NCBI GenBank assembly: GCA_965229215.1
Contig: OZ245864.1
Coordinates: 134,360 to 198,359, forward strand
Length of the DNA: 64,000 bases
Direction: 5' to 3'
Source: Tagaea sp.
GTDB lineage: Bacteria > Pseudomonadota > Alphaproteobacteria > CACIAM-22H2
How positions within the stretch are numbered: position 1 is the stretch's first letter; every line of letters begins with the position of its first letter. The translations under genes and the position numbers were made by a program. Of the stretch, positions 1-64,000 are shown piece after piece. Below the pieces are notes generated by a model. It saw nothing but the letters and a program-made list of their open reading frames with translations, made no database searches and was not told where the DNA came from.

Positions 1-1
1 C

Positions 2-88
2 AAGGAGACCGCGCTGAACGGCCTGCTCGGCGTGCCGCTGCATGCCGGTGCCGAACGCTTCTACAAGGAAGCGGGCCTGCTGAAGTAA
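2..88 (+). CDS. C-terminal fragment of TAXI-family TRAP transporter solute-binding protein (5' end outside window)
   Basis: Open frame from window edge to TAA at 86-88. The translated tail ...GVPLHAGAERFYKEAGLLK is typical of TAXI TRAP receptor C-termini, and it sits directly upstream of a fused TRAP permease. Confidence 0.5.
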   Translation, partial: KETALNGLLGVPLHAGAERFYKEAGLLK

Positions 89-165
89 GGCGCCGTTCCG
101 GCCCGACCCGACCCCGGACGCCCCGCCGCCGCGAGATCGGCGGCGGGGCCGCGAGGATTCCCCCG

Positions 166-2319
166 ATGCTCAAGCAGCCCACGGTCGACGAGCTCTCCCG
201 CCTGGAGGAAGAGCTCGATCCGGAGATGCAGTTCCGCAAGATGCCGGGCGGGACGGGAATGCTCGTGGGCGGGCTGCTGCTGGTTCTCTCGTTCTTCCAC
301 TACTACACGGCCGGCTTCGGGCTGCTGCGCGAGGTCACGCATCGCGGCGTGCATCTGGCCTTCGTGCTCGGCCTCATCTTCCTCGTCTTCTCCGCGCGCC
401 ATGCCGACGGGCGCGCCGCGAAACCCTCGACCCTGCTGCGCCCGGGCGGCATCCCCGTCGCCGACTGGCTGATGGCGGCGGCGGCGGCCGTGTCCAGCCT
501 CTATGTGCCGTGGATCTTCAACGATCTCGCCTTCCGCGTGGGCAACCCTTCGGGTCTCGACGTGGCGATGGGCACGCTGACGGTCGTGCTGATGATCGAG
601 GCCACGCGCCGGGCGATCGGCTGGGGCCTGCCGCTGATCGCGCTCTTCTCGATGGTCTACGCGCTCTACGGCACGTGGTTCCCGGGCATCTTCCTGCATC
701 CGGGCGCCACGTGGGCCACGCTCGTCAACCACCTCTATCTCACCAGCCAGGGCGTCTACGGCGTGGCGCTGGGCGTGGTCGCCACCTACGTGTTCCATTT
801 CGTGCTGTTCGGCGTGCTCGCCACGCGCATCGGGCTGGGACGGCTGTTCCTGGGCGTCGCCGCCGCGGTCGCTGGACGATTCGCGGGCGGGCCCGCGAAG
901 ATCTCGATCTTCGGCTCGGCCCTGTTCGGCATGCTGTCGGGCTCGTCGGTCGCCAACACCGTCACGGTCGGCTCGCTCACCATCCCGATGATGATCCGGC
1001 TCGGCTACCAGCGGCACTTCGCGGCCGCCGTGGAATCCACCGCGGCGACCGGCGGCCAGATCACGCCGCCGATCATGGGCGCCGCCGCCTTCCTGATGGT
1101 CGAGTTCCTGAACCTGCCCTATTCGACCATCGTCGTGGCCGCCATCGTGCCTGCCATGATGCACTTCTTCGGCGTGCTGATGCAGGTGCATTTCGAGGCC
1201 AGGCGCACCGGCATGCGCGGCCTCACCGAAGACGAGGTGCCCAAGCTGCGCGAGGTGTTCGCGGCCGACTGGCCCACGCTCGCTCCGCTGGTCGCCCTCG
1301 TGACCGTGCTGTTCAGCGGCTACACGCCGTATCTCGCGGCGTTCTGGGGCATCACGGGCTGCCTGCTGGTCGGTCTCTCTCGCGCGCGCGGTGCCGCCGC
1401 GCTCGTCTTCTCGGCCGTGATGCTGCTGGGCGCGCCGTTCGAACTGCTGCGCCTGCCGTTCGTCAATCCGGCACTGGCGCTGCTCTGCGCGGCCGCGATG
1501 CTGCACGGCGTGCTGTCGCGCGGAACGGAGGGGCGGCGCCTCGTCGCCGGCATGCTCGATTCGTTCGTGCTTGGCGCCAAGTACGCGATCGGCGTGGGTG
1601 CCGCGGCGGCGACGGTGGGAATCATCGTCGGCGTGGTGACGCTGACGGGCGTGGGATTCAAGATCTCGTGGATCGTCACCTCGCTCGCCGACCAGTGGGC
1701 CCACCTGGTCGTCGACAACCTGCCGGTGGCGCTGTTCGGGCTCAAGTCGGCCACGCTGTTCTTCACGCTGCTGCTGACGGCGGTGGTCTGCATCCTGCTG
1801 GGCTGCGGCGTGCCGACGACGGCCACCTACATCATCATGGTGACGGTGGCCACACCCGCGCTCGGCATGCTGGGCGTGTCGCCGCTCGTGGCCCACTTCT
1901 TCGTCTTCTATTACGGCGTGCTCGCCGACATCACGCCGCCGGTCGCCATCGCGGCCTATGCGGGGGCGAGCATGGCGGGGGCCGACCCGTTCCGTACCGG
2001 CAACACCGCGTTCCGGCTGGCGCTCGGCAAGGTGCTCGTCCCGTTCGTGTTCGCCTTCTCGCCGGCGATCCTGATCATGGTGCCGGAATTCACGGTCGCG
2101 AACTTCCTGCTCGCGACGGGAACGTGCCTTGCCAGCGTCACGCTGCTGTCGGCCGCGTTCGCGGGCTGGTTCCTCGCCCCGATGGCGACGTGGGAACGCG
2201 TGCTGATCGGTATCGCCGCGTTGCCGATGATCCACGGCTCGCCCGGCGGTGCCGCGATCTGCGCCGTGCTCGCGGCACCCGTGCTGGTGCGCCAGATTCT
2301 GGCGCGCCGGGCCGCCTAG
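166..2319 (+). CDS. TRAP transporter fused DctQ/DctM-like permease (TAXI-type, 717 aa)
   Basis: ATG at 166 with GAGGA 8 nt upstream. The long polytopic hydrophobic protein matches fused TRAP permeases and follows a TAXI receptor fragment. Confidence 0.85.
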   Translation: MLKQPTVDELSRLEEELDPEMQFRKMPGGTGMLVGGLLLVLSFFHYYTAGFGLLREVTHRGVHLAFVLGLIFLVFSARHADGRAAKPSTLLRPGGIPVADWLMAAAAAVSSLYVPWIFNDLAFRVGNPSGLDVAMGTLTVVLMIEATRRAIGWGLPLIALFSMVYALYGTWFPGIFLHPGATWATLVNHLYLTSQGVYGVALGVVATYVFHFVLFGVLATRIGLGRLFLGVAAAVAGRFAGGPAKISIFGSALFGMLSGSSVANTVTVGSLTIPMMIRLGYQRHFAAAVESTAATGGQITPPIMGAAAFLMVEFLNLPYSTIVVAAIVPAMMHFFGVLMQVHFEARRTGMRGLTEDEVPKLREVFAADWPTLAPLVALVTVLFSGYTPYLAAFWGITGCLLVGLSRARGAAALVFSAVMLLGAPFELLRLPFVNPALALLCAAAMLHGVLSRGTEGRRLVAGMLDSFVLGAKYAIGVGAAAATVGIIVGVVTLTGVGFKISWIVTSLADQWAHLVVDNLPVALFGLKSATLFFTLLLTAVVCILLGCGVPTTATYIIMVTVATPALGMLGVSPLVAHFFVFYYGVLADITPPVAIAAYAGASMAGADPFRTGNTAFRLALGKVLVPFVFAFSPAILIMVPEFTVANFLLATGTCLASVTLLSAAFAGWFLAPMATWERVLIGIAALPMIHGSPGGAAICAVLAAPVLVRQILARRAA

Positions 2320-3068
2320 AGCGCGACCGACATCCCGCCGTCGACGATGATCGTCTGGCCGGTGAGGTAGGAGCCGGCGTCCGAGCAGAGCAGCAGCGCC
2401 GCACCGCCCAGTTCCGCGGGATCGCCCCAGCGGCCCAGCGGCGTGCGGCGCACGATCATCGCGTTGAACTCGGCATTGTCGATCAGCGGCTTGTTGAGGT
2501 CGGTGGCGAAATAGCCGGGCGCGATGCCGTTGACGAGGATGCCCTTGGGCGCCAGCTCGATCGCCATCTGGCGGATCATGCCTTCGAGCGCCGTCTTGGC
2601 CGCGGCATAGGCGACCGTGTTGGGCCGGCCCAGATGCGCCATCAGCGACGTGGTGTAGAGGATGCGCCCCTTGCCGGTGGGCGCCATCACCTTGGCCGCC
2701 TCGCGCCCCAGCACGAAGCCCGCGCGCAGATGCTGGCCCACGACATTGTCGAAATCGGACGACTTGTACTCCGTGAACGCGCCGCGGATCGTGCCGCCGG
2801 CGTTGGAGACGAGGATGTCGAACCGGCCGCGGCGCTTGTGGATGTCGGCCACCGCCGCCACGCACGCGGCCTCGTCGGTCACGTCGAAGGCGAGCGCTTC
2901 GCCGCCGAGCTTCTTCGCGGCCGCCTCGGCTTCCGCCTTGTTGCGCGCGTTGATCACGACATGCGCGCCGGCGCCGGCCAGCGCCGAGGCCATCCCGAAA
3001 CCGAGACCCCGCGAGCCGCCGGTCACGAGGGCCACGCGGCCTTTTAGGTCGAACATCGGATGCGTCAT
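2316..3068 (-). CDS. SDR family oxidoreductase (gluconate-5-dehydrogenase/KduD-like)
   Basis: TGGSRGLG Rossmann motif and YxxxK catalytic motif in a 250-aa protein. RBS AAGGGGAA upstream of the ATG at 3068. Convergent 4-bp overlap with the TRAP permease stop. Confidence 0.8.
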   Translation of the reverse strand: MTHPMFDLKGRVALVTGGSRGLGFGMASALAGAGAHVVINARNKAEAEAAAKKLGGEALAFDVTDEAACVAAVADIHKRRGRFDILVSNAGGTIRGAFTEYKSSDFDNVVGQHLRAGFVLGREAAKVMAPTGKGRILYTTSLMAHLGRPNTVAYAAAKTALEGMIRQMAIELAPKGILVNGIAPGYFATDLNKPLIDNAEFNAMIVRRTPLGRWGDPAELGGAALLLCSDAGSYLTGQTIIVDGGMSVAL

Positions 3069-3155
3069 GTCGGCGGTTCCCCTTGTTTTCTTGGCGATCG
3101 TTAGGGGGATTGTATGCCGAACGCGAGGCGATGCTAAACCGATTTTTCAGGGGCC

Positions 3156-4169
3156 TTACGGCAGCTCCGGGATCTTCTCGTAGATTGCCGCCCCGGTCAG
3201 GCTGCCCATGAACGCGATCAGCTGGCGCCGCTCGGCGAAGGTGAGGCCGAGCGGGCGGATCTTGTCCGAAAGGCTCGGCCGTTTGATTCCGCCCCTGTCG
3301 TAGACGTTGATCACGTCCATCAGCGTGGCGGCCGACCCGTCGTGGAAATAGGGCGCGCTCAGCACCACGTCGCGCAAGGAGGGCGTCTTGAAGGCGTACT
3401 GCGCCTTGACGTCGCCCGGGAACAGCCGGCCGCGGCCGATATCGTCGCCCGGCAGGCCGATGTCGTGGAACTTGCCGTCGGTGAAGCGCCATGTGGAATG
3501 GCACTCGGCGCACATCGCCTTGCCGTTGAACAGCACGAAGCCCGCCTTGGCCTCGTCGCCCAGCGCGTTCTCGTCGCCCTCGACCCACACGTCGAACGGC
3601 GCCCTGCCGCTGACGATGGTGCGTTCGTACTGCGCCACCGCCTGCGCGATGGTCTGCGCGGTGATCGGGTCGCGCGGGCCGGGGAAGGCGCGCGCGAAAT
3701 GCGGCGCATAGCCGGGAATCGCCTTCACCTTTTCCACCAGATCGCGCTCGGGCGTGTTCATCGCCGGGCCGGACATGGCCGCGAGCATCTGCTTCTCCAG
3801 CGTGTCGGCGCGCCCGTCCCAGTTGAAGAGCGTGTCCCACGCGAGATTGGCGAGGCCCGAGGTGTGGCGCGGCATCACGTGGCCGAGCGGGGCGGGCGAG
3901 TTCGCCACGCCGTCACCCCAGCCGAGGCCGGGCAGATGGCACGAGGCGCAGGCGACCTCGCCGTTGAAGCCGATGCGCTTGTCGAAGAACAGCATGCGCC
4001 CGAGATCGACCTGGCTCTGGCTGAAGGGCCGGTCGGCGGGGAAGGGGATCTCCTTCGGGCGCACGTACTTCGCCTGCAGCGCCTTGATGTCGGGCGTCTG
4101 CGCCACGGTATCCGCTGCGAGCCCGAGGGCCGCGACGACGCACATCAATGTTCCGATCGTCCGACGCAT
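3156..4169 (-). CDS. di-heme cytochrome c peroxidase (CCP/MauG family)
   Basis: Signal peptide plus two CxxCH heme motifs (CASCH, CAECH) in a 337-aa protein. Confidence 0.85.
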   Translation of the reverse strand: MRRTIGTLMCVVAALGLAADTVAQTPDIKALQAKYVRPKEIPFPADRPFSQSQVDLGRMLFFDKRIGFNGEVACASCHLPGLGWGDGVANSPAPLGHVMPRHTSGLANLAWDTLFNWDGRADTLEKQMLAAMSGPAMNTPERDLVEKVKAIPGYAPHFARAFPGPRDPITAQTIAQAVAQYERTIVSGRAPFDVWVEGDENALGDEAKAGFVLFNGKAMCAECHSTWRFTDGKFHDIGLPGDDIGRGRLFPGDVKAQYAFKTPSLRDVVLSAPYFHDGSAATLMDVINVYDRGGIKRPSLSDKIRPLGLTFAERRQLIAFMGSLTGAAIYEKIPELP

Positions 4170-4292
4170 GGCTGCCGCTCCGCTTCGATCGAGGAGGCGG
4201 GAGTTTCGGCCAGCACGGCGCGAAAGGAAAGCGTTTCGACGCCTTACAGTTGCAGTGCAGTTAATCCTACATACGAAAGCTGTTAACCGCCC

Positions 4293-6315
<2,023 letters not shown>

Positions 6316-6348
6316 CGGGGCGGCCGCGCCGGTAGCGGCCGCGCATGT

Positions 6349-6912
6349 TCAATCGTGGGCGTGGACGAATTCGCCCCGGGCCATCGCGAGATGATGCGGC
6401 TGGTGGTGGCCGCCGCTTGTCATCAGGCCGATGAATCCGAGGCCGCGGATATGGGCGATTTGAGCCGGATTGCCTGACGTCACCACGAGGCGTACGCCGT
6501 CGGCCAGCTTCTCGGCCTTCGCGGTCCACCCGTTCATTTTTCCCAGTTCGGCGGAATGGGCGACGACCATGCGCTGGATGGCGCCGATCGTGCGCCCGGT
6601 ACCGGTCACGCGCACCTCGATGCCGCCGTCGACCTTCGCGACCTTCGCGTCGGCCTTCAGCGTGACGTCGTTCATGTCGATCAGGTGCTGGCGCAACGCC
6701 TCGAGATCGACCTTTGCCCAATCCGTTTTCGCATCGGCTTCGAGGATTCGGACGATCTCCTGGACCGTGCCGAACGCGTCCTGCCCTGGCATCGTCGGCA
6801 CCGTGACAGCCTGTGCCGCAGAATGCATGCCGGCATGCGGGATCTGCTGGGCTTGCGCGGCAGCAGGGAGGGCGGGCAGCAGCAGGGCAAGGGCAAGAAC
6901 GAGATTCTTCAT
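6349..6912 (-). CDS. secreted hypothetical protein with His-rich C-terminus
   Basis: Start at MKNLVLALALLLPALPAAAQA signal peptide (ATG 6910-6912, GGAG RBS). C-terminus HHQPHHLAMARGEFVHAHD suggests metal binding. Confidence 0.5.
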   Translation of the reverse strand: MKNLVLALALLLPALPAAAQAQQIPHAGMHSAAQAVTVPTMPGQDAFGTVQEIVRILEADAKTDWAKVDLEALRQHLIDMNDVTLKADAKVAKVDGGIEVRVTGTGRTIGAIQRMVVAHSAELGKMNGWTAKAEKLADGVRLVVTSGNPAQIAHIRGLGFIGLMTSGGHHQPHHLAMARGEFVHAHD

Positions 6913-6973
6913 GGGAAATGCTCCGGTTCGGTCGTTACGGCAACCTTCTTGCCAGACCGTCGGCCGCACCCAC

Positions 6974-7537
6974 ATGATAGGGATCATGTCGAAGGAATTG
7001 GCCGATCTTCTCGCTCCGCTGCCCTCGCGCGCCTGCACGTTTCCAGCCGGGCGATACCTGTTCCGGCAGGGCGACGGCGTGCGCGTGCTGCACTGGGTTG
7101 TCGAAGGCGAGGTGCATCTCGTCCGTCTGCAGCCCGACGGCGCGCCGCTGATCCTGCAACGCGCGCGCGCGGGATCGGTGCTGGCCGAGGCTTCGCTGTT
7201 TTCGGCGCGCTACCATTGCGATGCGACGGCCGTCGTTCCCACCCGCACGCTGGCCATGGACAAGGCGGCCATGCGCGCCGCTCTCGACGGACGGCCGGCG
7301 TTCGCGGCCGGGTGGGCCAGCTACCTCTCCCGCGAAGTGCAACGCACGCGCCTGCGGGCCGAAATCCTGTCGCTGCGCACGGTTGCCGCCCGGCTCGATG
7401 CGTGGATTGCGGCGAACGGTGGACGCCAGCCGGTGAAAGGCGAATGGAAGACGGTCGCGGCGGAAATCGGCACGAGTCCCGAAGCGCTCTATCGCGAACG
7501 CGCGAAGCGCAGGCCGCACCGCAATCATCGTCGGTAG
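6974..7537 (+). CDS. Crp/Fnr family transcriptional regulator
   Basis: cNMP-binding-like N-terminal domain plus C-terminal HTH. Start is ambiguous between ATG 6974 and ATG 6986. Confidence 0.65.
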   Translation: MIGIMSKELADLLAPLPSRACTFPAGRYLFRQGDGVRVLHWVVEGEVHLVRLQPDGAPLILQRARAGSVLAEASLFSARYHCDATAVVPTRTLAMDKAAMRAALDGRPAFAAGWASYLSREVQRTRLRAEILSLRTVAARLDAWIAANGGRQPVKGEWKTVAAEIGTSPEALYRERAKRRPHRNHRR

Positions 7538-7653
7538 CGTTTTCACCGGCGATGCACGTACGTCATACAATCGTGCTTCCTACAGTTGTGCGGTTGACGT
7601 AAAAACTTCTAAAATTGTACGATTGTCCCTCGATCCAGCGGGGACATTTCGAC

Positions 7654-8076
7654 ATGGCGCGAACGATCCTACTGCGGCATCCGGAGACGAACGAAGTCCG
7701 CAGGGGCTATTACGGCTTCTGCTGGTCCGGCCTGTTCTTCGGCGGCCTGCCGGCGCTCGCGCGCGGCAATCTCAAGATCGGCATCGCGCTGCTGGTGCTC
7801 GCCCTGCTGCCGTTCGTGCTCAAGGGCGTCTTCTACCGCTCGCTTGCCGGCTCGCTCTATCTGTTCGCCGTCGTCGTCTTCGCCAGCGAATATAACCGCT
7901 TCTACACGATGGCGCTGATCGACCAGGGGTTCCAGTTCTTCGACCGCGCCGAGCATGTCGCGGCCGCGAAGCGCAATCTGGGCTTCGTCTCCGGCCGCGT
8001 GCTCAACATCTTCGGCCGCAGGCGCGCCAAGCCCGCCGCACCCGCCGCCGAAACCAAGCCGTCGGAAGCCGCCTAG
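7654..8076 (+). CDS. hypothetical small membrane protein
   Basis: Two predicted TM helices. ATG 7654 preferred over the upstream 7615 start of the track ORF. Confidence 0.45.
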   Translation: MARTILLRHPETNEVRRGYYGFCWSGLFFGGLPALARGNLKIGIALLVLALLPFVLKGVFYRSLAGSLYLFAVVVFASEYNRFYTMALIDQGFQFFDRAEHVAAAKRNLGFVSGRVLNIFGRRRAKPAAPAAETKPSEAA

Positions 8077-8732
8077 AGAATTCCCTCGCGCCTGAAGACG
8101 CTGGCGAGGCTCTCGCCGCGCGCGAGCGCCGCGCGCGTGCGGTTTTCGCCCGAGACCTTGGCGAGCGCCGCGGCAAAGACCTGCTTCTCGATCTTCTTCG
8201 GGATCGCGACCGCGCCGTCCGCGTCGCCGAAGATCACGTCGCCGCTTTCCACGCGCACGCCACCCAGTTCGACCGGCACGTCGATCGCGGCGACCTCGCC
8301 GCGGCCCTTGCTGTCGAGCGGCCCGATCCCGCCCGCGAAGACGGGGAACTTGAGCTTGCGGATCGCGCGCACGTCGCGCGTCAGCCCGTCGGTGAGGCAG
8401 CCCGAGGCGCCCCGCGCCCGCGCGGCGGTGGTCAGCAGTTCGCCCCACGGGCCGATCTTCGGGTTGGCGGCGCAGGCCAGCACGGCCACCTCGAACGGCT
8501 TCAGGTCGTCGACCAGCGCGATTTCCAGCGTGTAGGGGTTGTGGCCCTTGGGCACGTGGAACACCTCGCGGTAGATCGCCGTGCGCGCGCGCCCGAGCAG
8601 GACGCGCGTGTCGTCGAGGGGGCGGATCGAGGGCGCAAAGGCCTGGTTGCGATAGCCCAGGCCGTCGAGCGTGTCGGAAACGACCGAGACGAAGAGCTTG
8701 CGCCGCTGGATCGCGAAGGGATCGCGCGCCAT
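8073..8732 (-). CDS. RraA family protein (HMG/CHA aldolase / oxaloacetate decarboxylase-like)
   Basis: 219-aa C-terminal part of track ORF 8073..9539 with an RraA-like fold. ATG 8730-8732 overlaps the upstream SDR stop in an ATGA junction. Confidence 0.8.
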   Translation of the reverse strand: MARDPFAIQRRKLFVSVVSDTLDGLGYRNQAFAPSIRPLDDTRVLLGRARTAIYREVFHVPKGHNPYTLEIALVDDLKPFEVAVLACAANPKIGPWGELLTTAARARGASGCLTDGLTRDVRAIRKLKFPVFAGGIGPLDSKGRGEVAAIDVPVELGGVRVESGDVIFGDADGAVAIPKKIEKQVFAAALAKVSGENRTRAALARGESLASVFRREGIL

Positions 8733-9484
8733 CAGTAGGTCGCCCGGCCGCCGGTGATGTCGAACACGCCGCCGGTGGTGAACGAGCATTCGGCCGAGGC
8801 GAGCCACGTCACCATCGAAGCGATCTCCTCGATCTGCACGAAGCGGCCCATCGGGATCTTGCCGAGCATGAAGGCGACGTGGGCCTCGGTCATCTGCTTG
8901 AGGATGTCGGTGTCGGCGACGGCCGGCGTGATGCAGTTGGCGAGCACGCCGGTCTTGGCGAGCTCCTTGCCCAGCGATTTCGTCAGCGCGATGAGGCCGG
9001 CCTTGGCCGAGGAATAGGCCGGCGCGTTCGGGTTGCCTTCCTTGCCGGCGACCGAGGCGATGTTGACGACCCGCCCGTAGCCGCCCTTGATCATGTGCGG
9101 CACGACCGCGCGGCAGCACAGGAACGGGCCGGTCAGGTCGACGTCGATGACCTTCTTCCATTCGGCGACCGGGTATTCCCACGTCGTCGTGTTGGGGCCG
9201 GTGATGCCGGCATTGTTGACGAGGATGTCGATGCCGCCCATCGCGCCGATCGTGGCGTTGGTCGCGGCCGAAACGCTCGCCTCGTCGGCGACGTCGGCGG
9301 GCACGATATGCACGCGCGCACCCGCGGCAAGACGCTTGGCGGCGGCATCCAGTGCCGCCGGATCGCGGTCCCACAGCGTCACGCTGGCGCCCGAGAGGAG
9401 GAAGCGTTCGGCGATGGCGAGGCCGATGCCGCGCGCGCCGCCGGTGATGATTGCGCGCTTGGCCTCGAGATCGATCTTGTTCAT
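8732..9484 (-). CDS. SDR family oxidoreductase (3-oxoacyl-ACP reductase-like)
   Basis: TGGARGIG and YSSAK motifs. ATG 9482-9484 with AGGGAG RBS, 11 nt after the aapM stop. Confidence 0.85.
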   Translation of the reverse strand: MNKIDLEAKRAIITGGARGIGLAIAERFLLSGASVTLWDRDPAALDAAAKRLAAGARVHIVPADVADEASVSAATNATIGAMGGIDILVNNAGITGPNTTTWEYPVAEWKKVIDVDLTGPFLCCRAVVPHMIKGGYGRVVNIASVAGKEGNPNAPAYSSAKAGLIALTKSLGKELAKTGVLANCITPAVADTDILKQMTEAHVAFMLGKIPMGRFVQIEEIASMVTWLASAECSFTTGGVFDITGGRATY

Positions 9485-9495
9485 GGGCAGTCTCC

Positions 9496-10542
9496 CTAGT
9501 GGCGCGTCCCCAGCCCGAGACGCTTTTCGAGGCCCGCACTCCAGCGTGACAGGCCGAAGCAGGCGAACCAGAAAATCAGTCCGGCGAAGACATAGGCTTC
9601 CATCGTCAGGCCGACCCACTTGGGATCGGCGAGCGCAGCATGCACGATGCCGAGGAGATCGAAAAGCGACACGACGAGGACGAGTGTGGTGTTTTTGAGC
9701 AGCGCGATGAACTCGTTGGCAAGCGCCGGCAGCGCCAGGCGCAGCGCCTGCGGCAGCACGATGAACCAGGTCGCTTTCCAGTAGCCGAGGCCCATGGCGG
9801 CGGCAGCCTCGGTCTGGCCCTTGGGCAGCGATTGCAGCCCGCCGCGGATCGCCTCGGCCATGTAGGCCGCGACGCACATGGCGAGGCCCACGACCGCGCG
9901 CACCAGCCGGTCGATGCCCACGCCCGCAGGCAGGATCAGCGGCAGCAGCATCGAGGCGAGGAAGATGACCGCGATGATCGGTACGCCGCGCCAGAATTCG
10001 ATGAACACGACCGACAGCGTGCGGATCAGCGGCAGGCGCGACTGGCGCCCCAGCGCCAGCAGCACGCCCAGCGGGAAGGCGCCGATCCCGGCATAGACGG
10101 CCATGAACACCGTCAGCATCAGGCCGCCCCATTCGCGCGTCTCGACCACCGGCAGCGGCCCGCCGCCCAGCAGCAGCCACAGGCCGAGCGGCGGGAAGAC
10201 GACGAGCGTGAGGAAGCCGGAGACCGTCTTGTACGGCGCCCCGTTCCACAGGAACGGCACGACGAAGGCGACCAGCAAGGTGGCCGCGAGGTCGATCCGC
10301 CATGTCTGGGCGGGCGGGTAGAGCCCGTACATGAACTGGCCGAAGCGCACGCGGATGAATACCCAGCACGCGCCGCCGGCCGCGCAATCCGTACGGTCGG
10401 CGCCGTTCCATGTCGCCTTCAGCAGCGCCCATTCGACCAGCGGCGGCACGTAATGGACCAGCAGCGCCGCGCACGCGAGCGTGACGGCCGCATCCAGCCA
10501 CGTGGCGAACAGGTTGGTGCGGACCCAGTCCAGCGCCTTCAT
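9496..10542 (-). CDS. aapM: polar amino acid ABC transporter permease (AapM-like)
   Basis: 348-aa permease with an EAA loop (GQTEAAAAMGL). ATGA overlap with the aapQ stop. Confidence 0.85.
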   Translation of the reverse strand: MKALDWVRTNLFATWLDAAVTLACAALLVHYVPPLVEWALLKATWNGADRTDCAAGGACWVFIRVRFGQFMYGLYPPAQTWRIDLAATLLVAFVVPFLWNGAPYKTVSGFLTLVVFPPLGLWLLLGGGPLPVVETREWGGLMLTVFMAVYAGIGAFPLGVLLALGRQSRLPLIRTLSVVFIEFWRGVPIIAVIFLASMLLPLILPAGVGIDRLVRAVVGLAMCVAAYMAEAIRGGLQSLPKGQTEAAAAMGLGYWKATWFIVLPQALRLALPALANEFIALLKNTTLVLVVSLFDLLGIVHAALADPKWVGLTMEAYVFAGLIFWFACFGLSRWSAGLEKRLGLGTRH

Positions 10543-11603
10543 CGCGTCACCAGCGCGATGCGCGCGTTGTACCAGTTCATGAACACCGAGACCGCGAGGC
10601 CCACGACCAGATAGACGCCCAGCACGATGGCGATGATCTCGATCGCCTGGCCGGTGTTGTTGAGCGCGGAGCCCATGAACACGCTGACGAGCTCGGGGAA
10701 CGCGATGACGGCGCCGAAGGACGAGTTCTTCAGCACGTTGAGATACTGGCTGGTCATCGGCGGGACCATGACGCGCAGCGCCTGCGGAATGATGATGAGG
10801 CGCAGCATCAGGCCGGGGCGCAGGCCCAGCGACGAGGCCGCCTCGGTCTGGCCCTTGCTGACGGCAAGGATGCCGCCGCGCACGATCTCGGCGATGAAGC
10901 CGGCGGTATAGGTGACGAGCGCGAAGAACAGCGCCACGAATTCGGGGATCAGCGCGAAGCCGCCGCGGAAATTGAAACCGGCCAGCACCGGCACGCTCCA
11001 CGCGGTCGCAGAGGCGGCCATGGCCGCGGCCAGGGCGGGGAAGGCCACGACGAGGCCAAGGCCCGCCGCGACGATCGGGAAGGGCTGGCCCGTTTCCGCC
11101 TGCCGCTTGGCCGCCCACAGACGCAGCGCCAGGAAGGCCGCGAGGCCCGCGACGAACGCGGCGACCGGCCACCAGACGACCGCGCCCGTCTCGGGCAGCG
11201 GGATCGACAGGCCGCGGTTGTTGAGGAAGAACAGGCCGCCGATGTCGATGCTGTTGCGTGGTGCCGGCAGCGCGCGGATGACGCCGAAATACCAGAAGAA
11301 GACGAAGAGCAGCAGCGGGATGTTGCGCACGAATTCGACGTACGCGCCCGCGAAGAGCGACAGCAGCCAGTTCTTCGACAGGCGCGCCACGCCCACCACG
11401 AAGCCCAGCAGCGTGGCGAAGACCATCGCGAGGACCGAGACCAGCACCGTGTTGGCGATGCCGACCATCAGCAGGTCGAAGATGCGGTCCTGCGGCGTGT
11501 AGTCGATCAGGCGGAAGGGGACGTCGATGCCCGACGTGCGCCACAGGAAGTCGAATCCCGAGGCGATGCCGGCCTTGACCATGTTCTCCGAGGCGTTCGC
11601 CAC
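10539..11603 (-). CDS. aapQ: polar amino acid ABC transporter permease (AapQ/YhdX-like); true N-terminus probably extends to about 11699
   Basis: Permease with EAA loop. Homology to YhdX-type N-termini (ARVRDWLAQIAV...) continues upstream of the first canonical start, GTG at 11603. A TAA at 11700-11702 leaves only a non-canonical ATC there. Confidence 0.75.
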   Translation of the reverse strand: MANASENMVKAGIASGFDFLWRTSGIDVPFRLIDYTPQDRIFDLLMVGIANTVLVSVLAMVFATLLGFVVGVARLSKNWLLSLFAGAYVEFVRNIPLLLFVFFWYFGVIRALPAPRNSIDIGGLFFLNNRGLSIPLPETGAVVWWPVAAFVAGLAAFLALRLWAAKRQAETGQPFPIVAAGLGLVVAFPALAAAMAASATAWSVPVLAGFNFRGGFALIPEFVALFFALVTYTAGFIAEIVRGGILAVSKGQTEAASSLGLRPGLMLRLIIIPQALRVMVPPMTSQYLNVLKNSSFGAVIAFPELVSVFMGSALNNTGQAIEIIAIVLGVYLVVGLAVSVFMNWYNARIALVTR

Positions 11604-11713
11604 GAAGAACCAGCCGAGCAGAAAAAGGCCGCCCGCGACCGCGATCTGGGCAAGCCAGTCGCGGACGCGGGCGTCGTAGAAATAGCGGCGGAGGATGGCT
11701 TACGCCCCTTCGC

Positions 11714-12745
11714 TCACTGGAACGGCGGCGTGAAGAGCAGGCCGCCCTTCGTCCAGAGCTGGTTGGGCCCGCGCGGCAGCTTGAGGGGCGAACCCATGCC
11801 GACCGTGCGCTCGTAGCTTTCGGCGTAGTTCCCGACCTGCTTGATCGCCTGGTACATCCAGTCGTTCGACAGGCCGAGCATCGCGCCGAAATTGCCTTCC
11901 GCACCCAGCAGGCGGCGGACTTCCGGATTGGCGGAAGACGCCTTCATCTGGTCGACGTTCTTCGACGTGACGCCGAGGTTTTCGGCGGCGATCAGGCCGT
12001 TGAGGACCCAGCGCACGACCGCCTGGAAGCGTTCGTCGCCGTAGCGCGTCGTCGGGCCCTGCGGATCGTTCGAGATCAGCTCGGTCAGGATGACGTTATC
12101 GTCGGGTGACTTCAGCTTGATGCGCTGGCCGGCGAGGGCGCCGAAACCGGCGGTGTAGGCGTCGCAACGCTCGGCGTCGTAGGCCGCGATGGCGTCGTCG
12201 TTCTTCTGGAAGTTGACGATCGTCACCTTCTTCTTGCGCTCGGCGAACCAGTCGGTCGCCTGCTTCTCTTCCGACGAGCCGGCCGCGACGCAGATCGTGG
12301 CGCCGTCCATCTGGTCGGGCTTGGTGATGCCGGCCTTCTTGCGCACGACGAAGGTCTGGCCTTCGTAGAAGTTGATGCCCTGGAAGTTCACGCCCAGCGA
12401 GGCGTTGCGCGAGAAGGTGATCGTCGTGTTGCGCGACAGCAGATCGACCTGGCCCGACTGCAGGATCGGCCAGCGCTGCTGGACCGACGTCGGGGTGAAC
12501 TTGACCTTGTTCGCGTCGCCCAGGATCGCGGCGGCCAGCGCCTTGCAGTAGTCGACGTCAATTCCCGTCCACTCGCCCTTGTCGTTGGCGAAGGAGAAGC
12601 CGGGCAGGCCGAGATGGACGCCGCACTCCAGATGGCCGCGGGCCTTGATGGCGTCGAGCGTCGGGCTCGGCGTCAGCGTCTGGGCCTGCGCGCTAAAGGA
12701 GATGGTCAAGGCGGCAAAGGCCGCCGCCAGAATTCCGGTTTTCAT
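11714..12745 (-). CDS. aapJ: general L-amino acid ABC transporter substrate-binding protein (AapJ-like)
   Basis: Start at MKTGILAAAFAALTISFSAQAQ signal peptide (ATG 12743-12745, AGGGGG RBS). Family-3 periplasmic binding protein. Confidence 0.85.
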   Translation of the reverse strand: MKTGILAAAFAALTISFSAQAQTLTPSPTLDAIKARGHLECGVHLGLPGFSFANDKGEWTGIDVDYCKALAAAILGDANKVKFTPTSVQQRWPILQSGQVDLLSRNTTITFSRNASLGVNFQGINFYEGQTFVVRKKAGITKPDQMDGATICVAAGSSEEKQATDWFAERKKKVTIVNFQKNDDAIAAYDAERCDAYTAGFGALAGQRIKLKSPDDNVILTELISNDPQGPTTRYGDERFQAVVRWVLNGLIAAENLGVTSKNVDQMKASSANPEVRRLLGAEGNFGAMLGLSNDWMYQAIKQVGNYAESYERTVGMGSPLKLPRGPNQLWTKGGLLFTPPFQ

Positions 12746-12885
12746 AAGGGACCCCCTGGATGGACGTCGTTCCGCATTTGCTGCGTTGCGGGGGATAATG
12801 GCGTCTGTAGCGCCCGTCGGCAAGATGTCATAGACGTGCGGTAGATACGGTGATTATTCTCGCGTTGGAATAGGGGGGAATAGCC

Positions 12886-13968
12886 GTGTCTGCCCGACTT
12901 GAGATCGATCGCGTCGAAACCGCGTACGGGAACGTGCGCGTCCTGAAGGGTGTCTCGCTGGACGTCGCACCGGGCGAGTTCGTCGCCCTGCTGGGATCTT
13001 CGGGCTGCGGGAAGACGACGCTGCTGCGCACGATCGCGGGTTTCCTCAACGCCACGTCGGGCGCCATCCGCGTCGGCGGGCGCGACATTGCGGGCGAGCC
13101 GCCGGACAAGCGCGGCATGGCGATGGTGTTCCAGAGCTACGCGCTGTGGCCGCACATGACGGTGGCGCAGAATATCGGCTACGGCCTGCGCCTGAAAAAA
13201 TGGTCGCGCGAGAAGATCGCGGCGCGCGTCGGCGAGATCCTCACGATGCTGAAGCTCGACGGGCTGGGCGAGCGCAATGTCAGCCAGCTTTCCGGCGGCC
13301 AGCGCCAGCGCGTGGCGCTGGGCCGGGCGCTTGCCGTCGATCCCGCGATCCTGCTGCTCGACGAGCCGCTCTCCAATCTCGACGCGCGCATCCGCGAGGA
13401 CGTGCGCCACGAGATCAAGGCGCTGCAGAAGAGCCTCGGCATCACCGCGATCCACGTCACGCACGACCGCGAGGAAGCCATGGTGATGGCCGACCGCATC
13501 GTCATCCTCGATGCCGGCACGATCGCCCAGGTCGGCCCGCCCGAGACGCTCTACAACCAGCCCAACTCGCCCTTCGTCGCATCCTTCATGGGGGCCAACA
13601 ACGTCGTGCGCCTGACGGGCACGCGGCAGGGCGACATGCTCGCCATCGCGCAAGGGCCGGGCAACCGCGCGACAAGCCTGCGCAAGGCGGCGCCGGCCGG
13701 CTTCACGCAAGGTTCCCTCGTCGCGCATTTCCGCTCCGAAGCGGCCGAACTCGCCGACGGGGCCAGCACCGACTCCGGCGCGCTCATGCTGCCGGGCACG
13801 ATCGTGCAGGCCGCCTATCCCGGCGGCATCTGGCGCTATGCGGTCGCGGTCGGCGACAGCCAGTACATGGTCGACGATCCAGACCGGCGCGAACTCGGCG
13901 CGAAAGTCGCCGTGCGCGTGCCGGCCGAAGCGCTGCACATCTACCCGGCCCCGGTGTCGCCGAACTGA
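12886..13968 (+). CDS. ABC transporter ATP-binding protein (PotA/FbpC-like with C-terminal TOBE domain)
   Basis: Walker A GSSGCGKTT, signature LSGGQRQR and Walker B LLLDEPLSNLD. GTG start with GGGGGGAA RBS. Confidence 0.85.
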   Translation: MSARLEIDRVETAYGNVRVLKGVSLDVAPGEFVALLGSSGCGKTTLLRTIAGFLNATSGAIRVGGRDIAGEPPDKRGMAMVFQSYALWPHMTVAQNIGYGLRLKKWSREKIAARVGEILTMLKLDGLGERNVSQLSGGQRQRVALGRALAVDPAILLLDEPLSNLDARIREDVRHEIKALQKSLGITAIHVTHDREEAMVMADRIVILDAGTIAQVGPPETLYNQPNSPFVASFMGANNVVRLTGTRQGDMLAIAQGPGNRATSLRKAAPAGFTQGSLVAHFRSEAAELADGASTDSGALMLPGTIVQAAYPGGIWRYAVAVGDSQYMVDDPDRRELGAKVAVRVPAEALHIYPAPVSPN

Positions 13969-14053
13969 CACGAAGGTGACGATACAAGACAAGCCGACGG
14001 GCGGGACCGGAAGCCCGGCGGCACAACGAAACCGGTCGAAGATGGAGAGAGAC

Positions 14054-15205
14054 ATGAAACGCAGGACGGTGATTGCCGCATTCGCGGCAGGCACGTTGCT
14101 GGCGGCGGCGGGTGGAGCCAACGCGCAGCAGATCAACCTCAACGTGATGACGGCGGGCGACCAGAACATGGTCGACTACATCACCGAGTATCTCGGGCCG
14201 ATGTTCGAGAAGGCCAATCCGGGCGTGAAGGTACGCGCGGTGGGCACGGGCCCCGGCGACGCCGGCTCGCAGCGCATCTGGGAGCGCCTGGAAGCGCAGA
14301 AGAAGGCGAACTCGGCGACCGTCGACGTCGACGTCGCCATCGTCCACCAGAAGATGGCGGGCGAGATGGTGAAGGGCGGCCTGCTGTCGAAGTACCGCAG
14401 CCAGATCTCGACCGGCAGCATGGCGACCAACGACGTGACGAAGAACGCGCTGGGCGTGAACGTCGACGGATTCGTCATCCCGATGTTCAACAGCCAGATC
14501 GCCATCGCCTACAACCCCGACAAGGTGAAGACGGCGCCGTCGAGCTACGACGATCTCGTCGCCTTCTCGTCCGCCAATCCGAAGCGCTTCGGGCACAACG
14601 GCATCCGCGGCGGCATGTCGGGCGTGGGTTTCGTGTTCGGCTGGCTCTACGCCTATGCCCCGCAGCCGGCCAAGCTGATCGAAGGCCCCTATGACGACGC
14701 GACGGTGGCGGCCCTCACGCCGGCGCTGCAGAAGCTCAAGGCCTTCAACGGCACGGCGACGATCACGCCGGGCAATGCGGGCACGCTCGACGCGCTCAAC
14801 CGCGGCGAGATCGACATGGGCCCGGTGTGGATGGACATGTTCTATTCCTGGCAGGCGGACGGGAAGCTCTCGCCCAAGCTGAAGCTGACGCTGCTCAAGA
14901 CCGGCCTGCCGGGCCAGCCGATGTACTATGTGGTGCCCGAGAAGGCGGCCAACGCGGCCGCCGCGCGCAAGTTCGTCGAAATGGCGACCTCGCCGCAGGT
15001 GCAGGCCAAGGGCATCGTCGAGCGCTTCAACTGGCTGCCGGGCATCGACGCCAGCCACGTGCAGCAGTATCTCGACAAGAAGATCTGGGACAAGCTGTTC
15101 CAGGACGTGCCGCCCGACATGCTGAAGGCGATGGGCAAGCCCATGCCGCAGTCCGACTACTTCACCAAGATCCAGGAACAGTACGAAAAGATCGTCCTGA
15201 ACTGA
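14054..15205 (+). CDS. ABC transporter periplasmic solute-binding protein (family 1, polyamine/iron-like)
   Basis: Start at MKRRTVIAAFAAGTLLAAAGGANAQQ signal peptide (ATG 14054, GGAGAGAG RBS). Lies between the ATPase and two permeases. Confidence 0.8.
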   Translation: MKRRTVIAAFAAGTLLAAAGGANAQQINLNVMTAGDQNMVDYITEYLGPMFEKANPGVKVRAVGTGPGDAGSQRIWERLEAQKKANSATVDVDVAIVHQKMAGEMVKGGLLSKYRSQISTGSMATNDVTKNALGVNVDGFVIPMFNSQIAIAYNPDKVKTAPSSYDDLVAFSSANPKRFGHNGIRGGMSGVGFVFGWLYAYAPQPAKLIEGPYDDATVAALTPALQKLKAFNGTATITPGNAGTLDALNRGEIDMGPVWMDMFYSWQADGKLSPKLKLTLLKTGLPGQPMYYVVPEKAANAAAARKFVEMATSPQVQAKGIVERFNWLPGIDASHVQQYLDKKIWDKLFQDVPPDMLKAMGKPMPQSDYFTKIQEQYEKIVLN

Positions 15206-15260
15206 GCTGACCGAAGGGGAGGGGCCGGCGCGGCGCAACCGCACCGGCCCCGCCGTTCCG

Positions 15261-16094
15261 ATGGGTCCATCGCGCAACATCTCCATCCTCCTGATCGTGC
15301 CCGCCCTCCTCGTGGTGGCGGCGCTATTCGTCTATCCGCTGGGTTTTTCGCTGGTCGGCGCCTTCCAGGACAAGGAATCGGCCTGGACGCTCGCCAATTT
15401 CGGTCGCGCGTGGGAGCTCTACCGCGTCGATACGGCCTTCACGGTCGTCATCGTGCTGGTGTCGTGCGTCCTCATCGCCCTCTTCTCGATCGCCATTGGC
15501 GGATATCTCACGCTGGGCGAAAGCCGCATCGCCAAGGCGATCCTGTCGTTCATCTACCGCTGGCCGCTCTTCATCCCGTTCATCGTCGCCGCCCAGTGCA
15601 TGCGCACCTTCATCGCGCGCAACGGCATGATGAACATGACGTTCGTCTATTTCGGCATCCTCGATCTCGACCAGGTCCAGGGTTTCCTCGACTGGCGCGG
15701 CATCATCATCACGTTCGTGTGGAAGCAGACGCCCTTCGTGGCGCTGATGGTGTCGGGCGCCATGGCCGGGCTCGACCGCTCGACGATCGAGGCGGCGCGC
15801 AACCTTGGCGCCTCGCGCTTGCGCATCCTGGTCGAGATCGTCGTGCCGCAGGTCTCGCGCACGCTTTCCGTCGGCCTCGTCCTGTCGTTCGTGACGATGA
15901 TGTCGGTCCTGTCGGTTCCGCTGATGCTGTCGGGCCAGAGCCCGTCGATGCTGACGGTCAACATGGCCTGGCGCATCAATTCGGTCGGCGACTACGGCAC
16001 GGCCAACGCGCTCGGCTTCGTCTCTTACTTCATGACCGGCTTCGCCGCGTGGTTCTACATCCGCCACGGCCTGCGCGAGAAGGCGGCCCAATGA
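15261..16094 (+). CDS. ABC transporter permease (PotB-like)
   Basis: Six-TM permease in the same operon. Confidence 0.8.
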   Translation: MGPSRNISILLIVPALLVVAALFVYPLGFSLVGAFQDKESAWTLANFGRAWELYRVDTAFTVVIVLVSCVLIALFSIAIGGYLTLGESRIAKAILSFIYRWPLFIPFIVAAQCMRTFIARNGMMNMTFVYFGILDLDQVQGFLDWRGIIITFVWKQTPFVALMVSGAMAGLDRSTIEAARNLGASRLRILVEIVVPQVSRTLSVGLVLSFVTMMSVLSVPLMLSGQSPSMLTVNMAWRINSVGDYGTANALGFVSYFMTGFAAWFYIRHGLREKAAQ

Positions 16095-16900
16095 GCCTGG
16101 CAAGCCTGCGCTGGCCGCTGCGCGCGATCGCCCTGATCCTCGTCGCGTTCGTCATTTTCGGACCGCTCGCCAACCTGCTGATCTGGTCGGTGGCCGAGGC
16201 GTGGTTCTGGCCCAACAAGCTGCCCACGCAGTGGGGTTTCCGCTTCTGGGAGATCGTCTTCCGCCCGACGGGCCGCGCGATGGAATCGCTGTGGCTCAGC
16301 GTGTGGATCGCGCTGCTCACCACCGCGTGCTCGCTGGTGCTGTCGATCCCGGCGGGCTATGCGCTGGCGCGCGGCCGGCTGCCGTGGCGGCCGGTGGTGC
16401 TGCTGCTGTTCCTGCTGCCGCAGGCCTTCCCGAGCCTGCCGGTCTACATCAACATCGCGCGCATCTTCTTCGCCTTCGACCTCAACGGCACGGTCACGGG
16501 CGTGGTGCTCGTCCACACGGTGCACGGGCTGGTCTATTCGGTGTGGATCGCGACGGCCGCGTTCGCCGCTATCGAGCCCGAGCTGGAGCAGGCCGCGCGC
16601 AACATGGGCGCCTCGGCTCCGCGCACCTTCTTCGAGGTGACGCTGCCGCTGGCGCTGCCGGGCCTTGTCGCCAGCGCGATCTTCGTGTTCCTCGAATCGC
16701 TCGACGAGTTCACCGGCAGCTTCTTCGTCGGCGCGCCCGAAGTGCGCACGCTGCCGCTGCTGCTCTACAACGCGGCTGCGGGCGGCAACACGCAGATCGC
16801 GTCGATCTCGGCGCTGATCCTGCTCGTGCCCTCGGTCGCGTTCATGCTGCTGGTCGAGCGCTTCCTCAAGGGCGAGGTGATGGCGAAGCTGGGGCGCTAG
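16091..16900 (+). CDS. ABC transporter permease (PotC-like)
   Basis: Start MSLASLRW at ATG 16091 forms an ATGA overlap with the upstream permease stop. The track only shows this protein inside a longer ORF. Confidence 0.8.
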   Translation: MSLASLRWPLRAIALILVAFVIFGPLANLLIWSVAEAWFWPNKLPTQWGFRFWEIVFRPTGRAMESLWLSVWIALLTTACSLVLSIPAGYALARGRLPWRPVVLLLFLLPQAFPSLPVYINIARIFFAFDLNGTVTGVVLVHTVHGLVYSVWIATAAFAAIEPELEQAARNMGASAPRTFFEVTLPLALPGLVASAIFVFLESLDEFTGSFFVGAPEVRTLPLLLYNAAAGGNTQIASISALILLVPSVAFMLLVERFLKGEVMAKLGR

Positions 16901-17340
16901 GCCTTCTTCGCCATCAGCATCTTCAGCGACGTGACGGCCACGCCGTAGCCCTCGGGGCCGAGGCCCGCGATCACGGCCGTGGCGACGCCGGAGACGAGCG
17001 AGCGGTGGTAGATCGGCTCGCGCCGGTGGATGTTCGAGATGTGCAGTTCCACGATGGGGGCCGGGAACATCTTCAGCGCGTCGAGGATCGCGATCGACGT
17101 GAAGGTGTAGGCCGCCGGATTGATGACGATGCCGCCCGCCCCGCCATCGATGGCCTCGTGGATCCAGTCGATGAGCTGCGTCTCGCTGTTGGTCTGGCGG
17201 AACTCGACCGGCGTTCCGCCGGCCGCCGCGCGGCACATCGCCTCGACCTCGGCCAGCGTCGTGCGGCCGTAGATTTCCGGCTCGCGCTTGCCCAGCCGGT
17301 TCAGGTTCGGGCCGTTGAGGACGTAGATCGGTCTGGTCAT
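16897..17340 (-). CDS. aroQ: 3-dehydroquinate dehydratase, type II
   Basis: 147-aa protein with the type II dehydroquinase signature (NGPNLN..GKRE..YG, HISN). Its start is 7 nt after the dctM stop. Confidence 0.9.
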   Translation of the reverse strand: MTRPIYVLNGPNLNRLGKREPEIYGRTTLAEVEAMCRAAAGGTPVEFRQTNSETQLIDWIHEAIDGGAGGIVINPAAYTFTSIAILDALKMFPAPIVELHISNIHRREPIYHRSLVSGVATAVIAGLGPEGYGVAVTSLKMLMAKKA

Positions 17341-17347
17341 GTGCGCA

Positions 17348-18649
17348 TCAGCCCTGGTAGCCCATCAGGCGCGGCAGCCAGAGGACGGTCTCTGGCACGA
17401 AAGTGATGATCGCCAGTGCCGCGATCATCGCCCAGATGAAGGGCACGCAATCGCGCACGAGATCGCGCAGCGGCACGCCCGCGATATTCGTCATGATGAA
17501 GAGCAGCAGCCCGTAGGGCGGCGTGATCAGGCCCAGCATGATGTTCACGACCACGATCACGCCGAAATGCACCAGATCGACGCCCAATGCCTTGGCGGTC
17601 GGGATCAGGACCGGCACGATGATGAGCAGGATCGTCGTGCCCTCGAGCACGCAGCCCAGCACAAGCAGGATGACGTTGACGAGGATCAGGAACTGCGTGC
17701 CGGTCAGGTCCCAGCCCCGCAGGATGACGCTCAGCGTGTCGGGGATGTTCTCGATCGTGACGACATAGTTGAACACGAGCGCGCCCGCGATCAGCATGCC
17801 GATCGACGCGGTGGTGCGCGCGCTGTGCGAGACCGACTTGTAGAGGTCGCCCCACGTGACGCTGCGGTAGACGCCGGCCGAGATCAGCAACGCGTAGGCG
17901 GCCGCGACGGCCGCGGCCTCCGTCGGCGTCGTGATGCCGCCATAGATGCCGCCGAGCAGCACCACCGGCATCATCAGGGCCGGGAACGCGCGCCACGTGA
18001 TGCCCGGCAGTTCGCGCAGCGGGATCGGATCCTCGACCGGGAACTTCTTCGTCTTCGCCTGGTAGTCGACGATGGCCATCTGGGCGGCCGCCATCATCAG
18101 GCCCGGGATCACGCCGCCCAGAAACAGGTAGCCGATGGAGGCGTCGGAGACGAGCGCGTAGATCACCATCGGGATCGACGGCGGGATGATGGGCCCGATC
18201 ACGGCGGTCGCCGCGGTCAGCGCTGCCGCGAAGCTCGGCGTGTAGCGGTTGTCGCGCGTCATCATGACCTGCATGACCCGGCCCGATCCGGCCGCGTCGG
18301 CGATCGCCGAGCCCGACATGCCGGCGAAGATGACGCTCTGCAGCACGTTGACCTGCGCGAGGCCGCCGCGGAAGCGGCCGACCAGCGCATTGCAGAAGGC
18401 GAGCAGGCGTTCGGTCATGCTGCCGATGTTCATCAGCTCGGCCGCGAGGATGAAGAGCGGGACAGCGAGGATGACGTAGTTGGTGTACATGCCGTTGAGC
18501 AGCTGCTCGGCGACGGTGCCCATGTCCTGGCCCGCGAGGAACAGGTAGAAGACCGAGCCTGCGATCATCGCATGGCCGATCGGCAGGCCGAGCAGCGACA
18601 GGGCGGTGATGGCGACGATGCAGAGGGAGAAGGGGCTCGCGAAATTCAT
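17348..18649 (-). CDS. dctM: TRAP transporter large permease DctM
   Basis: 433-aa protein with 12 TM helices. ATGA overlap with dctQ. Confidence 0.9.
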   Translation of the reverse strand: MNFASPFSLCIVAITALSLLGLPIGHAMIAGSVFYLFLAGQDMGTVAEQLLNGMYTNYVILAVPLFILAAELMNIGSMTERLLAFCNALVGRFRGGLAQVNVLQSVIFAGMSGSAIADAAGSGRVMQVMMTRDNRYTPSFAAALTAATAVIGPIIPPSIPMVIYALVSDASIGYLFLGGVIPGLMMAAAQMAIVDYQAKTKKFPVEDPIPLRELPGITWRAFPALMMPVVLLGGIYGGITTPTEAAAVAAAYALLISAGVYRSVTWGDLYKSVSHSARTTASIGMLIAGALVFNYVVTIENIPDTLSVILRGWDLTGTQFLILVNVILLVLGCVLEGTTILLIIVPVLIPTAKALGVDLVHFGVIVVVNIMLGLITPPYGLLLFIMTNIAGVPLRDLVRDCVPFIWAMIAALAIITFVPETVLWLPRLMGYQG

Positions 18650-19158
18650 ACGCCGGAACTCGCCTTGGTGGGATCGAAGGCAACCGGCGCCTTGCCGCGC
18701 AGCGCTTCCGCCGCGATCCAGATGTAGCGGGCGACGGCGGCGACCGCGAATATCACGTAGATCGAGAAGAGCCAGTCGAAGCGGATCTTCATGTAGGCCG
18801 TTTTCTCGACGCGCATGAACATCACGTAGTCGACGACCGCCGGCAGCGACATGCCGTAGAGCACGATCAGGGCGGCGGCGGAAACGATGCACATGACGCG
18901 GCGCGCGGACGGGCGTACGGCGCCGTAGATCAGGTCGAAGCGGATCTCGTCGGGTTCGCGCACGACGAAAGCGGCGCCCCACAGCACGAGCCAGATCCAC
19001 ATGATGACGCTGATCTCGTGCGTCCAGCCGACCGGAAGGTCGAGCGCGTAGCGGAAGACGATCTGCACGAGGAAGGCGACAAACATCACCGCGAGCATGG
19101 CGGCCGCGACGTTCTCGGCCCGCCGTCCGAGCCAGCGGTAGATCACGGGGAAATTCAT
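18646..19158 (-). CDS. dctQ: TRAP transporter small permease DctQ
   Basis: 170-aa protein with four TM helices upstream of dctM. Confidence 0.85.
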   Translation of the reverse strand: MNFPVIYRWLGRRAENVAAAMLAVMFVAFLVQIVFRYALDLPVGWTHEISVIMWIWLVLWGAAFVVREPDEIRFDLIYGAVRPSARRVMCIVSAAALIVLYGMSLPAVVDYVMFMRVEKTAYMKIRFDWLFSIYVIFAVAAVARYIWIAAEALRGKAPVAFDPTKASSGV

Positions 19159-19212
19159 GGAAGTATCGTACCGAAGGCGAGGGGGCCCGGAAGCCCCCTC
19201 GCCGACCGGTTC

Positions 19213-20199
19213 CTAGAGGGCGTTGATCTTCTGCAGCATTCCGGCCGGCCAGCTCTTGGCGAGATCGGAAGCGAGGTACATCTTCTGTGCATGGTCGCGG
19301 AACGCGGCCTGGTTCGGCGTGTAGACGTCGAGGCCCTGCGCCTTGAAGAAGTCGACGAGTTCCTTCTCCTTCTTGGCGTGCTCGGCGTTGCTCCAGCCCA
19401 CGGCACTGTCGGCGGCGGCCTGGAACGCCTTCTGCCTGTCGGCGCCCATATCCTTCCACACCTTGCTCGACACGGTGAGCAGGTCGAAGCCCACGAGATG
19501 CGAGGTCAGCACGATCTGCCCGCTCACTTCGTAGAACTTCATGTTCTGGACGTTGGGCAGCGGGTTGTCCTGGCCGTCGATGGCGCCGGTCTGCAGGCCC
19601 GTATAGACCTCGGCATAGGCCATCGGCACCGGGTTGGCGCCGAGCGAGCGGCCGAGGAACTGCCACGCGTCGCCGCCGGGCATGCGCAGCTTGACGCCGG
19701 CGAGATCGGCCGGGGTGTTGATCTTCTTCTTGCCGCGCAGGCCCACGTGGCGCGAGCCGAAATAGGTCGGGGCGAGGATGCGGATGCCGAGCTGGTCTTC
19801 GGCCATCTGCTTCAGCTGCTGGCCGACGTCGCTGTTGAAGACCTTGGTCATGTGGTCGACGTCGCGGAACAGGTAGGCAGCCGTCATGATCGACCAGGCC
19901 GGGACCTGGTTCGACACGTCCTGCGGCGCGATGTTGCCCATCTCGAGATTGCCGCGCTGGAGCGCGACGAGCTCGGTGCCCTGCTTGAACAGGTTGCCGC
20001 CGTAATAGTTCTGCATCGTGAAGTTCGCGCTCACCGCGTCGGTGAACTTCTTCATCATCTCGGCGCGGATGTCCTGCTCGGAGAACACGGCCGAAAAGCG
20101 CAGCGTCGGCTTGGCCTGCGCGCGCGCGCCGGTCGCGGCCAAAGCGAGAGCGGCCGTGCCGCTCGCAAGGAATGTCCGGCGATTGGGGGTCAGGTTCAT
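19213..20199 (-). CDS. dctP: TRAP transporter substrate-binding protein DctP (Tat signal)
   Basis: RRTFLASGTAALALAA twin-arginine signal. GGAGGAG RBS before ATG 20199. Confidence 0.85.
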   Translation of the reverse strand: MNLTPNRRTFLASGTAALALAATGARAQAKPTLRFSAVFSEQDIRAEMMKKFTDAVSANFTMQNYYGGNLFKQGTELVALQRGNLEMGNIAPQDVSNQVPAWSIMTAAYLFRDVDHMTKVFNSDVGQQLKQMAEDQLGIRILAPTYFGSRHVGLRGKKKINTPADLAGVKLRMPGGDAWQFLGRSLGANPVPMAYAEVYTGLQTGAIDGQDNPLPNVQNMKFYEVSGQIVLTSHLVGFDLLTVSSKVWKDMGADRQKAFQAAADSAVGWSNAEHAKKEKELVDFFKAQGLDVYTPNQAAFRDHAQKMYLASDLAKSWPAGMLQKINAL

Positions 20200-20374
20200 C
20201 TGGGTCTCCTCCAGTGGAAAATGCGCGTTTCGCGTCTGAGTGCCTGAATATTCTCTATGAGAAATAAAGTTTCAATATAAAAATCGAGTTTCATATGAGA
20301 TTTACATTTTTATCGGAGTTTTGGCAGACTCGTGCCATTGATATACGCTGCCGCCGCATCCGACAGGGACGGGC

Positions 20375-21727
20375 ATGGGTATCGAGTTCCACACGTCGAC
20401 CATCACCGAGAAGGTCTATGACCGCCTGCGCGCCGACATCATCTTCGGTCGCCTGGCGCCGGGCCGCCGGCTGCGCCTCGACGGGCTGACGCAGGATTAC
20501 GGGGCGAGCGTCAGCACGCTGCGCGAGATCCTGAACCGCCTCGCTTCCGACGGGTTCGTCGTCGCCGAAGGCCAGCGCGGCTTCGGCGTGGCGCCGGTGT
20601 CGATGGCGGATTTCCAGGAAATCGCCTCGCTGCGCCTGCTGCTCGAGACGCACGCGATCCGCCTGTGCTTCGCGGCCGGCGACGTCGAGTGGGAAGGCGC
20701 GGTCGCCGCCGCGCATCACAAGCTCGACGCGATGGAACGGCGCATGATCGCGGGCGAGCGCGGCGTCACCGAACAGTGGAAGCGCTACGACCGCGAGTTC
20801 CACCAGGCGCTGATCGCCGGCTGCGGCTCGCAGACGCTGCTCGACATCTATGCCGGCGTCTACGACCGCTACCTGCGCTACCAGATGGTCGCGGTGATCT
20901 TCCGCGGCTCGGTCGCGGCCGACGAGCATCAGGCGCTGCTCGACTGCGCGCTGCGCCGCGACGCCGACGCGGCCATTGCGATCCTGCGCGCGCATATCGA
21001 CGGCTGCGTGGCGCACACAAGGTCGGGCGGCCTGCTTGCACCGGGCGGCGCGCATGCGCCCGCCGCCGAGGCCGGCGCCGAGACCGTCGCCGACAACGCC
21101 TACCGGCGCATCCGCGCCGACATCCTGTCGGGCAGCCTTGCGCCGGGACAGAAACTGAAGCTCGACGCGCTCAAGTCGGGCTACGCCACGAGCGTCAGCA
21201 CGCTGCGCGAGATCCTGAACCGCCTCGCCTCCGAGCGGCTGGTCGTCGCCGAGGGGCAGAGGGGCTTCCACGTCGCCCCCGTCTCTGTCGCGAGCCTGAA
21301 GGAGATCGCGGCCCTGCGGCAACTCCTCGAATGCCACGCGCTGGAACAGTCGTTCGCGGCGGGCGACATCGAGTGGGAAGGGGGCGTCGTCGCCGCCCAC
21401 CACAAGCTCGCGCGCATGGAAGAACGCATGGCGGCGGGCGACGCAGGCGCGACGGCGGCGTGGAAGCGCTACGACTGGCAGTTCCACCAGTCGCTGATCT
21501 CGGCCTGCGGGTCGAAGGCGCTGATCGACGCGCACGCGGCCGTTTTCGACCGCTACCTGCGCTACCAGATGACGGCGCTCAGCTATCGCGGCGACATCGC
21601 CTCGGGCGAGCACCGGCAGATGCTGGAATGCGCGCTGACGCGCGACTCGGCGACCGCGTGCGCGGCGTTGCGCCGCCATGTCGAGGGCGGCGTCGCGCAC
21701 GCGCTCGCGACAGGGACGATCCGCTAG
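20375..21727 (+). CDS. GntR/FadR-family regulator made of two tandem complete wHTH+FCD modules
   Basis: One uninterrupted 450-aa frame. Residues about 10-215 and about 225-440 are paralogous: both contain SVSTLREILNRLAS...VAEGQRGF..VAPVS..., HHKL..ME.RM and RYLRYQM. Divergent from dctP. Confidence 0.8.
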   Translation: MGIEFHTSTITEKVYDRLRADIIFGRLAPGRRLRLDGLTQDYGASVSTLREILNRLASDGFVVAEGQRGFGVAPVSMADFQEIASLRLLLETHAIRLCFAAGDVEWEGAVAAAHHKLDAMERRMIAGERGVTEQWKRYDREFHQALIAGCGSQTLLDIYAGVYDRYLRYQMVAVIFRGSVAADEHQALLDCALRRDADAAIAILRAHIDGCVAHTRSGGLLAPGGAHAPAAEAGAETVADNAYRRIRADILSGSLAPGQKLKLDALKSGYATSVSTLREILNRLASERLVVAEGQRGFHVAPVSVASLKEIAALRQLLECHALEQSFAAGDIEWEGGVVAAHHKLARMEERMAAGDAGATAAWKRYDWQFHQSLISACGSKALIDAHAAVFDRYLRYQMTALSYRGDIASGEHRQMLECALTRDSATACAALRRHVEGGVAHALATGTIR

Positions 21728-21731
21728 GCCG

Positions 21732-23024
21732 TCAGCTTCCCCAGATTTCCTTCGCGGCCGAGGCGTACCAGCCGTGCGTATAGCTCGCCTCGTTGTGGCG
21801 GAAGGCGGCCGCGTCGGCCGGCGTGCGCGGGCTGACGCCGCCCGCACCCTGCACGGCGACGATGCCCTGTGCCGTCGCGCGGAAGATATCGGCGACCGAG
21901 ATGCCGTAATCCGGCCCCACCAGCGAATAGCAGGTGTTGGCGTAGACCGGCGCTTCGGCCGGCCGGCCGTTGATCGACGCGGCGATGGCGCGCGCCACGA
22001 ACTTCGCCTGGCTCGACGCCGCGAAGCCCGATTTCGGCATCGCCCCCGCGATCGACGCGTCGCCGATCACGTGGATGTTCTTGTGCAGCGTGGACTCGAA
22101 CGTGAACGGGTTGACCGGGCACCAGCCGGCCTCGTTGGCCAGCCCCGTATCGCGCGCGATCTTGCCGGCGAACTGCGGCGGGATCACGTTGGCGACCGCG
22201 ACCTTGTGTTTCTGCCCGAACTCGCTGACGAGCGTGAGGTCGCCCGGGATCACCTCGACGATCTTGCCGTCCTTGCCCAGCGGCACCCATTCGATCAGGC
22301 CGGGATAGAGGGCGGCCCAGCCGTCCTGGAACAGCGGCTGCTTGGAGAAAGCGTCCTTGGAATCCAACGCCAGGATCTTCGAGCGCGGCTTCGTCGTCTT
22401 CAGGTAGTGCGCGATCATCGAGATGCGTTCGTACGGCCCGGGCGGGCAGCGGAACGGGTTCGCCGGAATCGACAGGGCGACCACGCCGCCGTCTTGCATC
22501 GCCTCAAGCTGCTGGCGCAGCAGAACCGTCTGCGGGCCGGCCTGCCAGGAATGCGGCATGCGCGCCGAAGCGGCTTCGTCGTAGCCCTGGATCGCGCCCC
22601 AGCGCAGGTCGATGCCCGGCGACACGACGAGCCGGTCGTAGGCGAAGCTCTGCCCGCCTGCGGTGCGCACCGTGCGCGCCACGGGATCGATCGCGACCGC
22701 GAAGTCGCGCACATGGCGCACGCCGTGCGTTCCGGTGAGGGCCGCGTAGCCGTGCGTGATGTCGGACATCTTCCTGATGCCGGCGAGCACGTAGTTCGAG
22801 CCGGGGCAGGTCTGGAATTCCGACTTCGGCTCGATCAGCGTGACCGCGATGCCGGGATCTTCCAGGCGGATGAACTTCGCGGCCGTGGCGCCGCCGAAGC
22901 CGCCGCCGATGACGACGACGCGCGCCTTGGCGTTGGCGTCGCTCTGCACGGCGCAGGCGGAAAGGGCGGAGGCGGCCAGCAGCGAACCTGTGAAGCCGCG
23001 GCGGGAAAGCAGGGTGCGGGTCAT
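21732..23024 (-). CDS. fccB: flavocytochrome c sulfide dehydrogenase flavoprotein subunit (FccB/SoxF-like, Tat signal)
   Basis: Start at MTRTLLSRRGFTGSLLAASALSA (ATG 23022-23024, AAGGAG RBS). FAD-binding VVVIGGGFGG motif. Confidence 0.8.
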   Translation of the reverse strand: MTRTLLSRRGFTGSLLAASALSACAVQSDANAKARVVVIGGGFGGATAAKFIRLEDPGIAVTLIEPKSEFQTCPGSNYVLAGIRKMSDITHGYAALTGTHGVRHVRDFAVAIDPVARTVRTAGGQSFAYDRLVVSPGIDLRWGAIQGYDEAASARMPHSWQAGPQTVLLRQQLEAMQDGGVVALSIPANPFRCPPGPYERISMIAHYLKTTKPRSKILALDSKDAFSKQPLFQDGWAALYPGLIEWVPLGKDGKIVEVIPGDLTLVSEFGQKHKVAVANVIPPQFAGKIARDTGLANEAGWCPVNPFTFESTLHKNIHVIGDASIAGAMPKSGFAASSQAKFVARAIAASINGRPAEAPVYANTCYSLVGPDYGISVADIFRATAQGIVAVQGAGGVSPRTPADAAAFRHNEASYTHGWYASAAKEIWGS

Positions 23025-23035
23025 GGGGATCTCCT

Positions 23036-23356
23036 TCAGCGCCAGTTGGCCGAGATTTCCTTGGCGATCGCGACGATCTCGTCGTCGCTGAATCCCTTGG
23101 CGTGGCGGTTCATCACCGTCGCCGGACGGCGGTCGGTCTTGAACTCCTGCATCGCCTGGACGATCTGCGCCTCGGTGCGCCCGAAGATCGACGGGATCTC
23201 GCCGGCACTGCGCCCGGCGGGTCCGTGGCATCCCGAGCAGGTCGCCGCGAGCGTGCGGCCGCTGGGCGGTGGCGGGGTCTGCGCGTGTGCGGCCGTGGCG
23301 GAAGCTGCGACAAACAGCCCCAGCGCGAAAGCCAAATGGCGGATCGGGTGCTTCAT
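23036..23356 (-). CDS. fccA: monoheme cytochrome c subunit (FccA/SoxE-like)
   Basis: Signal peptide and a single CSGCH heme motif. ATG 23354-23356 with AGGAAGGAA RBS. Its stop is 11 nt before fccB. Confidence 0.75.
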   Translation of the reverse strand: MKHPIRHLAFALGLFVAASATAAHAQTPPPPSGRTLAATCSGCHGPAGRSAGEIPSIFGRTEAQIVQAMQEFKTDRRPATVMNRHAKGFSDDEIVAIAKEISANWR

Positions 23357-23523
23357 TTCCGGCGTTCCTTCCTGAATTTCCATTCAGTTCAGGCGAGTAT
23401 GGGGGTGCTTCGGCGTCGTTGGCAAGCCGTGCGGCCTGTGTAGTCCGAAGCGGACCTGCCCGACAATCCAACGTTTCTAAACGCCTCCTTTAGTTTGACG
23501 GTGGGCTTGGGTACAACAAACGG

Positions 23524-24573
23524 ATGCTCGTCGATCTCGCCCTCAGTTTCGCGACCCCGCACGGCCGCGATCCGCAGCCCGCGTTCGAGGACTATATCGC
23601 GCTGGCCCGCGAGGCCGACCGTGCGGACTTCGCCGGCGTGTGGGTCGCCGAGGCGCATTTCCAGGGCGATTTCTCGAAGGCGGCATGCCCGGACATGCTG
23701 CTGGCGGCGCTGGCGCGCGAGACGCGCAATCTCCAGCTCGGCTACGGCGTTTTCCCGATGCCGATCCACGACCCGCTGCGCGTGGCCGAGACGCTGGCGA
23801 CGCTCGACCTGCTGTCGAACGGCCGGGCAATGTGGTGCATCGGACGCGGCATCGCGGCGGAGGAACTGCGCGGCTTCGGCGTCGAATACGACCAGGCGCT
23901 GGCACGCATGATCGAGGGGCTGGGCGAGCTCCGGAACATCCTGATGCGCGGCGAGATCGAGCGCTTCGGCGTGCGCGCGACGGTCAACCCCACGCCCAAT
24001 GCGCGGCTCGTGCGCGGCTGGATGGCGTGCATCAGCGCGAAGACCTTCGATCTGGCCGCCGACCTCGGCATGGACGCGCGCTGCGGCCCGTTCGAGCCGT
24101 GGGGAATCGCCGTGCAGAACCTCGCGCGCTACCGCGAGCGCTATCCGCAGGGGCAGACTGCTTTCACGCTGGGCGCCTTCGTCCACGAGGACCGCGCCGA
24201 GGCGCGCCGCCTCGCGGGGCCGGGCCTCGGATGGATCTACCGGCGCATCCTCGACGTTTCGGGAAATCTCCTGAAGACGCAGATCGAGACCGACGAGGCG
24301 TTCGCCGCCTTCCGCTGGATGGTGCCGCTGATCGAGCGGCCGGTCTCGCTGCCGGCCCTCGAAGCGCTGGGGCTGGCGGTCGTCGGCACGCCCGACGATC
24401 TCGTGCGCCATCTTGAAAAGCTTGCCGCCGCGGGCCTCACGCGTGTCTCGCTGCTGCTGGGGGCGGGCGATGTGGCGCGCGACGCGCTGCTCGAATCCTG
24501 CCGGCTGATCGGCGCCAAGGTGCTGCCGCGCGTGGCCGAGCCGCGGATCATCGCGGAGAATCTTCTCGCCTGA
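23524..24573 (+). CDS. LLM-class (luciferase-like) flavin-dependent monooxygenase
   Basis: 349-aa TIM-barrel luciferase-like monooxygenase sequence. Confidence 0.8.
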   Translation: MLVDLALSFATPHGRDPQPAFEDYIALAREADRADFAGVWVAEAHFQGDFSKAACPDMLLAALARETRNLQLGYGVFPMPIHDPLRVAETLATLDLLSNGRAMWCIGRGIAAEELRGFGVEYDQALARMIEGLGELRNILMRGEIERFGVRATVNPTPNARLVRGWMACISAKTFDLAADLGMDARCGPFEPWGIAVQNLARYRERYPQGQTAFTLGAFVHEDRAEARRLAGPGLGWIYRRILDVSGNLLKTQIETDEAFAAFRWMVPLIERPVSLPALEALGLAVVGTPDDLVRHLEKLAAAGLTRVSLLLGAGDVARDALLESCRLIGAKVLPRVAEPRIIAENLLA

Positions 24574-24663
24574 CCGTCCGGCCGGTTGGCGCGCATTGAC
24601 GTTCGCGGCCCCGGACTGGCAGTCTCCCGCCGGCCACATAAAAACCGAACGGGGAGACTTGAG

Positions 24664-25701
24664 ATGACCGGCAATTCCGTCCGCCTTGCGGCCTTCGCGG
24701 CCGCGATGCTCGCCGCCCAATCCGTCCTCGCGCAAGCCGCCTTCGCGCAGGCGCCCCAGCCGGTCAAGTTCGCGCTCGACTGGGCACTGCAGGGCAACCA
24801 CGCCGTCTTCTCGATGGCCGTCGACAAGAACCATTTCGCACGCGAGGGAATGGTCGTCACGATGGACCGCGGCTTCGGTTCGGGCGACACGGTCACCAAG
24901 GTCGCCTCGGGCGCCTACGACATCGGCTATGCCGACCTCAACACCGTCATCCCGTTCAACGCCAATCCGGCCAACACGAACAAGATCACAGGCGTGCTGC
25001 TGGTGATGGACCAGTCGCTCGCCGCCGTGATCCTGCGCAAGGGTGCGGTCGCCAATCCCAAGGGCCTCGAGGGGCGCAAGCTCGCCGCCCCCGAAGCCGA
25101 TGCCGGGCGCATGCTGTTCCCCGCCTTCGCGCGTGCGCAGGGCATCGATGCCTCGAAGATCGTCTGGCAGACCGTCACGCCGCAGCTGCGCGAGACGCTG
25201 CTGGTGCAGAAGCAGGTCGACGGCGTGACCGGCTTCATCTCGACCAGCGTGTTCAACATCAAGATGGCGGGCGTGCAGCCCTCCGAGCTGATGGTCTACC
25301 GCTACAACGAATACGGCGTCGACCTGCTGGGCTCGGCGCTGATCGTCAGCCAGTCCTTCGCGGCGAAGAACCCCGAGCTGGTGCGCAAGTTCGTGCGCGC
25401 CTCCATCGCGGGCATCCGCGACGCGCTCGCCGACCCGAAGGCGGGCATGCTGCAGCTCAAGCAGCGCGATCCGCTGTTCAGCGAGGCGATCGAGCTCGAA
25501 CGCTTCGAGATGGTGCGGGATCTCACGATGCTCACCGACAACGTGAAGCGCAACGGCCTGTCGTCGGTGACCGCCGACCGGCTGGCGAAGTCGGTCGCGA
25601 CGGTGGCGGAAGCCTACGACGTCGCGGGCAAGGTCAACCCGGCCGACGTCTATACCGACGCCTTCCTGCCGCCGGCGGCCGAGCGCCGGCTCGTTCCCTG
25701 A
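24664..25701 (+). CDS. ABC-type NMT1/SsuA/TauA-like periplasmic substrate-binding protein
   Basis: Start at MTGNSVRLAAFAAAMLAAQSVLAQA (ATG 24664, GGGGAG RBS). No permease or ATPase gene lies adjacent. Confidence 0.75.
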   Translation: MTGNSVRLAAFAAAMLAAQSVLAQAAFAQAPQPVKFALDWALQGNHAVFSMAVDKNHFAREGMVVTMDRGFGSGDTVTKVASGAYDIGYADLNTVIPFNANPANTNKITGVLLVMDQSLAAVILRKGAVANPKGLEGRKLAAPEADAGRMLFPAFARAQGIDASKIVWQTVTPQLRETLLVQKQVDGVTGFISTSVFNIKMAGVQPSELMVYRYNEYGVDLLGSALIVSQSFAAKNPELVRKFVRASIAGIRDALADPKAGMLQLKQRDPLFSEAIELERFEMVRDLTMLTDNVKRNGLSSVTADRLAKSVATVAEAYDVAGKVNPADVYTDAFLPPAAERRLVP

Positions 25702-25702
25702 A

Positions 25703-26095
25703 CTAGAAGTCCGCGCGCCAGGCGGCGATCGAGCGCTTGTAGCCTTCGGGCATGGCGAGTCCCGCGATCTCCGCCGGCGCGAACAGCCCGAGCGCCTTGT
25801 GCTCGTGGCTGAGGCGCGGAACCACGCCCGTCAGCGGCGCGCAGGCGTAGGTGACGATCAGCACGTCGCCCGCGCCCTTGATGTCGTAGAGCCATGAATC
25901 GAGGATGCGCGTGACGCGCGCGGCGAGACCCAGTTCCTCGTCGATTTCGCGCAGGCATGCGGCGACCGGATCCTCGCCCGCCTCGAGCCGCCCGCCGGGC
26001 AGTTCCCATTCCGCGCGCTCGTTGCGCAGCAGGCAGAATTTCCCGTCGACCGCCACCACGCCCTTGACCGAGACGGGGAAGCGGGGCGGGCTCAT
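25703..26095 (-). CDS. NUDIX hydrolase
   Basis: Nudix box GGRLEAGEDPVAACLREIDEELG. ATG 26093-26095 overlaps the YeeE-like stop in an ATGA junction. Confidence 0.8.
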   Translation of the reverse strand: MSPPRFPVSVKGVVAVDGKFCLLRNERAEWELPGGRLEAGEDPVAACLREIDEELGLAARVTRILDSWLYDIKGAGDVLIVTYACAPLTGVVPRLSHEHKALGLFAPAEIAGLAMPEGYKRSIAAWRADF

Positions 26096-27192
26096 GCGCG
26101 CGCGAAGACCGCCTTGAGGGCCCCGGACAGCGTGCCTTCTTCCAGATAGCGCAGGCCGAGCACGCCGCCCGCGAGGATGGCGAGGATGGCGATCACGGAG
26201 CCGGCCGCCAGCGTCGAAAGTCCGGTGATGCCCTGGCCGATCGTGCAGCCCAGCGCCGTCACGCCGCCAGCGCCCATAAGTGCCGCGCCGGAGAGATGGC
26301 GCAGCAGGTCGCCTTTGTCGTTGAAGCTCTCGACGCGGAATTCGCCCGAGGCGCGCGCGGCGAAGAAAGCGCCGACGACCACGCCGAGCACGCCCGCGAC
26401 GCCGAAATTGATCTTCGCGCCGGTCCACGTGATCGCATAGACGAGCGTGTCGCCGATGGGCGCCACGAACGTGAACGAGGCGAGCTGGGCTGGATCGAAA
26501 TCGTCGTCGCCGACGATGCCGGTGATCGCCCAGCCCGCGACGACCAGCAGGCCGATGCCGATGCCGGCGACGATGTCGCGCGTGCTGGCGCGGAACGAAG
26601 CGTCCTTGAAGCAGTACCAGCCGAGGCCTGCGACCGCGATCCCGGCGATGGCCGTGCGTGCGCTTGCCAGCGCGATCCCGAGCTTCGCCGCGATCTCGGG
26701 CAGGCCCTGCGTGGCGAGGCCCGCGCGCTTCAGGTCGATCGCGGTCGTCTCGATGGTCGCCACGCGCAGCGCGCCGGTGAGGCCGCGCAGCGTCATGTAG
26801 GCGAAGAGGCCGAGGACGAGGAACACGACGAGGCTCTTGAGATTGCCGGCACCCAGCCGGACGAGCGTGCGGCTGCCGCAGCCACCCGCCAGCGTCATGC
26901 CGAAGCCGAACATCAGCCCGCCGACGATACCGCCGAGCCAGCCGAGGCCGGGGGCGAGATAGATCGACTTGCCCAGATCGATCAGGCCGGCGGCGTGCAA
27001 TGTCTGGCTGCCGGCGATCGCGACGGCCATGGCGAGCAGCCAGGCCCTCATGCGGTTGTAATTTTCGAGGAACAGGATGTCGGATAGCGCGCCCATCGTG
27101 CAGAAATTGGTGCGCTGCGCGATCGCGCCGAACGCGATACCGGCGGCGAAGGCCCAGAGGGCGACAAGCTGGTGAACGGGGAGGTCGGACAT
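26092..27192 (-). CDS. YeeE/YedE family sulfur-compound (thiosulfate) transporter
   Basis: Start at MSDLPVHQ. Polytopic protein with conserved Cys in the two halves (NFCTMGA, GGCGSRT, LGCTIGQ). Confidence 0.8.
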   Translation of the reverse strand: MSDLPVHQLVALWAFAAGIAFGAIAQRTNFCTMGALSDILFLENYNRMRAWLLAMAVAIAGSQTLHAAGLIDLGKSIYLAPGLGWLGGIVGGLMFGFGMTLAGGCGSRTLVRLGAGNLKSLVVFLVLGLFAYMTLRGLTGALRVATIETTAIDLKRAGLATQGLPEIAAKLGIALASARTAIAGIAVAGLGWYCFKDASFRASTRDIVAGIGIGLLVVAGWAITGIVGDDDFDPAQLASFTFVAPIGDTLVYAITWTGAKINFGVAGVLGVVVGAFFAARASGEFRVESFNDKGDLLRHLSGAALMGAGGVTALGCTIGQGITGLSTLAAGSVIAILAILAGGVLGLRYLEEGTLSGALKAVFARA

Positions 27193-27266
27193 CGCGCGAA
27201 TGTAGCCCTTGCCCGGATTGCGCGACAACCCGTAAGGTTTCCCGCCCTTTTTCAAGGTTTGCCGCG

Positions 27267-27494
27267 ATGACCGTTACGACTCTTGACGTCAAAGGCCTCA
27301 ACTGTCCGCTGCCCGTGCTGCGCGCGAAGAAGACGTTCGGCGCGCTGCCGGCCGGCGGCACGCTGCGCGTGCTGGCGACCGACCCGGGTGCCACGAAGGA
27401 TTTCGAGGCTTTCTGCCGCGCGACCGGCGCCACGCTTTCGAGCGTCAGCGAGGCCGACGGGGTCTTCACGTTCGAGATCACCAAGGCGCCCTGA
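27267..27494 (+). CDS. TusA-like sulfurtransferase (SirA/YedF/YeeD family)
   Basis: 75-aa protein with CPxP motif (LNCPLPVL). Divergent from the YeeE-like gene. Confidence 0.8.
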   Translation: MTVTTLDVKGLNCPLPVLRAKKTFGALPAGGTLRVLATDPGATKDFEAFCRATGATLSSVSEADGVFTFEITKAP

Positions 27495-27563
27495 TCCGGG
27501 CATGCCCGCCATGCCGGATTGGCGGGGGCCGCCGGCAGCGGACGCCGTGCTAGCGTCGCGTCC

Positions 27564-28475
27564 ATGATCGAACGCCAGCACCGCAGCGAGGGCCTCTGGC
27601 TGCTCGCCCTTCTCGCGATCTTCTGGGGCGCCAACTGGCCGGCGATGAAGCTCGCCGTGGGCGAGCTGGGGCCGTGGACCTTCCGCGTCGTGTGCGTCTA
27701 TGTCGGCGCAGGCGGGCTGTTCGCGATCGCGAAGCTGCGCGGCATCCCGATGGGCCTGCCGCGCGGGCGCGAGGCCATCTTCGCCGTGACGGCGATTCTC
27801 AACGTCGCAATCTGGCAGGTGACGTCGGCCTACGGGCTCAAGTTCATGTCGGCCGGGCGCGCGGTGCTCGTCGCCTTCACGATGCCGCTGTGGGCAGCCG
27901 TGTTCGGCGCGCTGTTTGCGGGCGACAAATTCACGCCGCGCAAGACGCTGGCGCTGGGGCTCGGCGTCGCCGGGCTCGGCCTGCTCGCACTTCCCGCGAG
28001 CGACACGCTGGCCAATTCGCTCGCGGGCCTGACACTGATGCTGGCCGCGGCCGTGGGCTGGGCGGCGGGCACGGTCACGCTCAAGGCGCAGCGCTTTCCG
28101 ATGTCGGCGGTGACGCTGACGGCGTGGCAGCTCGCCATCGCCGGCCTGCCGCTGGTCGTCGGCATGGTGTGGTTCGAGATCCTCGGGCCCGAAGGCGCGA
28201 TCCTGCCCAAGGGGGCGTTCTCGCTGCAGGGCTTCCTCGGCACGGCCTATGCCGCGTCGGTGCCGATGATCTTCTGCCACTGGGCCTGGTTCCGCACGCT
28301 CGAGATCCTGCCCGCGTCGGTCGCCTCGATCGGCACGCTGGCCGTGCCCGTCGTCGGCGTGCTGTCGTCGGCGCTGCTGCTGGGCGAGGCGGTGGGCTGG
28401 GCGGAATTCCTCGCGATGGTCTGCGTGGTCGCGGCGCTGGCGCTCGCCCTGCTGTCGCCGCCCGAACGGGCCTAG
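27564..28475 (+). CDS. EamA/DMT family transporter
   Basis: Ten TM helices with a duplicated EamA domain pattern. Confidence 0.75.
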   Translation: MIERQHRSEGLWLLALLAIFWGANWPAMKLAVGELGPWTFRVVCVYVGAGGLFAIAKLRGIPMGLPRGREAIFAVTAILNVAIWQVTSAYGLKFMSAGRAVLVAFTMPLWAAVFGALFAGDKFTPRKTLALGLGVAGLGLLALPASDTLANSLAGLTLMLAAAVGWAAGTVTLKAQRFPMSAVTLTAWQLAIAGLPLVVGMVWFEILGPEGAILPKGAFSLQGFLGTAYAASVPMIFCHWAWFRTLEILPASVASIGTLAVPVVGVLSSALLLGEAVGWAEFLAMVCVVAALALALLSPPERA

Positions 28476-29107
28476 TCGGCGGCGATCTTGTCCGGCGGAT
28501 TGGCGGCGGCGCGCGCGGCGGCCTTCCTGGCCTGCCGACGGTGCACGAGATACAGGATCGATGCCGAGAACACGAACACGCCGAACATGATGTAGAGGAA
28601 GTTGTCGGCGATATCGCCCATCGCCGCCTCGAGCGCATGGCCGAAGATGTAGCCGAAGCCGGCGAACGAGAACGCCCAGACGAACGCGGCGATGAAATTC
28701 AGGACCGCGAAGCGCAGCGGGTGCACGCGCGCCATGCCCATCGCGAACGAGGCGAAGTTCCGCACGCCGTAGACGAAACGGAACGACAGGATGAACCATT
28801 TGTCGTAGCGCTGGAGCATCTCGAGCGCGCCGTCCACGCCCGCCCGCCAGTTCGGCCGGCGTTCGAGGATCTGCGTGCCGTAGCGCCGCCCCAGCCAGAA
28901 CCACATCTGGTCGCCGCTGAAGCTGCCGAGCCAGGCCGTGAGGACGAGAAGCCAGAAATGGAGCGTGCCCTGCTGGGCGGCGGCGCCCGCGAAGATCACG
29001 AAGGTTTCGCCCTCGAGGAACGTCCACAGGAAGATCACGACGTAGACGAGCGTGCCGTACTGGCTGACCATGCTCTGGATGTCGTTCGAAAATTCCAAGA
29101 AACCCAT
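28472..29107 (-). CDS. DedA family membrane protein
   Basis: VTT/SNARE-associated domain (GETFVIFAG...GRRYG). Convergent overlap with the EamA gene. Confidence 0.85.
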   Translation of the reverse strand: MGFLEFSNDIQSMVSQYGTLVYVVIFLWTFLEGETFVIFAGAAAQQGTLHFWLLVLTAWLGSFSGDQMWFWLGRRYGTQILERRPNWRAGVDGALEMLQRYDKWFILSFRFVYGVRNFASFAMGMARVHPLRFAVLNFIAAFVWAFSFAGFGYIFGHALEAAMGDIADNFLYIMFGVFVFSASILYLVHRRQARKAAARAAANPPDKIAAD

Positions 29108-29213
29108 CCCGACCGGTTTGTGGTATCGTGATCGTCCGTCCCGTTTCGTGGGGCGACGTTAGCACGTCCGCATGCCCGTGAAAGGTTTACGGGCGATCTG
29201 CCGGAGAGGATCG

Positions 29214-29456
29214 ATGGGCCTTCGTCTTATTGCCGTCACGTTCGCCGCGGCGCTTGCGTTTGCGGGGCAGGCGCATGCCGAAGACCCGCGCCCGAACAGC
29301 TCGCCGCCGAAGGTCAACAAGGACGCGGACAACATCAACGCGGCGAACCCGCGCGTGTTCCATGCGGGTCCGGGCAAGCCGCTGCAGGGCGGCGTATGGA
29401 CGCCGCCTTCGGCAGTCGCGAAAAAGAACGAGAAGCCGGCCGCGGCCGGCCACTGA
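29214..29456 (+). CDS. small secreted hypothetical protein
   Basis: Signal peptide MGLRLIAVTFAAALAFAGQAHA with GGAGAGGA RBS. Confidence 0.4.
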   Translation: MGLRLIAVTFAAALAFAGQAHAEDPRPNSSPPKVNKDADNINAANPRVFHAGPGKPLQGGVWTPPSAVAKKNEKPAAAGH

Positions 29457-29461
29457 CCGGG

Positions 29462-29887
29462 TCAGGGGGCGGGCGTGCCCGCCGGTTCGGTCTGGAGCGC
29501 CGGCATCGCCGCGGGCGTCAGTTCGATGCATTCCGTCACGCCGCCGAGGGTGCGGGTGCAGCGATAGCGCGCATTGGGATCGGGCTTGGGTTCCGGCTGG
29601 CCATTGAAGCGGGCCAACTGGTCGCAGACGAGCGCGCGGTCGCCCGTCATGTACATGCCTTCGCAGCGTCCGGGCAGAAAGTTCGGGCCCAGCAGGATGG
29701 CCGCGCCGTAGGCGCCGGCGCCGATATGGTTGGTGTAGGGGGTCGTGAAGTTCTTGATCTTGTCCGGCACGGCGCTGAGTGGCGGGCTGCCGTGGAAGTT
29801 CGGCGTGTGCGTCGAGCACGCGGCAAGCCCCATGCCCAAGAGGAGCACGGCGGCGGCGGTCCGGATCTGGTGAGTTATCTTGAACAT
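29462..29887 (-). CDS. hypothetical lipoprotein
   Basis: Lipobox LLGMGLAAC after a signal peptide. Start at MFKITHQ. Confidence 0.5.
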   Translation of the reverse strand: MFKITHQIRTAAAVLLLGMGLAACSTHTPNFHGSPPLSAVPDKIKNFTTPYTNHIGAGAYGAAILLGPNFLPGRCEGMYMTGDRALVCDQLARFNGQPEPKPDPNARYRCTRTLGGVTECIELTPAAMPALQTEPAGTPAP

Positions 29888-29950
29888 GTCTAAAATTTGA
29901 ACCAAATTGATTAAGAAACCGTAAATCCCGGCAAATTTAGGCCGGTGCCG

Positions 29951-30730
29951 TCAGTTGTTCGCCTTGTAGATGGCCAAGTCATGGAAAAAGCTGTCGAAAG
30001 CGGCCTTCGGGGTGATCCCGGTCGCCGCCTCGAAGCGCACGACGGCCTCCAGCGGCAGCGTCCGAACCGGCGTGAACAGGTTGTCGAACACGGTCAGGAA
30101 GTCGGCCTTGGTGAACTGGGCGATGTCGAGCCCGTCGCCGATCTGCACGTACTTGTTGGGTGCGATGCTGATCGACGTCTGCTTGTGCTGCATGATCTTG
30201 AAGAGCCATTCGCGGCGCGTGTCGAAGCGCTTGAAGGCCTTTGCGATCTTCACGAGCACCATCCAGAAGATCGCCTCCGCGCGCGGGTCGGAATAGAAAT
30301 CGTCCCACGTGAAGGTCTCGCCCTTCTTCTCGCGGATCTCCTCGACGATCGCGTTGCACTGCGTGTTCCACTCGGTCTCTTCGTCGCCGACAAGCGAGTG
30401 GATGAAGAAGAAGAAATTGTGGAGCATGCCGCGGTCGAGCTGCTGGGACTGGAAGAAGTCCGACAGCGGATGCACGACGAGACGGCCGAAGGAATTCACG
30501 CGGCGATTCAGGTTCTGCGCATCGACGATCGTGCTGACGATCTGCTGGAAGACGGCGCGATAGAAATTGTCCATCTCGCCGGACGCCTTCATCGCCTCGG
30601 CGATCTTCTCGACGTCATCGGGCCCGATCTTGCCGCCGAGCCGGTCGACCTCCGATTCCACGGTCTTGACGAATGCATCAAGCATCGTGACGACGGCGTG
30701 GCGGATCTGGAGGGGACCTTTGGCGAACAT
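29951..30730 (-). CDS. hypothetical cytoplasmic protein
   Basis: 259-aa C-terminal part of track ORF 29951..31651. ATG 30728-30730. No recognisable family. Confidence 0.5.
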   Translation of the reverse strand: MFAKGPLQIRHAVVTMLDAFVKTVESEVDRLGGKIGPDDVEKIAEAMKASGEMDNFYRAVFQQIVSTIVDAQNLNRRVNSFGRLVVHPLSDFFQSQQLDRGMLHNFFFFIHSLVGDEETEWNTQCNAIVEEIREKKGETFTWDDFYSDPRAEAIFWMVLVKIAKAFKRFDTRREWLFKIMQHKQTSISIAPNKYVQIGDGLDIAQFTKADFLTVFDNLFTPVRTLPLEAVVRFEAATGITPKAAFDSFFHDLAIYKANN

Positions 30731-30847
30731 GATGGCGGCGAGTCTAACCTCTGGTGCGACGGATGGGAACTGTTGCGGCCTAAAGGGATGCGGAGAAGCG
30801 GCGGCCGATGCTAGTCTTTCGGCCGGCGACTCCGGAGGATTTGCGGT

Positions 30848-31819
30848 TTGACGTCCGATCCCGCGCTCTATGCAGGCAAGACGATCCTGGTGACGGGCGC
30901 GACCGGCCTCTATGGCCGCTCCCTCATTCCCCGGCTGGTTGCGGCAGGTGCCAAGGTTCGCGCGGTCTCGACGAAGGCCCCGCCGGCGGACTTTCCCGGC
31001 GGTCCTGCGGTCGAGCACCTGGCAGGCGACCTCACCGACCGGCATTTCGCCGACCGTGCGGCGGCGGGGGCCGACGGGCTGTTCCACCTCGCGGGGCGAC
31101 GCGGCTCGATCGCGATCCAGATCGCGCACGGCGCCACGATGCTGTCGCAGAACACGCTCATCTGCATGAACACGCTGGAAGCCGCGCGCCGGGCCAAGGT
31201 CGCGCGCATCGTCTACACCAGCACCGTCTCTGTCTATCCGCCGCTGGAGATCTATCGCGAGGATCTGGCCTGGTCGGCAAACCCGCATCCGGGCAACGAG
31301 TACGTCGCCTGGTCCAAGCGCATCGTCGAGAAGCTGATCGAGGCCTATGCCATCGAGTACGGCATGAAGAACATCGCGGTCGTCCGGCCGGTCAACACGT
31401 TCGGGCCGCACGACGACTTCGACCCGAAGACCGCGCTCGTGGTGCCGGCGCTGATCGGGCGCGCCCTTTCGGGCGAGAGCCCGTTCACGGTCTGGGGCGA
31501 CGGTTCGGCCGTTCGCGATTTCCTCTATGTCGAGGATGCGGTCGACGGCCTGTTCGCCGCCTACGAGCGCGGCCTCGGGGCCGGGCCCGTCAATCTGGGC
31601 AGCGGGCGCGGCTATACGGTGCGCGAGGTCGTGGCGAGCGTACTCGCCCATGCCGGCGTATCGCCGAAGGTCGTGTGGGACGCGAGCCGGCCCGCCGGCG
31701 AGGCGCGCAAGGTCGCCGATACGGCGCGCGCGAAGGAAATCCTCGGATTTTCCCCGCGCGTCGGCTTCGACGAGGGTGTGCGCCGCACGATCGAATGGTA
31801 TCGCGCGCAGCGCGGCTGA
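30848..31819 (+). CDS. NAD-dependent epimerase/dehydratase family protein
   Basis: VTGATGLYG Rossmann motif and YxxxK (YVAWSK). TTG start 9 nt after GGAGGA. Confidence 0.8.
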   Translation: MTSDPALYAGKTILVTGATGLYGRSLIPRLVAAGAKVRAVSTKAPPADFPGGPAVEHLAGDLTDRHFADRAAAGADGLFHLAGRRGSIAIQIAHGATMLSQNTLICMNTLEAARRAKVARIVYTSTVSVYPPLEIYREDLAWSANPHPGNEYVAWSKRIVEKLIEAYAIEYGMKNIAVVRPVNTFGPHDDFDPKTALVVPALIGRALSGESPFTVWGDGSAVRDFLYVEDAVDGLFAAYERGLGAGPVNLGSGRGYTVREVVASVLAHAGVSPKVVWDASRPAGEARKVADTARAKEILGFSPRVGFDEGVRRTIEWYRAQRG

Positions 31820-31829
31820 AACGCCGCGC

Positions 31830-32309
31830 TCAGCCCAGCGACACGCAGCACAGCAGCATGTCGGGCATTTCGCCGTCGTCGGACAGCGGCAGCACGATGC
31901 GCCGTGCGAAGCGGAAGTCGCGCGCGGGGAAGGCGAGCGGCATGTCGAGCGTCTGCGGTGTGCCCGTCCGCACGCATTCGTCGAGCCAGTCGCCGATGTC
32001 GTCGCGCCGGCCGGGGATCAGCACGTCGTCGAGGAAGCGGTTCGTGATGTCCTTGCCGATGGCGTTGACCAGTTCGGTGCCGACGAGGCGGTAGCGGTAG
32101 CGCATGCGCCCGCCGGTGCGCACGACGTCGTGCAGGATCAGGTAGGGAAGGACGCCGCGGTCGATCTCGATCATGTCGATGTCGCGGCGCGCGGGCATGC
32201 GCCGGTCACCGCGCTTGGCCTGCCAGTAGGCGTGGATGCTCGCTATGAGCGGTTCGCGCCCGCAAAAGGGGACGTCCCCGGCGGGGACCGGGCTCATGGT
32301 TCGTTGCAT
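31830..32309 (-). CDS. PAS_5-like (MopJ-type) PAS-fold protein
   Basis: Shares ..YW...RG.R.MPARRDID..E.....L.L.DV......RYRYRL.GT.LV motifs with the ORF at 61922..62440. Start ambiguous among TTG 32375, ATG 32309 and ATG 32297. Confidence 0.55.
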   Translation of the reverse strand: MQRTMSPVPAGDVPFCGREPLIASIHAYWQAKRGDRRMPARRDIDMIEIDRGVLPYLILHDVVRTGGRMRYRYRLVGTELVNAIGKDITNRFLDDVLIPGRRDDIGDWLDECVRTGTPQTLDMPLAFPARDFRFARRIVLPLSDDGEMPDMLLCCVSLG

Positions 32310-32559
32310 TCGGGGGAACAGGCTCCAAGACGTCTTGTTGGGCCGGGAATTAAGATTTGCGGATGCATTTTGCAATGCACAATTCGATGCCGCCTTCCGG
32401 GAGGAATCGACAGGTACTATCTAGAGGATTGAAATATAATAGAGTTTTCTAATGCACTTGGCAGTCTTCGCAGAACGCAAAGCTGCGTTGCACACCAAAT
32501 GTTCTTCGCCGGAAAGATTGCATCGACCGGCGGCGGCAAAACGGAAGTTTCGTGCGCGG

Positions 32560-33318
32560 CTATTTCCGGACGGGGTCCATGCCGGCCTGCGCCAGCACGG
32601 CCGCCGCCGCGGGGCCGGTCAGGTGCGCGAGCAGGGCACGCGCGGCTTCCGCCTGCCGGGGGGCGGCCGAAAGCCCGGCCGAATAGACCGTGACGAGCTG
32701 GATCGCGGCGGGCAGCGGACCGATCATCTTCACGCCCTTCACGGGCAGGATCTCGCTGATCTGGTGCACGACGATGTCGGCCTCGCCGCGCGCGACGATC
32801 TCGGCGACATAGCCGCCGGCCTGCACCTTCGTCTTGGGCGCCATCTCCGTCGCGAGGCCCGCGCGCTCCAGCCAGTTGCGGAAATAGATGCCGCTGGTGC
32901 CGCCGCCCGCCGGATCGACATAGGCGATGGCGCGCGCCGCGCGGAGCGCGGCCGTGAAGCTCTCGACCGTGGAGATGTCAGGGCTCCGCTCGTTCTCGCG
33001 CACGCCCACGCCGATGCCGACCGACGCGATGTCGGAGCGGCTGCCGGCGGCGAGCTTGCCCTTGGCGATCAGCGCGTCGATCGCGGCAGGCACGATGACG
33101 ACGACGTCGTAGGCTTCGCCCGCCTCGACGCGGCGCGTGGCGCCGCCGGCCGTATCGGCGGTCAGCTTCACCTTGTGGCCGGTGGCTGCCTCGAACTGGC
33201 GCACCATCGCCTCGACGACCGCCTTCGTGGCGCCGGTGCACAGCATGTCGATCTCGGCGGCATGCGCGGGGAGGGCCGCGAAGGCAAGGACGAGAGCGAG
33301 GACGGAAAGGCGGCGCAT
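32560..33318 (-). CDS. ModA-like periplasmic substrate-binding protein (orphan)
   Basis: Signal peptide MRRLSVLALVLAFAALPAHA. AGGAGG RBS before ATG 33318. No cognate ABC permease or ATPase nearby. Confidence 0.75.
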   Translation of the reverse strand: MRRLSVLALVLAFAALPAHAAEIDMLCTGATKAVVEAMVRQFEAATGHKVKLTADTAGGATRRVEAGEAYDVVVIVPAAIDALIAKGKLAAGSRSDIASVGIGVGVRENERSPDISTVESFTAALRAARAIAYVDPAGGGTSGIYFRNWLERAGLATEMAPKTKVQAGGYVAEIVARGEADIVVHQISEILPVKGVKMIGPLPAAIQLVTVYSAGLSAAPRQAEAARALLAHLTGPAAAAVLAQAGMDPVRK

Positions 33319-33433
33319 CGGACCTCCTGAGTCACGAACTGGCGAACGGGCCGGGAGACGATACGGCAAGCGGGGGGCGAGTCAATTCCGTCGGGCCTGC
33401 GGTTTTCCCCCGATCGGCGTATCCTTGCAGGCG

Positions 33434-33721
33434 ATGAGCGAACCGGACCGCAAGCCCGCGAACCGCCTGGCCGTCTTCGCGGTGGGCACCATGGGATGGG
33501 TGGTCGGCACGCTGTACGCGTGGCTGAACAGCCCGCTCTACCAGCATTGCCAGACGCTGTTTCCCGGCAGGTCGCTCGAATGCCGGCGTGCGCTCTATGG
33601 CTGGATCCCGCGCTTCGCGCTCTACTGGCCTTGGCCGATCCTCGGCGCGCTGGCCTTCGCCACCGTCTTCGTCCTCGCCATGCGGCTGCGCCGCGCGACG
33701 CGGGGAGATGGTGCCGGGTGA
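33434..33721 (+). CDS. hypothetical small membrane protein
   Basis: 95-aa ORF whose last codons and stop lie inside the tRNA-derived attL repeat. Confidence 0.35.
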   Translation: MSEPDRKPANRLAVFAVGTMGWVVGTLYAWLNSPLYQHCQTLFPGRSLECRRALYGWIPRFALYWPWPILGALAFATVFVLAMRLRRATRGDGAG

Positions 33722-33762
33722 GGGGATTGAACCCCCGACCTTCGGTTTACAAAACCGCTGCT
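33708..33762. repeat. attL: 55-bp direct repeat identical to the 3' part of tRNA-Thr (41754..41808)
   Basis: Exact 55-nt identity with the tRNA 3' region (anticodon arm through CCA) at the other end of the island. Confidence 0.85.
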
Positions 33763-33963
33763 ACCCCGTAGCAAGCTGGGGCAACCTGAGCGGATGGCCC
33801 CCAGCCTAGACACTCACAAAGCCTTTTATTTGCAGCATTGGATGCTATTTTCGAGCGATGGGGGGTTGCACGATGGTGCAACCTGAGCGACTCTTAAATC
33901 GTGGCTAGGGCGGTGGCTAGACCGGCTCGCCGACCCGCTAGCCACGGTTCGAGGGGTGCCCCG

Positions 33964-35388
33964 ATGAGCGGTTCAAAGCCTTTCCGCAACGACAAGGCGG
34001 CCAGCGATTGGATCAGGAAGACGCTGCGGAGCATGGCCTCGCCCCAGGTGCGCCATAACGACGGGCACGGTCTCTACCTGCGACTGTCGCTAGGTGGCAC
34101 GGCGACATGGACCCTCAAGCGCGCGGTCAACGGCAAGCCGCAGGAAAAGACCCTTGGGCACTTCCCCTCGGTCGGCGTGAACGCTGCCCGCGCGAAGGCG
34201 GCCGAATGGCGTGCGGCGATCGACGACGGCAAGGATCCGGCCAAGGACGAAGCGGAGGCACACGCGGCCGAGCTGGCAGCGCGGCAGGCCCGCGAAGAAT
34301 CCGAACGGCAGTTGAAGCTGCGGACGTTCAACGCACTGGCCGAGCGGTTCATGCGCGAACACGTACAGCGCAAGCTGCGTGCGTCCATGCATACGGCCTA
34401 TGGCAGCACCTTGGGTCTGTTGCCCGCGACCATCCCGTCACGTAGCAAGCTTGGGAAGCCTCGCCAGCGTCGTTGCTACGTCGCCGCATGGCGCAACAGG
34501 CCCATAAAGGACATCACGAGCGACGACGTCGACAACGTCTTGAACGCCATCTACACCGCGGCCGAAGCGAAGTTCCGAAAGCGTCATCCCGACTATCCGG
34601 CCGACAAGGAAGTACCTGCAGGCGTGGGCGCTGGCGGAAACCGGATACGGGTCTATCTGCACCGCTTTTTCGAGTGGTGCATCAAGGAACGCTGCATCGT
34701 CGTGAACCCAGTTATGCAGACGTCGCCGAAGGCCGCGGAGCGCAAGCTCGACCGTGTCTTGACCGACGCCGAACTGGTCGAAGTCTGGAACGCGATCGAC
34801 GCGAAAGGCGGCCAGTTTAAGACCGTCTTGAAGGTCATGGCGTACACCGGCCAGCGTGAAAACGAGGTCGCGGGCATGCGTCGGTCGGAGTTGACCTTGG
34901 ACGGGCCGGAGCCGTTGTGGTCCATGCCGCCGTCCCGTACGAAGAAAGACCGCGCGCACAACGTCCCGCTGGCGCCGCAAGTCGTCGACCTGTTGCGCGC
35001 CGTCCCGCCGCTCGAGGAAAGCGACCTCGTATTCACGACGACGGGCAAGACGCCCCTGTCTGGGTGGTCGAAGCTGAAAGCGCGTATAGACGCCCAGATT
35101 GCGCGGGCACGCCGGGCGGCAGGGATAGAGGCCGACATGCCGGCTTGGCGCTTCCATGACCTTCGCAGGACCGCCCGCACGGCCTTCGCGCGTGCTGGCG
35201 TCAAGCCAGAGGTCGCGCGCGCCATCGTGAACCACAAGGCCAAGGGTATGGACGCGATCTATGATCGCTTCGAGTACATGCCACAGCGTCGGGCGGCCCT
35301 GACGGACTGGGCGAACGAACTGGACGGCATCATCGCAGGGACGTCGCGGCATAACGTGGTGCAACTGCGGGCCGCTGGCGCGGCATGA
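33964..35388 (+). CDS. int: tyrosine-type site-specific integrase (P4-like, N-terminal arm-binding domain)
   Basis: Catalytic-domain residues in the HDLRRT and VNHKAKGMDAIYDR regions. Adjacent to a partial tRNA copy. Confidence 0.9.
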   Translation: MSGSKPFRNDKAASDWIRKTLRSMASPQVRHNDGHGLYLRLSLGGTATWTLKRAVNGKPQEKTLGHFPSVGVNAARAKAAEWRAAIDDGKDPAKDEAEAHAAELAARQAREESERQLKLRTFNALAERFMREHVQRKLRASMHTAYGSTLGLLPATIPSRSKLGKPRQRRCYVAAWRNRPIKDITSDDVDNVLNAIYTAAEAKFRKRHPDYPADKEVPAGVGAGGNRIRVYLHRFFEWCIKERCIVVNPVMQTSPKAAERKLDRVLTDAELVEVWNAIDAKGGQFKTVLKVMAYTGQRENEVAGMRRSELTLDGPEPLWSMPPSRTKKDRAHNVPLAPQVVDLLRAVPPLEESDLVFTTTGKTPLSGWSKLKARIDAQIARARRAAGIEADMPAWRFHDLRRTARTAFARAGVKPEVARAIVNHKAKGMDAIYDRFEYMPQRRAALTDWANELDGIIAGTSRHNVVQLRAAGAA

Positions 35389-35570
35389 TGGCCTAGATAC
35401 ATTTTCCCTCGCGTACCCTTCACGCGCGGGGGGACAGTGCGTTGACACCCCGCGCGGGTTGCACCATTCTGCCGTGCATCGGGCCGCTGCCAATTTACCG
35501 ATAGCCAAAACGTCGAAACGCCGAAGGCCTCCCACGTCCGCAACTGCGGACCCAAGGTCGGAGTTTTGAC

Positions 35571-35828
35571 GTGTCCGAGAAGCTCAAATCATACGTGCGT
35601 TCCGAAGCCATCCTGCGCCGGCAGGGTTGGAGCCGCTGGACGCTGGCCCGCAAGATGAAGGCCAAAGAGCGCCCGTTCCCTGCGCCAGCGATGGAACTGG
35701 ATGGCGTTCGCTACTGGTCCGCAGTGGCCTATGCCGCCTGGCAGGACGAACAGGAAGCCGCATCGGCCCCCCGCCGGCGTACACCGCCGACCCGCACCCC
35801 ACATGCCGCCGACCAGGTGGCCGCCTAA
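35571..35828 (+). CDS. AlpA-family excisionase/transcriptional regulator
   Basis: 85-aa protein with a MerR-like HTH pattern (...ILRRQGWSRWTLARKMKAKERPFPAPAMELDGVRYWSAVAYAAW). GTG start with AAGGTCGGAG RBS. Lies between int and the primase gene. Confidence 0.65.
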   Translation: MSEKLKSYVRSEAILRRQGWSRWTLARKMKAKERPFPAPAMELDGVRYWSAVAYAAWQDEQEAASAPRRRTPPTRTPHAADQVAA

Positions 35829-35964
35829 AACGAAAGCCCCGACGTGGAGGGACACGCCGGGGCTCGCAAGTTCAGTGTCGAAGAGATAACCGCCCAAACA
35901 CTGTACTCGCGCGCCTGTCGGACTGCAACCTTTCCGCGTCGATCCAGACATGAGGATCGACACC

Positions 35965-37977
35965 ATGCCTAATTCACAATCGACACTCGACGCAGCCTTG
36001 GCACTCGCGCGCCGGGGCTTCTACGTCTTCCCCTGCGTCGTCAAAGGCGAAAGCAAAAAGCCGTCCATCAAGAACTGGAAGACGGAGGCCACGCGCGACG
36101 AGGCGAAGATCCGCACCTGGTGGAACGGTGAATTTGAGCGGTGCGCCGTCGGTATTGCGCACGGCAAATTTGGCGATGGATCTTGGTACCTCGTCACGTT
36201 CGACTGCGACAACAAGCACGGCAAGAACGGCGCCGATCGGCTGTTCGAGCTCGAGCTGGAACATGGCGACCTTCCGCGCACATACACCCAACGGACCCAA
36301 TCGGGCGGCCTTCACTATGTATTCAAGACGCGGCACCCGCTCGATGGGCCTGCGGACTTTCGCCCAGGACTCGACATTCGTGGCGCCCGGAACCTCATCT
36401 ACGCCGCCGGCAGCGTGTGGAACGGCAAGGCGTACACGGTCGAAGTCGACGCCGACGTGGCCGAGGCGCCTGAGTGGGTTGTCGACCTTGTCGGGGTGCG
36501 GTCTGTGGATGAGCCCCGCGTCGGGGCGCCGGAGGGGTTGATTCTCGATACGCCGGAGGCTGTCGCTGCTGCGGTCGCGTACATCAACACCGAGTCCCCG
36601 GAGGGGCAGAGCGGTAACCGCGACGCACCAGCGTTTAAGACGGCCGCAGGATGCAGGGATTTCGCGTTGACGCCTGAGAAGACGCTCGAGTTGATGGATG
36701 AGTATTGGAACGGTGTGCGATGCGTCCCGGCGATGGATCTTGACCGGTTGGAAGAGAAGGTCGCGAACGCCTACAAGAGCGCGAGCTCGACGATCGGAGC
36801 GAAGGCGCCCGCCGCGGCCGAGATGCAGCCCGCAGAAGCGGCCAAAACGACCGAGCCGCCGACGACGCAGGCGCCAGCGGCCGAGCCCTTCGCGATCGTC
36901 GGTTATGACGATCCGATCGACACGCCGGAACCCGAGCCTTTGATCGACGGCATATTGGACAAGGGCGCCGCCGTGTTGCTTTACGGCCTGCCGAAGACGG
37001 GCAAGTCGTTTGTGCTGTTCGAGATGGGGCGGTGCGTTGCCGGGAGCGTCAAATTCGCCGACCGGTACACCGAGCACGGCGCCGTCGTCATCTTCTGTTT
37101 CGAGGGACACCCTGGTCTATCGCGGCGCCGCAAGGCGATGCGGCTGCATCATGGCGACAAGAACTTGCCCCTGTTCATCGTGAAGGCGAGGGGCAGCATA
37201 TTGTCGAAGACAACTCAGGCCCAGATGGCTGCGACCGTGGACACTATCGAAGCCCGATGCGGGCAGCGCGTCGTGTTGGTCGGCGTCGACACCGTTACGG
37301 CTGCAGCACCGGGTGAAGACCAATACGCCCCCGGTCCCGCTGGCAACATCGTCAATGCTGCGAAAGCGGTATCGACCGCCCACGGTCGCACGCTGGTTCT
37401 GGTCCATCACGCAGCTAAGGACAAAGGTAACTCCCCCCTCGGATCGGTTGCCTTCCAAGGCAGCGTCGACGCCGTGCTCAAAGTCGGAAAGGATGGGTCG
37501 TGCGGAAAGCTCGACGGCGAAATGATGCGCGAGCACGCGGCCGGCCAGCCTCTCGAGTTTGAGCTGCGGACGGTCCACGTAGGCACGACGGCCCGAGGGG
37601 TCGCGGTGTCGAGTGCGGTGGCGCTATTCGGACCGGCGACCGATTTCACGAAGGCACTGACACCCAAAGAGGCCGAGGTCGAAGAACTGGTTTTGAAGCT
37701 GGCGGCCGATTGCGTACCCGGCGCGGACGACGAGCACGCCGACATCCGCCTTGCTCAAAAGGACGTCGAGGACGCCTTAGTGAACCGGTCGGACCCGCAC
37801 AAAGACGGGATTCTCCGCGTTAGAGCGGAAACGGCCGCAAGGAACGCGATTAAACATTGGAGGGAGAAACGCGCACAAAGTCACAATGTGCGCGTTGAGA
37901 AGCACGGAAAGGCCAATTTCCTGTGTTTTCACCCGATGGCGTTCATCCGCACAAACGCGGAGAAACGCGCACAATGA
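35965..37977 (+). CDS. bifunctional primase-polymerase (PrimPol N-terminal domain) fused to an AAA_25/RecA-like NTPase domain
   Basis: N-terminal YVFPC...K.P...W PrimPol motif. Walker A GLPKTGKS at about residue 340. GAGGA RBS before ATG 35965. Confidence 0.8.
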   Translation: MPNSQSTLDAALALARRGFYVFPCVVKGESKKPSIKNWKTEATRDEAKIRTWWNGEFERCAVGIAHGKFGDGSWYLVTFDCDNKHGKNGADRLFELELEHGDLPRTYTQRTQSGGLHYVFKTRHPLDGPADFRPGLDIRGARNLIYAAGSVWNGKAYTVEVDADVAEAPEWVVDLVGVRSVDEPRVGAPEGLILDTPEAVAAAVAYINTESPEGQSGNRDAPAFKTAAGCRDFALTPEKTLELMDEYWNGVRCVPAMDLDRLEEKVANAYKSASSTIGAKAPAAAEMQPAEAAKTTEPPTTQAPAAEPFAIVGYDDPIDTPEPEPLIDGILDKGAAVLLYGLPKTGKSFVLFEMGRCVAGSVKFADRYTEHGAVVIFCFEGHPGLSRRRKAMRLHHGDKNLPLFIVKARGSILSKTTQAQMAATVDTIEARCGQRVVLVGVDTVTAAAPGEDQYAPGPAGNIVNAAKAVSTAHGRTLVLVHHAAKDKGNSPLGSVAFQGSVDAVLKVGKDGSCGKLDGEMMREHAAGQPLEFELRTVHVGTTARGVAVSSAVALFGPATDFTKALTPKEAEVEELVLKLAADCVPGADDEHADIRLAQKDVEDALVNRSDPHKDGILRVRAETAARNAIKHWREKRAQSHNVRVEKHGKANFLCFHPMAFIRTNAEKRAQ

Positions 37978-38011
37978 TATTTGCCCCATCTAGCCGGGAT
38001 GCGCACACGCA

Positions 38012-38032
38012 ACACCCCCCTTTAGGGGGTGT
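38012..38032 (+). terminator. GC hairpin immediately after the primase stop (ACACCCCC-CTTTA-GGGGGTGT)
   Basis: 8-bp perfect stem with a 5-nt loop, 35 nt after the primase stop. No T-tract follows. Confidence 0.35.
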
Positions 38033-38149
38033 GCGCGTCGCCCGTAGGGGTTGAAAGATACCGGCCGGACCTTTGACGGCATGATCTTTCGAAAGGGTCC
38101 GAAGGCCCGTTGTGTACGGATGCCGGTTCACCCGTTGAGCGAGGCAGCG

Positions 38150-38323
38150 TTACCGCTGCGTCGGCCCTTTCTTCTCGAACTGTTCCAGCTTCGCGATGAG
38201 ATGACGGAGGCGGGAATTCGGGATGACGATCGCGTCGTCGCCCTGGCGCATGTGGATGATACCGATGTCGGCGTCGTTGCCGACTTGGACGGACGCCCAT
38301 CCCTTTCCGAGGTCCAATTGCAT
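38150..38323 (-). CDS. hypothetical small protein (57 aa)
   Basis: AAAGGGGA RBS 7 nt before ATG 38321-38323. Lies on the opposite strand to the island replication module. Confidence 0.4.
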   Translation of the reverse strand: MQLDLGKGWASVQVGNDADIGIIHMRQGDDAIVIPNSRLRHLIAKLEQFEKKGPTQR

Positions 38324-38807
38324 GTAGATCCCCTTTCCGTTTGGTTTATCGCAACAGCGGTGACGGGAATATCTGGCTTTCACAATCCTCAGTCAAGATT
38401 AAGTTATTGAAACTGTTGCGATTTTCACAACTTTTCTAGTTAAGCCATTAAAAGTATGTAGCAAATAATTCTGCACGCAGGGGGTGCGCTGGCCGTCAGT
38501 TGCCAACCGACTCGCGCGGACACGCGGGAAGAATCCGCGGCGATCGACGGCGACGACCGGCCGACGCACGACACATGACGGCGTCAGGATCCGGCGCACC
38601 GGATGGCGCATCCGCTGCTATCGGCTGCAAGCTGCCGCAACGGCACGCATCCGCCGTCCAGAGCGTGACGACGGCGAAATAGCCACCGCTGTAGCCACGA
38701 ACGCCGGGAAGATGCACCAGCGACGACCGCAGCCGGACCGGCGAGGCGTTGGGGTGTCGACCCCACCCCCGGCCTCGAGCTTGGGGGATTCCGTTTTCGA
38801 GGGGGTA

Positions 38808-38837
38808 CCCCGGGAAATCGGGCCGGGGGGTCTTTTT
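38808..38837 (+). terminator. intrinsic terminator-like hairpin (CCCCGG-loop-CCGGGG followed by TCTTTTT)
   Basis: 6-bp GC stem, 9-nt loop, then a T-tract. Located in a 570-bp region with no convincing ORF. Confidence 0.45.
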
Positions 38838-38951
38838 CATCCACCGGCCGCGGAAGCTACATGAACTGTCTGTCACTTTTGTTTCGATTAACTCAACACA
38901 AGGTTGATTCCAGCTAGCCATGCCACTATTTAGTGTGCGTAAATACTCGAC

Positions 38952-39170
38952 ATGACCAAACCGAACTTCGACTTCACAGGCGCATCGTGCCGCTGGCTCG
39001 AGGATGACCCCCACGACCCGAGCTGCCGGCAATGCCCCAAGGCGCCAGCGGCAGGCCGGCCGTACTGCCCCGAGCATCAGCACCGCGCATATCAGCCGAA
39101 CAGCGCACCCCGGAAACGTGAAGACCTGGACCCTTGGGCCAAGGTCGCCGTCGATGCGGAGGCCGCATGA
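38952..39170 (+). CDS. small Cys-rich (zinc-ribbon-like) hypothetical protein
   Basis: 72-aa protein with C-x9-C-x2-C-x10-C spacing. Its stop forms an ATGA overlap with the next ORF. Confidence 0.45.
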   Translation: MTKPNFDFTGASCRWLEDDPHDPSCRQCPKAPAAGRPYCPEHQHRAYQPNSAPRKREDLDPWAKVAVDAEAA

Positions 39171-39895
39171 GAATCGCGGACATCGTTTCTCGCTTCACGT
39201 CACCCCCGCCCAGCACGGTCGCCATCGCCCAGGCGTCGGGGCAGTCGACCATCAGACTCTCGCTCACAAGGAACTGGAAACTGGCCATGACGATCATCGC
39301 CGAGAAACTCGACACCGCGCACGCCAAGCGGACGGAGCTGGTAGAGGCGCGACGTGCGCTTCTGCTCGACGCCGTACAGGGCGAGCCGGGCGCCGACCCG
39401 AAACTTCGCAAGATCGAAAACGAGATTGCGGATCTGGACCGGAGCGTCGCCCAGCTCAGGGACGCGAATACTCTGGCTCGGGAACGCGACGACGCCGAAC
39501 GAGAAGCCGCCGCCGCGGCCGAATACAAGCGGCTCAAAGCGGAATGGGAACAGCGCAACGCCGACATGCGCCAACTCGCAGAACACGCCGACGCGCTGGC
39601 GAGCAAGGCCGCCGCCGCATTCATCGAACTGGCCGATAAAGCCGAAGCCCAGGCGCGATCGGCGCCCGTCGAGCTTTACGGCTTCCCGGCCGACAGGCCG
39701 CTGGGCCAAGGGCGCACCGCATCAGCCGTGCGGAACGTACTCGCACGGCACGGACTCGATTGGGCGCGTTCCGGCTTTTTCCGCTGGCCCGACCCGCCGC
39801 TCATCGTGGAAGTCATCGACGCCGGCATCACTTGGGCGAAGTACGAAGTCGATCGTATCGAATCTCGCAAGAAAGCGGCGAAGTCGGCCGCCTAA
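39167..39895 (+). CDS. hypothetical coiled-coil protein
   Basis: Translationally coupled downstream of the Cys-rich ORF. Long charged heptad-like segment (KRTELVEARRALL...AEYKRLKAEWEQRNADMRQLAEHADALASKAAAAF). Confidence 0.5.
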   Translation: MRIADIVSRFTSPPPSTVAIAQASGQSTIRLSLTRNWKLAMTIIAEKLDTAHAKRTELVEARRALLLDAVQGEPGADPKLRKIENEIADLDRSVAQLRDANTLARERDDAEREAAAAAEYKRLKAEWEQRNADMRQLAEHADALASKAAAAFIELADKAEAQARSAPVELYGFPADRPLGQGRTASAVRNVLARHGLDWARSGFFRWPDPPLIVEVIDAGITWAKYEVDRIESRKKAAKSAA

Positions 39896-39916
39896 CCCGA
39901 AAGGAACAGCCCCCAC

Positions 39917-40105
39917 ATGACCACCAAGTATTTCGGACTGGATGTCGGTTTCGATGCAGCGCAGCCGATAACCGCGGCAGGGTCGACGACCAGCAAAGTC
40001 GTCGAGCTTTCTCTAACAACGGATACGTTGACGCGCGCCGATGCCGTCAACGCCGTCGAGCGCATCCGGCTTCATCTTTCAAATTGTTCATGGCCTCCGG
40101 CTTGA
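39917..40105 (+). CDS. hypothetical small protein
   Basis: AAAGGAA RBS before ATG 39917. Located in the island cargo operon. Confidence 0.35.
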   Translation: MTTKYFGLDVGFDAAQPITAAGSTTSKVVELSLTTDTLTRADAVNAVERIRLHLSNCSWPPA

Positions 40106-40106
40106 C

Positions 40107-40334
40107 ATGAGCGGATCCAACAAAGCCATCACGGAACGCGCCCGCCTGGTCGGCGCCCTTGGCGAGGTGCGCGGCATGTTGCTGCGCGAGCTGACCGAGA
40201 TGCGCCGCGAGTTGAAGGACAAGACGGAAGCGTTGCGGACCACGACGGCCCGGCTCGAGTACGTCCGCCGGCAAGTGGCCTTCCAGCGCGCACGACGCGA
40301 TCGGATCATGGGAAAGAAGCGGGGCCCGGCGTGA
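40107..40334 (+). CDS. hypothetical small coiled-coil protein
   Basis: Starts 1 nt after the previous stop. Charged helical sequence. Confidence 0.4.
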   Translation: MSGSNKAITERARLVGALGEVRGMLLRELTEMRRELKDKTEALRTTTARLEYVRRQVAFQRARRDRIMGKKRGPA

Positions 40335-40743
40335 ACCGAGCCCCGCCCTACTCGAGCCTATTTCAAGGCCCAGATCAAAATGGCGATCGCGCTGATGATC
40401 GCCGCCGGATCGATCCGAAATTCCAGCTTGGTTTTGCGAGCCATGGGTGTGGCTCCTTTTGTCCGAGAGTCCAAACCAAATTCGCGGTTTGGAACCACAA
40501 ATCCCGCTGCGGGGTTGATGCCTTGGCGGGGTTTGCCCCAGATGTGCCGAAGCGTGCGTTTGGTGCTGCGCTTGGCTTGCTTGGGACTGCGGATCGGCGA
40601 GCTTCGACTCTGCGTTTGTCTTCCCGTCGATCGGGAAGCTGGACGACTTCGCAAGCTGCTTACCTGATACCTAAATCTGACAGATTCGCTGCGAGCGCAA
40701 GAATTAAGAAGTGCCAACTCGCGCCACTGAAAGGAACGTCCCG

Positions 40744-41418
40744 ATGACCGATACACCGCCCACTACGGCCCCCGCCGACATCGGCCCCGCAACCGCGGCC
40801 ATGCTTCCGAACCTGACGCCAGACGCGGCGCGGGCGGAAATCGCTGCGTTGAAAGCCGGCGCGGAACCGGGATTCCTCGATGCGTACCTGGGCGGCGTCG
40901 GACACGAGGCGGCGCTGACGAGGATGAGCCACCTTCACAAGCTCGCCAGTGGCGAGGCCGCGGACACGGCGGCCCCTGCAAGCGCGACGCCGGGCCGCGA
41001 TGCCGCCGGCAGATTCACGGGCGACGCCAACGCGATCGACATCGCAGAATACAAGGACCTGAATCTTCGCCCCGCGGAAGGTTCCAGCATCGAGGATATG
41101 GCCGCCGCGAACATGGCGGCCCGTGAAACCGCGGCCGTGCTGGGCATCCCGCCCGACGAGGCGCGCGGCCACGTCGCATTGCTCGAGGAGTCCATCGCGC
41201 GCCGGGGCGGCAAGTCGATGGACGCGGGCGAGCTCGATACGATGGAGACGCATCTGCAGCGAGTTGCAGGCGCCGCCTATGGCGAAGTCGTCGCCGGCTT
41301 CAAGGATGCGATCGCGCGCGCCGGCAAAAACGGCGCCGGGCTGCGGAACGCGATCCTCGCCGCCGACCCGCCGATCGCAGCGATGATGATCGCGAACCTG
41401 GGCCGCAAGCGAGCTTGA
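40744..41418 (+). CDS. hypothetical protein (island cargo)
   Basis: AAAGGAA RBS before ATG 40744. 224 aa with no recognisable family. Confidence 0.5.
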   Translation: MTDTPPTTAPADIGPATAAMLPNLTPDAARAEIAALKAGAEPGFLDAYLGGVGHEAALTRMSHLHKLASGEAADTAAPASATPGRDAAGRFTGDANAIDIAEYKDLNLRPAEGSSIEDMAAANMAARETAAVLGIPPDEARGHVALLEESIARRGGKSMDAGELDTMETHLQRVAGAAYGEVVAGFKDAIARAGKNGAGLRNAILAADPPIAAMMIANLGRKRA

Positions 41419-41422
41419 ACCG

Positions 41423-41701
41423 ATGACCGACGCCCCGCTATCACGCGATGACATGCTCGACGGCGCCCGCGTGGCGGTGGCTCGTCGTATCGGCCGGCCG
41501 CCGGGTAGCCTCAACACCCGCACGAAGGACATCGCCGTCCGCGTGGCGAATCTGATGCAGAGCGGGCTCGACATGGTCGACGCCCTGGCCGTCGTGGCCG
41601 AGGACAAGACGGCATCGCTCGATCAGCGATTCGTCGCCTTGCGGCTACTGTTTGGTGCGATGGCCGGCCGGATCGTGCGGCCCGAGGGGCCGGGGGGCTA
41701 A
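41423..41701 (+). CDS. hypothetical small protein (island cargo)
   Basis: ATG 4 nt after the previous stop. Contains a RRIGRPPGSLN basic patch. Confidence 0.4.
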   Translation: MTDAPLSRDDMLDGARVAVARRIGRPPGSLNTRTKDIAVRVANLMQSGLDMVDALAVVAEDKTASLDQRFVALRLLFGAMAGRIVRPEGPGG

Positions 41702-41753
41702 TTCGTGGCTAGAGCCGTGGCTAAAGGCACGGTTTCAAAGCCAAATTGAAATT

Positions 41754-41808
41754 ATGGTGCCGGGTGAGGGGATTGAACCCCCGACCTTCGGTTTACAAAA
41801 CCGCTGCT
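41754..41808. repeat. attR: 55-bp repeat (3' part of the intact tRNA-Thr)
   Basis: Identical to 33708..33762. Confidence 0.85.
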
Positions 41809-41829
41809 CTACCGCTGAGCTAACCCGGC
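41755..41829 (-). tRNA. tRNA-Thr (anticodon UGU), CCA encoded
   Basis: Manual cloverleaf: acceptor GCCGGGT/ACCCGGC, D-arm GCTC-AGCGGTA-GAGC, anticodon loop TTTGTAA, T-arm GGGGG-TTCAATC-CCCTC, 3' CCA. Confidence 0.75.
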
Positions 41830-41991
41830 ATCTATCTGTTTGCTATTAGTTATTCCCGGTCGCGTTGTCCATCGTGGCGTGGCACATCGGGATCGCCGGC
41901 GGTGCGCCGGAACCGCGGAAGCCGCGATCATGCCCGCGGGAAACGACATCCGAGGCGAATGCCTTCGGCAATATCGGGTGTCGGTCGTGCG

Positions 41992-42402
41992 CTAGCTCTG
42001 CAGGACCGTCTGTATCGAGCGTCGCAGCGATCCGGCGGATAGCGGGGCATGCAGGTAAACGGCATGAGGCATGCCGGGCAACAGGGGGCCAGGTTCGCCC
42101 GCCCTGCTGAGAATCACGATCGGGGTCAAGCGAAGCGGCGGCATCGACTGAAACCACTGGCCGGCTTCCTGGCCGCTCACGTCGCGCAACTGCCGGCCCA
42201 GCAGTATTACGTCCGGGATCTGCATCCGGACAGTGGCGATCGCGGCGACGCCATTGTCGATCTCCTGGACCTCGTATCCGAGATCTTCGAGAACCATCCG
42301 ACACAGACGCCGCGCATTCGTGTCCGCATCGACAATCAGTGCCAATGATCGCAGTTTTGGCATGGTGGGCGCCGGCGAGGCCTCAGGTTGGAGATTTAGC
42401 AT
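41992..42402 (-). CDS. single-domain receiver-like protein lacking the phospho-acceptor Asp (FixT-like candidate)
   Basis: REC fold (ALIVDAD...PDVILLG...) with Gly where the phospho-Asp is expected. Immediately downstream of the fixK-like gene, as for fixK-fixT pairs. Confidence 0.5.
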   Translation of the reverse strand: MLNLQPEASPAPTMPKLRSLALIVDADTNARRLCRMVLEDLGYEVQEIDNGVAAIATVRMQIPDVILLGRQLRDVSGQEAGQWFQSMPPLRLTPIVILSRAGEPGPLLPGMPHAVYLHAPLSAGSLRRSIQTVLQS

Positions 42403-42428
42403 TTCCAGTCGGGGAGTTCCGGCCAGGC

Positions 42429-43136
42429 TCAGACGCAGGCGCCGAGCTCGCCGGCAGAAACTTCTTCCAGGCGATCCCGATCGAGGAATTCGATGCGATC
42501 CAAGGCAGGCAGCGCGATGAGTTTGTCGCGCTTGAGCTTGGTAAGGGTCCGCGAGACGGTCTCGACGGTCAGGCCCAGATAGTCGCCGATGTCGCTGCGC
42601 GTCATCGGGACGGAGACCTCATCTTGCGCATCGGGCTGCTGCTCGGCCATCAGCAGCAGGAAGCTCGCGACCTTCTCGGTTGCGGTCTTTCGGCCGAGGA
42701 GGAGCATCAGGTCCTGCGCGTAGCGGAGCTCGTCGGACGTGACGGCCCAGAGGCGCCGGGCAAGCCCGGGGACGCTGTCCACCAGCCGGTCGAACGAAGT
42801 ACGGGGGTATCGGCAGAGCGTGACGTCGGTGATCGCTTCTGCCGTATAGGCGTGGGTGCCGTCCGGTGCCAGGCCCAGAATATGCCCTTCGGTCGGGAAG
42901 CCCATGATCTGGCGGCGGCCATCGGAGAGAAGCCGGTAGAGGCGCAGGGTCCCGTGCACGACCTCGTAGATATAGTCGGAAGCATCCCCTTCGCTGAAAA
43001 TCGTTTCTCCGGCGACCTTGCGGTTCAGGGAGCTGATTTCCGCAAAGCGGCTGGCCGACTGATGTCCGAGGCCCCGGCACACGGCGAGAGAGCCGAAATC
43101 CAGTTTGGCGGCGCTTGAATTGGCTTGGACCTGCAT
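42429..43136 (-). CDS. fixK: Crp/Fnr-family regulator, FixK-like (no N-terminal Cys cluster)
   Basis: cNMP-binding fold plus C-terminal HTH (RSDIGDYLGLTVETVSRTLTKL). Located beside FixL-like and cco genes. Confidence 0.8.
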   Translation of the reverse strand: MQVQANSSAAKLDFGSLAVCRGLGHQSASRFAEISSLNRKVAGETIFSEGDASDYIYEVVHGTLRLYRLLSDGRRQIMGFPTEGHILGLAPDGTHAYTAEAITDVTLCRYPRTSFDRLVDSVPGLARRLWAVTSDELRYAQDLMLLLGRKTATEKVASFLLLMAEQQPDAQDEVSVPMTRSDIGDYLGLTVETVSRTLTKLKRDKLIALPALDRIEFLDRDRLEEVSAGELGACV

Positions 43137-43253
43137 TGCGCGTTCTCCCTTGGTATGCCCGTCCGGACTTCATCCGGCACAGACGACATTAGGCGCGCCA
43201 TTTCACGGGCCTATGTCGGGACATCGGGAAAACGGTCTCAATTGGCGACAGAG

Positions 43254-43269
43254 TGTGACGGTTTGTGAC
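43254..43269. promoter_or_regulatory. direct repeat TGTGAC-N4-TGTGAC in the fixK / response-regulator divergent intergenic region
   Basis: Two TGTGAC hexamers spaced 10 bp centre-to-centre, as expected for OmpR/PhoB-family sites. 34 bp upstream of the response-regulator ATG. Confidence 0.3.
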
Positions 43270-43302
43270 AGACTGCGGAGCCAGTTACCGGACCCGGACG
43301 CA

Positions 43303-44049
43303 ATGGCCAGCCAGTTTCATATCCTGATCGTCGACGACGATGCCCGTATCCGCACCATGTTGCGGCGCTATCTGACCGACGAAGGCTTCGCGGTCAGCGA
43401 AGCCCAAGATGGAGCTGGCGCGCGGGCGCTGATGGAGCGCGAAGCCGTCGATCTGATCCTGCTTGACCTGATGATGCCGGGCGAAGACGGGTTGTCGATC
43501 GCGCGGCACATACGGCAGGTCTCACAGATCCCGATCATCATGCTTACCGGAAAAGGGGACGTGATCGACCGCGTCGCTGGCTTGGAGGCCGGGGCCGACG
43601 ACTATGTCGCCAAGCCATTCCATCTGCGCGAAGTGCTTGCCCGTATCCGAACGGTGATGCGTCGTGGCGGTGGGCGGGAACCGGCTCCTGCCGTCGTTTC
43701 CCAGACCCCGGCGGGCGGGGCCTCGGCGGACGGTATCCGCCATTTCGAAGGATGGCGGCTCGATTTCCTGAAGCGCGAGCTCTCGCGTCGGAATGGCGAG
43801 ATTGTCGCCTTGACCAGCGGCGAATTCGACTTGCTCGGCGTTTTCGTCAGCCACCCCGGACGGGTTCTCAGTCGCGATCAGCTGATGGAACTTGCCAAGG
43901 GGCGCGAATGGGCGGCCTTCGATCGGGCGGTGGATACGCAGGTCGGCAGATTGAGAAAGAAGATCGAAGTCGACCCGGAGAATCCCAGCCTGATCAAGAC
44001 GGTGCGTGGTAGCGGCTATATCTTTGCGGCAACAGTGACGCCCGGCTAG
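43303..44049 (+). CDS. OmpR-family two-component response regulator
   Basis: REC domain (ILIVDDD...DLILLDLMMPGEDG) plus a winged-helix trans_reg_C domain. Confidence 0.85.
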   Translation: MASQFHILIVDDDARIRTMLRRYLTDEGFAVSEAQDGAGARALMEREAVDLILLDLMMPGEDGLSIARHIRQVSQIPIIMLTGKGDVIDRVAGLEAGADDYVAKPFHLREVLARIRTVMRRGGGREPAPAVVSQTPAGGASADGIRHFEGWRLDFLKRELSRRNGEIVALTSGEFDLLGVFVSHPGRVLSRDQLMELAKGREWAAFDRAVDTQVGRLRKKIEVDPENPSLIKTVRGSGYIFAATVTPG

Positions 44050-45674
44050 CCGCCGGATCGGGAATCGAGCAGTTCGCGGAGCTTTGCCTGCAGCTCCTTC
44101 AGGCCGTACGGCTTGCCGAGCCAGCCGGCCGCAGTCCGAAGAAGGCCGTCCTTGATCGCCGCCGGTTCGGCAAATCCGGACGTCAGGATGATCTTGAGAT
44201 TCGGCCAGCGCCGGCGAACTTCATGGGCGAGTTCGATGCCGCTGATGCCGCCGGCCATGATGACGTCGCTGAACAGAAGATCGATTTTCGGCTCGAGATC
44301 CAGAACGCGGAGCGCGGCAGGGCCGCTTTCCGCTTCCAGCACCGAATAGCCGAGTTCTTTCAGGCGCCGGATGGACACACGCCGGACGCGGGGATCGTCT
44401 TCCACGACCAGAATCGTCCGGCTGGAATTTTCGCGAAATGCCGGGCCTTTGGGCGCGCTTTGCTGGTTCGGGACGGGCGCCTGCTCGTGTACGGGAAGAA
44501 AAATCCGGATCGTCGTGCCGTGCCCCAGCTCGCTGACCAGCTGGATGTGGCCGCCTGACTGCTTGACGAACCCGTACACCATGCTGAGGCCGAGACCGCT
44601 GCCTTTGCCGGTTTCCTTTGTCGTGAAGAAGGGCTCGAATGCGCGCTGGCGCACTTCGGGAGTCATGCCCGTGCCGGTGTCGGTCACCGAGACGCTGGCG
44701 TATCGCCCCGGCCCGAGGCCGTCGATGGCGATCTGTCCCTTTTCGACATCCGTGCGGGCTGTTTCGATCGTCAGGCGGCCGCCATCGGGCATGGCATCGC
44801 GTGCGTTGATGGCGAGATTGAGCAGCACATTCTCGAACTGGCCCGGATCGGCCATGACCACGGGCGAATCGTCGGAAAATCTCGTTTCGATCGTCGCGTT
44901 CTGGCCGAGGGTCCGCCGAAGCAGGTCGACCATTCCGCCCGCCAGCGCACTCAGATCGATCGGCTTGGGGTTCAGCGGCTGTCGCCGTCCGAAGGCGAGC
45001 AGGCGATTGGCAAGCTGGGCGCCGAGCGCTGCCGCCTCCTGTGCTTCGTTCAGAAGTTCGAGATTCTGCGGGCTCTTCAGCCGCATCTGAAGCATCTCGA
45101 GATTGCCGGTGATCACGGTGAGGAGATTGTTGAAGTCGTGGGCGAGCCCTCCGGTGAGCTGGCCGATGGCTTCCATCTTCTGTGCCTGCCGCAGGTCCTG
45201 CTCGAGCTTGGCGCGCGCGGTCAGGTCGCGGATGAACCCGGTGAACAAGTGGGTGTCGGCAAGCTTCACTTCGCCGACGGCAAGCTCCATCGGAAAGATC
45301 GAGCCATCCTTGCGGCGCGCTTCCACCTCGCGGCCGATGCCGATGATGCGCTTTTGCCCGGTGCGCAGGTAGCGATCGAGATATCCGTCATGATTTTCCC
45401 GATGCGGCGTCGCCATCAGCATGCTGACGTTGTTGCCGATCACCTCGCCCGGCGAATAGCCGAAAAGACGAACTGCCGCGCTGCTGAAAGACTGGATGAT
45501 GCCGTGCCGGTCGATCGTGATGATGGCGTCCGGGGCCGTTTCCAGGACGGAGCGCAGGCGAGCCTCGCGCTCCTCGATTATCGCCAGCGTGCGCTTGGTC
45601 TGGTCGGATCGGTCGCCTTTTTTCGCCTGGCGCGGAGATGCCCGAGCCGCACGTTTCTTGATTGCCTTCTTCAT
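44046..45674 (-). CDS. fixL: FixL-like heme-PAS oxygen-sensor hybrid histidine kinase (PAS-HisKA-HATPase_c-REC)
   Basis: The PAS region closely resembles the FixL heme pocket (..NHDGYLDRYLRTGQKRIIGIGREVEARRKDGSIFPMELAVGE..FTGFIRDLT). H-box LAHDFNN and a C-terminal receiver. Confidence 0.85.
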   Translation of the reverse strand: MKKAIKKRAARASPRQAKKGDRSDQTKRTLAIIEEREARLRSVLETAPDAIITIDRHGIIQSFSSAAVRLFGYSPGEVIGNNVSMLMATPHRENHDGYLDRYLRTGQKRIIGIGREVEARRKDGSIFPMELAVGEVKLADTHLFTGFIRDLTARAKLEQDLRQAQKMEAIGQLTGGLAHDFNNLLTVITGNLEMLQMRLKSPQNLELLNEAQEAAALGAQLANRLLAFGRRQPLNPKPIDLSALAGGMVDLLRRTLGQNATIETRFSDDSPVVMADPGQFENVLLNLAINARDAMPDGGRLTIETARTDVEKGQIAIDGLGPGRYASVSVTDTGTGMTPEVRQRAFEPFFTTKETGKGSGLGLSMVYGFVKQSGGHIQLVSELGHGTTIRIFLPVHEQAPVPNQQSAPKGPAFRENSSRTILVVEDDPRVRRVSIRRLKELGYSVLEAESGPAALRVLDLEPKIDLLFSDVIMAGGISGIELAHEVRRRWPNLKIILTSGFAEPAAIKDGLLRTAAGWLGKPYGLKELQAKLRELLDSRSGG

Positions 45675-45751
45675 CGAGACCGGGCCCTCAACTGACAGGC
45701 ATCCAGTCTAGCCCGGCCGGCGGCCGGGAGCGACCGTCGTCGCGCCGGCCG

Positions 45752-45934
45752 CTACTCCGCGTCCGCGCCGTCGAAATGCCTTTTGATGAACTGGAAATCG
45801 AGAACGATCGAAAAGGCAAAGATTGCCAGACCGAAGAGATAGATGCCGGTATCGGCCGCGCGCGAAGCCATGAACAGGCCGACCAGGCCGAGTATTGTCG
45901 CGAAGACGGCGACGACAACTGTAGCGACGTTCAT
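45752..45934 (-). CDS. hypothetical 60-aa two-TM membrane protein, translationally coupled to ccoS
   Basis: ATG 45932-45934 overlaps the ccoS stop in an ATGA junction. Sequence MNVATVVVAVFATILGLVGLFMASRAADTGIYLFGLAIFAFSIVLDFQFIKRHFDGADAE. Confidence 0.45.
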   Translation of the reverse strand: MNVATVVVAVFATILGLVGLFMASRAADTGIYLFGLAIFAFSIVLDFQFIKRHFDGADAE

Positions 45935-46128
45935 TTCAGGCTCTCCTTTTCGGGGGTCTTGCGGGACTGGACGATTCCGGTTTTCGACGGTTCGTCGTCG
46001 AACAGGATGCGGCCGGCGGATCCGTCCAGGTCGCTGAACTGTCCGGTGTGCATCGCCCAGAGGAAGGCCGCGAGGCCGATTCCACCCAGAACGAGCGCTG
46101 CGGGAATGAGAATCAGAAGGCTGTTCAT
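45931..46128 (-). CDS. ccoS: cbb3-type cytochrome oxidase assembly protein CcoS/FixS
   Basis: 65-aa protein MNSLLILIPAALVLGGIGLAAFLWAMHTGQFSDLD... ATGA overlap with ccoI. Confidence 0.8.
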   Translation of the reverse strand: MNSLLILIPAALVLGGIGLAAFLWAMHTGQFSDLDGSAGRILFDDEPSKTGIVQSRKTPEKESLK

Positions 46129-48527
46129 TGCCGGTTCTCCCGACGCAGTGACAGGCGGAGCGCATTTCCGATCACGAGCAGGGACGAAGACGACATCGCG
46201 ATCGCGGCGATCAGCGGGGTCACCTTGCCTGCCATGGCGAGCGGTACGGCGCCGATATTGTAGAAGATCGCCAATGCAAGGTTCTGTCGCACAAGGCGTC
46301 CCGCGCGGCGCGCGACGTCGAGAACCTCCGCGATCGGTGCCAGCCGATTGCCCTGAAACACGATGTCCGCGGCGGTCTGGCTCACGTCTGCCGCCGTCGC
46401 GGGCGAGGCCGATACGTCGGCGGTCGCAAGCGCCGGCGCATCGTTCAGTCCGTCGCCGACCATCAGCGTCCGGCGGCCGGATGCACGAAGCGCGACGAGC
46501 CGTGCGGCTTTGTCGGCCGGGGTGCAGGCGGCCGTCCAATGCCCGATGCCGGCCTCGATTGCAGCCGGACCTACGGCGGCTGCGCGATCGCCGGACAGCA
46601 GTTCGATCTGCAGGCCACGCCCGCGCAGTGTACGGATGACGTCGCCCGCATCGGCGCGCAGGCGATCGGAGAACGCGAACCGGATTGCCGCACGATTCGG
46701 CATGACCAGCCACATTTCGGGTCCGGTGGTGGCGGATTCGATGGCGGGATCGATCCCGCAGAACGCGCGACTGCCCAACAGGACAGGTCCGGCGCCGGTC
46801 TCCATCGAGAGACCCATCCCCGGATGTTCGAGCACGTCCGCGGCGGGAGGCACCGGCGGGGCAGCCCTGACGAGGGCGCGCGAAAGCGGATGGCGGCTGG
46901 CCGCGGCAAGCGAAGCAGCCACCTGCAGATCCTCCGGCGTCCGCGACGGATCGGGAAGCAGTTCGAGGTGTCCTTCGGTAAGCGTCCCAGTCTTGTCGAA
47001 CACGACCGTGTCGACCGCTTCGAGCCGTTCCAGCGCGGTCGGCGATTTCAGGAGAATGCCTTGTCTGAGCAGCCGGCCACCGGCCACCACCTGAACGACC
47101 GGCACGGCGAGGGCGAGCGCACAAGGGCATGTAATGATGAGCACGGCCACCGCATTCAGGAGCGCCACCTGCCAACCGGCGTCTCCGAGCACGCTCCAGG
47201 CGATGAAGGTCAGCGCAGCGAGCGTATGGACGGCCGGTGCATAGGCGCGGGCGACCCGATCGGCCAGAACGACGAAGCGGCTGCGCCCCTGTTCAGCCGC
47301 CTCCATCAGACGCACGATCTCGGCAAGCAGCGTTCGGCTGCCGGTCGCCGTCACGACGATACGCAAGGGCGCGGACAGGTTCACCATCCCCGCAAATACG
47401 GCCGTGCCGACTGCCGCCGCCATCGGGGTCGACTCGCCGGTGACCAGGCTCGTATCCAGATCGGAGCGGCCGGACTCGATCTTTCCGTCGACACCGATCC
47501 GTTCGCCGGCCGCGACGATCACGTGGCTGCCGGGAGCGACCGCGTCGGCGCGCTGAGTGGCAATTCTGCCGTCGCCCTGCACGACGGAGACGGCACTCGG
47601 ACTCAGCGAAACAAGATACTCTGCAGCCGAATGCGCCCGTCCGCGGGACCTTGCATCGAGATATCGGCCGACCAGCAGGAAGAACAGGAGTGCCACCGCC
47701 GAATCGAAGTAGGCATGCTGGCCCGACGACACCGTCTCCCACAGGCTCATGGCGCCTGCCAGCAGGACTCCGATCGAAATGGGGACATCCATATTCGTCC
47801 GCCCGCCGCGAAGCGCCTGCAGGGCGGACCGGAAGAATGGCCGACCCGAATAGGCGATCGTCGGCAGGGCGACCAATGCGGAAACCCAGTGCATCAAGTC
47901 CCGGGTTGCCGGGCCCATGTCGCCGACTTGTCCGGCCCAGACCGACACCGAGAGAAGCATGATGTTGCTGGCGGCGAACCCGGCGACGGCCATCGCCTTC
48001 AGAAGTTCGTTTTCGTGTCGCGCCGTCGCGCTGGCGATCTTGGCGGGATCGTACGGCACAAGATGGAATCCCAGTGCCGCCGCGCGCGCGACATGGCGGT
48101 TTGCGTCGGCCGGCGATCCTTCCCAGCGCAGCAGGAGGCGTCGGGTAGACAGGTTAACGCGGCTGGAGACGACATCCTTGTCGTCGCTCAGGACGGTTTC
48201 AAGGAGCCAGACGCACGCGGCACAGGAGAGACCGTCGACAAGCAGATTGATCTCGTGCCGGCCGGAAGCGGCGCTCGTCGCATAACCCGAGCAGTCGTAG
48301 GTGCCTTCGGCATCCGGGCGCAAGGGCCGGGCGCCCGGCACGATACGCCGACGCCGATAGAACTGGTCGAGTCCGAGGCCCGTGACGATCGCATACGCGG
48401 CTTCGCATCCGCTGCAGCAGAACCCCCGCCCGCCGACGGCCGCCGCCGTACCGCAATGCAGGCAAGCCGGAGAATCGGCCGCTTCCGGTTTCGCGATGTG
48501 CTCCGTCCATGCCGCGACGTCGCTCAT
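46125..48527 (-). CDS. ccoI: copper-translocating P1B-type ATPase CcoI/FixI
   Basis: N-terminal Cys-rich region, CPC motif (ITCPCALALA), DKTGT phosphorylation site and GDGLND hinge. Start at MSDVAAW (ATG 48525-48527) overlaps the ccoH stop. Confidence 0.85.
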   Translation of the reverse strand: MSDVAAWTEHIAKPEAADSPACLHCGTAAAVGGRGFCCSGCEAAYAIVTGLGLDQFYRRRRIVPGARPLRPDAEGTYDCSGYATSAASGRHEINLLVDGLSCAACVWLLETVLSDDKDVVSSRVNLSTRRLLLRWEGSPADANRHVARAAALGFHLVPYDPAKIASATARHENELLKAMAVAGFAASNIMLLSVSVWAGQVGDMGPATRDLMHWVSALVALPTIAYSGRPFFRSALQALRGGRTNMDVPISIGVLLAGAMSLWETVSSGQHAYFDSAVALLFFLLVGRYLDARSRGRAHSAAEYLVSLSPSAVSVVQGDGRIATQRADAVAPGSHVIVAAGERIGVDGKIESGRSDLDTSLVTGESTPMAAAVGTAVFAGMVNLSAPLRIVVTATGSRTLLAEIVRLMEAAEQGRSRFVVLADRVARAYAPAVHTLAALTFIAWSVLGDAGWQVALLNAVAVLIITCPCALALAVPVVQVVAGGRLLRQGILLKSPTALERLEAVDTVVFDKTGTLTEGHLELLPDPSRTPEDLQVAASLAAASRHPLSRALVRAAPPVPPAADVLEHPGMGLSMETGAGPVLLGSRAFCGIDPAIESATTGPEMWLVMPNRAAIRFAFSDRLRADAGDVIRTLRGRGLQIELLSGDRAAAVGPAAIEAGIGHWTAACTPADKAARLVALRASGRRTLMVGDGLNDAPALATADVSASPATAADVSQTAADIVFQGNRLAPIAEVLDVARRAGRLVRQNLALAIFYNIGAVPLAMAGKVTPLIAAIAMSSSSLLVIGNALRLSLRRENRQ

Positions 48528-49006
48528 GGAATCACGATGCGCTGCGTCGAGCGCCAGACGCTGCCGTCGCGCCGCGCGTCGATCCGGGCGTCCCATTGGC
48601 CGCGCGGCATAGCGTCCAGAACGCCGACGTAGCGACCGCCGTCGGCGTGCAGAGTCACGCTGCGCGCATCGGCGGGCCCGACGGGGCGCGCGAGATCGAC
48701 GCGGATTTCGAGGCCTTCAAGCAACATGCCCTCGGCATTGACTGCGGCGGCCGATACCCCGCGACCGCCGGATTCGCTTCCGAATGCAAGATCGATCGAC
48801 CAGCCAAGCGCGTCCTGGCGTGCCGCTGCCGCGATCGCCCGGTTGAACGAGAGGCCGCGCTGGTAGGCGCGGTCGGCGGAAAGCCCGGACCAGGTGCTGA
48901 CGGCAAAGTAGATGAGGCATGCGTTGGCGAAGATGACGACTCCCATTCCCGCGGCGAAGTACCAGGGAATCAAGCGATCTCGACGCAGTACCGCGGATCG
49001 GGTCAT
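48524..49006 (-). CDS. ccoH: CcoH/FixH cbb3 oxidase assembly protein
   Basis: 160-aa protein with an N-terminal TM helix, located between ccoG and ccoI. Confidence 0.8.
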   Translation of the reverse strand: MTRSAVLRRDRLIPWYFAAGMGVVIFANACLIYFAVSTWSGLSADRAYQRGLSFNRAIAAAARQDALGWSIDLAFGSESGGRGVSAAAVNAEGMLLEGLEIRVDLARPVGPADARSVTLHADGGRYVGVLDAMPRGQWDARIDARRDGSVWRSTQRIVIP

Positions 49007-49009
49007 GGC

Positions 49010-50503
49010 TCAGCGATACTCCTGACGTACGGGACCACGGAATGCGGATGACTGCTCGATGACAGAGCCGGTGGCCGTATCTCGAAGGCGGAACGTGAAT
49101 GGCGTCGCCTCGCCGGCAAGTGCGGACCGCGGGGCCGTCAGATAGATCTTGTACGTTGCCACGTTGTCCGGCCGTACCTCGAGAAGGATTTCGGAAGCGG
49201 CATTGTCGAGACCGATGACGCTCAGCGCGGTCGTGTCGATCCCGGCGGTGGAAAGGCCGTATCTGCGGGGTTCACGCGCCTTGTTCAGGATCTTGAACGT
49301 ATAGCCATTGCGGATCGCGCCGTCCGATAGCGTGACGAACAGCGGCGCGCGGTCGGGAAGAACGCTGATCTCGACCGTCGTGCGAAACAAGAACGCCGTC
49401 AGGAGGATGGCGACGACGACGCAGAGAAGGGCGGAATAGAGGACGACGCGCGGGCGCATCAGACGGTAGGGCGCGGCCGATCCGGCGGCTCGGGCGGTCT
49501 GCGAGGCCAGCGTCGCGAAGGCGATGAGGTTGCGCGGGCGGCCGACCTTCTCCATGACCGGATTGCATGCGTCGATGCACAGGCCACAGCCGATGCATTC
49601 GAGCTGCTGCCCGTCGCGGATGTCGATACCCGTCGGGCACACCGCCACGCACTGGCGGCAATCGACGCAGTCGCCCCGGCCTTCCCATCCGTCGCCAGCC
49701 TTGTGCTTGCCGCGCTGCTCGCCGCGCCAGCCCTGATAGGTGACGGTCAGCGTATTCTCGTCGAACATCGCCGCCTGGAACCGTGGCCACGGGCACATGT
49801 AGGTGCAGACCTGTTCGCGCGCCCAGCCGGCAAGCACGTAAGTCGTCGTCGTGAAAAGTCCGATGAAGAAATAGAGTTCCGTGCTGGCGGTGCCGTTGAA
49901 GATCGCGCGCGTCGCCGTCGGCGCATCGACATAGTACATGACCCAGGCGCCGCCGGTTGCCGCGGCGATCAACAGCCAGGCCGTGTGCTTGACCAGTTTG
50001 CGTGCGGTCTTGCCGATCGACCACGGCTGGGTGTCCAGCCGAATCCGCGCATTCCGGTCACCCTCGATCAGCCTCTCGATCCACATGAACAGATCGGTCC
50101 ATACGGTCTGCGGGCAGGCATAGCCGCACCAGAGTCGTCCGAACAGGCTGCTGACAAGAAACAGCGCCAGTGCCGCGCAGACGAGCAATCCCGTCAGGAA
50201 ATAGATTTCCTGAGGCCAGATCTCGGCAGCGAAGAAGTAGGCGCGCGGACCCTGGATATCCAGGAGGATCGCCTGGTCGGGCGCGCCCGGCCCGCGATCC
50301 CAGCGTAGCCACGGGACGACGTAGTAGAGGCCGAGGCACATGGTAAGGACTATCCACTTCAAGCGCCGGAACGTGCCGGTTACGCGCTTGGGATAGACCT
50401 TGATGCGGTTGACGTAGATCGGCTGCTCGGCCTTGAGATCGCGCAACGACTGCACGGTCTCGGACGGAACATCGACTTGCGTTAACCCGCCTTCCGGCAG
50501 CAT
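49010..50503 (-). CDS. ccoG: CcoG/FixG 4Fe-4S ferredoxin-type membrane protein
   Basis: Two Cys clusters (CxxCxxC..CP) and TM helices in a 497-aa protein. Confidence 0.9.
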   Translation of the reverse strand: MLPEGGLTQVDVPSETVQSLRDLKAEQPIYVNRIKVYPKRVTGTFRRLKWIVLTMCLGLYYVVPWLRWDRGPGAPDQAILLDIQGPRAYFFAAEIWPQEIYFLTGLLVCAALALFLVSSLFGRLWCGYACPQTVWTDLFMWIERLIEGDRNARIRLDTQPWSIGKTARKLVKHTAWLLIAAATGGAWVMYYVDAPTATRAIFNGTASTELYFFIGLFTTTTYVLAGWAREQVCTYMCPWPRFQAAMFDENTLTVTYQGWRGEQRGKHKAGDGWEGRGDCVDCRQCVAVCPTGIDIRDGQQLECIGCGLCIDACNPVMEKVGRPRNLIAFATLASQTARAAGSAAPYRLMRPRVVLYSALLCVVVAILLTAFLFRTTVEISVLPDRAPLFVTLSDGAIRNGYTFKILNKAREPRRYGLSTAGIDTTALSVIGLDNAASEILLEVRPDNVATYKIYLTAPRSALAGEATPFTFRLRDTATGSVIEQSSAFRGPVRQEYR

Positions 50504-50512
50504 CGCCGCACC

Positions 50513-51382
50513 TTATCGCCCGCCGCCGAGCGAGTTGACGTAGATGCTCAGCATCTTGATCGTCTCGTCGCTCAGCCGGCCGTTCCATGCCGGCATGCTG
50601 CCGTTGCGCGAATAGGTGATCGTTCGCACGATCGAAGCCTTGTCGCCGCCATAGAGCCAGATTCCGTCGGCCAGATTGGGCGCGCCCATCTCCATGTTGC
50701 CTTCGCCCTTGTCGCCGTGACAGGCCGCGCAGTTCTCCCTGAACACGCCGGCGCCGCGGCCACCCGCGGCCGCATCCTTGGCGCCGCCCGACAGCGAGAG
50801 CACGAACTCCGCGGCATCGTTGATCTGCGCTGCCGTCAGGATCCCGTCCGCGCCGAAGCGCGGCATCTGCGAGATCCTGGAATCGGGGTGCGCGCTGCGG
50901 ATCCCGTATTGGATCGTGCGCTGGATGCTTGCGAGATCGCCGCCCCAGATCCAGTCGTCATCGGCAAGGTTGGGAAATCCCTTTGTCCCGCCGCCGCCGG
51001 ATCCATGGCAGGGCATGCAGTTATCCGCAAAGGCCGCCCGGCCGCCCGCAATGGCGAAGCCGAGGAGATCCCGATCGGCGCGTATCCGGTCGAGCGGCAG
51101 AGCCTTGATGCGGTTCACGAACGGCGCCCGGACCTGCTCCTGCTCGGCGATCTGCGTGATGACGTCTGCCCGGCTCCAGTAGCCTGTCACGCCCTTGAGA
51201 TGCGTCGTCAGGCTCGGCCAGGACGGATAGACCACATAGTAGCCGATCGACCAGACGATCGTCGCGTAGAACACGTAGAGCCACCATTTCGGGAGCGGCG
51301 TGTTGAGTTCCTTGATGCCATCCCACTCGTGCCCGGTCGTGTCGGTCCCCGTGACTGCATCCTTTTCGATTTTCGTCGGCAT
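50513..51382 (-). CDS. ccoP: cbb3-type cytochrome c oxidase subunit III, diheme CcoP
   Basis: Two CxxCH motifs (CMPCH, CAACH) and an N-terminal TM helix. Confidence 0.9.
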   Translation of the reverse strand: MPTKIEKDAVTGTDTTGHEWDGIKELNTPLPKWWLYVFYATIVWSIGYYVVYPSWPSLTTHLKGVTGYWSRADVITQIAEQEQVRAPFVNRIKALPLDRIRADRDLLGFAIAGGRAAFADNCMPCHGSGGGGTKGFPNLADDDWIWGGDLASIQRTIQYGIRSAHPDSRISQMPRFGADGILTAAQINDAAEFVLSLSGGAKDAAAGGRGAGVFRENCAACHGDKGEGNMEMGAPNLADGIWLYGGDKASIVRTITYSRNGSMPAWNGRLSDETIKMLSIYVNSLGGGR

Positions 51383-51391
51383 GGCGGTATC

Positions 51392-51544
51392 CTACTCCCG
51401 ATCCCTGAACGGTATCTGGCCGTGGCTTTCGAGGCGGTCGCGTCGCGAGGGCCACAGCGCCCAGATCACGATTCCCGTAAACAGGACCGTAAACCAGACC
51501 ACCCACAGGCTGCTCAGGACGGAATAGAACTGCATCATGTCCAT
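51392..51544 (-). CDS. ccoQ: cbb3-type cytochrome c oxidase subunit CcoQ/FixQ (50 aa, missing from the supplied ORF track)
   Basis: Hand translation gives MDMMQFYSVLSSLWVVWFTVLFTGIVIWALWPSRRDRLESHGQIPFRDRE in the ccoO-ccoP gap. Confidence 0.65.
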   Translation of the reverse strand: MDMMQFYSVLSSLWVVWFTVLFTGIVIWALWPSRRDRLESHGQIPFRDRE

Positions 51545-51553
51545 CTTCGGTTC

Positions 51554-52279
51554 CTACTGACGGAGGTCTTCGAGGCGGATGTCGCCGAACTTGACGAGCG
51601 TGCCCAACATCTGCAGGTAAGCGATGAGCGCGTCCATTTCGGTGACCTTGCCGGGATTGCCGTCGAAATCGGCGACGACCGCCTTGGGATAGCGCTTCAG
51701 GAGCGCGTCGAAATCCGCGTCCGGATTCTCCTGCGCTTCAAGATCGGCGCGTGCGTTGGCGATCATTTCGTCGGAGTAGGGAACGCCGACGGCGCGGTTC
51801 GCCTTAAGATGTTCCGCAATGTTGGCGTAAGCGAGCGCCTTGTCCGCCAGGAACGCATAACCCGGCATGATCGATTCCGGCACCACGGCGCGCGGATCGG
51901 CCAGGTGGAGCGCATGCCATTCGTTGGAGTACTTCCCCCCGACACGGGCCAGATCCGGGCCCGTGCGCTTGGAGCCCCACTGGAAGGGATGGTCGTACAT
52001 GCTCTCGGCAGCGAGGCTGTAGTGGCCGTAGCGTTCGACCTCGTCCTTGAACGGGCGTATCTGCTGGCTGTGGCACAGATAGCAGCCTTCGCGGATGTAG
52101 ATGTTGCGACCCAGCAGTTCGAGCGGCGAATAAGGCCGCATCCCTTCGACACGCTCGATCGTGGTCTCGATCGTGAAGAGCGGAACGATCTGCACGAGCC
52201 CGCCGATCGACACGGTAATCACGGTCAGGATCGCCAGCAGAACGATGTTCTTTTCGATTATTGCATGACGCGAAAGCAT
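51554..52279 (-). CDS. ccoO: cbb3-type cytochrome c oxidase monoheme subunit CcoO
   Basis: Start at [11 protein letters not shown] (AAGGAA RBS). CYLCH heme motif. Confidence 0.9.
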
Positions 52280-52289
52280 CTTCGGTTCC

Positions 52290-53762
52290 TTACCTAGCCG
52301 CGCTCGTTGCGTAGACGGCGGGAGTCGTTTCGCGTGCGACATCGCCGCGGATCGTCCGCCAGAAGTTGTAGACCATGACCAGCGCGCCGATCAGGAACAT
52401 CAGGCCGCCAAGCGCACGGATGACATAGAAGGGATGCATCGCCGCGACGGACTCGACGAACGAGTACTGAAGGAACCCGAGATCGTCGTACGCGCGCCAC
52501 ATCAGCCCCTGCATGATCCCGGAGACCCACATCGCGGTGATGTAGAGGACGATCCCCATCGTCGAGATCCAGAAGTGCCACGAGATCAGGCGCCGGGAAT
52601 AGACGTCGGCGCGGCCCCACATCACAGGCACCAGGTAATAGAGGGCGCCGAAGACGATGAATGCGACCCATCCGAGCGCACCCGAATGCACGTGACCGAT
52701 CGTCCAGTCGGTATAGTGGCTGAGCGCGTTGACCGCCTTGATCGACATGACTGGGCCTTCGAACGTGCTCATGCCGTAGAAGCCGACAGCTGTCACCGAG
52801 AAGCGCAGGCCGGGATCGGTGCGCAGCTTGTCCCAGGCGCCCGACAGGGTCATCAGGCCGTTGATCATGCCGCCCCAGGAGGGCATCCACAGCATGATGG
52901 AGAAGGTCATGCCCAGCGTCTGGGCCCAGTCCGGCAATGCCGTGTAATGCAGGTGGTGAGGACCTGCCCAGATGTAGAGGAAGATCAGCGCCCAGAAATG
53001 GATGATCGACAGCCGGTACGAATAGATCGGCCGTTCGGCGCGCTTCGGGATGTAATAGTACATCATGCCCAGGAAGCCCGCAGTCAGGAAGAACCCGACC
53101 GCATTGTGACCGTACCACCACTGGATCATCGCGCTCTGCACGCCGGCGGCGGCGGAGTAGCTGTGCGTTCCGACCAGCGACACCGGCATCGCGAGGTTGT
53201 TGACGATGTGCAGGACCGCGATCGTGAGGATGAAAGCGAGATAGAACCAGTTGGCGACGTAGATATGCGGCTCGGCGCGCCGGGCCAGCGTGCCGGCGAA
53301 GATCGCCAGATAGGCAACCCAGACGATCGTCAACCACAGATCGGCGTACCACTCCGGCTCGGCGTATTCCTTTCCCTGGGTGATGCCGAGGACGTAGCCG
53401 CTGGCGGCGAGCACGATGAAGAACTGGTAACCCCAGAACACGAACCACGCGAGGCTCGTTCCGCCCCAGAGGCGCGCGCGGCAGGTCCGCTGCACCACGT
53501 GGAACGAAGTGCCGATCAGCGCGCTTCCGCCGAATGCGAAGATCGCTGCTGATGTGTGGACGGGCCGCAAACGGCCGAACGTCGTCCATTCGAGTCCCAG
53601 ATTGAGTTCGGGAAATGCCAATTGCAGGGCGATGTAGAGTCCGGCCGTGAATGCGACGACGCCCCAGAAGATCGTCGCGAGTATGAAGGCGCGGATCACG
53701 TCATCGACATAGGGCGGACGCGAATTCTGGTCGGTCGCGTCGCCGGCGAGCGCTTGGGTCAT
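52290..53762 (-). CDS. ccoN: cbb3-type cytochrome c oxidase catalytic subunit CcoN
   Basis: 490-aa heme-copper oxidase subunit I with 12 or more TM helices and conserved His ligands. Confidence 0.9.
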
Positions 53763-53822
53763 GGGACTTCCCTGAAGATGTACATTGATGGCAAAGCTAG
53801 CGTCGAACGCGCCGGCGGCGCC

Positions 53823-53836
53823 TTGATCTGGGTCAA
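53823..53836. promoter_or_regulatory. FixK/FNR box TTGA-N6-TCAA (extended palindrome CCTTGATCTGGGTCAAGG) upstream of ccoN
   Basis: Perfect TTGA-N6-TCAA centred about 67 bp upstream of the ccoN ATG. Also upstream of the divergent DUF2189 gene. Confidence 0.55.
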
Positions 53837-53927
53837 GGTTTTACCATTGGATCTTCTGTAAATGGACCTTAAAGCATGGGAGCAGGCGGGATCGCCGCCA
53901 GCGAACGTTCGGGAGAAGGAAGGCCAG

Positions 53928-54701
53928 ATGTCTGAATCCGTGCCGGTTTTCGTGCCCCGAGGCCCTCGCATCCGCCGACTCCCCGTCGATCGGCCATGGA
54001 CCTGGATTTCCGCCGGCTGGGATGATCTTGCCGCGACGCCATGGCTGAGTCTGGGGTTTGGCGCAACGCTCGTCGCGGCCAGCGCCGTTTTGACCGGCGG
54101 CATCTGGTTGGCCGGTTCCGCCCATCTGCTGTTGCCACTGGCCGCCGGATTTTTCCTCGTGGCGCCGGTCCTTGCCATTGGCTTTTATGAAATAAGCCGT
54201 CGGCGGGAATCGGGCGAGCCGATCCGGTTGGCGGACATGCTGTTCGCGTTTCGCCGGAATGCGGGCCAGATCGCCCTGATGGGACTGGCACTGATGTTCG
54301 TCCATCTTCTCTGGGTTCGGATCGCAATGTTGCTGTTCGCACTGGCGTTTGGCGGAATCAATCCGCCGCTCGATCAGCTGATGGTCGTCTTGCTGACTTC
54401 GCCGGCAGTGTTGCCTTTCCTCGTTGCAGGAACTGTAATAGGCGGATTTCTGGCGGCGTTCACCTTCGCCATCGGCGCCCTGTCGATTCCGATGCTGCTG
54501 GATCGCGATGTCGGTGTGGCGACGGCGATCGCCACGAGTTGGATTGCTGTCCGCACGAACTGGCAGGCAATGGCCCTTTGGGCAGGTCTGATCGTCCTGT
54601 TCACGTCGCTCGGCCTCGCGACATTCTACGTGGGGCTTGCCCTGGTGATGCCGCTGGTCGGTCACGCGAGCTGGCATGCCTACAAGGATGCGGTCGAATA
54701 G
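53928..54701 (+). CDS. DUF2189-like membrane protein
   Basis: Start at MSESVPVF (GGGAGAAGGAAGG RBS). Multi-TM protein divergent from ccoN. Confidence 0.55.
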   Translation: MSESVPVFVPRGPRIRRLPVDRPWTWISAGWDDLAATPWLSLGFGATLVAASAVLTGGIWLAGSAHLLLPLAAGFFLVAPVLAIGFYEISRRRESGEPIRLADMLFAFRRNAGQIALMGLALMFVHLLWVRIAMLLFALAFGGINPPLDQLMVVLLTSPAVLPFLVAGTVIGGFLAAFTFAIGALSIPMLLDRDVGVATAIATSWIAVRTNWQAMALWAGLIVLFTSLGLATFYVGLALVMPLVGHASWHAYKDAVE

Positions 54702-54703
54702 CG

Positions 54704-55447
54704 TTACGCGGCGAAAGTCCTCGCGGCGAGGGCGAGCAGCAGAACGGCGTTCAGCACCATGACGGGCCGGGCGAGCATGCGCATCTGCGCGCGACGACGC
54801 TGGCCCAGCGCCATGCCGCCATATCCCACCGCAAAGAGAGCCGGGAAAGTACCGAGCGCGAAAGCCGCCATGCCGATGCCGCCGGCGAGCGACGTGCCGC
54901 ATCCGACGGATGCCGCCAGGGCGCCATAGAGCATACCGCAAGGCAGGAAGCCCAAGGCCACGCCGAGGACATAGCCGCCAAAGCCGGTACCATCACGGAC
55001 GGTCGCAGGCAGGTTCCGAAGGAGCCCGTCCGCACCTTGCGACAGCCTGCGATCCAGCCAAGGCAGGCGCAACGAGTGCTCGAAGACTTGAGCCAGGAAC
55101 AGCACGGCCGAGAGCGTCAGGAATATGGCGGGAATCCAGGCATGCTGCGTCAGGAGGGACACCGCGTCGGATATCCCGCCGGCGATCGCGCCAAGCAACG
55201 TATAGGTCGTCAGGCGGCCGAGATGGTAGGGAAGCAATGCCGCTGTTCCGAGGCGCGCGACCGCTCCGAACGAATTGACCTCGACATGCTCCAGACGCCC
55301 CGCCACCTGGGCCAGCACGAATGGCCCGCACATTCCGGCGCAATGCGCAAAGCCGCCTGCAAGGCCCGCAACGAGCATCGGCAGGAAGACGATGGCCTCG
55401 GCCGGCGCAAGGTCCGGGACGAGTAGGTTATGCAGATGTTCAAACAT
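54704..55447 (-). CDS. DsbD_2/TauE-like membrane protein with HCxxMCGP and PCG motifs
   Basis: Motifs GGFAHCAGMCGPFV and LGFLPCGMLYG in a 247-aa polytopic protein. Confidence 0.55.
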   Translation of the reverse strand: MFEHLHNLLVPDLAPAEAIVFLPMLVAGLAGGFAHCAGMCGPFVLAQVAGRLEHVEVNSFGAVARLGTAALLPYHLGRLTTYTLLGAIAGGISDAVSLLTQHAWIPAIFLTLSAVLFLAQVFEHSLRLPWLDRRLSQGADGLLRNLPATVRDGTGFGGYVLGVALGFLPCGMLYGALAASVGCGTSLAGGIGMAAFALGTFPALFAVGYGGMALGQRRRAQMRMLARPVMVLNAVLLLALAARTFAA

Positions 55448-55646
55448 GTGGAAGTGTCGCAGTTCAGGGAATCGCGGTTTTGATGCAGATCAAGATTCGC
55501 CCCAATTCGACTTTAACCCGATTCCGCGCCCGGCATCGGATCTCGGCTCGGCTGCCTGAATCGGCCGCGTTGGTGTGCTTCTTGCTCGGTCCGGCGTGCC
55601 CGACAGGTCCGACCGTCTCGATGCAGATCCCGAAAGTGAATCCGCG

Positions 55647-56762
55647 ATGACCGCTTTCCGCCGCACACTCGTACATCGTTTGCCGGCCGCCGCTCCTGAC
55701 GACATGGGGGCAATCCGCGCGGGTGTCGAGTGCGGCGAGATCCGCCCAGAGGGGATCGTCGCGGTGCTCGGAAAGACCGAAGGAAATGGTTGCGTGAACG
55801 ACTTCACGCGCGCGATGGCGAGCAGCGCGGTCAAGGCCGCGCTGGCCGGCTGGACCGGTCGCGACATGGACGACATCGCGCGCTCCGTCGCGATCGTTAT
55901 GTCGGGCGGCACCGAAGGAGGCCTGTCGCCGCACTGGCTCCTCTTCGAGACGCGGCCCTGCGAGAAGCCGGTGCCGGCCGCGCCGTCGCTGGCCGTCGGT
56001 GTGGCGATGACGCGCCCTTTCGCCCCCGAGGAGATCGGTCGCCATGCCCAGATCACCGCGACGACCGAAGCCGTCCGCGCTGCCATGCGGCAGGCTGGCA
56101 TCGTTTCGCCGGACGATGTCCACTATGTGCAGGTGAAATGTCCGCTGCTGACCAAGCAGCGCATTGCCGATGCCGAAGCGCGGACCCGTACGGTGGTAAC
56201 CGAAGATACCTATACTTCCATGGGGTATTCGCGTGGCGCGTCGGCCCTTGGCGTCGCCGTGGCTCTGAGCGAAGTCGCCGCTACGGCGGCGGTCGATGAC
56301 GCCGTGTGCCACGATGCTGCGCTCTATTCCCACCGGGCCAGCACATCGGCAGGCATCGAGCTCATGGAGAATCAGGTGATGGTACTGGGCAACAGCCCGG
56401 CGTGGGGCGGTGATCTCGCGATCGGTCACGGCGTCATGAAGGACGGCATCGACGTGGATGCCGTTGCCGTCGCACTCGCGTCGGTCGGCATTCCAGCCGG
56501 GATACGGCTAGGCGAGGAATCGCGGGCCCGCGTCGTGGCCGTACTCGCCAAGGCCGAGCCATCGCGAAGCGGGACCATCCGCGGGAACCGCCATGTGATG
56601 CTCGACGACAGCGACATTCACGCCTCTCGCCATGCGCGCGCCCTCGTCGGTGGCGTTCTCGCGGGGATATTCGGCGACACCCAGCTCTTCGTTTCAGGCG
56701 GCGCGGAACATCAGGGCCCGGATGGCGGCGGCCCCGTCGCCGTGATCGCCCGCCGGAAATAG
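55647..56762 (+). CDS. ring-opening amidohydrolase of the cyanuric acid hydrolase/barbiturase (AtzD/TrzD) family (tentative)
   Basis: 371 aa. Recalled family features (threefold repeat architecture, VKCPLLT-like segment). Start at MTAFRRTL. Confidence 0.5.
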   Translation: MTAFRRTLVHRLPAAAPDDMGAIRAGVECGEIRPEGIVAVLGKTEGNGCVNDFTRAMASSAVKAALAGWTGRDMDDIARSVAIVMSGGTEGGLSPHWLLFETRPCEKPVPAAPSLAVGVAMTRPFAPEEIGRHAQITATTEAVRAAMRQAGIVSPDDVHYVQVKCPLLTKQRIADAEARTRTVVTEDTYTSMGYSRGASALGVAVALSEVAATAAVDDAVCHDAALYSHRASTSAGIELMENQVMVLGNSPAWGGDLAIGHGVMKDGIDVDAVAVALASVGIPAGIRLGEESRARVVAVLAKAEPSRSGTIRGNRHVMLDDSDIHASRHARALVGGVLAGIFGDTQLFVSGGAEHQGPDGGGPVAVIARRK

Positions 56763-56824
56763 CGAATCTCGGTCAGGTACTGCGCGCGTCGCCACGTCCC
56801 GATTTCCGGAATCCGGTAAAAAAT

Positions 56825-58108
56825 TCAACCCAGGAAGAGCTTGGGTAGCCAAAGCGTGAGGGCGGGAATGTAGGTGACCAGGGCGAGCACGATCAGCATC
56901 GGGATGTAGAACACCATGATCGATTTCGACACCTGCTCCATCGTGACCTTGCCGATCGCGCAGCCGACGGCAAGCGTCGGGCCGACCGGAGGGGTGAGCA
57001 GGCCGATGCCGAGATTGAAGATCATGATGATACCGAAATGGACCGGATCGACGCCGAACTTGCCGATGATCGGCATGAAGATCGGCGTGCAGATCAGCAG
57101 CATCGGCGCCAGATCCATGAAGGTGCCGAGCACCAGAAGCAGGATGTTGACGTAGAACAGGAACGTGTATTTGTTGCTGGATATCGACACGAACATGTCC
57201 GCGACGACCTGCGGAATGCGCATCAGCGTCATCATGTAGGCGAAGGCGACCGAGAAGCCGATCATGATCATGACCATGCCGACGGTGCGCACGACGCGGC
57301 CGATCAGGTGCGGCAGCTCGCGAAAGCGGTAATCGCGATAGATGAAGACGGTGACGAGGAACGCCCAGATGCAGGCGACCGCGGCGCTCTCCGTCGGCGT
57401 GAAGACGCCCGACAGGATGCCGCCGAGGATGATGAAGACCGTCACGAGGCCCCAGACGGCCTCGTAGGCGATGCGGCCGGCCTGCTTCAGCGTGACGGGC
57501 TCGCCCTTCGGGAACTTGTCGCGGTGCGCGATGTAGAGGCACAGCACCATCAGCGACGCGCCCAGCAGGATTCCCGGAATGATGCCGGCGATGAACAGGT
57601 GTGCGACCGAAACCGTTCCGCCCGCCGCCAACGAGAAGATCACCATGTTGTGCGACGGCGGGATCAGCAGCGGCTGCAGCGAGCCGGAGATCGTGACGTT
57701 GACGGCGAACAGGCGCGGATAGCCGCTCTTGATCATCTGCGGGATCATCACCGAGCCGATCGACGCGGTATCGGCCACCGACGAGCCGGAGATGCAGCCG
57801 AACATCGTCGAGGCCAGGATGTTGACCAGCGCCAGGCCCCCGCGGATGAAGCCCACGAAGATCTTCGCAAGGTTGATGATGCGCTCGGCCATGCCGCCTT
57901 CGGCCATGATGGCGCCGGCGAGGATGAAGAACGGGATCGCCAGCAGCGGGAAATCGTCCATGCCGTCGGACGTCTTCAGCGCGATCGCCTCGAGCGGAAT
58001 GCCCATCCACAAGGCAGCGCAGATGGCCGACAGGCCCAGCGCGTAGGCGACCGGCATCGCCATGAGGCAGAAGACGGTGAAGGAACCGAGGAGTACGAGG
58101 GTATCCAT
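56825..58108 (-). CDS. dctM: TRAP transporter large permease DctM
   Basis: 427-aa protein with 12 TM helices. Confidence 0.9.
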   Translation of the reverse strand: MDTLVLLGSFTVFCLMAMPVAYALGLSAICAALWMGIPLEAIALKTSDGMDDFPLLAIPFFILAGAIMAEGGMAERIINLAKIFVGFIRGGLALVNILASTMFGCISGSSVADTASIGSVMIPQMIKSGYPRLFAVNVTISGSLQPLLIPPSHNMVIFSLAAGGTVSVAHLFIAGIIPGILLGASLMVLCLYIAHRDKFPKGEPVTLKQAGRIAYEAVWGLVTVFIILGGILSGVFTPTESAAVACIWAFLVTVFIYRDYRFRELPHLIGRVVRTVGMVMIMIGFSVAFAYMMTLMRIPQVVADMFVSISSNKYTFLFYVNILLLVLGTFMDLAPMLLICTPIFMPIIGKFGVDPVHFGIIMIFNLGIGLLTPPVGPTLAVGCAIGKVTMEQVSKSIMVFYIPMLIVLALVTYIPALTLWLPKLFLG

Positions 58109-58129
58109 TTCGACTGTGCTCCGCGGCGA

Positions 58130-58651
58130 TTATTCGCTCGAAATCGTTTCGCTGGCGTCGATCTCGTGCGGGGGCGGGAAGAATTCGCCCTTCAGGAAGC
58201 GCTCGACGATGAAGAGGGTGGTGACCGCTCCGCCGATCGGGACCGGCAGGTAGGAAACGCCCACGGACACGATCGGGAATTCGGCGATTGTCTGATACCA
58301 GGTCACCTGCACGAGCTTGATGCCGTACCAGAGCAGGAACACGTTGATCACGAGCATGCCGAACTCGACGACGATGCCCAGTACCATGCGCGGCGTGCCC
58401 TCGAGGGCGGCGGGCAGCGAGCCCACGGCGATATGCAGGTGCTCGCGATAGCAGACGATCGCGGACAGGAACGACAGCCAGATCATCATCAGGATGGCCA
58501 TCGGCTCGGGCCACGACGACGCGCTGTTGAGCACGTAGCGGGTGAAGACGCCCCACGGGATGATCAGGGTGATGACGACAAGCGCCACGCCGGCGAGGAA
58601 GACGCACGCCTTATGGAGCGCGTCCATCGCGCGGAAATAGGACTGGATCAT
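58130..58651 (-). CDS. dctQ: TRAP transporter small permease DctQ
   Basis: 173-aa four-TM protein upstream of dctM. Confidence 0.85.
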   Translation of the reverse strand: MIQSYFRAMDALHKACVFLAGVALVVITLIIPWGVFTRYVLNSASSWPEPMAILMMIWLSFLSAIVCYREHLHIAVGSLPAALEGTPRMVLGIVVEFGMLVINVFLLWYGIKLVQVTWYQTIAEFPIVSVGVSYLPVPIGGAVTTLFIVERFLKGEFFPPPHEIDASETISSE

Positions 58652-58738
58652 GACTGACGTTCGCCTGGTCTTTGCTGGAAGTGCCGCCGGGCCACGCCAT
58701 ATTGCGCGACCCGACGGCCCTGTTCGTCCGTATCCGCG

Positions 58739-59734
58739 TTAGGTGACCGCCTGGATGCGGTCGATCAGCGACTTGAGCGGGCCAGCATACTTGTCCCACA
58801 CCGGCTTGACCGCGTCCTGGAACTCTTTCTTGTTGGCGATCTGGTTCACGATCGCGCCGGCGGCGAGCATCTTCTTCATCGCCTCGATCTCGCCCTCGTA
58901 CCAGAGCTTGCGCTGCTCGAGCTGGGCTTCCTTGCCGAGCTTGGCGATCAGCGTGCGGTCCGCGGCCGGCAGCTCGTTCCAGGTCTTCTTCGAGAACACG
59001 ACGATCTCGGGGATCATCAGGTGCCCGGTCATCGAATAATACTTGGCATAGCGGTAGTGCTGGCCGCTGTCGTAGCTCGGCTCGTTATTCTCGGCGCCGT
59101 CGACGACGCCGGTCTGCATGGCGTTGATGAGCTGGTCGAAGCCCATTGCCACGCCGTTCCCGCCGAGCGCATTCATCGTGTCGACGAACAGCGGGTTGCC
59201 CATCATGCGGATCTTGAGGCCCTTGAGATCCGAGAGCTGAGTGATCGGCTTCTTGGCGTTGTAGACGTTGCGCGTGCCGGCATTCATCCAGCACAGGCCG
59301 ATCAGGCCGGCCGTCGGATGGTCCGACAGCTTCTTCATGATCTCGTCGCCGATCTGGCCGTCGATCACCTTCTCCATGTGCGCGTTGTCGCGGAACATGA
59401 AGGGAAGGTTGAAGACGTTCATTTCGGGAACCAGCGGGCCCATCGGACCGACCGAGATGCGGGCCATCTGCAGGGCGCCGAGCTGGGCCTGCTCGATCAT
59501 TTCCTTTTCGCCGCCGAGCTGCATCGACGGGAACATCTGGATCGACAGACGGCCGTTCGTCGCGGCCTCCAGCTTCTTGCCCATGCGCACGACGGCTTCG
59601 ACCGTCGGATAGCCGAGCGGATGCACGTCCGTCGCCCGGAGGACCATCTTGGCCTGGGCAGATGCCGGCAATGCGCCGACGGTCGCGGCTGTTGCGGTGA
59701 CGATACCGAGTTCGAGGAATTGACGACGCTTCAT
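58739..59734 (-). CDS. dctP: TRAP transporter substrate-binding protein DctP (Tat signal)
   Basis: Start at MKRRQFLELGIVTATAATVGALPASAQA. AGGGAGGA RBS before ATG 59734. Confidence 0.85.
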   Translation of the reverse strand: MKRRQFLELGIVTATAATVGALPASAQAKMVLRATDVHPLGYPTVEAVVRMGKKLEAATNGRLSIQMFPSMQLGGEKEMIEQAQLGALQMARISVGPMGPLVPEMNVFNLPFMFRDNAHMEKVIDGQIGDEIMKKLSDHPTAGLIGLCWMNAGTRNVYNAKKPITQLSDLKGLKIRMMGNPLFVDTMNALGGNGVAMGFDQLINAMQTGVVDGAENNEPSYDSGQHYRYAKYYSMTGHLMIPEIVVFSKKTWNELPAADRTLIAKLGKEAQLEQRKLWYEGEIEAMKKMLAAGAIVNQIANKKEFQDAVKPVWDKYAGPLKSLIDRIQAVT

Positions 59735-59865
59735 GTTCTTGTCCTCCCTTGTTCCGGCGCAGGGGGTCATCCTGCCGGGCGGCCCTTTGCGGGCCGCGAT
59801 CTTTTCGCTGGCGGGCCGGCTGCGCAATTGCGTGCAGGGCCGTCAGCGTGGTACGAAGTTGTACG

Positions 59866-60651
59866 ATGACCCGACAACAAAAGTCCAGATCGGAATCGCC
59901 GCGCGGCCGGCGCGGGGTCCTCACACCCGTCCGCCCGACGCTCAATCTCACAGACGAGGTCGTCGCGCGGCTGCGCGATGAAATCTCTAGCGGTCGCTAT
60001 GTTGCCGGGCAGCGCCTGCCGACGGAGCAGGAGATGGTCGCGGCGATGTGTGTGAGCCGCACCGTCGTTCGCGAGGCCGTTGCCGCGCTGAAGGCGCAAG
60101 GGCTCGTCACGACGCGCCAGGGCTCCGGCGCGTTCGTCAGCGCGGCGCCGACCCATCGGTCGTTCAAGCTCGATTCGGAATTGTTGCGTTCTCTCGATTC
60201 GGTGATCGACGTGCTGGAACTGCGTCAGGCAGTCGAGGCCGAGGCAGCCGGGCTGGCGTGCGAGCGTGCGTCGCCGGCCGGCCTTCGCGCCATTCGCGCT
60301 GCGCATGCCGCCTTCGCGCGCGCCGTCGCGCGCAACGAGACGGCAGCCGAGGAGGACGCGGCCTTCCATGCGGCGATCGCCGCGGCGACGGGCAATCCGC
60401 AATTCACCGAATTCCTGCGTTTCCTTGGCACGTTCGTGATCCCGCGTCGCGACAAGCGCGTCTGGAGTATGGCGAGCGACCGGCAGGCGGAGTATCTTGC
60501 CGGGATCCACAGCGAGCATGCGCGGATTGTCGATGCGATCGGCGCACGAGATGCGCAAGCGGCGCGGTTCGCGATGCGCGAGCATCTTACTCGTGCCGCA
60601 GCGCGATATCGGAAATTTTCGGGCAGCGCGAAGAGCGACGCCGCCGCTTGA
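59866..60651 (+). CDS. GntR/FadR family transcriptional regulator
   Basis: wHTH (MCVSRTVVREAVAALKAQGLV) plus an FCD domain. Divergent from dctP. Confidence 0.8.
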   Translation: MTRQQKSRSESPRGRRGVLTPVRPTLNLTDEVVARLRDEISSGRYVAGQRLPTEQEMVAAMCVSRTVVREAVAALKAQGLVTTRQGSGAFVSAAPTHRSFKLDSELLRSLDSVIDVLELRQAVEAEAAGLACERASPAGLRAIRAAHAAFARAVARNETAAEEDAAFHAAIAAATGNPQFTEFLRFLGTFVIPRRDKRVWSMASDRQAEYLAGIHSEHARIVDAIGARDAQAARFAMREHLTRAAARYRKFSGSAKSDAAA

Positions 60652-60767
60652 GCGATGGAATCCGCCAGCCGGCGGCAGGATAAATAAATTGCGGATGCAA
60701 TCTACTGGAACGGTATACTATTGATCCGTTCCTACTTCTTGCCGTCGCCCGGCCCGAATCGTATCGC

Positions 60768-61826
60768 ATGCAGAAAACGACAATCAGCGACGTCGCCCAG
60801 CTGGCAAAGGTCTCGATTTCGACCGTCTCGAACGTTCTCAATGGCCGCTCGAGCCAGATGAGTCCGAAGACGCTCGCGCGCGTGCAGCGCGCGATGGCCA
60901 CACTCGGCTACAGGCCCAACCGTGCGGCCCGGCAGTTGAAGACCGGCGAGGCCATGATGATCGGCCTGCTGGTGCCTTCACTCGGCAATCCGAGCTACGC
61001 GATGATCGCGCGCGAGATCGAGGCGGATTCCTGGCGGCGGTTCGGCTACCGGGTCATTGTCGGCAACACCTATCGCGATCCCCGCCGCGAGAGCGCGTTC
61101 GTCGATGACATGGCTTCGCAGAACGTGCGCGGCGTCATCGTCATCTCTTCGCTTGCGGACGAAAGCCATTTCGATGCTCCGGTCAAACGCGGGTTGATCG
61201 CGGTCAGCTACGACAGCCATGCGCGCCGGAATGTCCGGCCTATCTTCGATTACGTTTCTGCGGACAATGCTGCGGGTGCCGGATTGGCGGTGGCGCACTT
61301 CGTCGCAAAGGGCCATCGGACGATCGCCTTTCTCACGCCGAAGGTCTGGACATTCAGCCGTGCGGAAAAGCGCAAGGGGTTTCTCGCCGCGATCCGGGAA
61401 GCCGGCGCGCGAGGCGTCGTCATCGAGGGGGGCGTGGCGTCGAGCTACGCTGACGAGGAGATGGCAGAACTCGGCCAGAGCCTGGCAAAGCCGCTGGCCG
61501 ACCATCCCGACAGTCCGACGGCTGCCATCGCGATCAACGACATGATGGCGATCGGCCTGATCGCGGGGCTCAAGGATCTCGGGCTCTCGCTGCCGCAGGA
61601 TCTTTCGATCATTGGGATGGACGGAATCCCGCTGGGCGCATTCATCGCGCCGCCGCTGACGACTGTGAAGCTGCCGCTACGCGAACTCGCGCACACGATG
61701 GTCGACCGGATCATGCTGCGCCTGCGGGAGCCCGAGACCGAGCCGGGCGAGTTCCGCTTCGCGCCATCGCTGCTCGTGCGCGGTTCGGTCGCACCGCCGC
61801 CGCGGAGCCGCGAGACGAAGAAATAG
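60768..61826 (+). CDS. LacI family transcriptional regulator
   Basis: HTH_LacI (TISDVAQLAKVSISTVSNVLNG) plus a periplasmic-binding-fold domain. Confidence 0.85.
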   Translation: MQKTTISDVAQLAKVSISTVSNVLNGRSSQMSPKTLARVQRAMATLGYRPNRAARQLKTGEAMMIGLLVPSLGNPSYAMIAREIEADSWRRFGYRVIVGNTYRDPRRESAFVDDMASQNVRGVIVISSLADESHFDAPVKRGLIAVSYDSHARRNVRPIFDYVSADNAAGAGLAVAHFVAKGHRTIAFLTPKVWTFSRAEKRKGFLAAIREAGARGVVIEGGVASSYADEEMAELGQSLAKPLADHPDSPTAAIAINDMMAIGLIAGLKDLGLSLPQDLSIIGMDGIPLGAFIAPPLTTVKLPLRELAHTMVDRIMLRLREPETEPGEFRFAPSLLVRGSVAPPPRSRETKK

Positions 61827-61921
61827 ACCATCTGTTTTCGCGGTATTGCATTCCGTTGCTTGCGAAAGCATGTTGTTAAGGATTTCTGCGCCACCATCCG
61901 CCAGAGGAGCTTATCCCGGCG

Positions 61922-62440
61922 ATGACGACGACCGAGCCCGCTGACGAATGGCGCGAAGGCGACATCGCGGCGGCGATCACCTACCCCAACCTGCTCCGTC
62001 TCTATGACTATTGGCGCGCATGCGGCGACGCCGACCGGTTGCCTGCACGCCGGAACATCGATCCGGTCGAGATGGCGTTCATTCTCGGCAATCTTATCCT
62101 CGTAGATATCGAACGCGACTCCGATGGCGGCATCGACGGCTTTCGTTATCGGCTGATCGGGACAAATCTGGTCGACCGCCTTCACGTCGAGATGAGTGGC
62201 CGCCGCCTCGACGAACACCCGGATCCGAGCTTTCGCGTGTTCGCGCATCGCGTCTATCGGCGGGTCGCCGAAGGCGGCGTGCCGATCGTCCTGCGGCAGT
62301 CGGCGGTGGTCGACAATCGCCCGAGATTCTACGAGGTTGTTCTCCTGCCGCTGGCCGCGGACGGGCGCACCGTCGACATGGTACTGGCCGGGGTCTGGTT
62401 CGCGCCGTCCCCGCTCGAAAGCGGCAGCATCCGGCACTAG
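61922..62440 (+). CDS. PAS_5-like (MopJ-type) PAS-fold protein, paralog of 31830..32309
   Basis: Shares the YDYWRA..GD..LPARRNIDPVEM..ILGNLILVD.....DG..FRYRLIGTNLV motif set with the other copy. Confidence 0.6.
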   Translation: MTTTEPADEWREGDIAAAITYPNLLRLYDYWRACGDADRLPARRNIDPVEMAFILGNLILVDIERDSDGGIDGFRYRLIGTNLVDRLHVEMSGRRLDEHPDPSFRVFAHRVYRRVAEGGVPIVLRQSAVVDNRPRFYEVVLLPLAADGRTVDMVLAGVWFAPSPLESGSIRH

Positions 62441-62452
62441 ACCGGCCCATCG

Positions 62453-63253
62453 TTACATCGCAGCGAAGCTCGTATGCAGGCGGTTGGTATTGGTGTCGTT
62501 GACCGGGCGCGCCCGGCGCCCGAGCAGGGGCTTGCCGACATCGGCGAATGAATCCTCGCTTGCTTCGGCAAGAAGCTCGCGGCGCGGCATGGTCGCAAGC
62601 AGGAACTCGTTATCGTCGCGCCAGACCGCGAGTTCATTGCGCCGGAATCCGTACCAGTCGAAGCCGTGGACGCGGAAGGTCGAACGTTCGACGATCGCCG
62701 CCGTCACCTTGAAGCGCCAGTGTGTCGCCACATAGAAAAGCGAGGCGCGGACGATCGCGCGATAGATCAGCGGCTCGCCGGATACGTTCATCCCGCCGCC
62801 CATCCATGCAATGTGATCGGATTCGAGTTCGCGTGCGGATGGCGCGCTGACCTCGCAGCGGCGGCCCTGCCGACGCATCTCGTCGGCCCGATCGCCGTAC
62901 CAGAAGGTCAGGTCCTCCATTTCTTCGCGAAGCGAACGCTCGAGCCATATCCGGCGTGCCCCGACCATGGCACTGGGCATCGTCTCGCCTGTCCGCGTGG
63001 CGATGAATGCGACGAAATCCCCGCGCTCGACATCCGGATGGAAGGCGACGTCCTGAACCGGCGGCATGCGAATGGCGACGCGCTTGGCTTCGGGGAGGCT
63101 TTCCCAGAAACGCCGCATGTCGGCCATGTCATGCGAGACGGCGACGCGGAATCCGAGGGAACCGAAGCTGCCGTTGATCTTCGCCCAGCTGCGAAACGCG
63201 AGCTTGCGTTCGCACGAGGCTTTTTCCGGTTCGAATGCGTCTAGGAATTCCAT
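62453..63253 (-). CDS. hypothetical protein
   Basis: 266-aa ORF with ATG at 63251-63253. No recognisable family. Confidence 0.45.
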   Translation of the reverse strand: MEFLDAFEPEKASCERKLAFRSWAKINGSFGSLGFRVAVSHDMADMRRFWESLPEAKRVAIRMPPVQDVAFHPDVERGDFVAFIATRTGETMPSAMVGARRIWLERSLREEMEDLTFWYGDRADEMRRQGRRCEVSAPSARELESDHIAWMGGGMNVSGEPLIYRAIVRASLFYVATHWRFKVTAAIVERSTFRVHGFDWYGFRRNELAVWRDDNEFLLATMPRRELLAEASEDSFADVGKPLLGRRARPVNDTNTNRLHTSFAAM

Positions 63254-63317
63254 TGGCCGCCTTTACCGCCTTGAGACGCCAGACATCGACCGGCACCACA
63301 TCCGCCCGCGACCCCGC

Positions 63318-64000
63318 TTAGTTGAAATTCTGCGAAACCGAATCCTGGAGAATTTTCGACGTCGTGAGCACGAAATGGCGGCCGTCGAGCCGGAAGGGAA
63401 GTGCAAGCCGTTCGTAAAGGATCTTCCGGAATCCAAAATCGACACCGATGCGCGACACGGTGGGACGCTCGATGCCGGCAGCCTTGACGATGTGCCGGTC
63501 GATCATCGCGGAATACTGGATGTGGTGGCTGCGGTCGAGGACGCGCATGCCGATCTCGGCCTGCGTCGGCGCGTTGAATTTCGAGCCGATGTGATAGCAG
63601 AACGCTTCGCCTGACTTCACGGCGAAGAGCGAGCTCTCGCCGTTGCTCAGCATCGAGACGAGGTTGCCGAGCGGATTCTCGTAGAACCGGGTCTCGAGTA
63701 TGCCGCGCAGACGCTCATCGGCATCTCCCAGCGGCACTTCGATATCGACCCAGTCGTTCGGCGTGCGCTGCGAGGCACGCACGCGGCGTTCGAGGATCCG
63801 GCGCGCATCGGATTTCCACTCAAGTGTGGGATGTTCGTCGCCGGCGCGCACACGCACACGGTCGTAGGGCAGGCCGTCGAGCACGCCGAGCGCCTTCATG
63901 CAGGCGCGCGCATCGACATGCGCGCGATCGAATGTCAGCAGACCGAATCCATCCTGCTCGCCCACCGCGACCCACCCAAAGCCGCGACACACATAGTCGA
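63318..64000 (-). CDS. hypothetical protein (N-terminus may lie beyond the window end)
   Basis: Open frame continues to the window edge. The track start at 63992 may not be the true start. Confidence 0.35.
   Translation of the reverse strand, partial: DYVCRGFGWVAVGEQDGFGLLTFDRAHVDARACMKALGVLDGLPYDRVRVRAGDEHPTLEWKSDARRILERRVRASQRTPNDWVDIEVPLGDADERLRGILETRFYENPLGNLVSMLSNGESSLFAVKSGEAFCYHIGSKFNAPTQAEIGMRVLDRSHHIQYSAMIDRHIVKAAGIERPTVSRIGVDFGFRKILYERLALPFRLDGRHFVLTTSKILQDSVSQNFN

Follow-up and report, generated by a model that had tools for sequence, protein, structure and literature searches.

The window, by which we mean the whole 64 kb stretch of DNA that was analysed, carries five closely packed genes on its minus strand in the order aapJ-aapQ-aapM-SDR-RraA-like, and divergently from them the genes of a second, complete ABC transporter (Table 1). 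The sequence-only reading from which this analysis started had claimed the same five genes, and profile matches bear out their identities. The first gene of the operon encodes a large AapJ/BztA-type protein (PF00497, 59 bits), which matches the Brucella BztA/AapJ-like structure 4Z9N over residues 28-341 with 352 bits (E=2.8e-104).

Table 1. Features of the locus and of its divergent neighbour, in window coordinates.
Feature	Coordinates	Strand	Remarks
aapJ-like periplasmic binding protein	11714..12745	-	343 aa, signal peptide, PF00497
aapQ-like permease	10539..11696	-	probably 385 aa, non-canonical ATC start; TIGR01726, GlnP/GltK-type matches
aapM-like permease	9496..10542	-	348 aa
Classical NAD-type SDR	8732..9484	-	250 aa; PF00106/PF13561
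RraA-like protein	8073..8732	-	219 aa; PF03737, 108.8 bits
Promoter-like element TTGCCG-17 nt-CATTAT	12795..12823	-	5' of aapJ, within the 140 bp between the divergent genes
PotA/UgpC/PhnT2-type ABC ATPase, outside the operon	12886..13968	+	360 aa; first gene of the divergent transporter
Divergent-transporter binding protein	14054..15205	+	context, outside the operon
Divergent-transporter permeases	15261..16094 and 16091..16900	+	context, outside the operon

The spacing of 11 nt from the aapM stop to the SDR ATG had been given correctly. The ATGA that had been placed at the SDR/RraA junction is actually TGATG, a 1-nt overlap, and the ATGA overlap is found at the aapQ/aapM junction, where the aapM ATG lies over the aapQ TGA. 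Within the five-gene unit, a scan for terminators, promoters and RNA elements found none. Upstream of aapJ, a promoter-like block is kept in an alignment of the window with L002, L003, L168, L082 and L087; the TTGCCG-17 nt-CATTAT element within it scores under the threshold of the consensus scan, and may act as the aapJ promoter. Tight packing, the clean interior and the conserved promoter-like element agree with the earlier proposal that the five genes are joined operonically, and we conclude that they very probably form one operon and would be transcribed together.

The order binding protein, permease, permease is that of the TC 3.A.1.3 systems AapJQMP of Rhizobium leguminosarum, BztABCD of Rhodobacter capsulatus and YhdWXYZ of enterobacteria, with which the locus also has in common a PF00497 binder of about 340 aa and permeases of 350-385 aa that carry N-terminal extensions and EAA loops. 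The AapM of the window is about 49% identical to E. coli YhdY and about 44% identical to S. meliloti AapM, and both permeases score above the TIGR01726 cut-off of 42.2 (54.0 and 60.2). Where these known systems have a GlnQ/AapP-type ATPase after the second permease, however, the present locus has the SDR gene.

The start of aapQ is unusual. Its first canonical start codon is a GTG at 11603, which would give a protein of 354 aa (11603..10539) and is not conserved, and no ATG, GTG or TTG stands at the conserved N-terminus. An ATC codon at 11696..11694 would instead give 385 aa, homologues being 383-389 aa long. This ATC/ATT codon and its AAGGGG Shine-Dalgarno-like sequence are kept in five genomes, and the 31-codon N-terminal extension is free of indels. 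We consider a conserved AUC/AUU start more likely than the GTG.

Exactly one ABC ATPase is detectable in the 64 kb, both by a six-frame scan for Walker-A/LSGGQ and, separately, by tblastn with an ABC nucleotide-binding domain. It is of the PotA/UgpC type, scoring 323-347 bits against PotA/UgpC/PhnT2 and 161 bits against GlnQ, for which the cut-off is 379. The statement that the window holds no cognate ATPase is therefore upheld, although it had overlooked this adjoining, non-cognate and divergent ATPase, 140 bp from aapJ.

Related loci were covered up to 10 kb per side, with genes called by a GC3 heuristic and tblastn in place of a trained gene finder. Fifty-eight such loci have an AapM with at least about 60% identity and group into 42 clusters at 95% identity, or 29 lineages at 90%. 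None of the 58 has an ATPase gene after aapM, whereas all seven canonical relatives (AapM 50-55% identical) have one, 53-82 nt after aapM. In the annotated contexts of three homologues, too, ABC_tran is missing from the cluster. This comparison bears on the objection that an adjacent ATPase gene might have been lost to a gap in the assembly: the absence is a trait of the whole clade, rather than a gap in this assembly. Judged from these loci, the aapJQM genes of the window belong to a distinct subclade that is widespread in alphaproteobacteria and never has an ATPase gene next to its permeases.

The same subclade differs from the known systems in the pocket of its binding protein. The carboxylate-binding arginine is kept in AapJ (R113, in FSRN), but Gly200 stands where amino-acid-binding relatives carry an aspartate. 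That aspartate is present at the equivalent position in 4Z9N, 5T0W, 2V25 and 4ZV1, as aligned, and in the canonical clade; the glycine is invariant in the ATPase-less clade, and covaries perfectly with the absence of the ATPase gene. AapJ proteins of the clade also have HL for S(D/T) and I for W in two further conserved motifs. The aspartate presumably holds the alpha-ammonium group of the ligand, as Asp161 does in HisJ/LAO. From these residues, the ligand of AapJ is probably a carboxylate in which the alpha-amino group is absent or substituted.

The SDR matches 6D9Y, a putative L-KDR 4-dehydrogenase (PMC11199699), over its full length with 309 bits. It has the classical motifs TGGARGIG and YSSAK (157-161), together with K209 and R247, the counterparts of Lys209 and Arg247, which are proposed to bind the substrate carboxylate and are numbered after PMC11199699 on the assumption that an 8-residue tag is excluded. 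Homologues 68-82% identical to it bear the JGI label '2-dehydro-3-deoxy-L-rhamnonate dehydrogenase'. In sequence, then, the protein resembles the L-2-keto-3-deoxyrhamnonate 4-dehydrogenases (LRA5 type). The only cut-offs that it passes are those of generic subfamily models (FabG, 233.9 against 222; glucose 1-dehydrogenase, 218.7 against 215); it stays under all curated equivalog cut-offs and matches no model curated for L-KDR 4-dehydrogenase itself. Its context also departs from that of LRA5, in that the next gene is the RraA-like one and the operon contains none of the non-phosphorylative L-rhamnose genes (lactonase, dehydratase, FAH-type diketo-hydrolase), of which the dehydratase and the hydrolase are also absent from the genes called within 10 kb per side.

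The RraA-like protein has the PF03737 domain in common with the HMG/CHA aldolase - oxaloacetate decarboxylase group (LigK/GalC/ProA). Its Arg119-Asp120, invariant in 21 homologues, aligns with the RD pair of the HMG/CHA aldolase 3NOJ, as does its G(D/E)LL motif with that of the same enzyme, and with a family profile it scores 75 bits to 3NOJ. The RNase E inhibitor RraA was considered and rejected, the present protein having 219 aa against about 160 and scoring 41.9 against a cut-off of 136 for NF006875 and 34.2 against 123.8 for TIGR01935. It scores far under the equivalog cut-offs of the LigK/GalC group (85.3 for TIGR02798, cut-off 304.5; 91.2 for NF006731, cut-off 179), lying below all of those in NCBIfam, and a look at the nearby genes found none for meta-cleavage of protocatechuate or gallate. 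The neighbours of this RraA-like subfamily are highly varied. Since both it and the SDR lie under every curated equivalog cut-off, the chemistry that we propose for them is by analogy only; on that footing the RraA-like protein is a putative divalent-metal pyruvate aldolase or beta-decarboxylase.

Besides the window, seven or more genomes or contigs have the five-gene arrangement (L002-L005, L082/L083 and L168), which is therefore not a product of chance. In L002 a phosphonoalanine catabolic cassette has been inserted inside the operon, downstream of aapJQM. The sequence-only reading had seen in the arrangement a dedicated uptake-and-catabolism unit, a description that comparison with other loci does not support as it stands, since the modules separate: in L006 and L013 the SDR-RraA pair lies beside the same divergent complete ABC transporter with no aapJQM; L087 and L088 have aapJQM-SDR but no RraA; and aapJQM of this clade occurs in dozens of other contexts. 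These distributions indicate that the SDR-RraA pair predates its fusion with aapJQM. Our interpretation, which on balance we think probable, is that the locus is a lineage-specific composite operon of two independently conserved modules whose importer is energised in trans.

The main competing explanation is that aapJQM is a fortuitous passenger, a housekeeping importer of some unrelated ligand that came by insertion to lie between the SDR and the divergent promoter, while SDR-RraA, two further downstream SDRs and a MetX-like esterase work with the divergent transporter. The SDR is indeed partnered most constantly by that transporter and not by aapJQM, the association of the two being the only one common to every related locus, including L006 and L013, and RraA is dispensable in L087 and L088. 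Moreover, the binding protein of the clade is 74-95% identical across dozens of unrelated gene contexts, without SDR or RraA, which speaks for a single common ligand of aapJQM that has no relation to the enzyme pair; were this so, co-transcription may carry no pathway meaning. Against this, the 11-nt aapM/SDR junction has been retained across an AapM divergence of 72-100%; RraA-like homologues in L007, L058 and L081 share operons with aminotransferases and with other transporters of the polar-amino-acid type; and the cassette of L002 lies within the operon, downstream of aapJQM. We therefore regard the passenger explanation as rather unlikely, while giving it more weight than any other rival.

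Most documented multitask ATPases serve sugar importers of Gram-positive bacteria. Sugar importers that share an ATPase include those served by MsmX, MsmK and MsiK (PMC7658222), and in Anabaena PCC 7120 the BgtA ATPase serves both N-II (NatFGH) and Bgt, of TC 3.A.1.3 (PMC4500139). The present importer is like those served by BgtA, MsmX and MsiK in having no nucleotide-binding-domain gene while keeping its docking loops, with an ATPase presumed in trans. The BgtA case differs in being a single cyanobacterial one in which the ATPase belongs to the AapJQM-like system; here it is the system of that type which lacks the ATPase, across a whole alphaproteobacterial clade. The EAA loops of AapQ and AapM, on which the ATPase docks, are intact in the window, conserved in the clade and nearly identical to those of canonical AapQ and AapM. 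Their retention makes it most likely that the importer is powered by a GlnQ/AapP-type ATPase encoded elsewhere, and the earlier suggestion of a borrowed ATPase can thus be extended from this operon, which has an importer without its own ATPase, to the AapJQM subclade as a whole.

A nearer source would be the neighbouring PotA/UgpC-type ATPase, serving AapQ and AapM as well as its own permeases. Wherever aapJQM-SDR occurs, this ATPase does stand 140 bp from aapJ, but it belongs to another ABC family, as its scores show, and has a full set of partners of its own, with which it is kept in L006 and L013 where aapJQM is absent. Among the other ATPase-less aapJQM loci, more than 45 have neither a PotA/UgpC-type nor a cognate ATPase within 7 kb, so that the neighbour cannot be the general solution of the clade, and we think its service here improbable. 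More improbable still is that aapJQM is a decaying remnant, read through into SDR-RraA after losing aapP and a proper aapQ start, as the missing ATPase and canonical start codon might suggest, given that all three reading frames are intact with a strong GC3 coding signature, that EAA loops and binding-protein motifs are kept over the 29 lineages, and that the ATC/ATT codon, its Shine-Dalgarno-like sequence and the indel-free extension are conserved.

Returning to the composite operon energised in trans, we envisage that in a Rhodospirillales lineage the modules aapJQM and SDR-RraA were placed under one promoter. The first module is an ABC importer of type I, from the polar-amino-acid family, its probable ATPase being either an orphan or that of a paralogous complete system, for which BgtA and MsmX/MsiK offer precedents. 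The second is the older pair, ancestrally linked to the divergent complete transporter, in which the SDR probably oxidises the hydroxyl of a hydroxy- or keto-deoxy-carboxylate and the RraA-like protein probably cleaves or decarboxylates the resulting 2-oxo acid via a Mg2+-stabilised pyruvate enolate. A single compound may be common to both modules. More tentatively, and with appreciably less confidence than we place in the composite operon itself, we suggest that the clade uses a multitask ATPase of the polar-amino-acid family and is a dedicated importer of a common carboxylate, not a free alpha-amino acid but one that is N-substituted, or else a 2-hydroxy- or 2-oxo-acid, and that here it feeds a two-step, transaminase-free route to pyruvate formed by the SDR and RraA-like proteins.

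It is usual to annotate ABC importers, and to guess what they carry, one operon at a time. In the 'general L-amino-acid permease' family, a well-populated branch is without two features that define the family, an ATPase of its own and the alpha-ammonium aspartate, and automatic annotation of the kind 'general L-amino acid transport system permease' is therefore probably wrong on substrate. Tools that assess pathway completeness would score an ATPase-less aapJQM as broken. The SDR and RraA-like pair, for its part, is a compact candidate for a pathway, so far uncharacterised, that would lead from a hydroxy- or oxo-acid to pyruvate. As a case of a transporter that would borrow its motor, the locus is genuine and clear-cut, but it is not a new principle. 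Finding the trans ATPase would extend the multitask-ATPase concept to alphaproteobacterial importers of the amino-acid type and, if our suggestion is true, the multitask ATPase of this clade would be the proteobacterial, amino-acid-family counterpart of MsmX/MsiK.

Genes were placed with a GC3 filter and by inspection of translations, as the GC content of the window is about 66% and unfiltered ORF lists abound in spurious frames; the features discussed here are collected in the table. The aapJ, aapQ and aapM genes (a binding protein and two permeases), the SDR gene and the RraA-like gene are all co-directional. The sequence-only reading had described them as an ATPase-less aapJQM operon fused to the two enzyme genes, and when the junctions are read from the sequence its gene order, coordinates and 11-nt gap prove correct: the SDR ATG lies 11 nt past aapM and is preceded by GGGAGA. 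However, the ATGA that it had assigned to the SDR/RraA junction is the aapQ/aapM overlap, while the stop codon of the SDR and the start codon of RraA share a single base (TGATG). With two small corrections, its overall observation stands.

Features of the window, with positions and family assignments
Feature	Position	Strand	Assignment
aapJ	12745..11714	minus	PF00497 binding protein (NCBIfam, Pfam)
aapQ	end at 10539	minus	HisM/GlnP-type permease, above TIGR01726 cut-off
aapM	10542..9496	minus	HisM/GlnP-type permease, above TIGR01726 cut-off
SDR	9484..8732	minus	classical SDR (NCBIfam, Pfam)
RraA-like	8732..8073	minus	PF03737 protein
MetX-like putative esterase	4293..5480	minus	E22 family; 530 bits, cut-off 450
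Second SDR	5575..6315	plus	SDR
Third SDR	2316..3068	minus	SDR
ABC ATPase	12886..13968	plus	PotA/UgpC/PhnT2-type
Membrane protein (predicted)	7654..8076	plus	140 aa
GntR-type ORF	20375..21727	plus	450 aa
tRNA gene	41758..41829	minus	
Lower-GC stretch	about 34000..46000		GC 0.62-0.64

A TTGCCG-17-CATTAT element is conserved upstream of aapJ. Scanning the operon for consensus promoters and terminators revealed nothing meaningful internally, the counts being equal to those in shuffled sequence, and no leader RNA or riboswitch matched Rfam at E<=0.1 in 7000-14200. On this sequence evidence the five genes are very probably co-transcribed. The predicted membrane protein is encoded in convergent orientation to the RraA-like gene and shares 4 nt with the 3' end of the latter; it has no Pfam or NCBIfam match and is 58-74% identical in three related loci (L002-L004). 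Elsewhere in the window, residues 7-210 of the 450-aa ORF match phnR-like models and residues 237-436 match CsiR-like models (GntR/FCD-type regulators), so the ORF is either a pair of GntR-family regulators fused in tandem or two separate genes taken for a single one. The only tRNA gene lies within a stretch of lower GC (against 0.66-0.69) in which few ORFs pass the GC3 filter, and which may be an island integrated at the tRNA.

The start of aapQ deserves separate description. The conserved N-terminus contains no ATG, GTG or TTG in the window, L002, L003, L004 or L168, and gene callers shorten AapQ to 347-354 aa. An in-frame ATC at 11694..11696 (minus strand; ATT in L004), 8 nt past a Shine-Dalgarno-like AAGGGG, is kept in all five genomes. 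The 31 codons that follow, which cover a YDARVRDW motif as well as the first membrane helix, show no indels, while the indels upstream of the ATC have lengths not divisible by three. In L002, L003 and L168 the codon corresponding to the GTG at 11603 reads GTC, and the more distant relatives L082, L087 and L088 have ATG at the start position. This pattern suggests that translation of aapQ starts at a conserved non-canonical codon, AUC or AUU.

Exactly one ABC ATPase is encoded in the whole window, a result obtained both by searching all six frames for Walker A and LSGGQ motifs and by tblastn with an ABC nucleotide-binding domain. It is divergent from aapJ at a distance of 140 bp, and had gone unmentioned in the sequence-only reading. 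We reject it as the partner of aapJQM: the 360-aa protein scores 323-347 bits as a PotA/UgpC/PhnT2-type ATPase but 161 bits to GlnQ (cut-off 379), and it is the first gene of its own complete operon, hereafter ABC4, together with an SBP_bac_1-type binding protein and two PotB/PotC/ModB-like permeases.

To see how far the absence of an ATPase gene extends, we gathered homologues of AapM, read the annotated contexts of three, and fetched 80 further loci from metagenomes, in which genes were called by the GC3 heuristic and tblastn; each scan supplied its 80 best-scoring loci, with some redundancy among them. Every locus extending 1 kb or more beyond aapM was checked for an ABC ATPase gene beginning on the same strand no further than 400 nt after aapM. 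There is none in the 58 loci whose AapM shares at least about 60% identity with that of the window; clustered by amino-acid identity, these loci fall into 42 groups at 95%, 29 at 90% and 10 at 80%. By contrast, one is present, 53-82 nt past aapM, in 7/7 loci with AapM 50-55% identical. The experimentally studied canonical systems, E. coli yhdY (~49% identical) and Sinorhizobium aapM (~44%), fall on the side with an ATPase. Absence of the ATPase gene is a property of the whole clade. A tblastn search of PLSDB with AapM found no clade member: all matches were canonical relatives with less than 50% identity, these two among them.

Several ATPases lying near clade loci were considered as cognates and rejected. 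Those of L135, L136 and L141 are double-domain proteins of >500 aa belonging to another transporter, that of L121 appears to come after a FecCD-like permease, and those of L123 and L134 are weak (32-33%) matches in a position similar to that in L121.

In the ATPase-less clade both permeases have strongly conserved EAA coupling loops, which are nearly the same as those of the canonical clade. The clade permeases therefore appear still to engage a dimer of nucleotide-binding domains, the GlnQ/AapP type being the most plausible. Sharing of an ATPase inside the same transporter family has a precedent in Anabaena, where BgtA serves both N-II and Bgt (PMC4500139), and it is well known for sugar importers, through MsmX, MsmK and MsiK (PMC7658222). 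The suggestion that the operon borrows an ATPase thus seems right, and would extend to the whole subclade. Our literature search turned up no account of aapJQM lacking aapP; the paper on Brucella aapJ2 deals only with an orphan binding protein.

The binding protein carries a second feature of the clade. AapJ is 74-95% conserved across the clade, against 62-91% for AapM, though the flanking genes differ almost everywhere. All clade members readable in the region (about 50) share CDAYTAG(F/V/I/L)GALAGQR, and residue 200 of the window protein (codon near 12148..12146) is a Gly that is invariant in about 50 clade loci. The canonical clade, Brucella 4Z9N, PEB1a (2V25), AncCDT-1 (5T0W) and AncQR (4ZV1) have Asp at this position, which we take to be equivalent to Asp161 of HisJ/LAO, the residue holding the ligand alpha-ammonium group. 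The carboxylate-binding Arg is kept (R113). From these residues we infer that the clade may share one common carboxylate ligand, in which the alpha-amino group is absent or substituted. Clade binding proteins also carry variants of two other conserved motifs, GVHLGLPGF and NTTITFSR.

The closest solved structure to the SDR is PDB 6D9Y (309 bits, full length), a putative L-2-keto-3-deoxyrhamnonate 4-dehydrogenase that is 51-54% identical to characterised enzymes (Watanabe and colleagues, PMC11199699); solved relatives also include 9JVE and 9KQ1. Lys209 and Arg247, for which a role in binding the acid group has been proposed in these dehydrogenases (PMC11199699), are present in the window SDR, as is YSSAK, and an Asp after strand beta-2 suggests NAD as cofactor. 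Many homologues (68-82% identity) are labelled '2-dehydro-3-deoxy-L-rhamnonate dehydrogenase' by JGI. By score, the RraA-like protein is remote from both the RNase E regulator and the LigK-type aldolases, yet it keeps an Arg-Asp pair whose counterpart in the alignment is the RD pair of the HMG/CHA aldolase 3NOJ. A reasonable two-step model, by analogy, is that the SDR would oxidise a hydroxy- or keto-deoxy-carboxylate, and that the RraA-like enzyme would then yield pyruvate by metal-assisted C-C cleavage or beta-decarboxylation. Neither protein reaches a curated equivalog cut-off, and no rhamnose or protocatechuate pathway genes were found near the operon. Clustering of neighbours across 80 genome loci gave no partner gene of the RraA-like family common to >18 loci; its contexts vary widely, with Tct and TRAP transporters and enolase-superfamily, DHDPS-like and BKACE proteins among them (families assigned by eye from sequences).

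A genome scan with alignment of RraA-like homologues, followed by synteny mapping, revealed three arrangements: (i) ABC4 divergent from aapJQM-SDR-RraA, in the window, L002-L005, L082/L083 and L168, which are MAGs labelled Tagaea or Azospirillum (Rhodospirillales); (ii) ABC4 divergent from SDR-RraA without aapJQM, in L006 and L013; and (iii) ABC4 divergent from aapJQM-SDR without RraA, in L087 and L088. The constant core is therefore the SDR opposite the divergent complete transporter, and aapJQM and RraA are both facultative additions to it. No similarity between the intergenic regions of the window and L006/L013 is recognisable by eye across the presumed insertion boundaries, so the event may have been either an insertion or a deletion. 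The MetX-like esterase and the second and third SDRs are also syntenic with this core in all related loci, even where aapJQM or RraA is absent, and may be part of the same catabolic island.

Do transport and catabolism share a pathway? In favour, the tight aapM/SDR junction is retained over considerable divergence, and L081 has a divergent aapJQM-like cluster beside an RraA-like homologue. Two further operons combine an RraA homologue with an aminotransferase and genes of a polar-amino-acid-type ABC transporter: L007 (2107..6057; class IV aminotransferase, AapJ and AapQ) and L058 (7271..12022; class III aminotransferase, polar-amino-acid-type ATPase, binding protein and permease). Together they suggest a recurrent logic for the RraA-like family, from amino acid to 2-oxo acid to cleavage. 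L002, a MAG labelled Tagaea sp., also favours a link, with a 3.8-kb cassette (6180..9936) inserted between SDR and RraA and encoding a LysR regulator (minus strand), an aspartate-aminotransferase-like protein, a metallophosphoesterase and a phosphonopyruvate hydrolase that scores 400 bits with TIGR02321 (cut-off 374). The LysR, aminotransferase-like and hydrolase genes match the known phosphonoalanine pathway (PMC3266647), as a phosphonoalanine (pal) degradation module lodged within the operon. Being an analogue of aspartate, phosphonoalanine would have to enter through an importer of the amino-acid type. Against a link, the invariant AapJ is found in unrelated contexts, and the SDR is more constantly associated with the divergent transporter than with aapJQM. 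On balance we hold a shared pathway to be possible but somewhat doubtful; the 'dedicated uptake-and-catabolism operon' of the sequence-only reading is at best lineage-specific, and the juxtaposition may be fortuitous.

An incomplete ABC importer energised in trans, adjoining ordinary catabolic genes, is a kind of system already known. An AapJQM-type clade in which the ATPase is always missing and the ligand pocket is altered appears, from the literature searched, to be undescribed.

Follow-up and report, generated by a model that had tools for sequence, protein, structure and literature searches.

Regulators of the GntR/FCD type, which count among the most common repressors of bacteria, are regarded as homodimers built from separate chains. 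Single-chain repressors have been engineered (e.g. single-chain TetR, Arc and lambda Cro) and, like the protein described here, carry two copies of a dimer-forming DNA-binding unit and a flexible linker. Natural intramolecular pseudodimers exist in the form of the double histone folds (PMC13088155). Both belong to other protein families, and the present case would differ from them in being a natural, recurrent fusion of long-diverged paralogues and not of identical copies. The closest described systems are the FCD regulators of the VanR group, which have six FCD helices rather than seven (PMC7797058); a metal site formed within the helical bundle by three His and one Asp/Asn has been described in Ps5454 (N144/H148/H192/H214; PMC7674646). 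Solved members of the group (Atu1419/VanR, 6za3; TM0439, 3sxy/3fms; PmiR, 7xp0; McbR/YncC, 4p9f; and a Brucella protein, 7u5q) likewise consist of a wHTH (winged helix-turn-helix) and a six-helix FCD domain, but they contain one such module in ~200-265 aa and form dimers or tetramers of separate chains, whereas here two diverged modules are encoded in one chain. Literature searches for tandem or double GntR proteins, or for GntR heterodimers, returned nothing relevant, and a search for a solved structure of a tandem GntR/FCD protein found none.

The gene lies in a window of 64,000 nucleotides (the whole stretch of Tagaea sp. DNA that was analysed) and is one uninterrupted open reading frame (ORF) with an ATG start, 450 aa and zero internal stops, as seen in both the ORF list and the sequence (Table 1). 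Its halves, residues 4-221 and 232-449, align without gaps at 58.7% amino-acid identity (128/218) and are 69.4% identical at the nucleotide level. Two stretches each match Pfam GntR (PF00392; E=1.4e-31, 108.4 bits against a cut-off of 27, the best stretch being residues 240-300 in the C-type module) and Pfam FCD (PF07729; E=1.3e-33, 116.5 bits against a cut-off of 24.3), well outside the range of chance, and the protein belongs to the GntR superfamily and, by its all-helical C-terminal effector/oligomerisation domain, to the FadR subfamily (FCD). An AlphaFold2 (AF2) model of the whole chain (pLDDT 91.7, pTM 0.90) has two complete wHTH and six-helix units, each with three helices and two strands in its DNA-binding head, joined via a linker at about residues 219-237. 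The first-pass annotation, which had described a single frame with two complete GntR modules at 'about 60%' identity, divergent from dctPQM-aroQ, and had proposed an AlphaFold check, is borne out on these points by the ORF, Pfam and AF2; Pfam also confirms the identity of all four neighbouring genes.

Table 1. Features of the regulator locus, with positions in the 64,000-nt window
Feature	Position	Strand	Basis
aroQ, type II 3-dehydroquinate dehydratase, last operon gene	16897..17340	-	Pfam DHquinase_II 9.6e-51; synteny
dctM, TRAP large membrane subunit	17348..18649	-	Pfam DctM 8.9e-109; synteny
dctQ, TRAP small membrane subunit	18646..19158	-	Pfam DctQ 3.4e-14; synteny
dctP, TRAP solute-binding protein, first gene of divergent operon	19213..20199	-	Pfam DctP 1.6e-60; NCBIfam TRAP_S1
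Sigma-70-like dctP promoter candidate, TTGAAA-17 nt-AATATT	20247..20275	-	Consensus scan, 1 found vs 0.3 expected
Operator-like site A, TCTCTATGAGA, 4+3+4 palindrome	20252..20262		Direct repeat TATGAGA..., spacing 38
Operator-like site B, TTTCATATGAGAT, palindromic core TCATATGA at 20291-20298	20289..20301		Best PWM match
Fused double GntR/FCD regulator gene	20375..21727, stop included	+	ORF; two GntR and two FCD Pfam stretches
N-type wHTH, aa 10-75	20402..20599	+	AF2 H10-23, H35-42, H46-58, E62-64, E70-72; Pfam GntR
N-type six-helix FCD, aa 77-218	20603..21028	+	AF2 helices 77-101, 104-125, 129-150, 153-173, 179-194, 197-218
Inter-module linker, aa 219-237	21029..21085	+	Lower AF2 confidence, pLDDT about 68-71
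C-type wHTH, aa 238-303	21086..21283	+	AF2 H238-252, H263-270, H274-286, E290-292, E298-300; Pfam
C-type six-helix FCD, aa 305-446	21287..21712	+	AF2 helices 305-329 to 425-446

The best Foldseek matches of the model are VanR-group FCD regulators, one module each, with TM-scores of 0.77-0.85 relative to those chains, compared with a TMt of just 0.44-0.47 for FadR proper; each PDB chain among the structural matches is confined to a single module (TMq no higher than 0.41). With six FCD helices in each modelled module, the protein falls into the VanR group. As in that group, an Asp/Asn plus three His metal site is predicted in each module, at D139, H143, H185 and H207 of the N-type FCD (where the HMMER alignment to 3c7j places the Ps5454 residues; the TM0439 ligands were aligned as well) and at D367, H371, H413 and H435 of the C-type FCD. 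Across 103 fused homologues these residues vary little or not at all, and both modules appear to be functional, with both effector pockets intact. The recognition helix SVSTLREILNRLAS is identical in the two halves and the wing is nearly so, while the equivalent of the base-contacting Arg45 of FadR reads as Val in both. Specifically, both types of module have the same residue, conserved to at least 90%, in 65 columns, which take in the recognition helix, the wing and the Asp+3His site, whereas the 13 columns that separate N-type from C-type modules all sit in the FCD (helices a4, a5, a6, a7 and a9) and none in the wHTH. One of them lies beside the metal ligand D139, with W368 in the C-type and R/K140 in the N-type. 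The dimer interface of VanR Atu1419 includes helices a4, a7 and a9 (PMC7797058). As encoded, the regulatory unit does not appear to be assembled from separate identical chains in the manner general to GntR/FCD proteins, since one chain encodes two non-identical modules and the PDB relatives are all single-module. Gene conversion between the halves was considered for a 40-nt identical run over both recognition helices (20505-20544 and 21189-21228), which is not significant because 73% of the codons for residues that the halves share are identical anyway in this GC-rich gene.

The two module types have separate histories. In a tree of 359 modules, all 165 position-1 modules stand apart from all 168 position-2 modules, which therefore points to one ancient duplication, and the halves of the 450-aa protein fall into the respective clades. 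The modules are separate adjacent genes at 45 of the 53 two-module genome loci, an ATGA stop/start overlap joins the copies in 43 of these 45, some relatives have a single module, and the N-then-C gene order is invariant. Orthologous split pairs (e.g. in Microvirga and Phreatobacter) have the same module types, order, neighbouring operon and operator motif class, and differ in that the Tagaea gene is without a stop/start junction and has both modules translated as one chain; Bosea-type single-gene orthologues occupy the same dctPQM-aroQ locus with one module only. Because the halves are ancient paralogues that most of the sampled genomes keep as separate, ATGA-coupled genes, the gene is, to judge from these comparisons, a fusion of two neighbouring sister genes and not a private internal duplication. 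At least 6-9 transitions between the fused and split states, which are interspersed, are needed on the tree, where the large fused clades hold 19 and 56 sampled proteins. Fusion is favoured over fission but not proven, because the deep branches of the tree are short.

The junction can be followed in the closest split relative (L010), in which the N gene ends with ...AHTRALGVLP and a stop and the C gene begins with MTGRIAVLSEGSAAESVADVAY, both collinear with the linker of the 450-aa protein; the linker unites what used to be the C-terminal tail of the N gene with what used to be the N-terminal tail of the C gene. Adjacent, translationally coupled N-type and C-type genes would have fused through a small frameshifting change at the ATGA junction, upon which the former tails would have become a flexible linker some 20 residues long. 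The junction-linker measures 21 aa in the Tagaea fused protein and 22 aa in L010; a 2-nt deletion in the ATGA would fit this length, although at 25% divergence the exact mutation cannot be established. No slippery heptamer for programmed -1 frameshifting was seen in the examined split-locus ATGA junctions. The linker varies in length and sequence, with indels and a dN of 0.2-0.6, and V212 and R247 are 32-48 aa apart in fused proteins, compared with 26-35 aa when the two tails of a split pair are added up. Linker length roughly equals the sum of the split-gene tails. The same wHTH-FCD-wHTH-FCD architecture is found in a 493-aa protein (P0130) that is 38% identical to the 450-aa protein; because its halves share 72.6% identity with each other but only about 38% with the Tagaea protein, it represents an independent, younger duplication-fusion in another FCD lineage.

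Candidate operators are found between the regulator gene and dctP. Site B is unique in the window, forms an invariant block in the alignment of seven fused loci and the closest split locus, and recurs in two single-module loci (L061 and L067). Site A, 38 bp from site B, overlaps the -10/spacer of the dctP promoter candidate and is conserved among Tagaea-clade loci, though not in L010; the clade alignment shows both hexamers of the promoter candidate to be conserved. The consensus scan gave no passing promoter for the regulator gene itself, and an Rfam scan of the intergenic region gave only a sub-threshold chance match. The arrangement, conserved palindromic candidate sites over a promoter-like element of a divergent catabolic/uptake operon, resembles that of VanR-group regulators, although the core TCATATGA is without the usual GT...AC signature. 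GntR/FCD regulators at large act at a palindromic operator close to the promoter they control, and a small-molecule effector brings about their release. The two essentially identical heads would bind such palindromic sites, and the overlap of one of them with the dctP core promoter would result in repression. Site B is positioned some 55 bp upstream of where dctP is inferred to start, which would also fit activation.

In the operon itself, the dctM start overlaps the dctQ stop as ATGA, and aroQ scores 189.7 bits against NCBIfam NF003806 (cut-off 171). The regulator is adjoined by dctP in nearly all loci, and by the divergent dctPQM-aroQ in single, split and fused loci alike, so that control of this quinate/shikimate-type uptake operon is the most likely role. 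Of the 45 split loci, 35 additionally carry genes for a shikimate dehydrogenase and a QuiC1-type dehydroshikimate dehydratase. Both genes are absent nearby in the Tagaea locus and in the other fused loci, and for this reason the proposed effector draws on relatives. Specifically, repression of dctPQM-aroQ would be lifted when a hydroaromatic carboxylate (quinate, shikimate, dehydroshikimate or a related compound) occupies the metal-containing pockets of the FCD domains. A related cluster occurs in Rhizobium. The closest solved binding protein to DctP is 4pf6 (293 bits); AF2 modelled DctP poorly from the single sequence (pLDDT 35.6), and Foldseek did not return 4pf6. A literature search for a GntR regulator of TRAP-linked quinate/shikimate genes gave nothing relevant, and the locus suggests that quinate/shikimate uptake and catabolism in Alphaproteobacteria are under a GntR-type regulator that is as yet uncharacterised.

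Taken together, the preferred reading, to which a probability of roughly 60% is assigned, is that of a VanR-group GntR regulator in which a single polypeptide supplies the two protomers of the usual dimer: derived from split genes, the chain would most likely fold into an intramolecular pseudo-heterodimer, bind the candidate operators and repress dctPQM-aroQ until a hydroaromatic effector arrives. Heterodimerisation is not obligatory in every relative, because three lineages (L033, L051 and L054) keep the C-type gene alone.

The C-type module is hence presumably able to homodimerise, which is one of the grounds for pairing between chains, either N-N'/C-C' or N-C' with a second chain. The result would be a tethered 'dimer of dimers'; its four DNA-reading heads could occupy sites A and B at once, and repression would be cooperative or act by DNA bending. 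A single-chain AF2 run can pair N solely with C and is blind to the difference between intra- and inter-chain contacts, a pTM of 0.90 being compatible with inter-chain pairing. Moreover, the two operator-like sites are accompanied by an intergenic 19-bp periodic series of weaker units, and the relative Atu1419 is a functional tetramer on two palindromes (PMC7797058). Multiple sites with 19-bp spacing are, however, also present at single-module loci and so are not tied to the fusion; the invariant N-then-C order and the ATGA coupling (equimolar synthesis) fit a 1:1 N:C complex, and the V212-R247 gap, never below 32 residues in fused proteins, suggests a geometric constraint on the linker. Inter-chain pairing is regarded as unlikely, if deserving of some weight.

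Rather improbable is an obligate, functionally asymmetric N:C heterodimer with diverged effector domains, responding to two hydroaromatic signals or having one site as a regulatory 'dummy'. The heads would be unchanged, the C-type module would keep the ancestral W368 where the N-type has R/K140, the interface helices would have changed reciprocally, and recurrent fusion would have been selected to lock a 1:1 stoichiometry. If true, the protein would be a natural single-chain two-input repressor, and single gene, coupled pair and fusion would form a ready-made series for the evolution of transcription-factor heterodimers. The asymmetry that the first-pass annotation had suggested as possible was of another kind, in operator recognition, and finds no support in the data: the recognition helices are identical, 0 of the 13 discriminating columns fall in the wHTH, the operator sequence also stands beside single-module orthologues, and the half-site asymmetry of the operator-like sites is no higher in fused loci.

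The same 13 columns, confined to the effector/dimerisation domain and including the W368 to R/K140 position, could instead reflect different ligands of two independent homodimeric regulators, fused neutrally. An ATGA overlap lets a 1-2 nt indel join genes easily, and such a fusion would recur by mutational ease with little functional meaning, in line with the repeated, interspersed transitions on the tree and with a linker made up of former tails. This is very doubtful. Joining separate homodimers would force higher-order assemblies and hence not be neutral, identical heads would have the paralogues compete for the same operator, which is hard to square with independent regulators, and fused genes persist under purifying selection, both in the clade around the Tagaea gene and in those of 19 and 56 proteins.

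Indeed, intact orthologues of 450-453 aa that share start and end occur in eight related genomes, with a dN/dS of 0.06-0.41 in all four domains, and this clade stays intact under purifying selection across divergence to about 78% identity. The double-module architecture extends to over 100 protein clusters spread across many genera (identity 55-92%, coverage 97-100%), and the gene belongs to a fused N-C double GntR/FCD orthologous group (one ORF of ~445-480 aa, N-type then C-type). An artefact or pseudogene (assembly collapse or expansion, or a sequencing frameshift joining two genes that are never expressed as a single protein) is effectively refuted: although the modules are two genes one reading frame apart in L010 and L011, the closest relatives outside Tagaea, as they are in most genomes of the sample, and a single indel error could mimic fusion, eight independent clade assemblies have the same ends, an intact frame and linker indels in multiples of three, the further fused clusters come from isolates as well as metagenomes, the linker is without an in-frame start codon for a separate C module, and the halves, only 69% identical in DNA, are too different for assembly collapse. 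Of the first-pass annotation, then, the single-chain double GntR protein stands and the suggested search for others was productive, while the 'internal tandem duplication' gives way to separate ATGA-coupled paralogues in most sampled genomes, and the worry over assembly is removed by the independent assemblies. The architecture is rare among FCD regulators, with just 2 double-length proteins among the best 150 representatives in an exhaustive search of 1.84 billion sequences.

The fused protein is genuine, yet as a variant within a well-known family of regulators it is only moderately surprising, and the locus would offer a natural covalent version of the GntR/FCD dimer. Its interest lies in (i) the occurrence of three states in series at a single orthologous locus (one gene, a translationally coupled pair of paralogues, a fused gene), which allows testing whether paralogous FCD regulators act as heterodimers, the fusion being a "Rosetta-stone" hint that they do, (ii) a natural scaffold for single-chain, stoichiometry-locked biosensors of hydroaromatic acids and (iii) a caution for annotation, as double modules inflate HMM scores. 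Specifically, CsiR (NCBIfam equivalog NF008576) is the nearest named NCBIfam model and each module resembles CsiR-type FCD regulators, but the protein does not count as a CsiR equivalog: it is pushed just past the threshold (219.2 against a cut-off of 218) only by summing two stretches of a 225-position model, and its context is dctPQM-aroQ, not a csiD/gab-type operon.

The regulator appears, from sequence, to be a natural single-chain VanR-type GntR protein that arose by fusion of an ancient pair of paralogues. Its ORF (ORF list and sequence) is uninterrupted, and residues 4-221 align without gaps to residues 232-449 (128/218 identities, 58.7%; 69.4% at the DNA level), while Pfam matches two stretches to GntR (wHTH, E=1.4e-31) and two to FCD (E=1.3e-33). 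The first-pass annotation was thus right in describing a single 450-aa frame with two GntR modules of about 60% identity, here called N-type (first) and C-type (second). As no start codon lies in frame within the linker, the second module can be translated only together with the first. A perfectly identical 40-nt run shared by the halves, which spans both recognition helices, is probably due to codon bias and purifying selection; gene conversion is not demonstrated there, as 73% of the codons of residues common to both halves are identical anyway.

An assembly artefact, raised earlier as a worry, is a highly improbable origin for this frame. Eight Tagaea-clade genomes (the window and seven genome loci) have an intact ORF of 450-453 aa that begins alike (MGIEF...) and finishes alike (...ALATGTIR), and across these eight every one of the four domains has a dN/dS of 0.06-0.41, with a linker that evolves faster than the domains and whose indels are multiples of three. 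Of 5.8 billion protein clusters searched, more than 100 are likewise fused (~445-480 aa, 55-92% identity, 97-100% coverage); their sources are Tagaea, Azospirillum, Lacibacterium, Roseomonas/Humitalea, Tepidamorphus, Halomonas, Pararhodobacter and many metagenomes, and they are named only generically as "GntR family transcriptional regulator". The nearest loci in the species-representative genome collection are Tagaea-like MAGs (Rhodospirillaceae).

When 1.84 billion cluster representatives (50% identity) were searched exhaustively with HMMER, 407 matched at E<=1e-30. At this clustering the entire fused family is one representative (P0120), and among the best 150 of the 407 only one other protein, P0130 (493 aa, 38% identity to the query), is double-length. 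The halves of P0130 are 72.6% identical to each other, which marks it as an independent, younger duplication-fusion in another FCD lineage and shows that such an event occurred at least twice among FCD regulators. Other single-chain double-GntR proteins, for which a search had been proposed, therefore exist, both as the fused clusters and as P0130. Whether matched by sequence or by fold (TMq at most 0.41), PDB chains span a single module at most, and no account of tandem GntR/FCD proteins turned up in the literature searched; the architecture is rare but recurrent, already present unremarked in databases, and apparently uncharacterised.

A scan of 79 related genome loci for module architecture found (i) a fused ORF in 8 (Tagaea clade, Halomonas), (ii) split, adjacent N-like then C-like ORFs in 45 (Microvirga, Phreatobacter, Ferrovibrionaceae and others) and (iii) a single module in 26, chiefly Bosea, three of these lying at contig ends and possibly truncated; a search within 6 kb of the single modules turned up no further copy on either strand. 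The three architectures clearly occupy the same locus. In a neighbour-joining tree of 359 modules, the 165 position-1 modules and the 168 position-2 modules form two separate clades without exception, and the Bosea single modules branch near the base; there was thus one ancient duplication. The description as an "internal tandem duplication" does not hold in this respect: the halves are ancient paralogues, and the duplication is not private to this gene. In L033, L051 and L054 (~5950-6650 in each) a lone C-type gene, nested in the position-2 clade, adjoins dctPQM, which suggests that the N-type partner was lost secondarily and that the C-type module is apparently able to work alone.

An ATGA overlap of stop and start codons is the usual signature of translational coupling, and 43 of the 45 split loci have it where the TGA of the N gene meets the ATG/GTG of the C gene; the same motif links dctQ and dctM in the window. 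In the closest split relative (L010) the N gene ends in ...AHTRALGVLP and its stop, and the C gene starts MTGRIAVLSEGSAAESVADVAY; across this junction the window reads ...AHTRSGGLLAPGGAHAPAAEAGAETVADNAY, and this collinearity indicates that the linker is simply the two former tails. The equivalents of V212 and R247 lie 32-48 residues apart in fused proteins, and the summed tails of split pairs amount to 26-35. Fused and split states are interspersed in a tree built from 165 concatenated N+C pairs, with at least 8 changes needed (6-9 in bootstraps). A split ancestor with several independent fusions is favoured, because deep split lineages have the ATGA junction in common and the N-module subtree is split on its basal branches; short deep branches and a protein sample biased to fused forms make this direction probable rather than proven.

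All four genes of the claimed divergent dctPQM-aroQ operon were found on the minus strand (Table), and whichever of the three architectures the regulator has, this cassette adjoins it in nearly all loci whose flank is long enough; the Phreatobacter group instead has the cassette ~3 kb downstream. The Microvirga and Phreatobacter clusters also carry a shikimate/quinate dehydrogenase gene and a gene for a ~630-aa protein with a xylose-isomerase-like TIM barrel and an HPPD-like domain, the architecture of QuiC1-type 3-dehydroshikimate dehydratases. Both genes lie within 6 kb in 35 of the 45 split loci, in none of the fused loci, and nowhere in the 64-kb window. A related cluster on Rhizobium leguminosarum plasmid pRltTA1B (L080, 7983-16648) has a QuiC1-type dehydratase, aroQ, shikimate dehydrogenase, a Gfo/Idh/MocA oxidoreductase and an amino-acid-type ABC transporter replacing TRAP. 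Its two adjacent GntR genes (75-nt gap) are not an N/C pair, one being C-type-like and the other a more divergent paralogue. Judged by these neighbours, the regulon theme would be uptake and catabolism of quinate/shikimate-type hydroaromatic acids, and the locus points to an uncharacterised regulator of such uptake.

Coordinates of the regulator, its neighbours and candidate regulatory sites (window positions)
Feature	Positions	Strand	Remarks
GntR/FCD regulator	20375-21727	+	ATG start, 450 aa
Identical 40-nt run	20505-20544, 21189-21228		one copy per half
dctP	19213-20199	-	divergent from regulator
dctQ	18646-19158	-	divergent from regulator
dctM	17348-18649	-	divergent from regulator
dctQ stop/dctM start	18646-18649		ATGA overlap
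aroQ	16897-17340	-	type II 3-dehydroquinate dehydratase; divergent from regulator
Site B, operator-like	20289-20301		TTTCATATGAGAT; best PWM match in window
Site A, operator-like	20252-20262		TCTCTATGAGA; 38 bp from site B
Candidate dctP promoter	20275-20247	-	sigma-70-like, TTGAAA-17-AATATT; sole one found
19-bp units, head-to-tail	20250-20325		TATTCTCTATGAGAAATAA, AGTTTCAATATAAAAATCG, AGTTTCATATGAGATTTAC, ATTTTTATCGGAGTTTTGG
Conserved block	20222-20240		TGCGCGTTTCGCGTCTGAG; between candidate dctP promoter and dctP ribosome-binding site
ABC transporter operon	13838-16900	+	convergent to aroQ
SBP_bac_1 binding protein	13838-15205	+	ABC transporter operon
Permease	15261-16094	+	ABC transporter operon
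Second permease, probable	up to ~16900	+	ABC transporter operon
Flavocytochrome c sulfide dehydrogenase flavoprotein; small CSGCH ORF	within 21732-23383	-	convergent to regulator, 5 nt past its stop

An 18-bp motif (PWM consensus AAAATCATCTGATATTTT) is common to 63 upstream regions. The core of site B is a perfect palindrome, TCATATGA, and the site is an invariant block when the Tagaea clade is aligned with its closest split locus; site A overlaps the -10/spacer of the candidate promoter, a layout that fits repression of dctPQM-aroQ by promoter occlusion, the repression itself being presumed. Weaker operator-like units repeat every 19 bp in all architectures (at -105/-86/-67 in Bosea and -114/-95/-76 in Microvirga, upstream regions of L062 and L018), which suggests that several regulator units may bind side by side in each. 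The TGCGCGTTTCGCGTCTGAG block, conserved across the Tagaea clade and L010 and with no Rfam match, may form a short GC hairpin in the 5′ UTR or bind another factor.

The asymmetric operator recognition proposed earlier finds no support in these comparisons. Both halves have the same recognition helix, SVSTLREILNRLAS, and wings that differ by one residue; when 165 N-type modules are compared with 168 C-type ones, 65 columns (recognition helix, wing and FCD metal site among them) carry the same residue in both types at >=90% conservation, and all 13 columns that separate the types lie in the FCD domain, none in the wHTH. Fused loci show no raised half-site mismatch (2.9 of 8, against 3.2 in split and 4.1 in single ones), and the identical operator sequence AGTTTCATATGAGATTTT also adjoins single-module regulators (e.g. 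L061), which presumably act there as homodimers. Asymmetry, if any, would reside in the effector/dimerisation domains. Polarised against Bosea singles, derived changes are 79, 80 (L to F), 104 and 140 (W to R/K, next to metal ligand D139) in the N-type, and 350, 353, 400, 402, 403, 439 (C to G), 443 and 449 in the C-type; several type-specific changes map to helices a4, a7 and a9, the dimer interface of VanR Atu1419 (PMC7797058).

An AF2 model built from 103 fused homologues (pLDDT 91.7, pTM 0.90) has two wHTH domains, two six-helix bundles and a linker at pLDDT ~70, and its best structural matches are VanR-group members (TMt 0.77-0.85). The Asp/Asn+3His metal site known in Ps5454 and TM0439 (PMC7674646) has equivalents in D139/H143/H185/H207 and D367/H371/H413/H435, both sets invariant or nearly so in the family, and neither module appears degenerate. 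The reading we favour (probability about 0.6) is that the N-type and C-type modules of one chain would pair as an intramolecular pseudo-heterodimer, which would bind palindromic operators as an ordinary VanR-type dimer does and be released by a hydroaromatic effector; fusion would lock the 1:1 stoichiometry that the ATGA-coupled pair may reach through translational coupling. The pTM of 0.90 is consistent with such pairing, and compatible too with pairing between chains, by which a tethered tetramer-equivalent would bridge two operators, an arrangement we consider unlikely. That two regulators which act separately were fused in a largely neutral event, eased by the ATGA overlap, is less likely still. 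The main value of the locus lies in its natural series of single, pair and fused forms, and in the uncharacterised regulator of quinate/shikimate-type uptake to which it points.

The protein (20375-21724) passes the NCBIfam CsiR equivalog NF008576 by 1.2 bits (219.2 vs a cut-off of 218) only because two module scores add up (two stretches, 225-position model); this is an annotation trap that does not speak for a CsiR function, and automated pipelines could misname fused GntR/FCD proteins in this way. On the other side of the regulator, no link to it was found for the sulfide dehydrogenase flavoprotein (FCSD_central, FCSD-flav_bind) and the small ORF, which has a CSGCH haem c-binding motif and no Pfam match; both also occur in loci L001-L004.

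Follow-up and report, generated by a model that had tools for sequence, protein, structure and literature searches.

The window (the whole 64-kb stretch of DNA that was analysed) carries an 8.1-kb insert which is a tRNA-integrated genomic island with a tyrosine integrase and intact att sites. We consider this element an intact representative of a small and hitherto undescribed family of ~8 kb elements in the Rhodospirillales and related Alphaproteobacteria, being integrative, self-replicating, non-self-transmissible, and most plausibly a phage satellite, a reading to which we assign a probability of roughly 0.55. The proteins encoded on its right-hand side, the presumed hijacking genes, match no named families (Pfam, PHROG, PADLOC, and NCBIfam), in agreement with an earlier note on this DNA that could name no family for any cargo ORF.

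The tRNA-Thr(tgt) gene at positions 41755–41829 (minus strand) is the sole tRNA found by ARAGORN in the window and matches the Rfam tRNA model with 69 bits. A repeat search returned a 55-nt exact direct repeat (33708–33762 and 41754–41808), by far the longest in the region, which brackets the insert. One copy makes up the 3′ part of tRNA-Thr(UGU), running from the 3′ CCA end past the anticodon loop into the D-arm side. The repeat coordinates in the earlier note, which had proposed a tRNA-Thr-integrated island, are exact. The insertion site comprises:

33708..33762: distal att core (attR in tRNA orientation), a 55-nt copy of the tRNA-Thr 3′ part
33763..33780, minus strand: tRNA-like 5′ stub carried by the element; joined to the core, it gives a degenerate full-length tRNA-like sequence
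41754..41808: tRNA-proximal att core (attL in tRNA orientation), the exact repeat of the distal core
41755..41829, minus strand: intact tRNA-Thr(UGU), the integration target

The distal core and stub (33712–33780) scored 26.9 bits against positions 1–71 of the Rfam tRNA model, just missing the gathering score of 29. In four related Rhodospirillales genomes (L001, L002, L003, and L007), the tRNA-Thr (an 84-nt match of 98.8% identity in L001, 100% identity in the other three) adjoins the same left flank without the insert; with the att sites intact and the insert missing from relatives, the proposed island is real. Given the tRNA 5′ flank is rearranged in these genomes, only one flank is common to them and the window, such that the empty attB suggested as a check was found as an insert-free tRNA-Thr but with a single shared flank. 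In L009 and L015, a related element bounded by the same core sits in tRNA-Thr, but amid other neighbouring genes. The GC3 of the element genes is 0.75–0.85, compared to ~0.9 in the core genome.

The integration and replication genes and the candidate arm-type sites are as follows:

33901..33945: candidate arm-type sites shortly before the integrase gene, consisting of GTGGCTA-N5-GTGGCTA and a single inverted GTGGCTA
33964..35388, plus strand: tyrosine integrase (474 a.a.) with a CP4/P4-type arm-binding N-terminal domain (Pfam, PHROG, structure alignment)
35571..35828, plus strand: small DNA-binding protein of 85 a.a., Xis/AlpA-like, which may act as excisionase or regulator
35965..37977, plus strand: replicase, a fusion of a PrimPol (AEP primase-polymerase) with a RecA-fold NTPase of the AAA_25 family (Pfam)
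41705..41723: candidate arm-type pair, GTGGCTA-N5-GTGGCTA, separated from the att core by 30 nt

The integrase, whose start was taken from the gene call on L008, matched Phage_integrase (1.1e-15) and Arm-DNA-bind_3 (8.8e-15) in Pfam and phrog_1 (5.9e-51) in PHROG. Its catalytic residues, the absence of which the earlier note had regarded as refuting its proposal, are all present in an alignment with lambda Int (1p7d), namely R (TGQR), HxxR (HDLRR), H (NHK), and Y (AIY), and its N-terminal domain aligns with that of a CP4-like integrase (3jtz). Seven of the eight GTGGCTA copies in the window lie inside the element (whole-window expectation 2.4; none of 100 shuffles reached 8 copies), with pairs at both att arms and in a conserved non-coding block of ~290 nt. 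The arrangement at both arms is positionally conserved in L009 and L015, and partly in L019; such conserved pairs on both sides of the core reproduce the arm layout known from a classical attP.

The 85-a.a. protein, which is 77–78% identical in L009 and L015, gave no match in Pfam, Phage_AlpA included, and weak matches to phrog_4745 (3.5e-6), phrog_66 (‘excisionase and transcriptional regulator’, 2.5e-4), and Xis_Gifsy_1 of NCBIfam (E 2e-3). The int-alpA-PrimPol/AAA_25 module of the earlier note thus holds in its order (integrase, small DNA-binding protein, PrimPol/AAA_25 by Pfam), whereas its ‘alpA’ label is tentative. The replicase, to which protein P0001 (670 a.a.) corresponds exactly, matched the Pfam families Prim-Pol (3.6e-29) and AAA_25 (4e-27), and with these domains a P4 alpha-type replicase was rejected. 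It is of phage type and ancestry; homologues are carried by podophage-like contigs (38–51% identity), and p101 of Rhizobium phage 16-3 is 24% identical over 83% of the length.

The same gene order recurs in four further elements (L009, L015, L019, and L020) with replicase modules exchanged: the PrimPol is only 30–42% identical, compared to 88–90% for the integrase and orf92. This near-identity across hosts while other modules are swapped indicates ongoing selection and recombination, and it speaks against the insert being a decayed prophage remnant, that is, a temperate phage with its structural genes deleted, now immobile and evolving neutrally. Such an origin would accord with the replicase and the orf224 family having relatives in phage or prophage-like loci; however, five independent variants keep the same compact ~8-kb layout with open reading frames, and the element retains two perfect att cores, an intact integrase, and conserved arm sites, leaving a remnant very unlikely in our view.

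The central and right-hand parts of the element comprise:

38150..38323, minus strand: orf57, a small gene that points outward from the central AT-rich region, a possible regulator (gene called in both L008 and L009)
38330..38475: AT-rich intergenic region that contains the inverted repeat ATCGCAACAG/CTGTTGCGAT and may hold divergent promoters or an ori
38478..38795, plus strand: conserved non-coding block that comprises a long hairpin, an inverted GTGGCTA pair at its centre (38680–38698), and a terminal hairpin with T-run
38952..39170, plus strand: 72-a.a. protein whose likeness to GcrA is confined to the C-terminal part that interacts with sigma70 (Pfam, NCBIfam)
39167..39895, plus strand: orf242, a coiled-coil protein conserved in the element family
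40107..40334, plus strand: orf75, another coiled-coil protein, of small size (gene called in both L008 and L009)
40335..40743: ~410-bp spacer upstream of orf224, with no GC3 frame signal and hence no coding signal
40744..41418, plus strand: orf224 (224 a.a.), of a rare all-helical family found beside small-terminase genes
41423..41701, plus strand: orf92, the last gene (92 a.a., four helices, RIGRPPGS motif), located where L017 and L021 have terS

Six small genes after the replicase (orf57, the GcrA-like gene, orf242, orf75, orf224, and orf92) find support in their GC3, in the gene calls made for an independent assembly, and in their conservation among related elements, fewer than the eight uncharacterised ORFs first counted; the ORFs at 38051–38410 and 40331–40747 were later judged non-coding. 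The GC3 of orf57 is 0.75 (measured on a 77-a.a. GTG-start version, 38150–38383), and its product is 25% identical to its L009 counterpart (E 4e-8), with no match in family searches, NCBIfam among them. GC drops to 0.55 in the AT-rich region, which holds a minus-strand promoter-like site (38396–38368). The adjacent non-coding block is 81% identical to that of L009 (233/289; sub-blocks 86–90%), compared to ~45–55% in flanking DNA, and its central GTGGCTA pair is retained in the distant element L019. No conserved reading frame and no Rfam family was found for the block, whose RNA fold z is −2.05 (plus strand) or −0.59 (minus strand), and a terminator-like site lies within it (38766–38787). The spacer upstream of orf224 could not be aligned to L009 and L015 (a comparable gap exists in L009 and L019) and contains terminator-like (40438–40455) and promoter-like (40677–40704) sites.

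The 72-a.a. protein matched Pfam GcrA at 3.6e-5 (profile positions 107–153 of 155, under the gathering score) and NCBIfam sig70cofacGcrA at 1.3e-5, and its L009 homologue gives the same GcrA match. Identities of orf242 are 46–54% in L009, L015, and L019 and 29% in L018, with coiled-coil noise only in Pfam and PDB searches, while orf75 is 49–59% identical in L009 and L015.

The earlier note had treated these genes as cargo of a type of island that it described as a hotspot for anti-phage and hijacking genes. Defence genes are often carried by satellites (PMC10085698), and the insert might be mainly a defence or host-modulation island, its right-hand genes forming an undescribed anti-phage or regulatory system on a mobile platform, e.g., a GcrA mimic acting on sigma70, given that a protein with a GcrA-like sigma-binding domain could interfere with transcription. 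While compatible with the satellite reading, this is a very unlikely account of the element: PADLOC returned no match among ten ORFs (int, alpA-like, PrimPol, GcrA-like 72, orf253, orf97, orf235, orf92, 38051–38410, and 40331–40747; the scan left out orf57 at 38150–38323, minus strand), the right-hand genes are a syntenic core operon in all members of the small family rather than a variable hotspot, and the orf224 family travels with terminase genes.

In L017 and L021, relatives of orf224 directly precede terS and terS-terL, respectively, a genomic context which suggests a link to packaging and which we count in favour of the satellite reading. A search of 1.84e9 proteins gave 34 representatives of the family at E ≤ 1e-3, and the AlphaFold2 model of orf224 (pLDDT 86) gave no fold match in PDB or BFVD. 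For orf92, which is 88% identical in L009 and L015 and falls into only 5 clusters among 5.8e9 proteins, homology to TerS went undetected in four tests (BLASTP, hhalign, and Foldseek among the methods). Counted against the satellite reading are the want of a demonstrated hijacking homologue among the right-hand proteins, an orf92 not detectably TerS, and an orf224 without fold match, together with the weak AlpA assignment.

No capsid, portal, large terminase, tail, lysis, or relaxase gene was found in the element by Pfam, PHROG, and NCBIfam scans, nor holin or head-tail connector genes (Pfam, PHROG), as expected for a satellite by the earlier note, which had named capsid and terminase genes as the check. 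Relaxase, coupling-protein, and type IV secretion domains were likewise absent (Pfam, NCBIfam), an oriT being a feature that sequence alone does not reveal. Equipped for integration and self-copying but without particle or transfer genes, the element is most likely carried by a helper phage, a dependence that we infer.

Gene transfer agents (GTAs) are common in Alphaproteobacteria, and a capsid-free integrative element could also excise, replicate, and spread by these agents, by conjugative mobilisation, or by membrane vesicles, with the right-hand operon serving regulation or maintenance instead of capsid hijacking. Vesicles are enriched for tycheposon-type elements (bioRxiv 10.1101/2020.12.28.424599), no terS or capsid-morphogenesis gene is recognisable in the element, and viral collections lack its relatives: none of PrimPol, orf224, orf92, or the non-coding block was found in IMG/VR, where absence is weak evidence, and none of the element among sequenced phages, which, with the family being very rare in databases, also counts against a satellite. 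We nevertheless hold this mode of spread to be unlikely, given a replicase of phage type, the orf224 family adjoining terminase genes in L017 and L021, and the lack of relaxase, oriT-associated, and coupling-protein genes.

As a phage satellite, the element would be excised as a circle by the integrase and the 85-a.a. Xis/AlpA-like protein, and the circle replicated by the PrimPol-helicase. The right-hand operon (the GcrA-like sigma70-binding domain protein, two coiled-coil proteins, orf224, and orf92) would be expressed behind the conserved structured leader of ~290 nt, which ends in a terminator-like hairpin, and its products may redirect helper phage transcription, capsid assembly, and/or terminase. 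The 8.1-kb DNA would then be packaged as a monomer or concatemer and transferred.

Satellites share int, AlpA, and primase without structural genes (PMC10085698), and satellite-like elements of marine Alphaproteobacteria with these three genes have been found in virions (PMC9618062; bioRxiv 10.1101/2020.12.28.424599). By SatelliteFinder criteria (PMC10085698), the element is best read as a satellite-like family of PICI ‘Type C’, an ambiguous class with three of five core components, which itself counts against the satellite reading. Integrase and primase-replicase are present, the regulation module (alpA, merR, or stl) may be represented by the weak phrog_66, phrog_4745, and Xis_Gifsy_1 matches, and Type C follows from there being no detectable capsid-morphogenesis (no Pfam, PHROG, or NCBIfam match among the right-hand genes) or small-terminase homologue. 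The earlier note had proposed a PICI/P4-like architecture; PICI or P4 membership was not established, with no terS, capsid-morphogenesis, psu, sid, delta, or epsilon homologue detected (the last four by Pfam and PHROG scans of all element proteins) and a replicase not of the P4 alpha type. A cfPICI was rejected, as the element lacks its own capsid, portal, head-tail adaptor, connector, and terL (Pfam, PHROG).

Like Gram-negative PICIs (e.g., EcCICFT073-type; PMC10085698), the element runs from a terminal tyrosine integrase via an AlpA/Xis-like regulator and primase-replicase into a rightward operon reaching the other att, is near 10 kb in size, and lacks tail, lysis, and portal genes. Unlike them, it has no detectable Ppi/Rpp-like capsid-morphogenesis or small-terminase homologue, its regulator has no Pfam Phage_AlpA match, and its right-hand operon families have no known relatives; PICIs are in addition excised, replicated, and packaged on induction by a helper phage.

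With P4-like satellites, it shares an integrase of CP4/P4 type that has an arm-binding domain, insertion into the 3′ part of a tRNA gene, self-replication, a size of ~8–11 kb, and a ~240-a.a. helical protein, comparable to P4 Sid in its helical nature and approximate size only. The element differs in lacking psu, delta, sid, and epsilon, in its AEP PrimPol + AAA_25 replicase, in an integrase at the tRNA-distal end, and in its Rhodospirillales host, P4-like elements being 93% in Enterobacteriaceae (PMC10085698).

Tycheposons (PICI-like type) and VEIMEs (virion-encapsidated integrative mobile elements), both from marine bacteria (bioRxiv 10.1101/2020.12.28.424599; PMC9618062), likewise combine a tRNA-targeting tyrosine recombinase, an excisionase/AlpA, and a primase/helicase module, and are small, exchange modules, and occur in Alphaproteobacteria. 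However, they are defined by their own recombinase clades or physical presence in virions; PICI-like tycheposons carry a terS or major capsid protein gene, whereas it has neither, and it has no relative in IMG/VR. Finally, CP4-57-type cryptic prophage islands (ssrA/tRNA - intA - alpA) are mosaics of decayed phage genes with the integrase beside an intact tRNA, whereas the element is compact, with a complete replicase and conserved operon, and its integrase adjoins the partial copy; the two are alike in the integrase N-terminal domain (3jtz), the small Xis/AlpA-like partner, and the tRNA gene 3′ end as target.

The tRNA-Thr(tgt) gene (41755-41829, minus strand; 69 bits, Rfam) is the sole tRNA gene in the 64-kb window, and the longest repeat in the region is an exact 55-nt direct repeat (33708-33762 = 41754-41808), which comprises the 3′ 54 nt of this gene plus one base and extends through the anticodon loop. 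The 55-bp repeat described in the earlier note was thereby recovered, by repeat search and tRNA call, at exactly the same positions. Together with 18 element-borne bases (33763-33780), the distal core copy scores 26.9 bits as a full-length tRNA, just below the Rfam threshold of 29, indicating that the element carries a degenerate tRNA-like attP. For the empty site, species-representative genomes were scanned with the solute-binding protein of the left flank, which returned Rhodospirillales MAGs labelled as Tagaea, uncultured Azospirillum, and Telmatospirillum. An empty attB, which the earlier note had suggested seeking in related genomes, was found in four (L001, L002, L003, and L007), where tRNA-Thr(tgt) is followed by the same left flank and both the 8-kb insert and the element proteins are absent. 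L007 is the closest relative (about 88% identity), and what precedes its tRNA on the 5′ side matches window positions 56825-64000; positions 41830-56825 are thus missing as well, and this empty site shares only one flank with the window. The element genes have a GC3 of 0.75-0.85, below the core-genome level of about 0.9 or higher. Two further loci, L009 and L015, have a related element in tRNA-Thr(tgt), bounded by the same core (54-55 nt) and set amid different neighbouring genes, which is independent evidence of mobility.

Several features of the locus adjoin the att sites. In L007, a stretch of about 105 bp (9565-9670) that the window lacks separates the 3′ end of the tRNA from the conserved flank, an indel adjoining the att site. 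A chromosomal ORF (33430-33721), whose small hydrophobic product is conserved in L007 (91% over 53 a.a), runs opposite to the tRNA and terminates within the att core, with the repeat supplying its last codons. In the window element and in L009, L015, and L019 (a more distant relative), int adjoins the partial tRNA copy and reads inward, while the intact tRNA adjoins orf92, the last gene (33708-33964 and 41701-41829 in the window); in CP4-57 and many tRNA islands the arrangement is the opposite, with int following the intact tRNA. On the 5′ side of tRNA-Thr, the ~15 kb missing at the L007 locus (41830-56825) encode an FNR/Crp-type regulator, a response regulator, a PAS histidine kinase, a FixI-like P-type ATPase, FixH, FixG, the cbb3 oxidase subunits FixP, FixO, and FixN, a DsbD-like protein, and an AtzD/TrzD-type amidohydrolase. 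The GC3 of this segment (0.77-0.86) is below that of the core genome (about 0.9) which, with its absence from L007, places tRNA-Thr between two atypical segments.

As the genome is about 65% G+C, most of the listed ORFs are spurious, and genes were selected by GC3, by gene calls on L008 (the same element as assembled independently from a metagenome), and by conservation in relatives.

Genes of the element (window coordinates, strand, description; percentages are identities of the window element to L009 and L015)
33964-35388, plus: int, Phage_integrase and Arm-DNA-bind_3; 88-90%
35571-35828, plus: 85-aa Xis-like protein, matches to phrog_4745, phrog_66, and Xis_Gifsy_1, all weak; 77-78%
35965-37977, plus: replicase with PrimPol and AAA_25 Pfam domains; 42% (L009), 30% (L015)
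38150-38323, minus: orf57, from gene calls on L008 and L009 and similarity to its L009 counterpart
38952-39170, plus: 72-aa GcrA-like protein, GcrA profile positions 107-153 of 155 (E 3.6e-5 and 1.3e-5; below cut-offs and covering the GcrA C-terminal third only); 49-55%
39167-39895, plus: orf242, coiled coil; 52-54%
40107-40334, plus: orf75, coiled coil; 49-59%
40744-41418, plus: orf224, no family match; 50% (L009), 65% (L015)
41423-41701, plus: orf92, no family match; 88%

Within the int-alpA-PrimPol/AAA_25 module claimed for the island, the integrase and replicase are supported by Pfam, while the alpA assignment is weak, the 85-aa protein having no Pfam Phage_AlpA match. Small uncharacterised genes do follow the replicase, numbering six by GC3, L008 calls, and conservation rather than eight. 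Aligned with lambda Int, the integrase has all its catalytic residues in place, i.e., R (TGQR), HxxR (HDLRR), H, and Y, and its N-terminus matches 3jtz, a CP4-like integrase arm domain. The translated replicase contains the PrimPol motifs DxD (FDCD) and sxH (GGLHY) and, in its AAA_25 part, a Walker A motif (GLPKTGKS). Models of capsid, portal, terminase, tail, lysis, and relaxase proteins (Pfam, PHROG, NCBIfam) gave zero matches among the element proteins, including the capsid and terminase genes whose absence had been put forward as support for satellite status. The site-specific recombination module is thus intact, with both att sites complete, the replicase is of phage type, and transfer and virion genes are absent; we regard the element as a genuine and probably functional integrative replicon (probability about 0.9 or more).

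The heptanucleotide GTGGCTA occurs eight times in the 64-kb window (2.4 expected; 0 of 100 shuffles reached eight), with seven of these copies inside the element.

GTGGCTA sites of the element
33901 and 33913: pair, 12 nt start to start, about 140 nt from the core and just upstream of int
33939: single inverted copy
38680 and 38692: inverted pair, central intergenic region
41705 and 41717: pair, spaced 12 nt, 30 nt from the core

This pattern is repeated in L009 and L015. Even L019 keeps the central TAGCCACCGCTnTAGCCAC, and GTGACTA/GTGGCTA repeats also precede its int. In the circular form, both att-proximal sets would flank the core as candidate sites akin to the arm-type sites of a classical attP, and their binder may be the Int arm domain or the Xis-like protein.

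The layout of the element recurs throughout its family. In L009 and L015 the order is int (474 a.a), 83 a.a, PrimPol (633 a.a), a minus-strand 57 a.a, and then GcrA-like 75 a.a, 243 a.a, 62 a.a, 75 a.a, 227 a.a, 92 a.a, and the tRNA. The host DNA of these two loci is nearly identical (flanks 95-97%), yet their replicase and orf224 differ, which indicates module exchange. L019 keeps the family gene order with homologues of orf242 (46%) and orf224 (36%), with an integrase only 38% identical that adjoins a different partial tRNA and a replicase split into a 328-aa protein and a 363-aa AAA_25 protein. A fifth variant, L020, carries PrimPol-AAA_25 and an orf224 homologue. Given this recurrence across L009, L015, L019, and L020, the genes previously termed cargo, on an island of a type that the earlier note called a hotspot for anti-phage and hijacking genes, form a conserved, syntenic family core. 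PADLOC gave no defence match among ten submitted ORFs (the eight plus-strand genes and two ORFs later judged non-coding), and the matches of orf242 were coiled-coil noise only. The family is rare, with five orf92 clusters in 5.8e9 proteins and 34 orf224 representatives in 1.84e9 proteins, and a metagenome scan with orf92 returned only L009 again (as L016) and L015. Directly after the L020 PrimPol gene (6450-6700), the sequence GCGGGATGTT occurs at least seven times, in either orientation, and these copies look like origin iterons; they overlap a called 60-aa ORF, which is probably spurious, and no comparable set follows the window PrimPol gene.

Between orf57 and the GcrA-like gene lies an AT-rich region (38330-38475) followed by a GC-rich block (38478-38765) that is 81% identical to L009 (233/289; sub-blocks 86-90%), compared to about 45-55% for the DNA flanking it, while the distal two-thirds of the PrimPol gene are unalignable. 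By sequence identity, the block is conserved on a par with the best-conserved element genes. A reading of the block as a gene was rejected, as a 1-nt indel breaks every frame and the three copies have no ORF in common, and it matched no Rfam family. A consensus fold (three sequences, too few for covariation) contains a 27-bp hairpin, and the fold z-score of the plus strand (-2.05; minus strand, -0.59) is suggestive of a structured RNA, though not decisive. The block ends in terminator-like hairpins and T-runs (38766-38795 and 38820-38840). The block may serve as a leader RNA that is terminated and controls the right-hand operon (the GcrA-like gene through orf92), as a pac or cos site, or as an origin, although its conservation while the replicases differ argues somewhat against a replicase-specific origin.

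Relatives of the element genes lead to phages and packaging loci. PrimPol homologues (38-51% identity) occur in podophage-like contigs carrying DNA_pol_A, Sf6-type TerS, head-tail connector, and capsid genes, and p101 of Rhizobium phage 16-3 is a distant relative. An orf224 relative lies directly upstream of a Terminase_2 small terminase in L017 (phrog_51, 4.9e-15), upstream of a 99-aa weak Terminase_2 match and then a Terminase_6N/6C large terminase in L021, and ahead of an orf242 homologue in L018; five orf224 family members match phrog_3742, a PHROG of unknown function. Relative to the L017 and L021 layout, orf92 holds the terS position. This position and its RIGRPPGS motif suggested a small terminase, and homology was rejected given zero BLASTP matches to the TerS-like proteins of L010, L017, and L021, an hhalign probability of 0.2% against TerS, zero significant Foldseek matches in the PDB (TerS absent), and no Pfam match. 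The link of the operon to packaging is positional only. IMG/VR scans with PrimPol, orf224, orf92, and a 28-nt conserved motif returned zero relatives, the 50,697 phage records searched by tblastn with three members of the orf224 family gave zero matches, and in a blastn search of phages and plasmids the whole element matched by its tRNA part only.

PICIs are defined by five core components in SatelliteFinder (PMC10085698). Of these, the element has the integrase and the primase-replicase, together with a regulator that is doubtful, while neither a capsid-morphogenesis gene nor terS is detectable; it thus falls under 'Type C' of the same criteria (>6000 elements, excluded by those authors as ambiguous; PMC10085698), and it is not a cfPICI. 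The suggested P4-like affiliation fails, since psu, delta, sid, and epsilon are absent and the replicase is of another type. The element is similar in kind to PICI-like tycheposons and VEIMEs as described (bioRxiv 10.1101/2020.12.28.424599; PMC9618062).

The repeat-bracketed tRNA-Thr island of the earlier note therefore stands, with its satellite interpretation borne out in part; what we describe is a replicon that integrates at a tRNA gene, resembles a satellite, and carries both a conserved operon that is uncharacterised and a conserved non-coding element. We lean slightly towards a satellite proper. In such a cycle, Int and the Xis-like protein would excise the element, the PrimPol-helicase would replicate the circle, and the right-hand operon would be expressed after the conserved leader. 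The GcrA sigma-binding-domain mimic may then act on host RNA polymerase, the coiled-coil proteins on capsid assembly, and orf224 and orf92 on terminase, with a helper packaging the 8.1-kb element DNA. The capsid step is proposed by analogy with P4, SaPI, and PLE, where helical or scaffold-like proteins redirect capsid size. More tentatively, and rather doubtfully, the element could represent a new alphaproteobacterial family of satellites (of tailed phages, possibly of gene transfer agents) with a novel hijacking toolkit in its conserved operon. This toolkit would comprise a sigma70-binding mimic resembling GcrA, the two coiled-coil proteins, the orf224 family with its terminase association, and a 92-aa protein replacing TerS, and it would act jointly with a conserved leader or pac element (about 290 nt) in which a pair of integrase- or Xis-type binding sites lies.

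Only a few lineages (Enterobacteria, Firmicutes, and Vibrio) have well-characterised satellites, and thousands of minimal int-alpA-primase clusters are still unclassified for want of known hijacking genes. Minimal elements of this sort are numerous; this one defines a syntenic family in Rhodospirillales with testable candidate hijacking parts, i.e., the orf224 family (adjoining terS), the 92-aa protein (in the terS position), the GcrA sigma-binding-domain mimic, and the non-coding block. If the element does depend on a helper, these parts would amount to new ways of taking over packaging or transcription in Alphaproteobacteria; if it does not, it would be a further small integrative replicon whose transfer route is unknown.

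Two contigs of about 7-8 kb (L023 and the P0004 contig), considered as the excised circle, are phage fragments and do not represent the element. The L021 locus (1-12441) lies at a tRNA-Ser(gct) with two tyrosine integrases in opposite orientation and encodes, in order, HTH_17, D5_N primase, a TerS-like protein, an orf224-like protein, TerS, and TerL; it is possibly a prophage or a capsid-forming satellite related to the element family. L012, a podophage-like contig with a PrimPol homologue, encodes at 1786-2313 an Acb2/Tad1-hairpin protein of the anti-CBASS/Thoeris sponge family as well as a GapR-like DNA-binding protein.

Follow-up and report, generated by a model that had tools for sequence, protein, structure and literature searches.

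The DNA analyzed here (64,000 nucleotides, referred to as the window) contains an 8.1 kb island that is integrated at a tRNA-Thr gene and bounded by a 55-bp direct repeat corresponding to the 3' part of this gene. The attL core at 33708-33762 forms the left island boundary and is 100% identical to the attR core at 41755-41808, which lies within the intact tRNA-Thr gene (41755-41829, minus strand). The island was compared with an ENA contig of the same sequence (99.8%; L001), with the syntenic islands of GCA_006365015.1 (L003; L076 is the same contig), VFQU01000430.1 (L016) and VFQU01001462.1 (L086), and with a short Logan contig (L087); these comparisons rest on only about three independent lineages. 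On the plus strand, 33964-35388 encodes a P4-type tyrosine integrase (int) of 474 amino acids with an N-terminal arm-binding domain. Pfam assigns Arm-DNA-bind_3 and Phage_integrase to the identical gene of L001, and Arm-DNA-bind_3 (PF13356) is present on the integrases of L001, L003 and L086, the window integrase being 88% identical to that of L003 and 37% identical to that of L086. A small ORF between the int and replicase genes encodes an HTH_17-like putative excisionase, a candidate directionality factor (RDF); the HTH_17 match was obtained only for its weakly matching counterpart in L086, at E = 0.0019, which is below the cut-off.

The replicase gene (Prim-Pol/AAA_25; 35950-37977) is followed at and just past its 3' end by an iteron-like cluster of five GCGCACA units in both orientations (37871-38036). 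The unit varies with the replicase type (ten copies of GGCGACA in L003, and other units in L016 and L086), and the cluster is a probable replication origin that lies outside the region considered below. A small gene of 57 amino acids (38150-38323, minus strand), called in L001, L003 and L086, is divergent from the gene-free gap that is the subject of this analysis; it matched no Pfam family above threshold and is a candidate regulator. The gap itself spans 38324-38951 (628 bp), its left end being placed at 38324 because the leftward 57-aa gene was called from 38323 on the identical contig. To its right lies the distal operon, the first gene of which (38952-39170, plus strand; 72 amino acids) resembles the C-terminus of GcrA; its match to the Pfam GcrA model (E = 3.6e-5) covers model positions 107-153 of 155 and is below the curated cut-off, and the gene is likewise called GcrA, weakly, in L003 and L086. 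It is joined by an ATGA overlap to a gene encoding a 242-aa protein, after which a few more small genes close the gene order. No capsid or terminase genes were recognized in the island.

This island family is rare. A homologous gap without genes, about 360 bp long, is present in four syntenic islands of other assemblies. The primase yielded 12 relatives at E <= 1e-20 among 8000 candidates scored out of 5.8 billion sequences, and the 242-aa protein yielded eight matches, three of which were the query sequences themselves. Related primases occur in the phages L002 and L004-L007, which do not have the non-coding element. An nhmmer profile of the conserved core of the gap matched only L001, L003/L076, L016 and L087, together with just the two ends of the core in L086, and a metagenome scan with a 19-mer from the core returned 78 loci, the true homologues among which were L016 and L076 only. 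A scan of genome contigs with the primase protein gave 22 pattern matches and no relative, while a 20-mer from the core gave no matches in the same kind of scan; no matches were found in viral contigs for two core blocks or for the 242-aa protein alignment, and distant blastn searches against phages and plasmids found no match. The island family is strongly mosaic. Between the window and L003 the primases are 42% and the 242-aa proteins 54% identical; L087 resembles the window closely in the 3' half of the core (a 92% match), its 5' half having diverged; and L086 shares its flanks with L003 (the GcrA-like proteins are 95% identical), while its core is related only distantly.

The original prediction for this stretch was a candidate structured non-coding RNA, placed between an AT-rich promoter-like segment and a canonical intrinsic terminator, with GC-rich hairpins in between. 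The AT-rich segment, the hairpins and the hairpin with its run of five T residues are all present where they were predicted. The GC content is 0.445 at 38300-38499 compared with 0.62-0.69 on either side, and the AT-rich segment (38324-38480; GC 0.445) has the appearance of a divergent promoter/operator. A consensus promoter scan called minus-strand promoters only, aimed at the 57-aa gene (TTGACT-17-GATATT, 38396-38368), and made no plus-strand call; read by eye, the plus strand contains TTAAGC (38440-38445) and AATAAT (38464-38469) separated by an 18-nt spacer, and this -35/-10-like pair lies about 12 nt ahead of the conserved start GGGGTGCG. A conserved 17-bp imperfect palindrome, GTTGCGATTTTCACAAC (38415-38431), is a candidate operator: its exact reverse complement, GTTGTGAAAATCGCAAC, is found at the aligned position in L003 and L016, and the half-site ATCGCAAC recurs at 38348.

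Downstream of this segment lies the conserved GC-rich core (38481-38775, plus strand), the 3' end of which runs into a terminator candidate (38751-38837, plus strand) composed of GC-rich hairpins, a long closing stem and T5. The hairpin arms are GGGGTG (38751-38756) with CACCCC (38764-38769), and CCCCGG (38808-38813) with CCGGGG (38823-38828) across a 9-nt loop, followed by GG and TCTTTTT (38831-38837); a stem formed by 38765-38773 and 38821-38829 has inner hairpins within it. The term canonical suits the window, where a stem is followed by T5, but it does not extend to the homologues, in which the run is T4 (L086), interrupted (ATTT in L003 and CTTCTGCT in L016) or absent (L087). The 3' hairpins differ in sequence among lineages, and a closing stem of the form GACCCC...GGGGTC followed by a T-rich run is discernible in the window, L086 and L003 and unclear in L016 and L087. 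Terminator-like patterns are not enriched in the stretch (three compared with 2.7 +/- 1.7 in shuffles). A second AT-rich segment with conserved blocks (38845-38951, plus strand) contains a -10-like TAAATA (38940-38945) 6 nt ahead of the ATG of the GcrA-like gene, with no Shine-Dalgarno sequence, and is a candidate for that gene's own promoter with a leaderless start. A transcript of about 355 nt between the first promoter-like segment and the T-run is plausible from this layout.

The gap stretch is non-coding and conserved. In the window and L003 the core is approximately 80% identical, and blocks of 34, 35, 19 and 25 nt within it are invariant. The divergence of the core (about 0.19) may be compared with pS = 0.31 and pN = 0.06 for int and with about 0.28 for the att arms, and on account of these rates the core is regarded as constrained, but not dramatically beyond the recombination module. 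The ORFs overlapping the gap had been taken as spurious, and this holds: they have no coding signature and no match in Pfam or PHROG, and in all four loci spanning the gap, gene callers left it without a gene. A coding signal conserved across homologues, named with the original prediction as the observation that would count against it, was looked for and is absent. The substitutions that separate the window from L003 fall in clusters and lack 3-periodicity (22/18/15 by phase), pN/pS lies between 0.57 and 1.26 across six frames, and a 1-nt indel separates the two sequences. A protein-coding gene was therefore rejected, as was a minus-strand ORF starting MKKT at the T-run, which is interrupted by stops in L003 and L016 and lacks a usable ribosome-binding site.

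The core also contains a tandem motif resembling integrase arm-type sites, which the original prediction overlooked and which points to a protein-bound DNA element. At mid-core, the plus strand carries TAGCCAC-N5-TAGCCAC within TAGCCACCGCTGTAGCCACGAA (38680-38701), and the invariant 19-mer TAGCCACCGCTGTAGCCAC (38680-38698) consists of the two TAGCCAC units at 12-bp spacing. The same tandem occurs on the minus strand beside both att sites. On the attL side it occupies 33901-33919 (units at 33901 and 33913), 45-63 bp upstream of the int ATG at 33964, and together with a third, plus-strand TAGCCAC at 33939 it makes up a repeat set at 33901-33945 that lies 19-63 bp upstream of this ATG; on the attR side it occupies 41705-41723 (units at 41705 and 41717), 32 bp from the end of tRNA-Thr. 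TAGCCAC occurs eight times in the 64-kb window against 1.9 expected, seven of the eight being within the island, and TAGCCAC-N5-TAGCCAC occurs three times against zero expected, once beside each att site and once in the core. When the attR-side copy is reverse-complemented, 20 of its 22 positions agree with the core copy. The likeness among the three copies is confined to the 21-22 bp of the two repeat units, the flanks being unalike, and this limitation fits protein sites better than RNA-RNA pairing. The core was also examined as a possible copy of attP and rejected as such, since local alignment was no better than for shuffles and the profile match at the attR arm was due to the repeat units alone.

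The core tandem is invariant in L003, L016 and L087, and L003 and L016 have the same motif layout as the window. L086 has no TAGCCAC at all and instead carries TAGGTGTC(GT) at the three corresponding places, that is, at 4616 and 4628 (minus strand) upstream of int, at 9528 and 9540 (plus strand) in the core and at 12459 (minus strand) beside the tRNA. Its core tandem is replaced by two copies of CTAGGTGTCGT, which match that island's own att-side repeats, and the copy in its core has about 23 consecutive nt in common with the one beside int. In all island types the core pair is oriented opposite to both att-side pairs, and the att repeats lie away from the crossover region, arranged two plus three around the tRNA-derived core in the window and likewise laid out in L003, L016 and L086. 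The three-place layout is common to both island types, and the motif changes at all three places in concert with the type of integrase: TAGCCAC accompanies the integrases that are 88% identical, and TAGGTGTC the one that is 37% identical. It does not track the replicase, the 57-aa gene, the GcrA-like gene or the 242-aa gene. The left half of L086, from int to the core, belongs to a different lineage, and part of the concerted change may reflect shared descent. Even so, because each core carries the att-arm repeat of its own island, including that of the far right arm, a function for the motif is hard to avoid. The small HTH ORF of L086 is 29-36% identical to its counterparts and changes in parallel with the integrase, so that either protein could be the binder. 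Most likely, the TAGCCAC repeat is the predicted arm-type site of the island integrase, bound by its N-terminal domain, with the HTH_17-like putative excisionase as the alternative binder.

On the basis of this sequence evidence, we tentatively prefer, with somewhat less than even confidence, an explanation in which the stretch serves as a non-coding control region at the center of an integrative, P4-like island of the satellite type, and in which its leader is bound by the integrase or by a directionality factor. The layout would comprise an AT-rich divergent promoter/operator, a GC-rich leader of about 290 bp, the hairpins with the short T-run and a second AT-rich promoter-like segment before the GcrA-like operon. 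The recombination protein that sits on the att arms would also occupy the tandem site in the middle of the island, where it could act as a roadblock in the leader, form a loop with the int-proximal arm or serve at an operator. The outcome would be that the state of integration or excision is coupled to rightward transcription into the distal operon; absent that input, transcripts from the upstream promoter would stop at the hairpin and T-run, the leader probably being transcribed and terminated ahead of the distal operon. The identity of the binder, the transcription of the region and the direction of the regulatory effect are points that we infer.

The principal alternative is an RNA gene on the plus strand of about 355 nt (roughly 38476-38837) that acts by structure or by base pairing, which we consider unlikely. 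The promoter-like segment, the core and the hairpins with a T-run follow in order on the plus strand only, and the next gene seemingly has its own promoter. The folding energy of the window is also low for its composition on this strand (MFE z-scores of -3.15 and -3.4 in two runs) and less so on the minus strand (-1.8 and -1.25). However, the plus-strand scores of the homologues run from -2.1 (L003) through -1.3 (L016) and -0.1 (L087) to +0.6 (L086), and given this span the excess folding stability is not conserved. An Rfam scan and a covariation analysis across homologous islands had been proposed as checks. In Rfam 15, tRNA-Thr was the sole match in the whole window, and at E <= 10 the interval 37900-39200 returned no family beyond chance-level matches to sul1 (16.9 bits compared with 36.2) and sR30 (12.3 compared with 38). 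RNAalifold on five sequences gave an unfavorable covariation term; its structure did beat column shuffles and slid controls, which is to be expected because the structure was derived from the same sequences. The decisive control for a structured RNA was the comparison with coding DNA and with the opposite strand. The core has 84.7% paired cells and 30 compensatory pairs, and the same procedure gives 83-88% and 16-30 for the 242-aa coding DNA of the same five loci, and 84.8% and 29 for the minus strand of the core, so that there is no evidence of conserved structure beyond background. Helix P1 is the one notable element: its arms GGTGCGCTGG (38483-38492, plus strand) and CCGGCGCACC (38592-38601, plus strand) form eight pairs, it is the sole helix kept in all five sequences (39 of 40 cells paired), and its U.G-type changes, by a hand count from the pairing table, suit the plus strand and would be A.C mismatches on the minus strand. 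In an inner hairpin, positions 38519 and 38535 show one double change from G-C to U-A, which also favors an RNA. The tandem motif could itself base-pair with its reverse complement, which is carried by the int leader and by the operon at its 3' end, the core copy being complementary to the int-side copy across 19-23 nt; against this, perfect 7-mers with a variable spacer and likeness in the units alone are typical of protein sites, and the T-run that would end the transcript is unconserved. Two narrower ideas were rejected. A tmRNA or tRNA-like RNA, suggested by the GGGG 5' end and by 19-mer matches beside a tRNA-Arg fragment, was negative in ARAGORN and Rfam, and its T-arm-like hairpin is absent from L003; antisense pairing of 38543-38554 with 39144-39155, upstream of the 242-aa gene, has no target in L003. 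Of the original interpretation, a conserved non-coding unit running from a promoter-like segment to a T-run is thus retained, whereas the structured RNA is not borne out.

Less probable again is an accessory recombination site, in which the internal tandem would be a third intasome partner bridged by the bivalent integrase to attL and attR or to attP and would stimulate or restrain excision, much as an enhancer does inside phage Mu. The motif evidence speaks for such a site as much as for a bound leader, and the opposite orientation of the internal pair in all island types would suit it, as would a 9-mer, CCGCTGCTA, that in the window and L003 occurs both in a core block and at the att core, on its inner edge. 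Neither the 9-mer nor the local alignment rises above shuffles, however, and the 9-mer has no counterpart in L086; the core and the att arms are only weakly alike beyond the repeat units, and the site lies 3.1 and 4.9 kb from the att sites. To our knowledge, no such enhancer is known for tyrosine integrases. The stretch might also be a decaying remnant without function, such as an old attP arm or a pseudogene, or a small unannotated protein gene, as the long open frames on both strands and the strong mosaicism of the family could suggest. We regard this as improbable to a slightly greater degree: a remnant is difficult to reconcile with invariant blocks of up to 35 nt, with a core less diverged than the synonymous sites of int and with a motif whose change is concerted across three places in both island types, and a protein is difficult to reconcile with a pN/pS near 1, the frameshifting indel and the interruption of the 195-aa minus-strand frame by stops in L003 and L016. 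Very improbable, finally, is a replication origin or a cos/pac packaging site read by a helper phage. The gap, part of which is AT-rich, begins about 350 bp and ends about 970 bp past the Prim-Pol/helicase gene, and 38757-38780 is a 24-nt exact match to a hairpin that closely follows a terS-like gene in a phage whose primase is related; yet the iteron-like clusters that vary with the replicase lie outside the core, where the replicase gene ends, the core does not vary with the replicase type, and the 24-nt match is the arm of a GC-rich hairpin that is kept in neither L016 nor L087.

The preferred reading, a leader bound by the integrase or its partner, can be placed among several known systems. 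In KplE1, the integrase and the RDF repress int via att-arm sites (PMC2951348), and in ICEMlSymR7A the factor RdfS binds attP and a promoter elsewhere, the attP having five arm-type sites (PMC11963761). As in the arm-type systems KplE1 IntS/TorI, P4 Int and ICEMlSymR7A IntS, direct repeats flank a tRNA-derived att core in this island, one set is situated between this core and the start of int, in a layout tied to negative autoregulation (PMC2951348, PMC11963761), and the integrase has an N-terminal arm-binding domain. Unlike these systems, the island has a third tandem copy, 3-5 kb from either att site and within a conserved non-coding block; no internal arm-type pair is described in PMC2951348 or PMC11963761.

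Proteins that act at two sites offer a second parallel. The RDFs 186 Apl and P4 Vis bind att and a control region elsewhere. P2 Cox is both an excision factor and a repressor (PMC3936717), and in P2 Cox, as in RdfS (PMC11963761), excision is linked to transcription through repeats at att and at a distant control region, an arrangement that the island would share with all four proteins. The island differs in that the motif is present in both arms, the internal site is away from a recognizable promoter and the candidate RDF is a weak HTH_17 match. The dual-site proteins known so far are RDFs, and the sites of RDFs are usually in one att arm only.

Units of promoter, leader and terminator that need an antiterminator are known in phage-derived clusters of alphaproteobacteria (PMC11150451). 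As in lambda pR'-tR' with Q, in AlpA and in GafYZ of the Caulobacter GTA cluster, a promoter, a long untranslated leader and a terminator would lie ahead of an operon here, and read-through would need a factor (PMC11150451); the T-run of the present terminator candidate is not conserved, however, and an antiterminator or a loading element at the promoter would be hypothetical for the island. Other resemblances are partial. The P4 CI RNA and the P1-P7 C4 antisense RNA also belong to satellite-type elements with a primase-helicase and a non-coding leader upstream of an operon. In contrast to them, the present stretch has no Rfam match, its internal repeats are direct and not complementary, and its lone 12-nt complementarity to the downstream operon is missing, by eye, in L003. 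The internal activation sequence of phage Mu is a recombinase-bound internal site in a control region, besides the sites at the ends, but the Mu recombinase is a DDE transposase, unlike the tyrosine recombinase of the island, and the sequences of the Mu enhancer sites are not those of its ends.

Several points weigh against the bound-leader explanation. One is the presence of the motif in both arms, since the dual-site proteins are RDFs and their sites are usually confined to one. Regulatory arm-type sites outside attP are not an established mechanism for an integrase, the tandem site is about 200 bp downstream of the putative promoter and not at it, and the core contains five more invariant blocks of 14-35 nt, beyond what one 22-bp site would account for. 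We consider it unlikely, if somewhat short of improbable, that the island embodies a further mechanism, in which the arm-binding domain of the integrase on a dedicated internal site would serve either as a transcription factor or roadblock for the distal operon or as the third partner in a three-site recombination complex, the site being embedded in a conserved leader, about 360 nt long, which may itself be a new island-specific RNA as well.

Predictions of structured RNA in DNA of this kind call for caution. At 65% GC, a strong predicted fold together with a hairpin and T-run is poor evidence for a structured RNA; the coding controls gave the same consensus-fold statistics. Small islands that consist only of an integrase, a replicase and a few genes of unknown function occur commonly but are poorly understood, and the present island offers a testable link between the recombination module and the expression of the remaining genes of the element. 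If the integrase or its partner binds the core, the autoregulation of int by arm sites would be extended to other island genes, and a simple sequence rule would follow, namely that control regions may be found by seeking the att-arm repeat elsewhere in the element.

The island spans ~8.1 kb between two copies of a perfect 55 bp direct repeat (33708-33762 and 41755-41808), which corresponds to the 3' part of tRNA-Thr(TGT). The syntenic islands L003 (GCA_006365015.1) and L016 (VFQU01000430.1) likewise have tRNA-Thr as their integration target; the syntenic island L086 (VFQU01001462.1) adjoins tRNA-Asn/tRNA-Cys. In all four islands an iteron-like cluster covers the replicase gene's 3' end and the sequence just past it, at 37871-38036 in the window, 11810-12071 in L003, ~1760-1900 in L016 and ~8790-8880 in L086, and the repeated unit varies with the replicase type (GCGCACA, GGCGACA, AGCGCAC or GTGTGCGCGCGCGC). 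These clusters are probably the replication origin. A hairpin (ACACCCCCC-TTTA-GGGGGTGT, 38012-38032) was also observed within the cluster of the window, where the replicase gene and the 57-aa gene converge, and is possibly a bidirectional terminator.

The AT-rich segment of the gene-free gap contains an imperfect palindrome of 17 bp, GTTGCGATTTTCACAAC (38415-38431), half-sites of which are also found near 38348 and 38378. Its exact reverse complement occupies the aligned position in L003 and L016, and a related sequence, GTTGAGATAATCGCCAC, is the counterpart in L086. The palindrome includes a DnaA-box match (8/9) and is regarded as a candidate operator.

The 9-mer CCGCTGCTA occurs both in an invariant block of the conserved non-coding core (38612-38620) and at the att core's inner edge (33755-33763), with counterparts in L003 at 12539 and 7691, and at both places GCAAGCTG follows after 6-7 nt. 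The local alignment did not score above shuffled controls. In the attL arm, GCAACCTGAGCG occurs twice (33779-33792 and 33880-33893) in the interval separating the att core from the TAGCCAC repeats, and this pair may possibly be a second protein site. A further TAGCCAC was noted outside the island at L003 15793 and L016 5610, ~86 bp past the tRNA-Thr gene; this copy may have arisen by chance or be left over from a previous tandem insertion.

The invariant 19-mer carrying the core tandem of TAGCCAC (38680-38698) also occurs on 14 metagenome contigs (L014, L018, L027, L028, L041, L042, L045, L053, L054, L060, L063, L066, L084 and L085), where it falls within a conserved non-coding stretch of ~330 nt that ends ~150 nt later with the 3' portion of a tRNA-Arg(ACG)-like gene. 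The retrieved DNA of these contigs yielded no tRNA, tmRNA, Rfam family or integrase, and the contigs may represent att junctions of other elements using the same repeat. Furthermore, a 24-nt sequence, TCGACCCCACCCCCGGCCTCGAGC, is identical between the window (38757-38780) and L002 (8558-8581), a phage contig with a related primase (44% identical). The match forms part of the 5' arm of a hairpin that is long and perfectly paired; in L002 this hairpin separates a terS-like gene from the large gene that comes next.

The product of the gene at 38952-39170 (72-75 aa) resembles GcrA in the C-terminal part alone and has conserved Cys/His residues (C..W...C...C.EH). This gene may have a leaderless start, because it lacks a preceding Shine-Dalgarno sequence and has a -10-like hexamer 6 nt 5' of the ATG. 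Since the C-terminal region of GcrA is the part that binds sigma-70, the protein could be an RNA-polymerase-directed factor.
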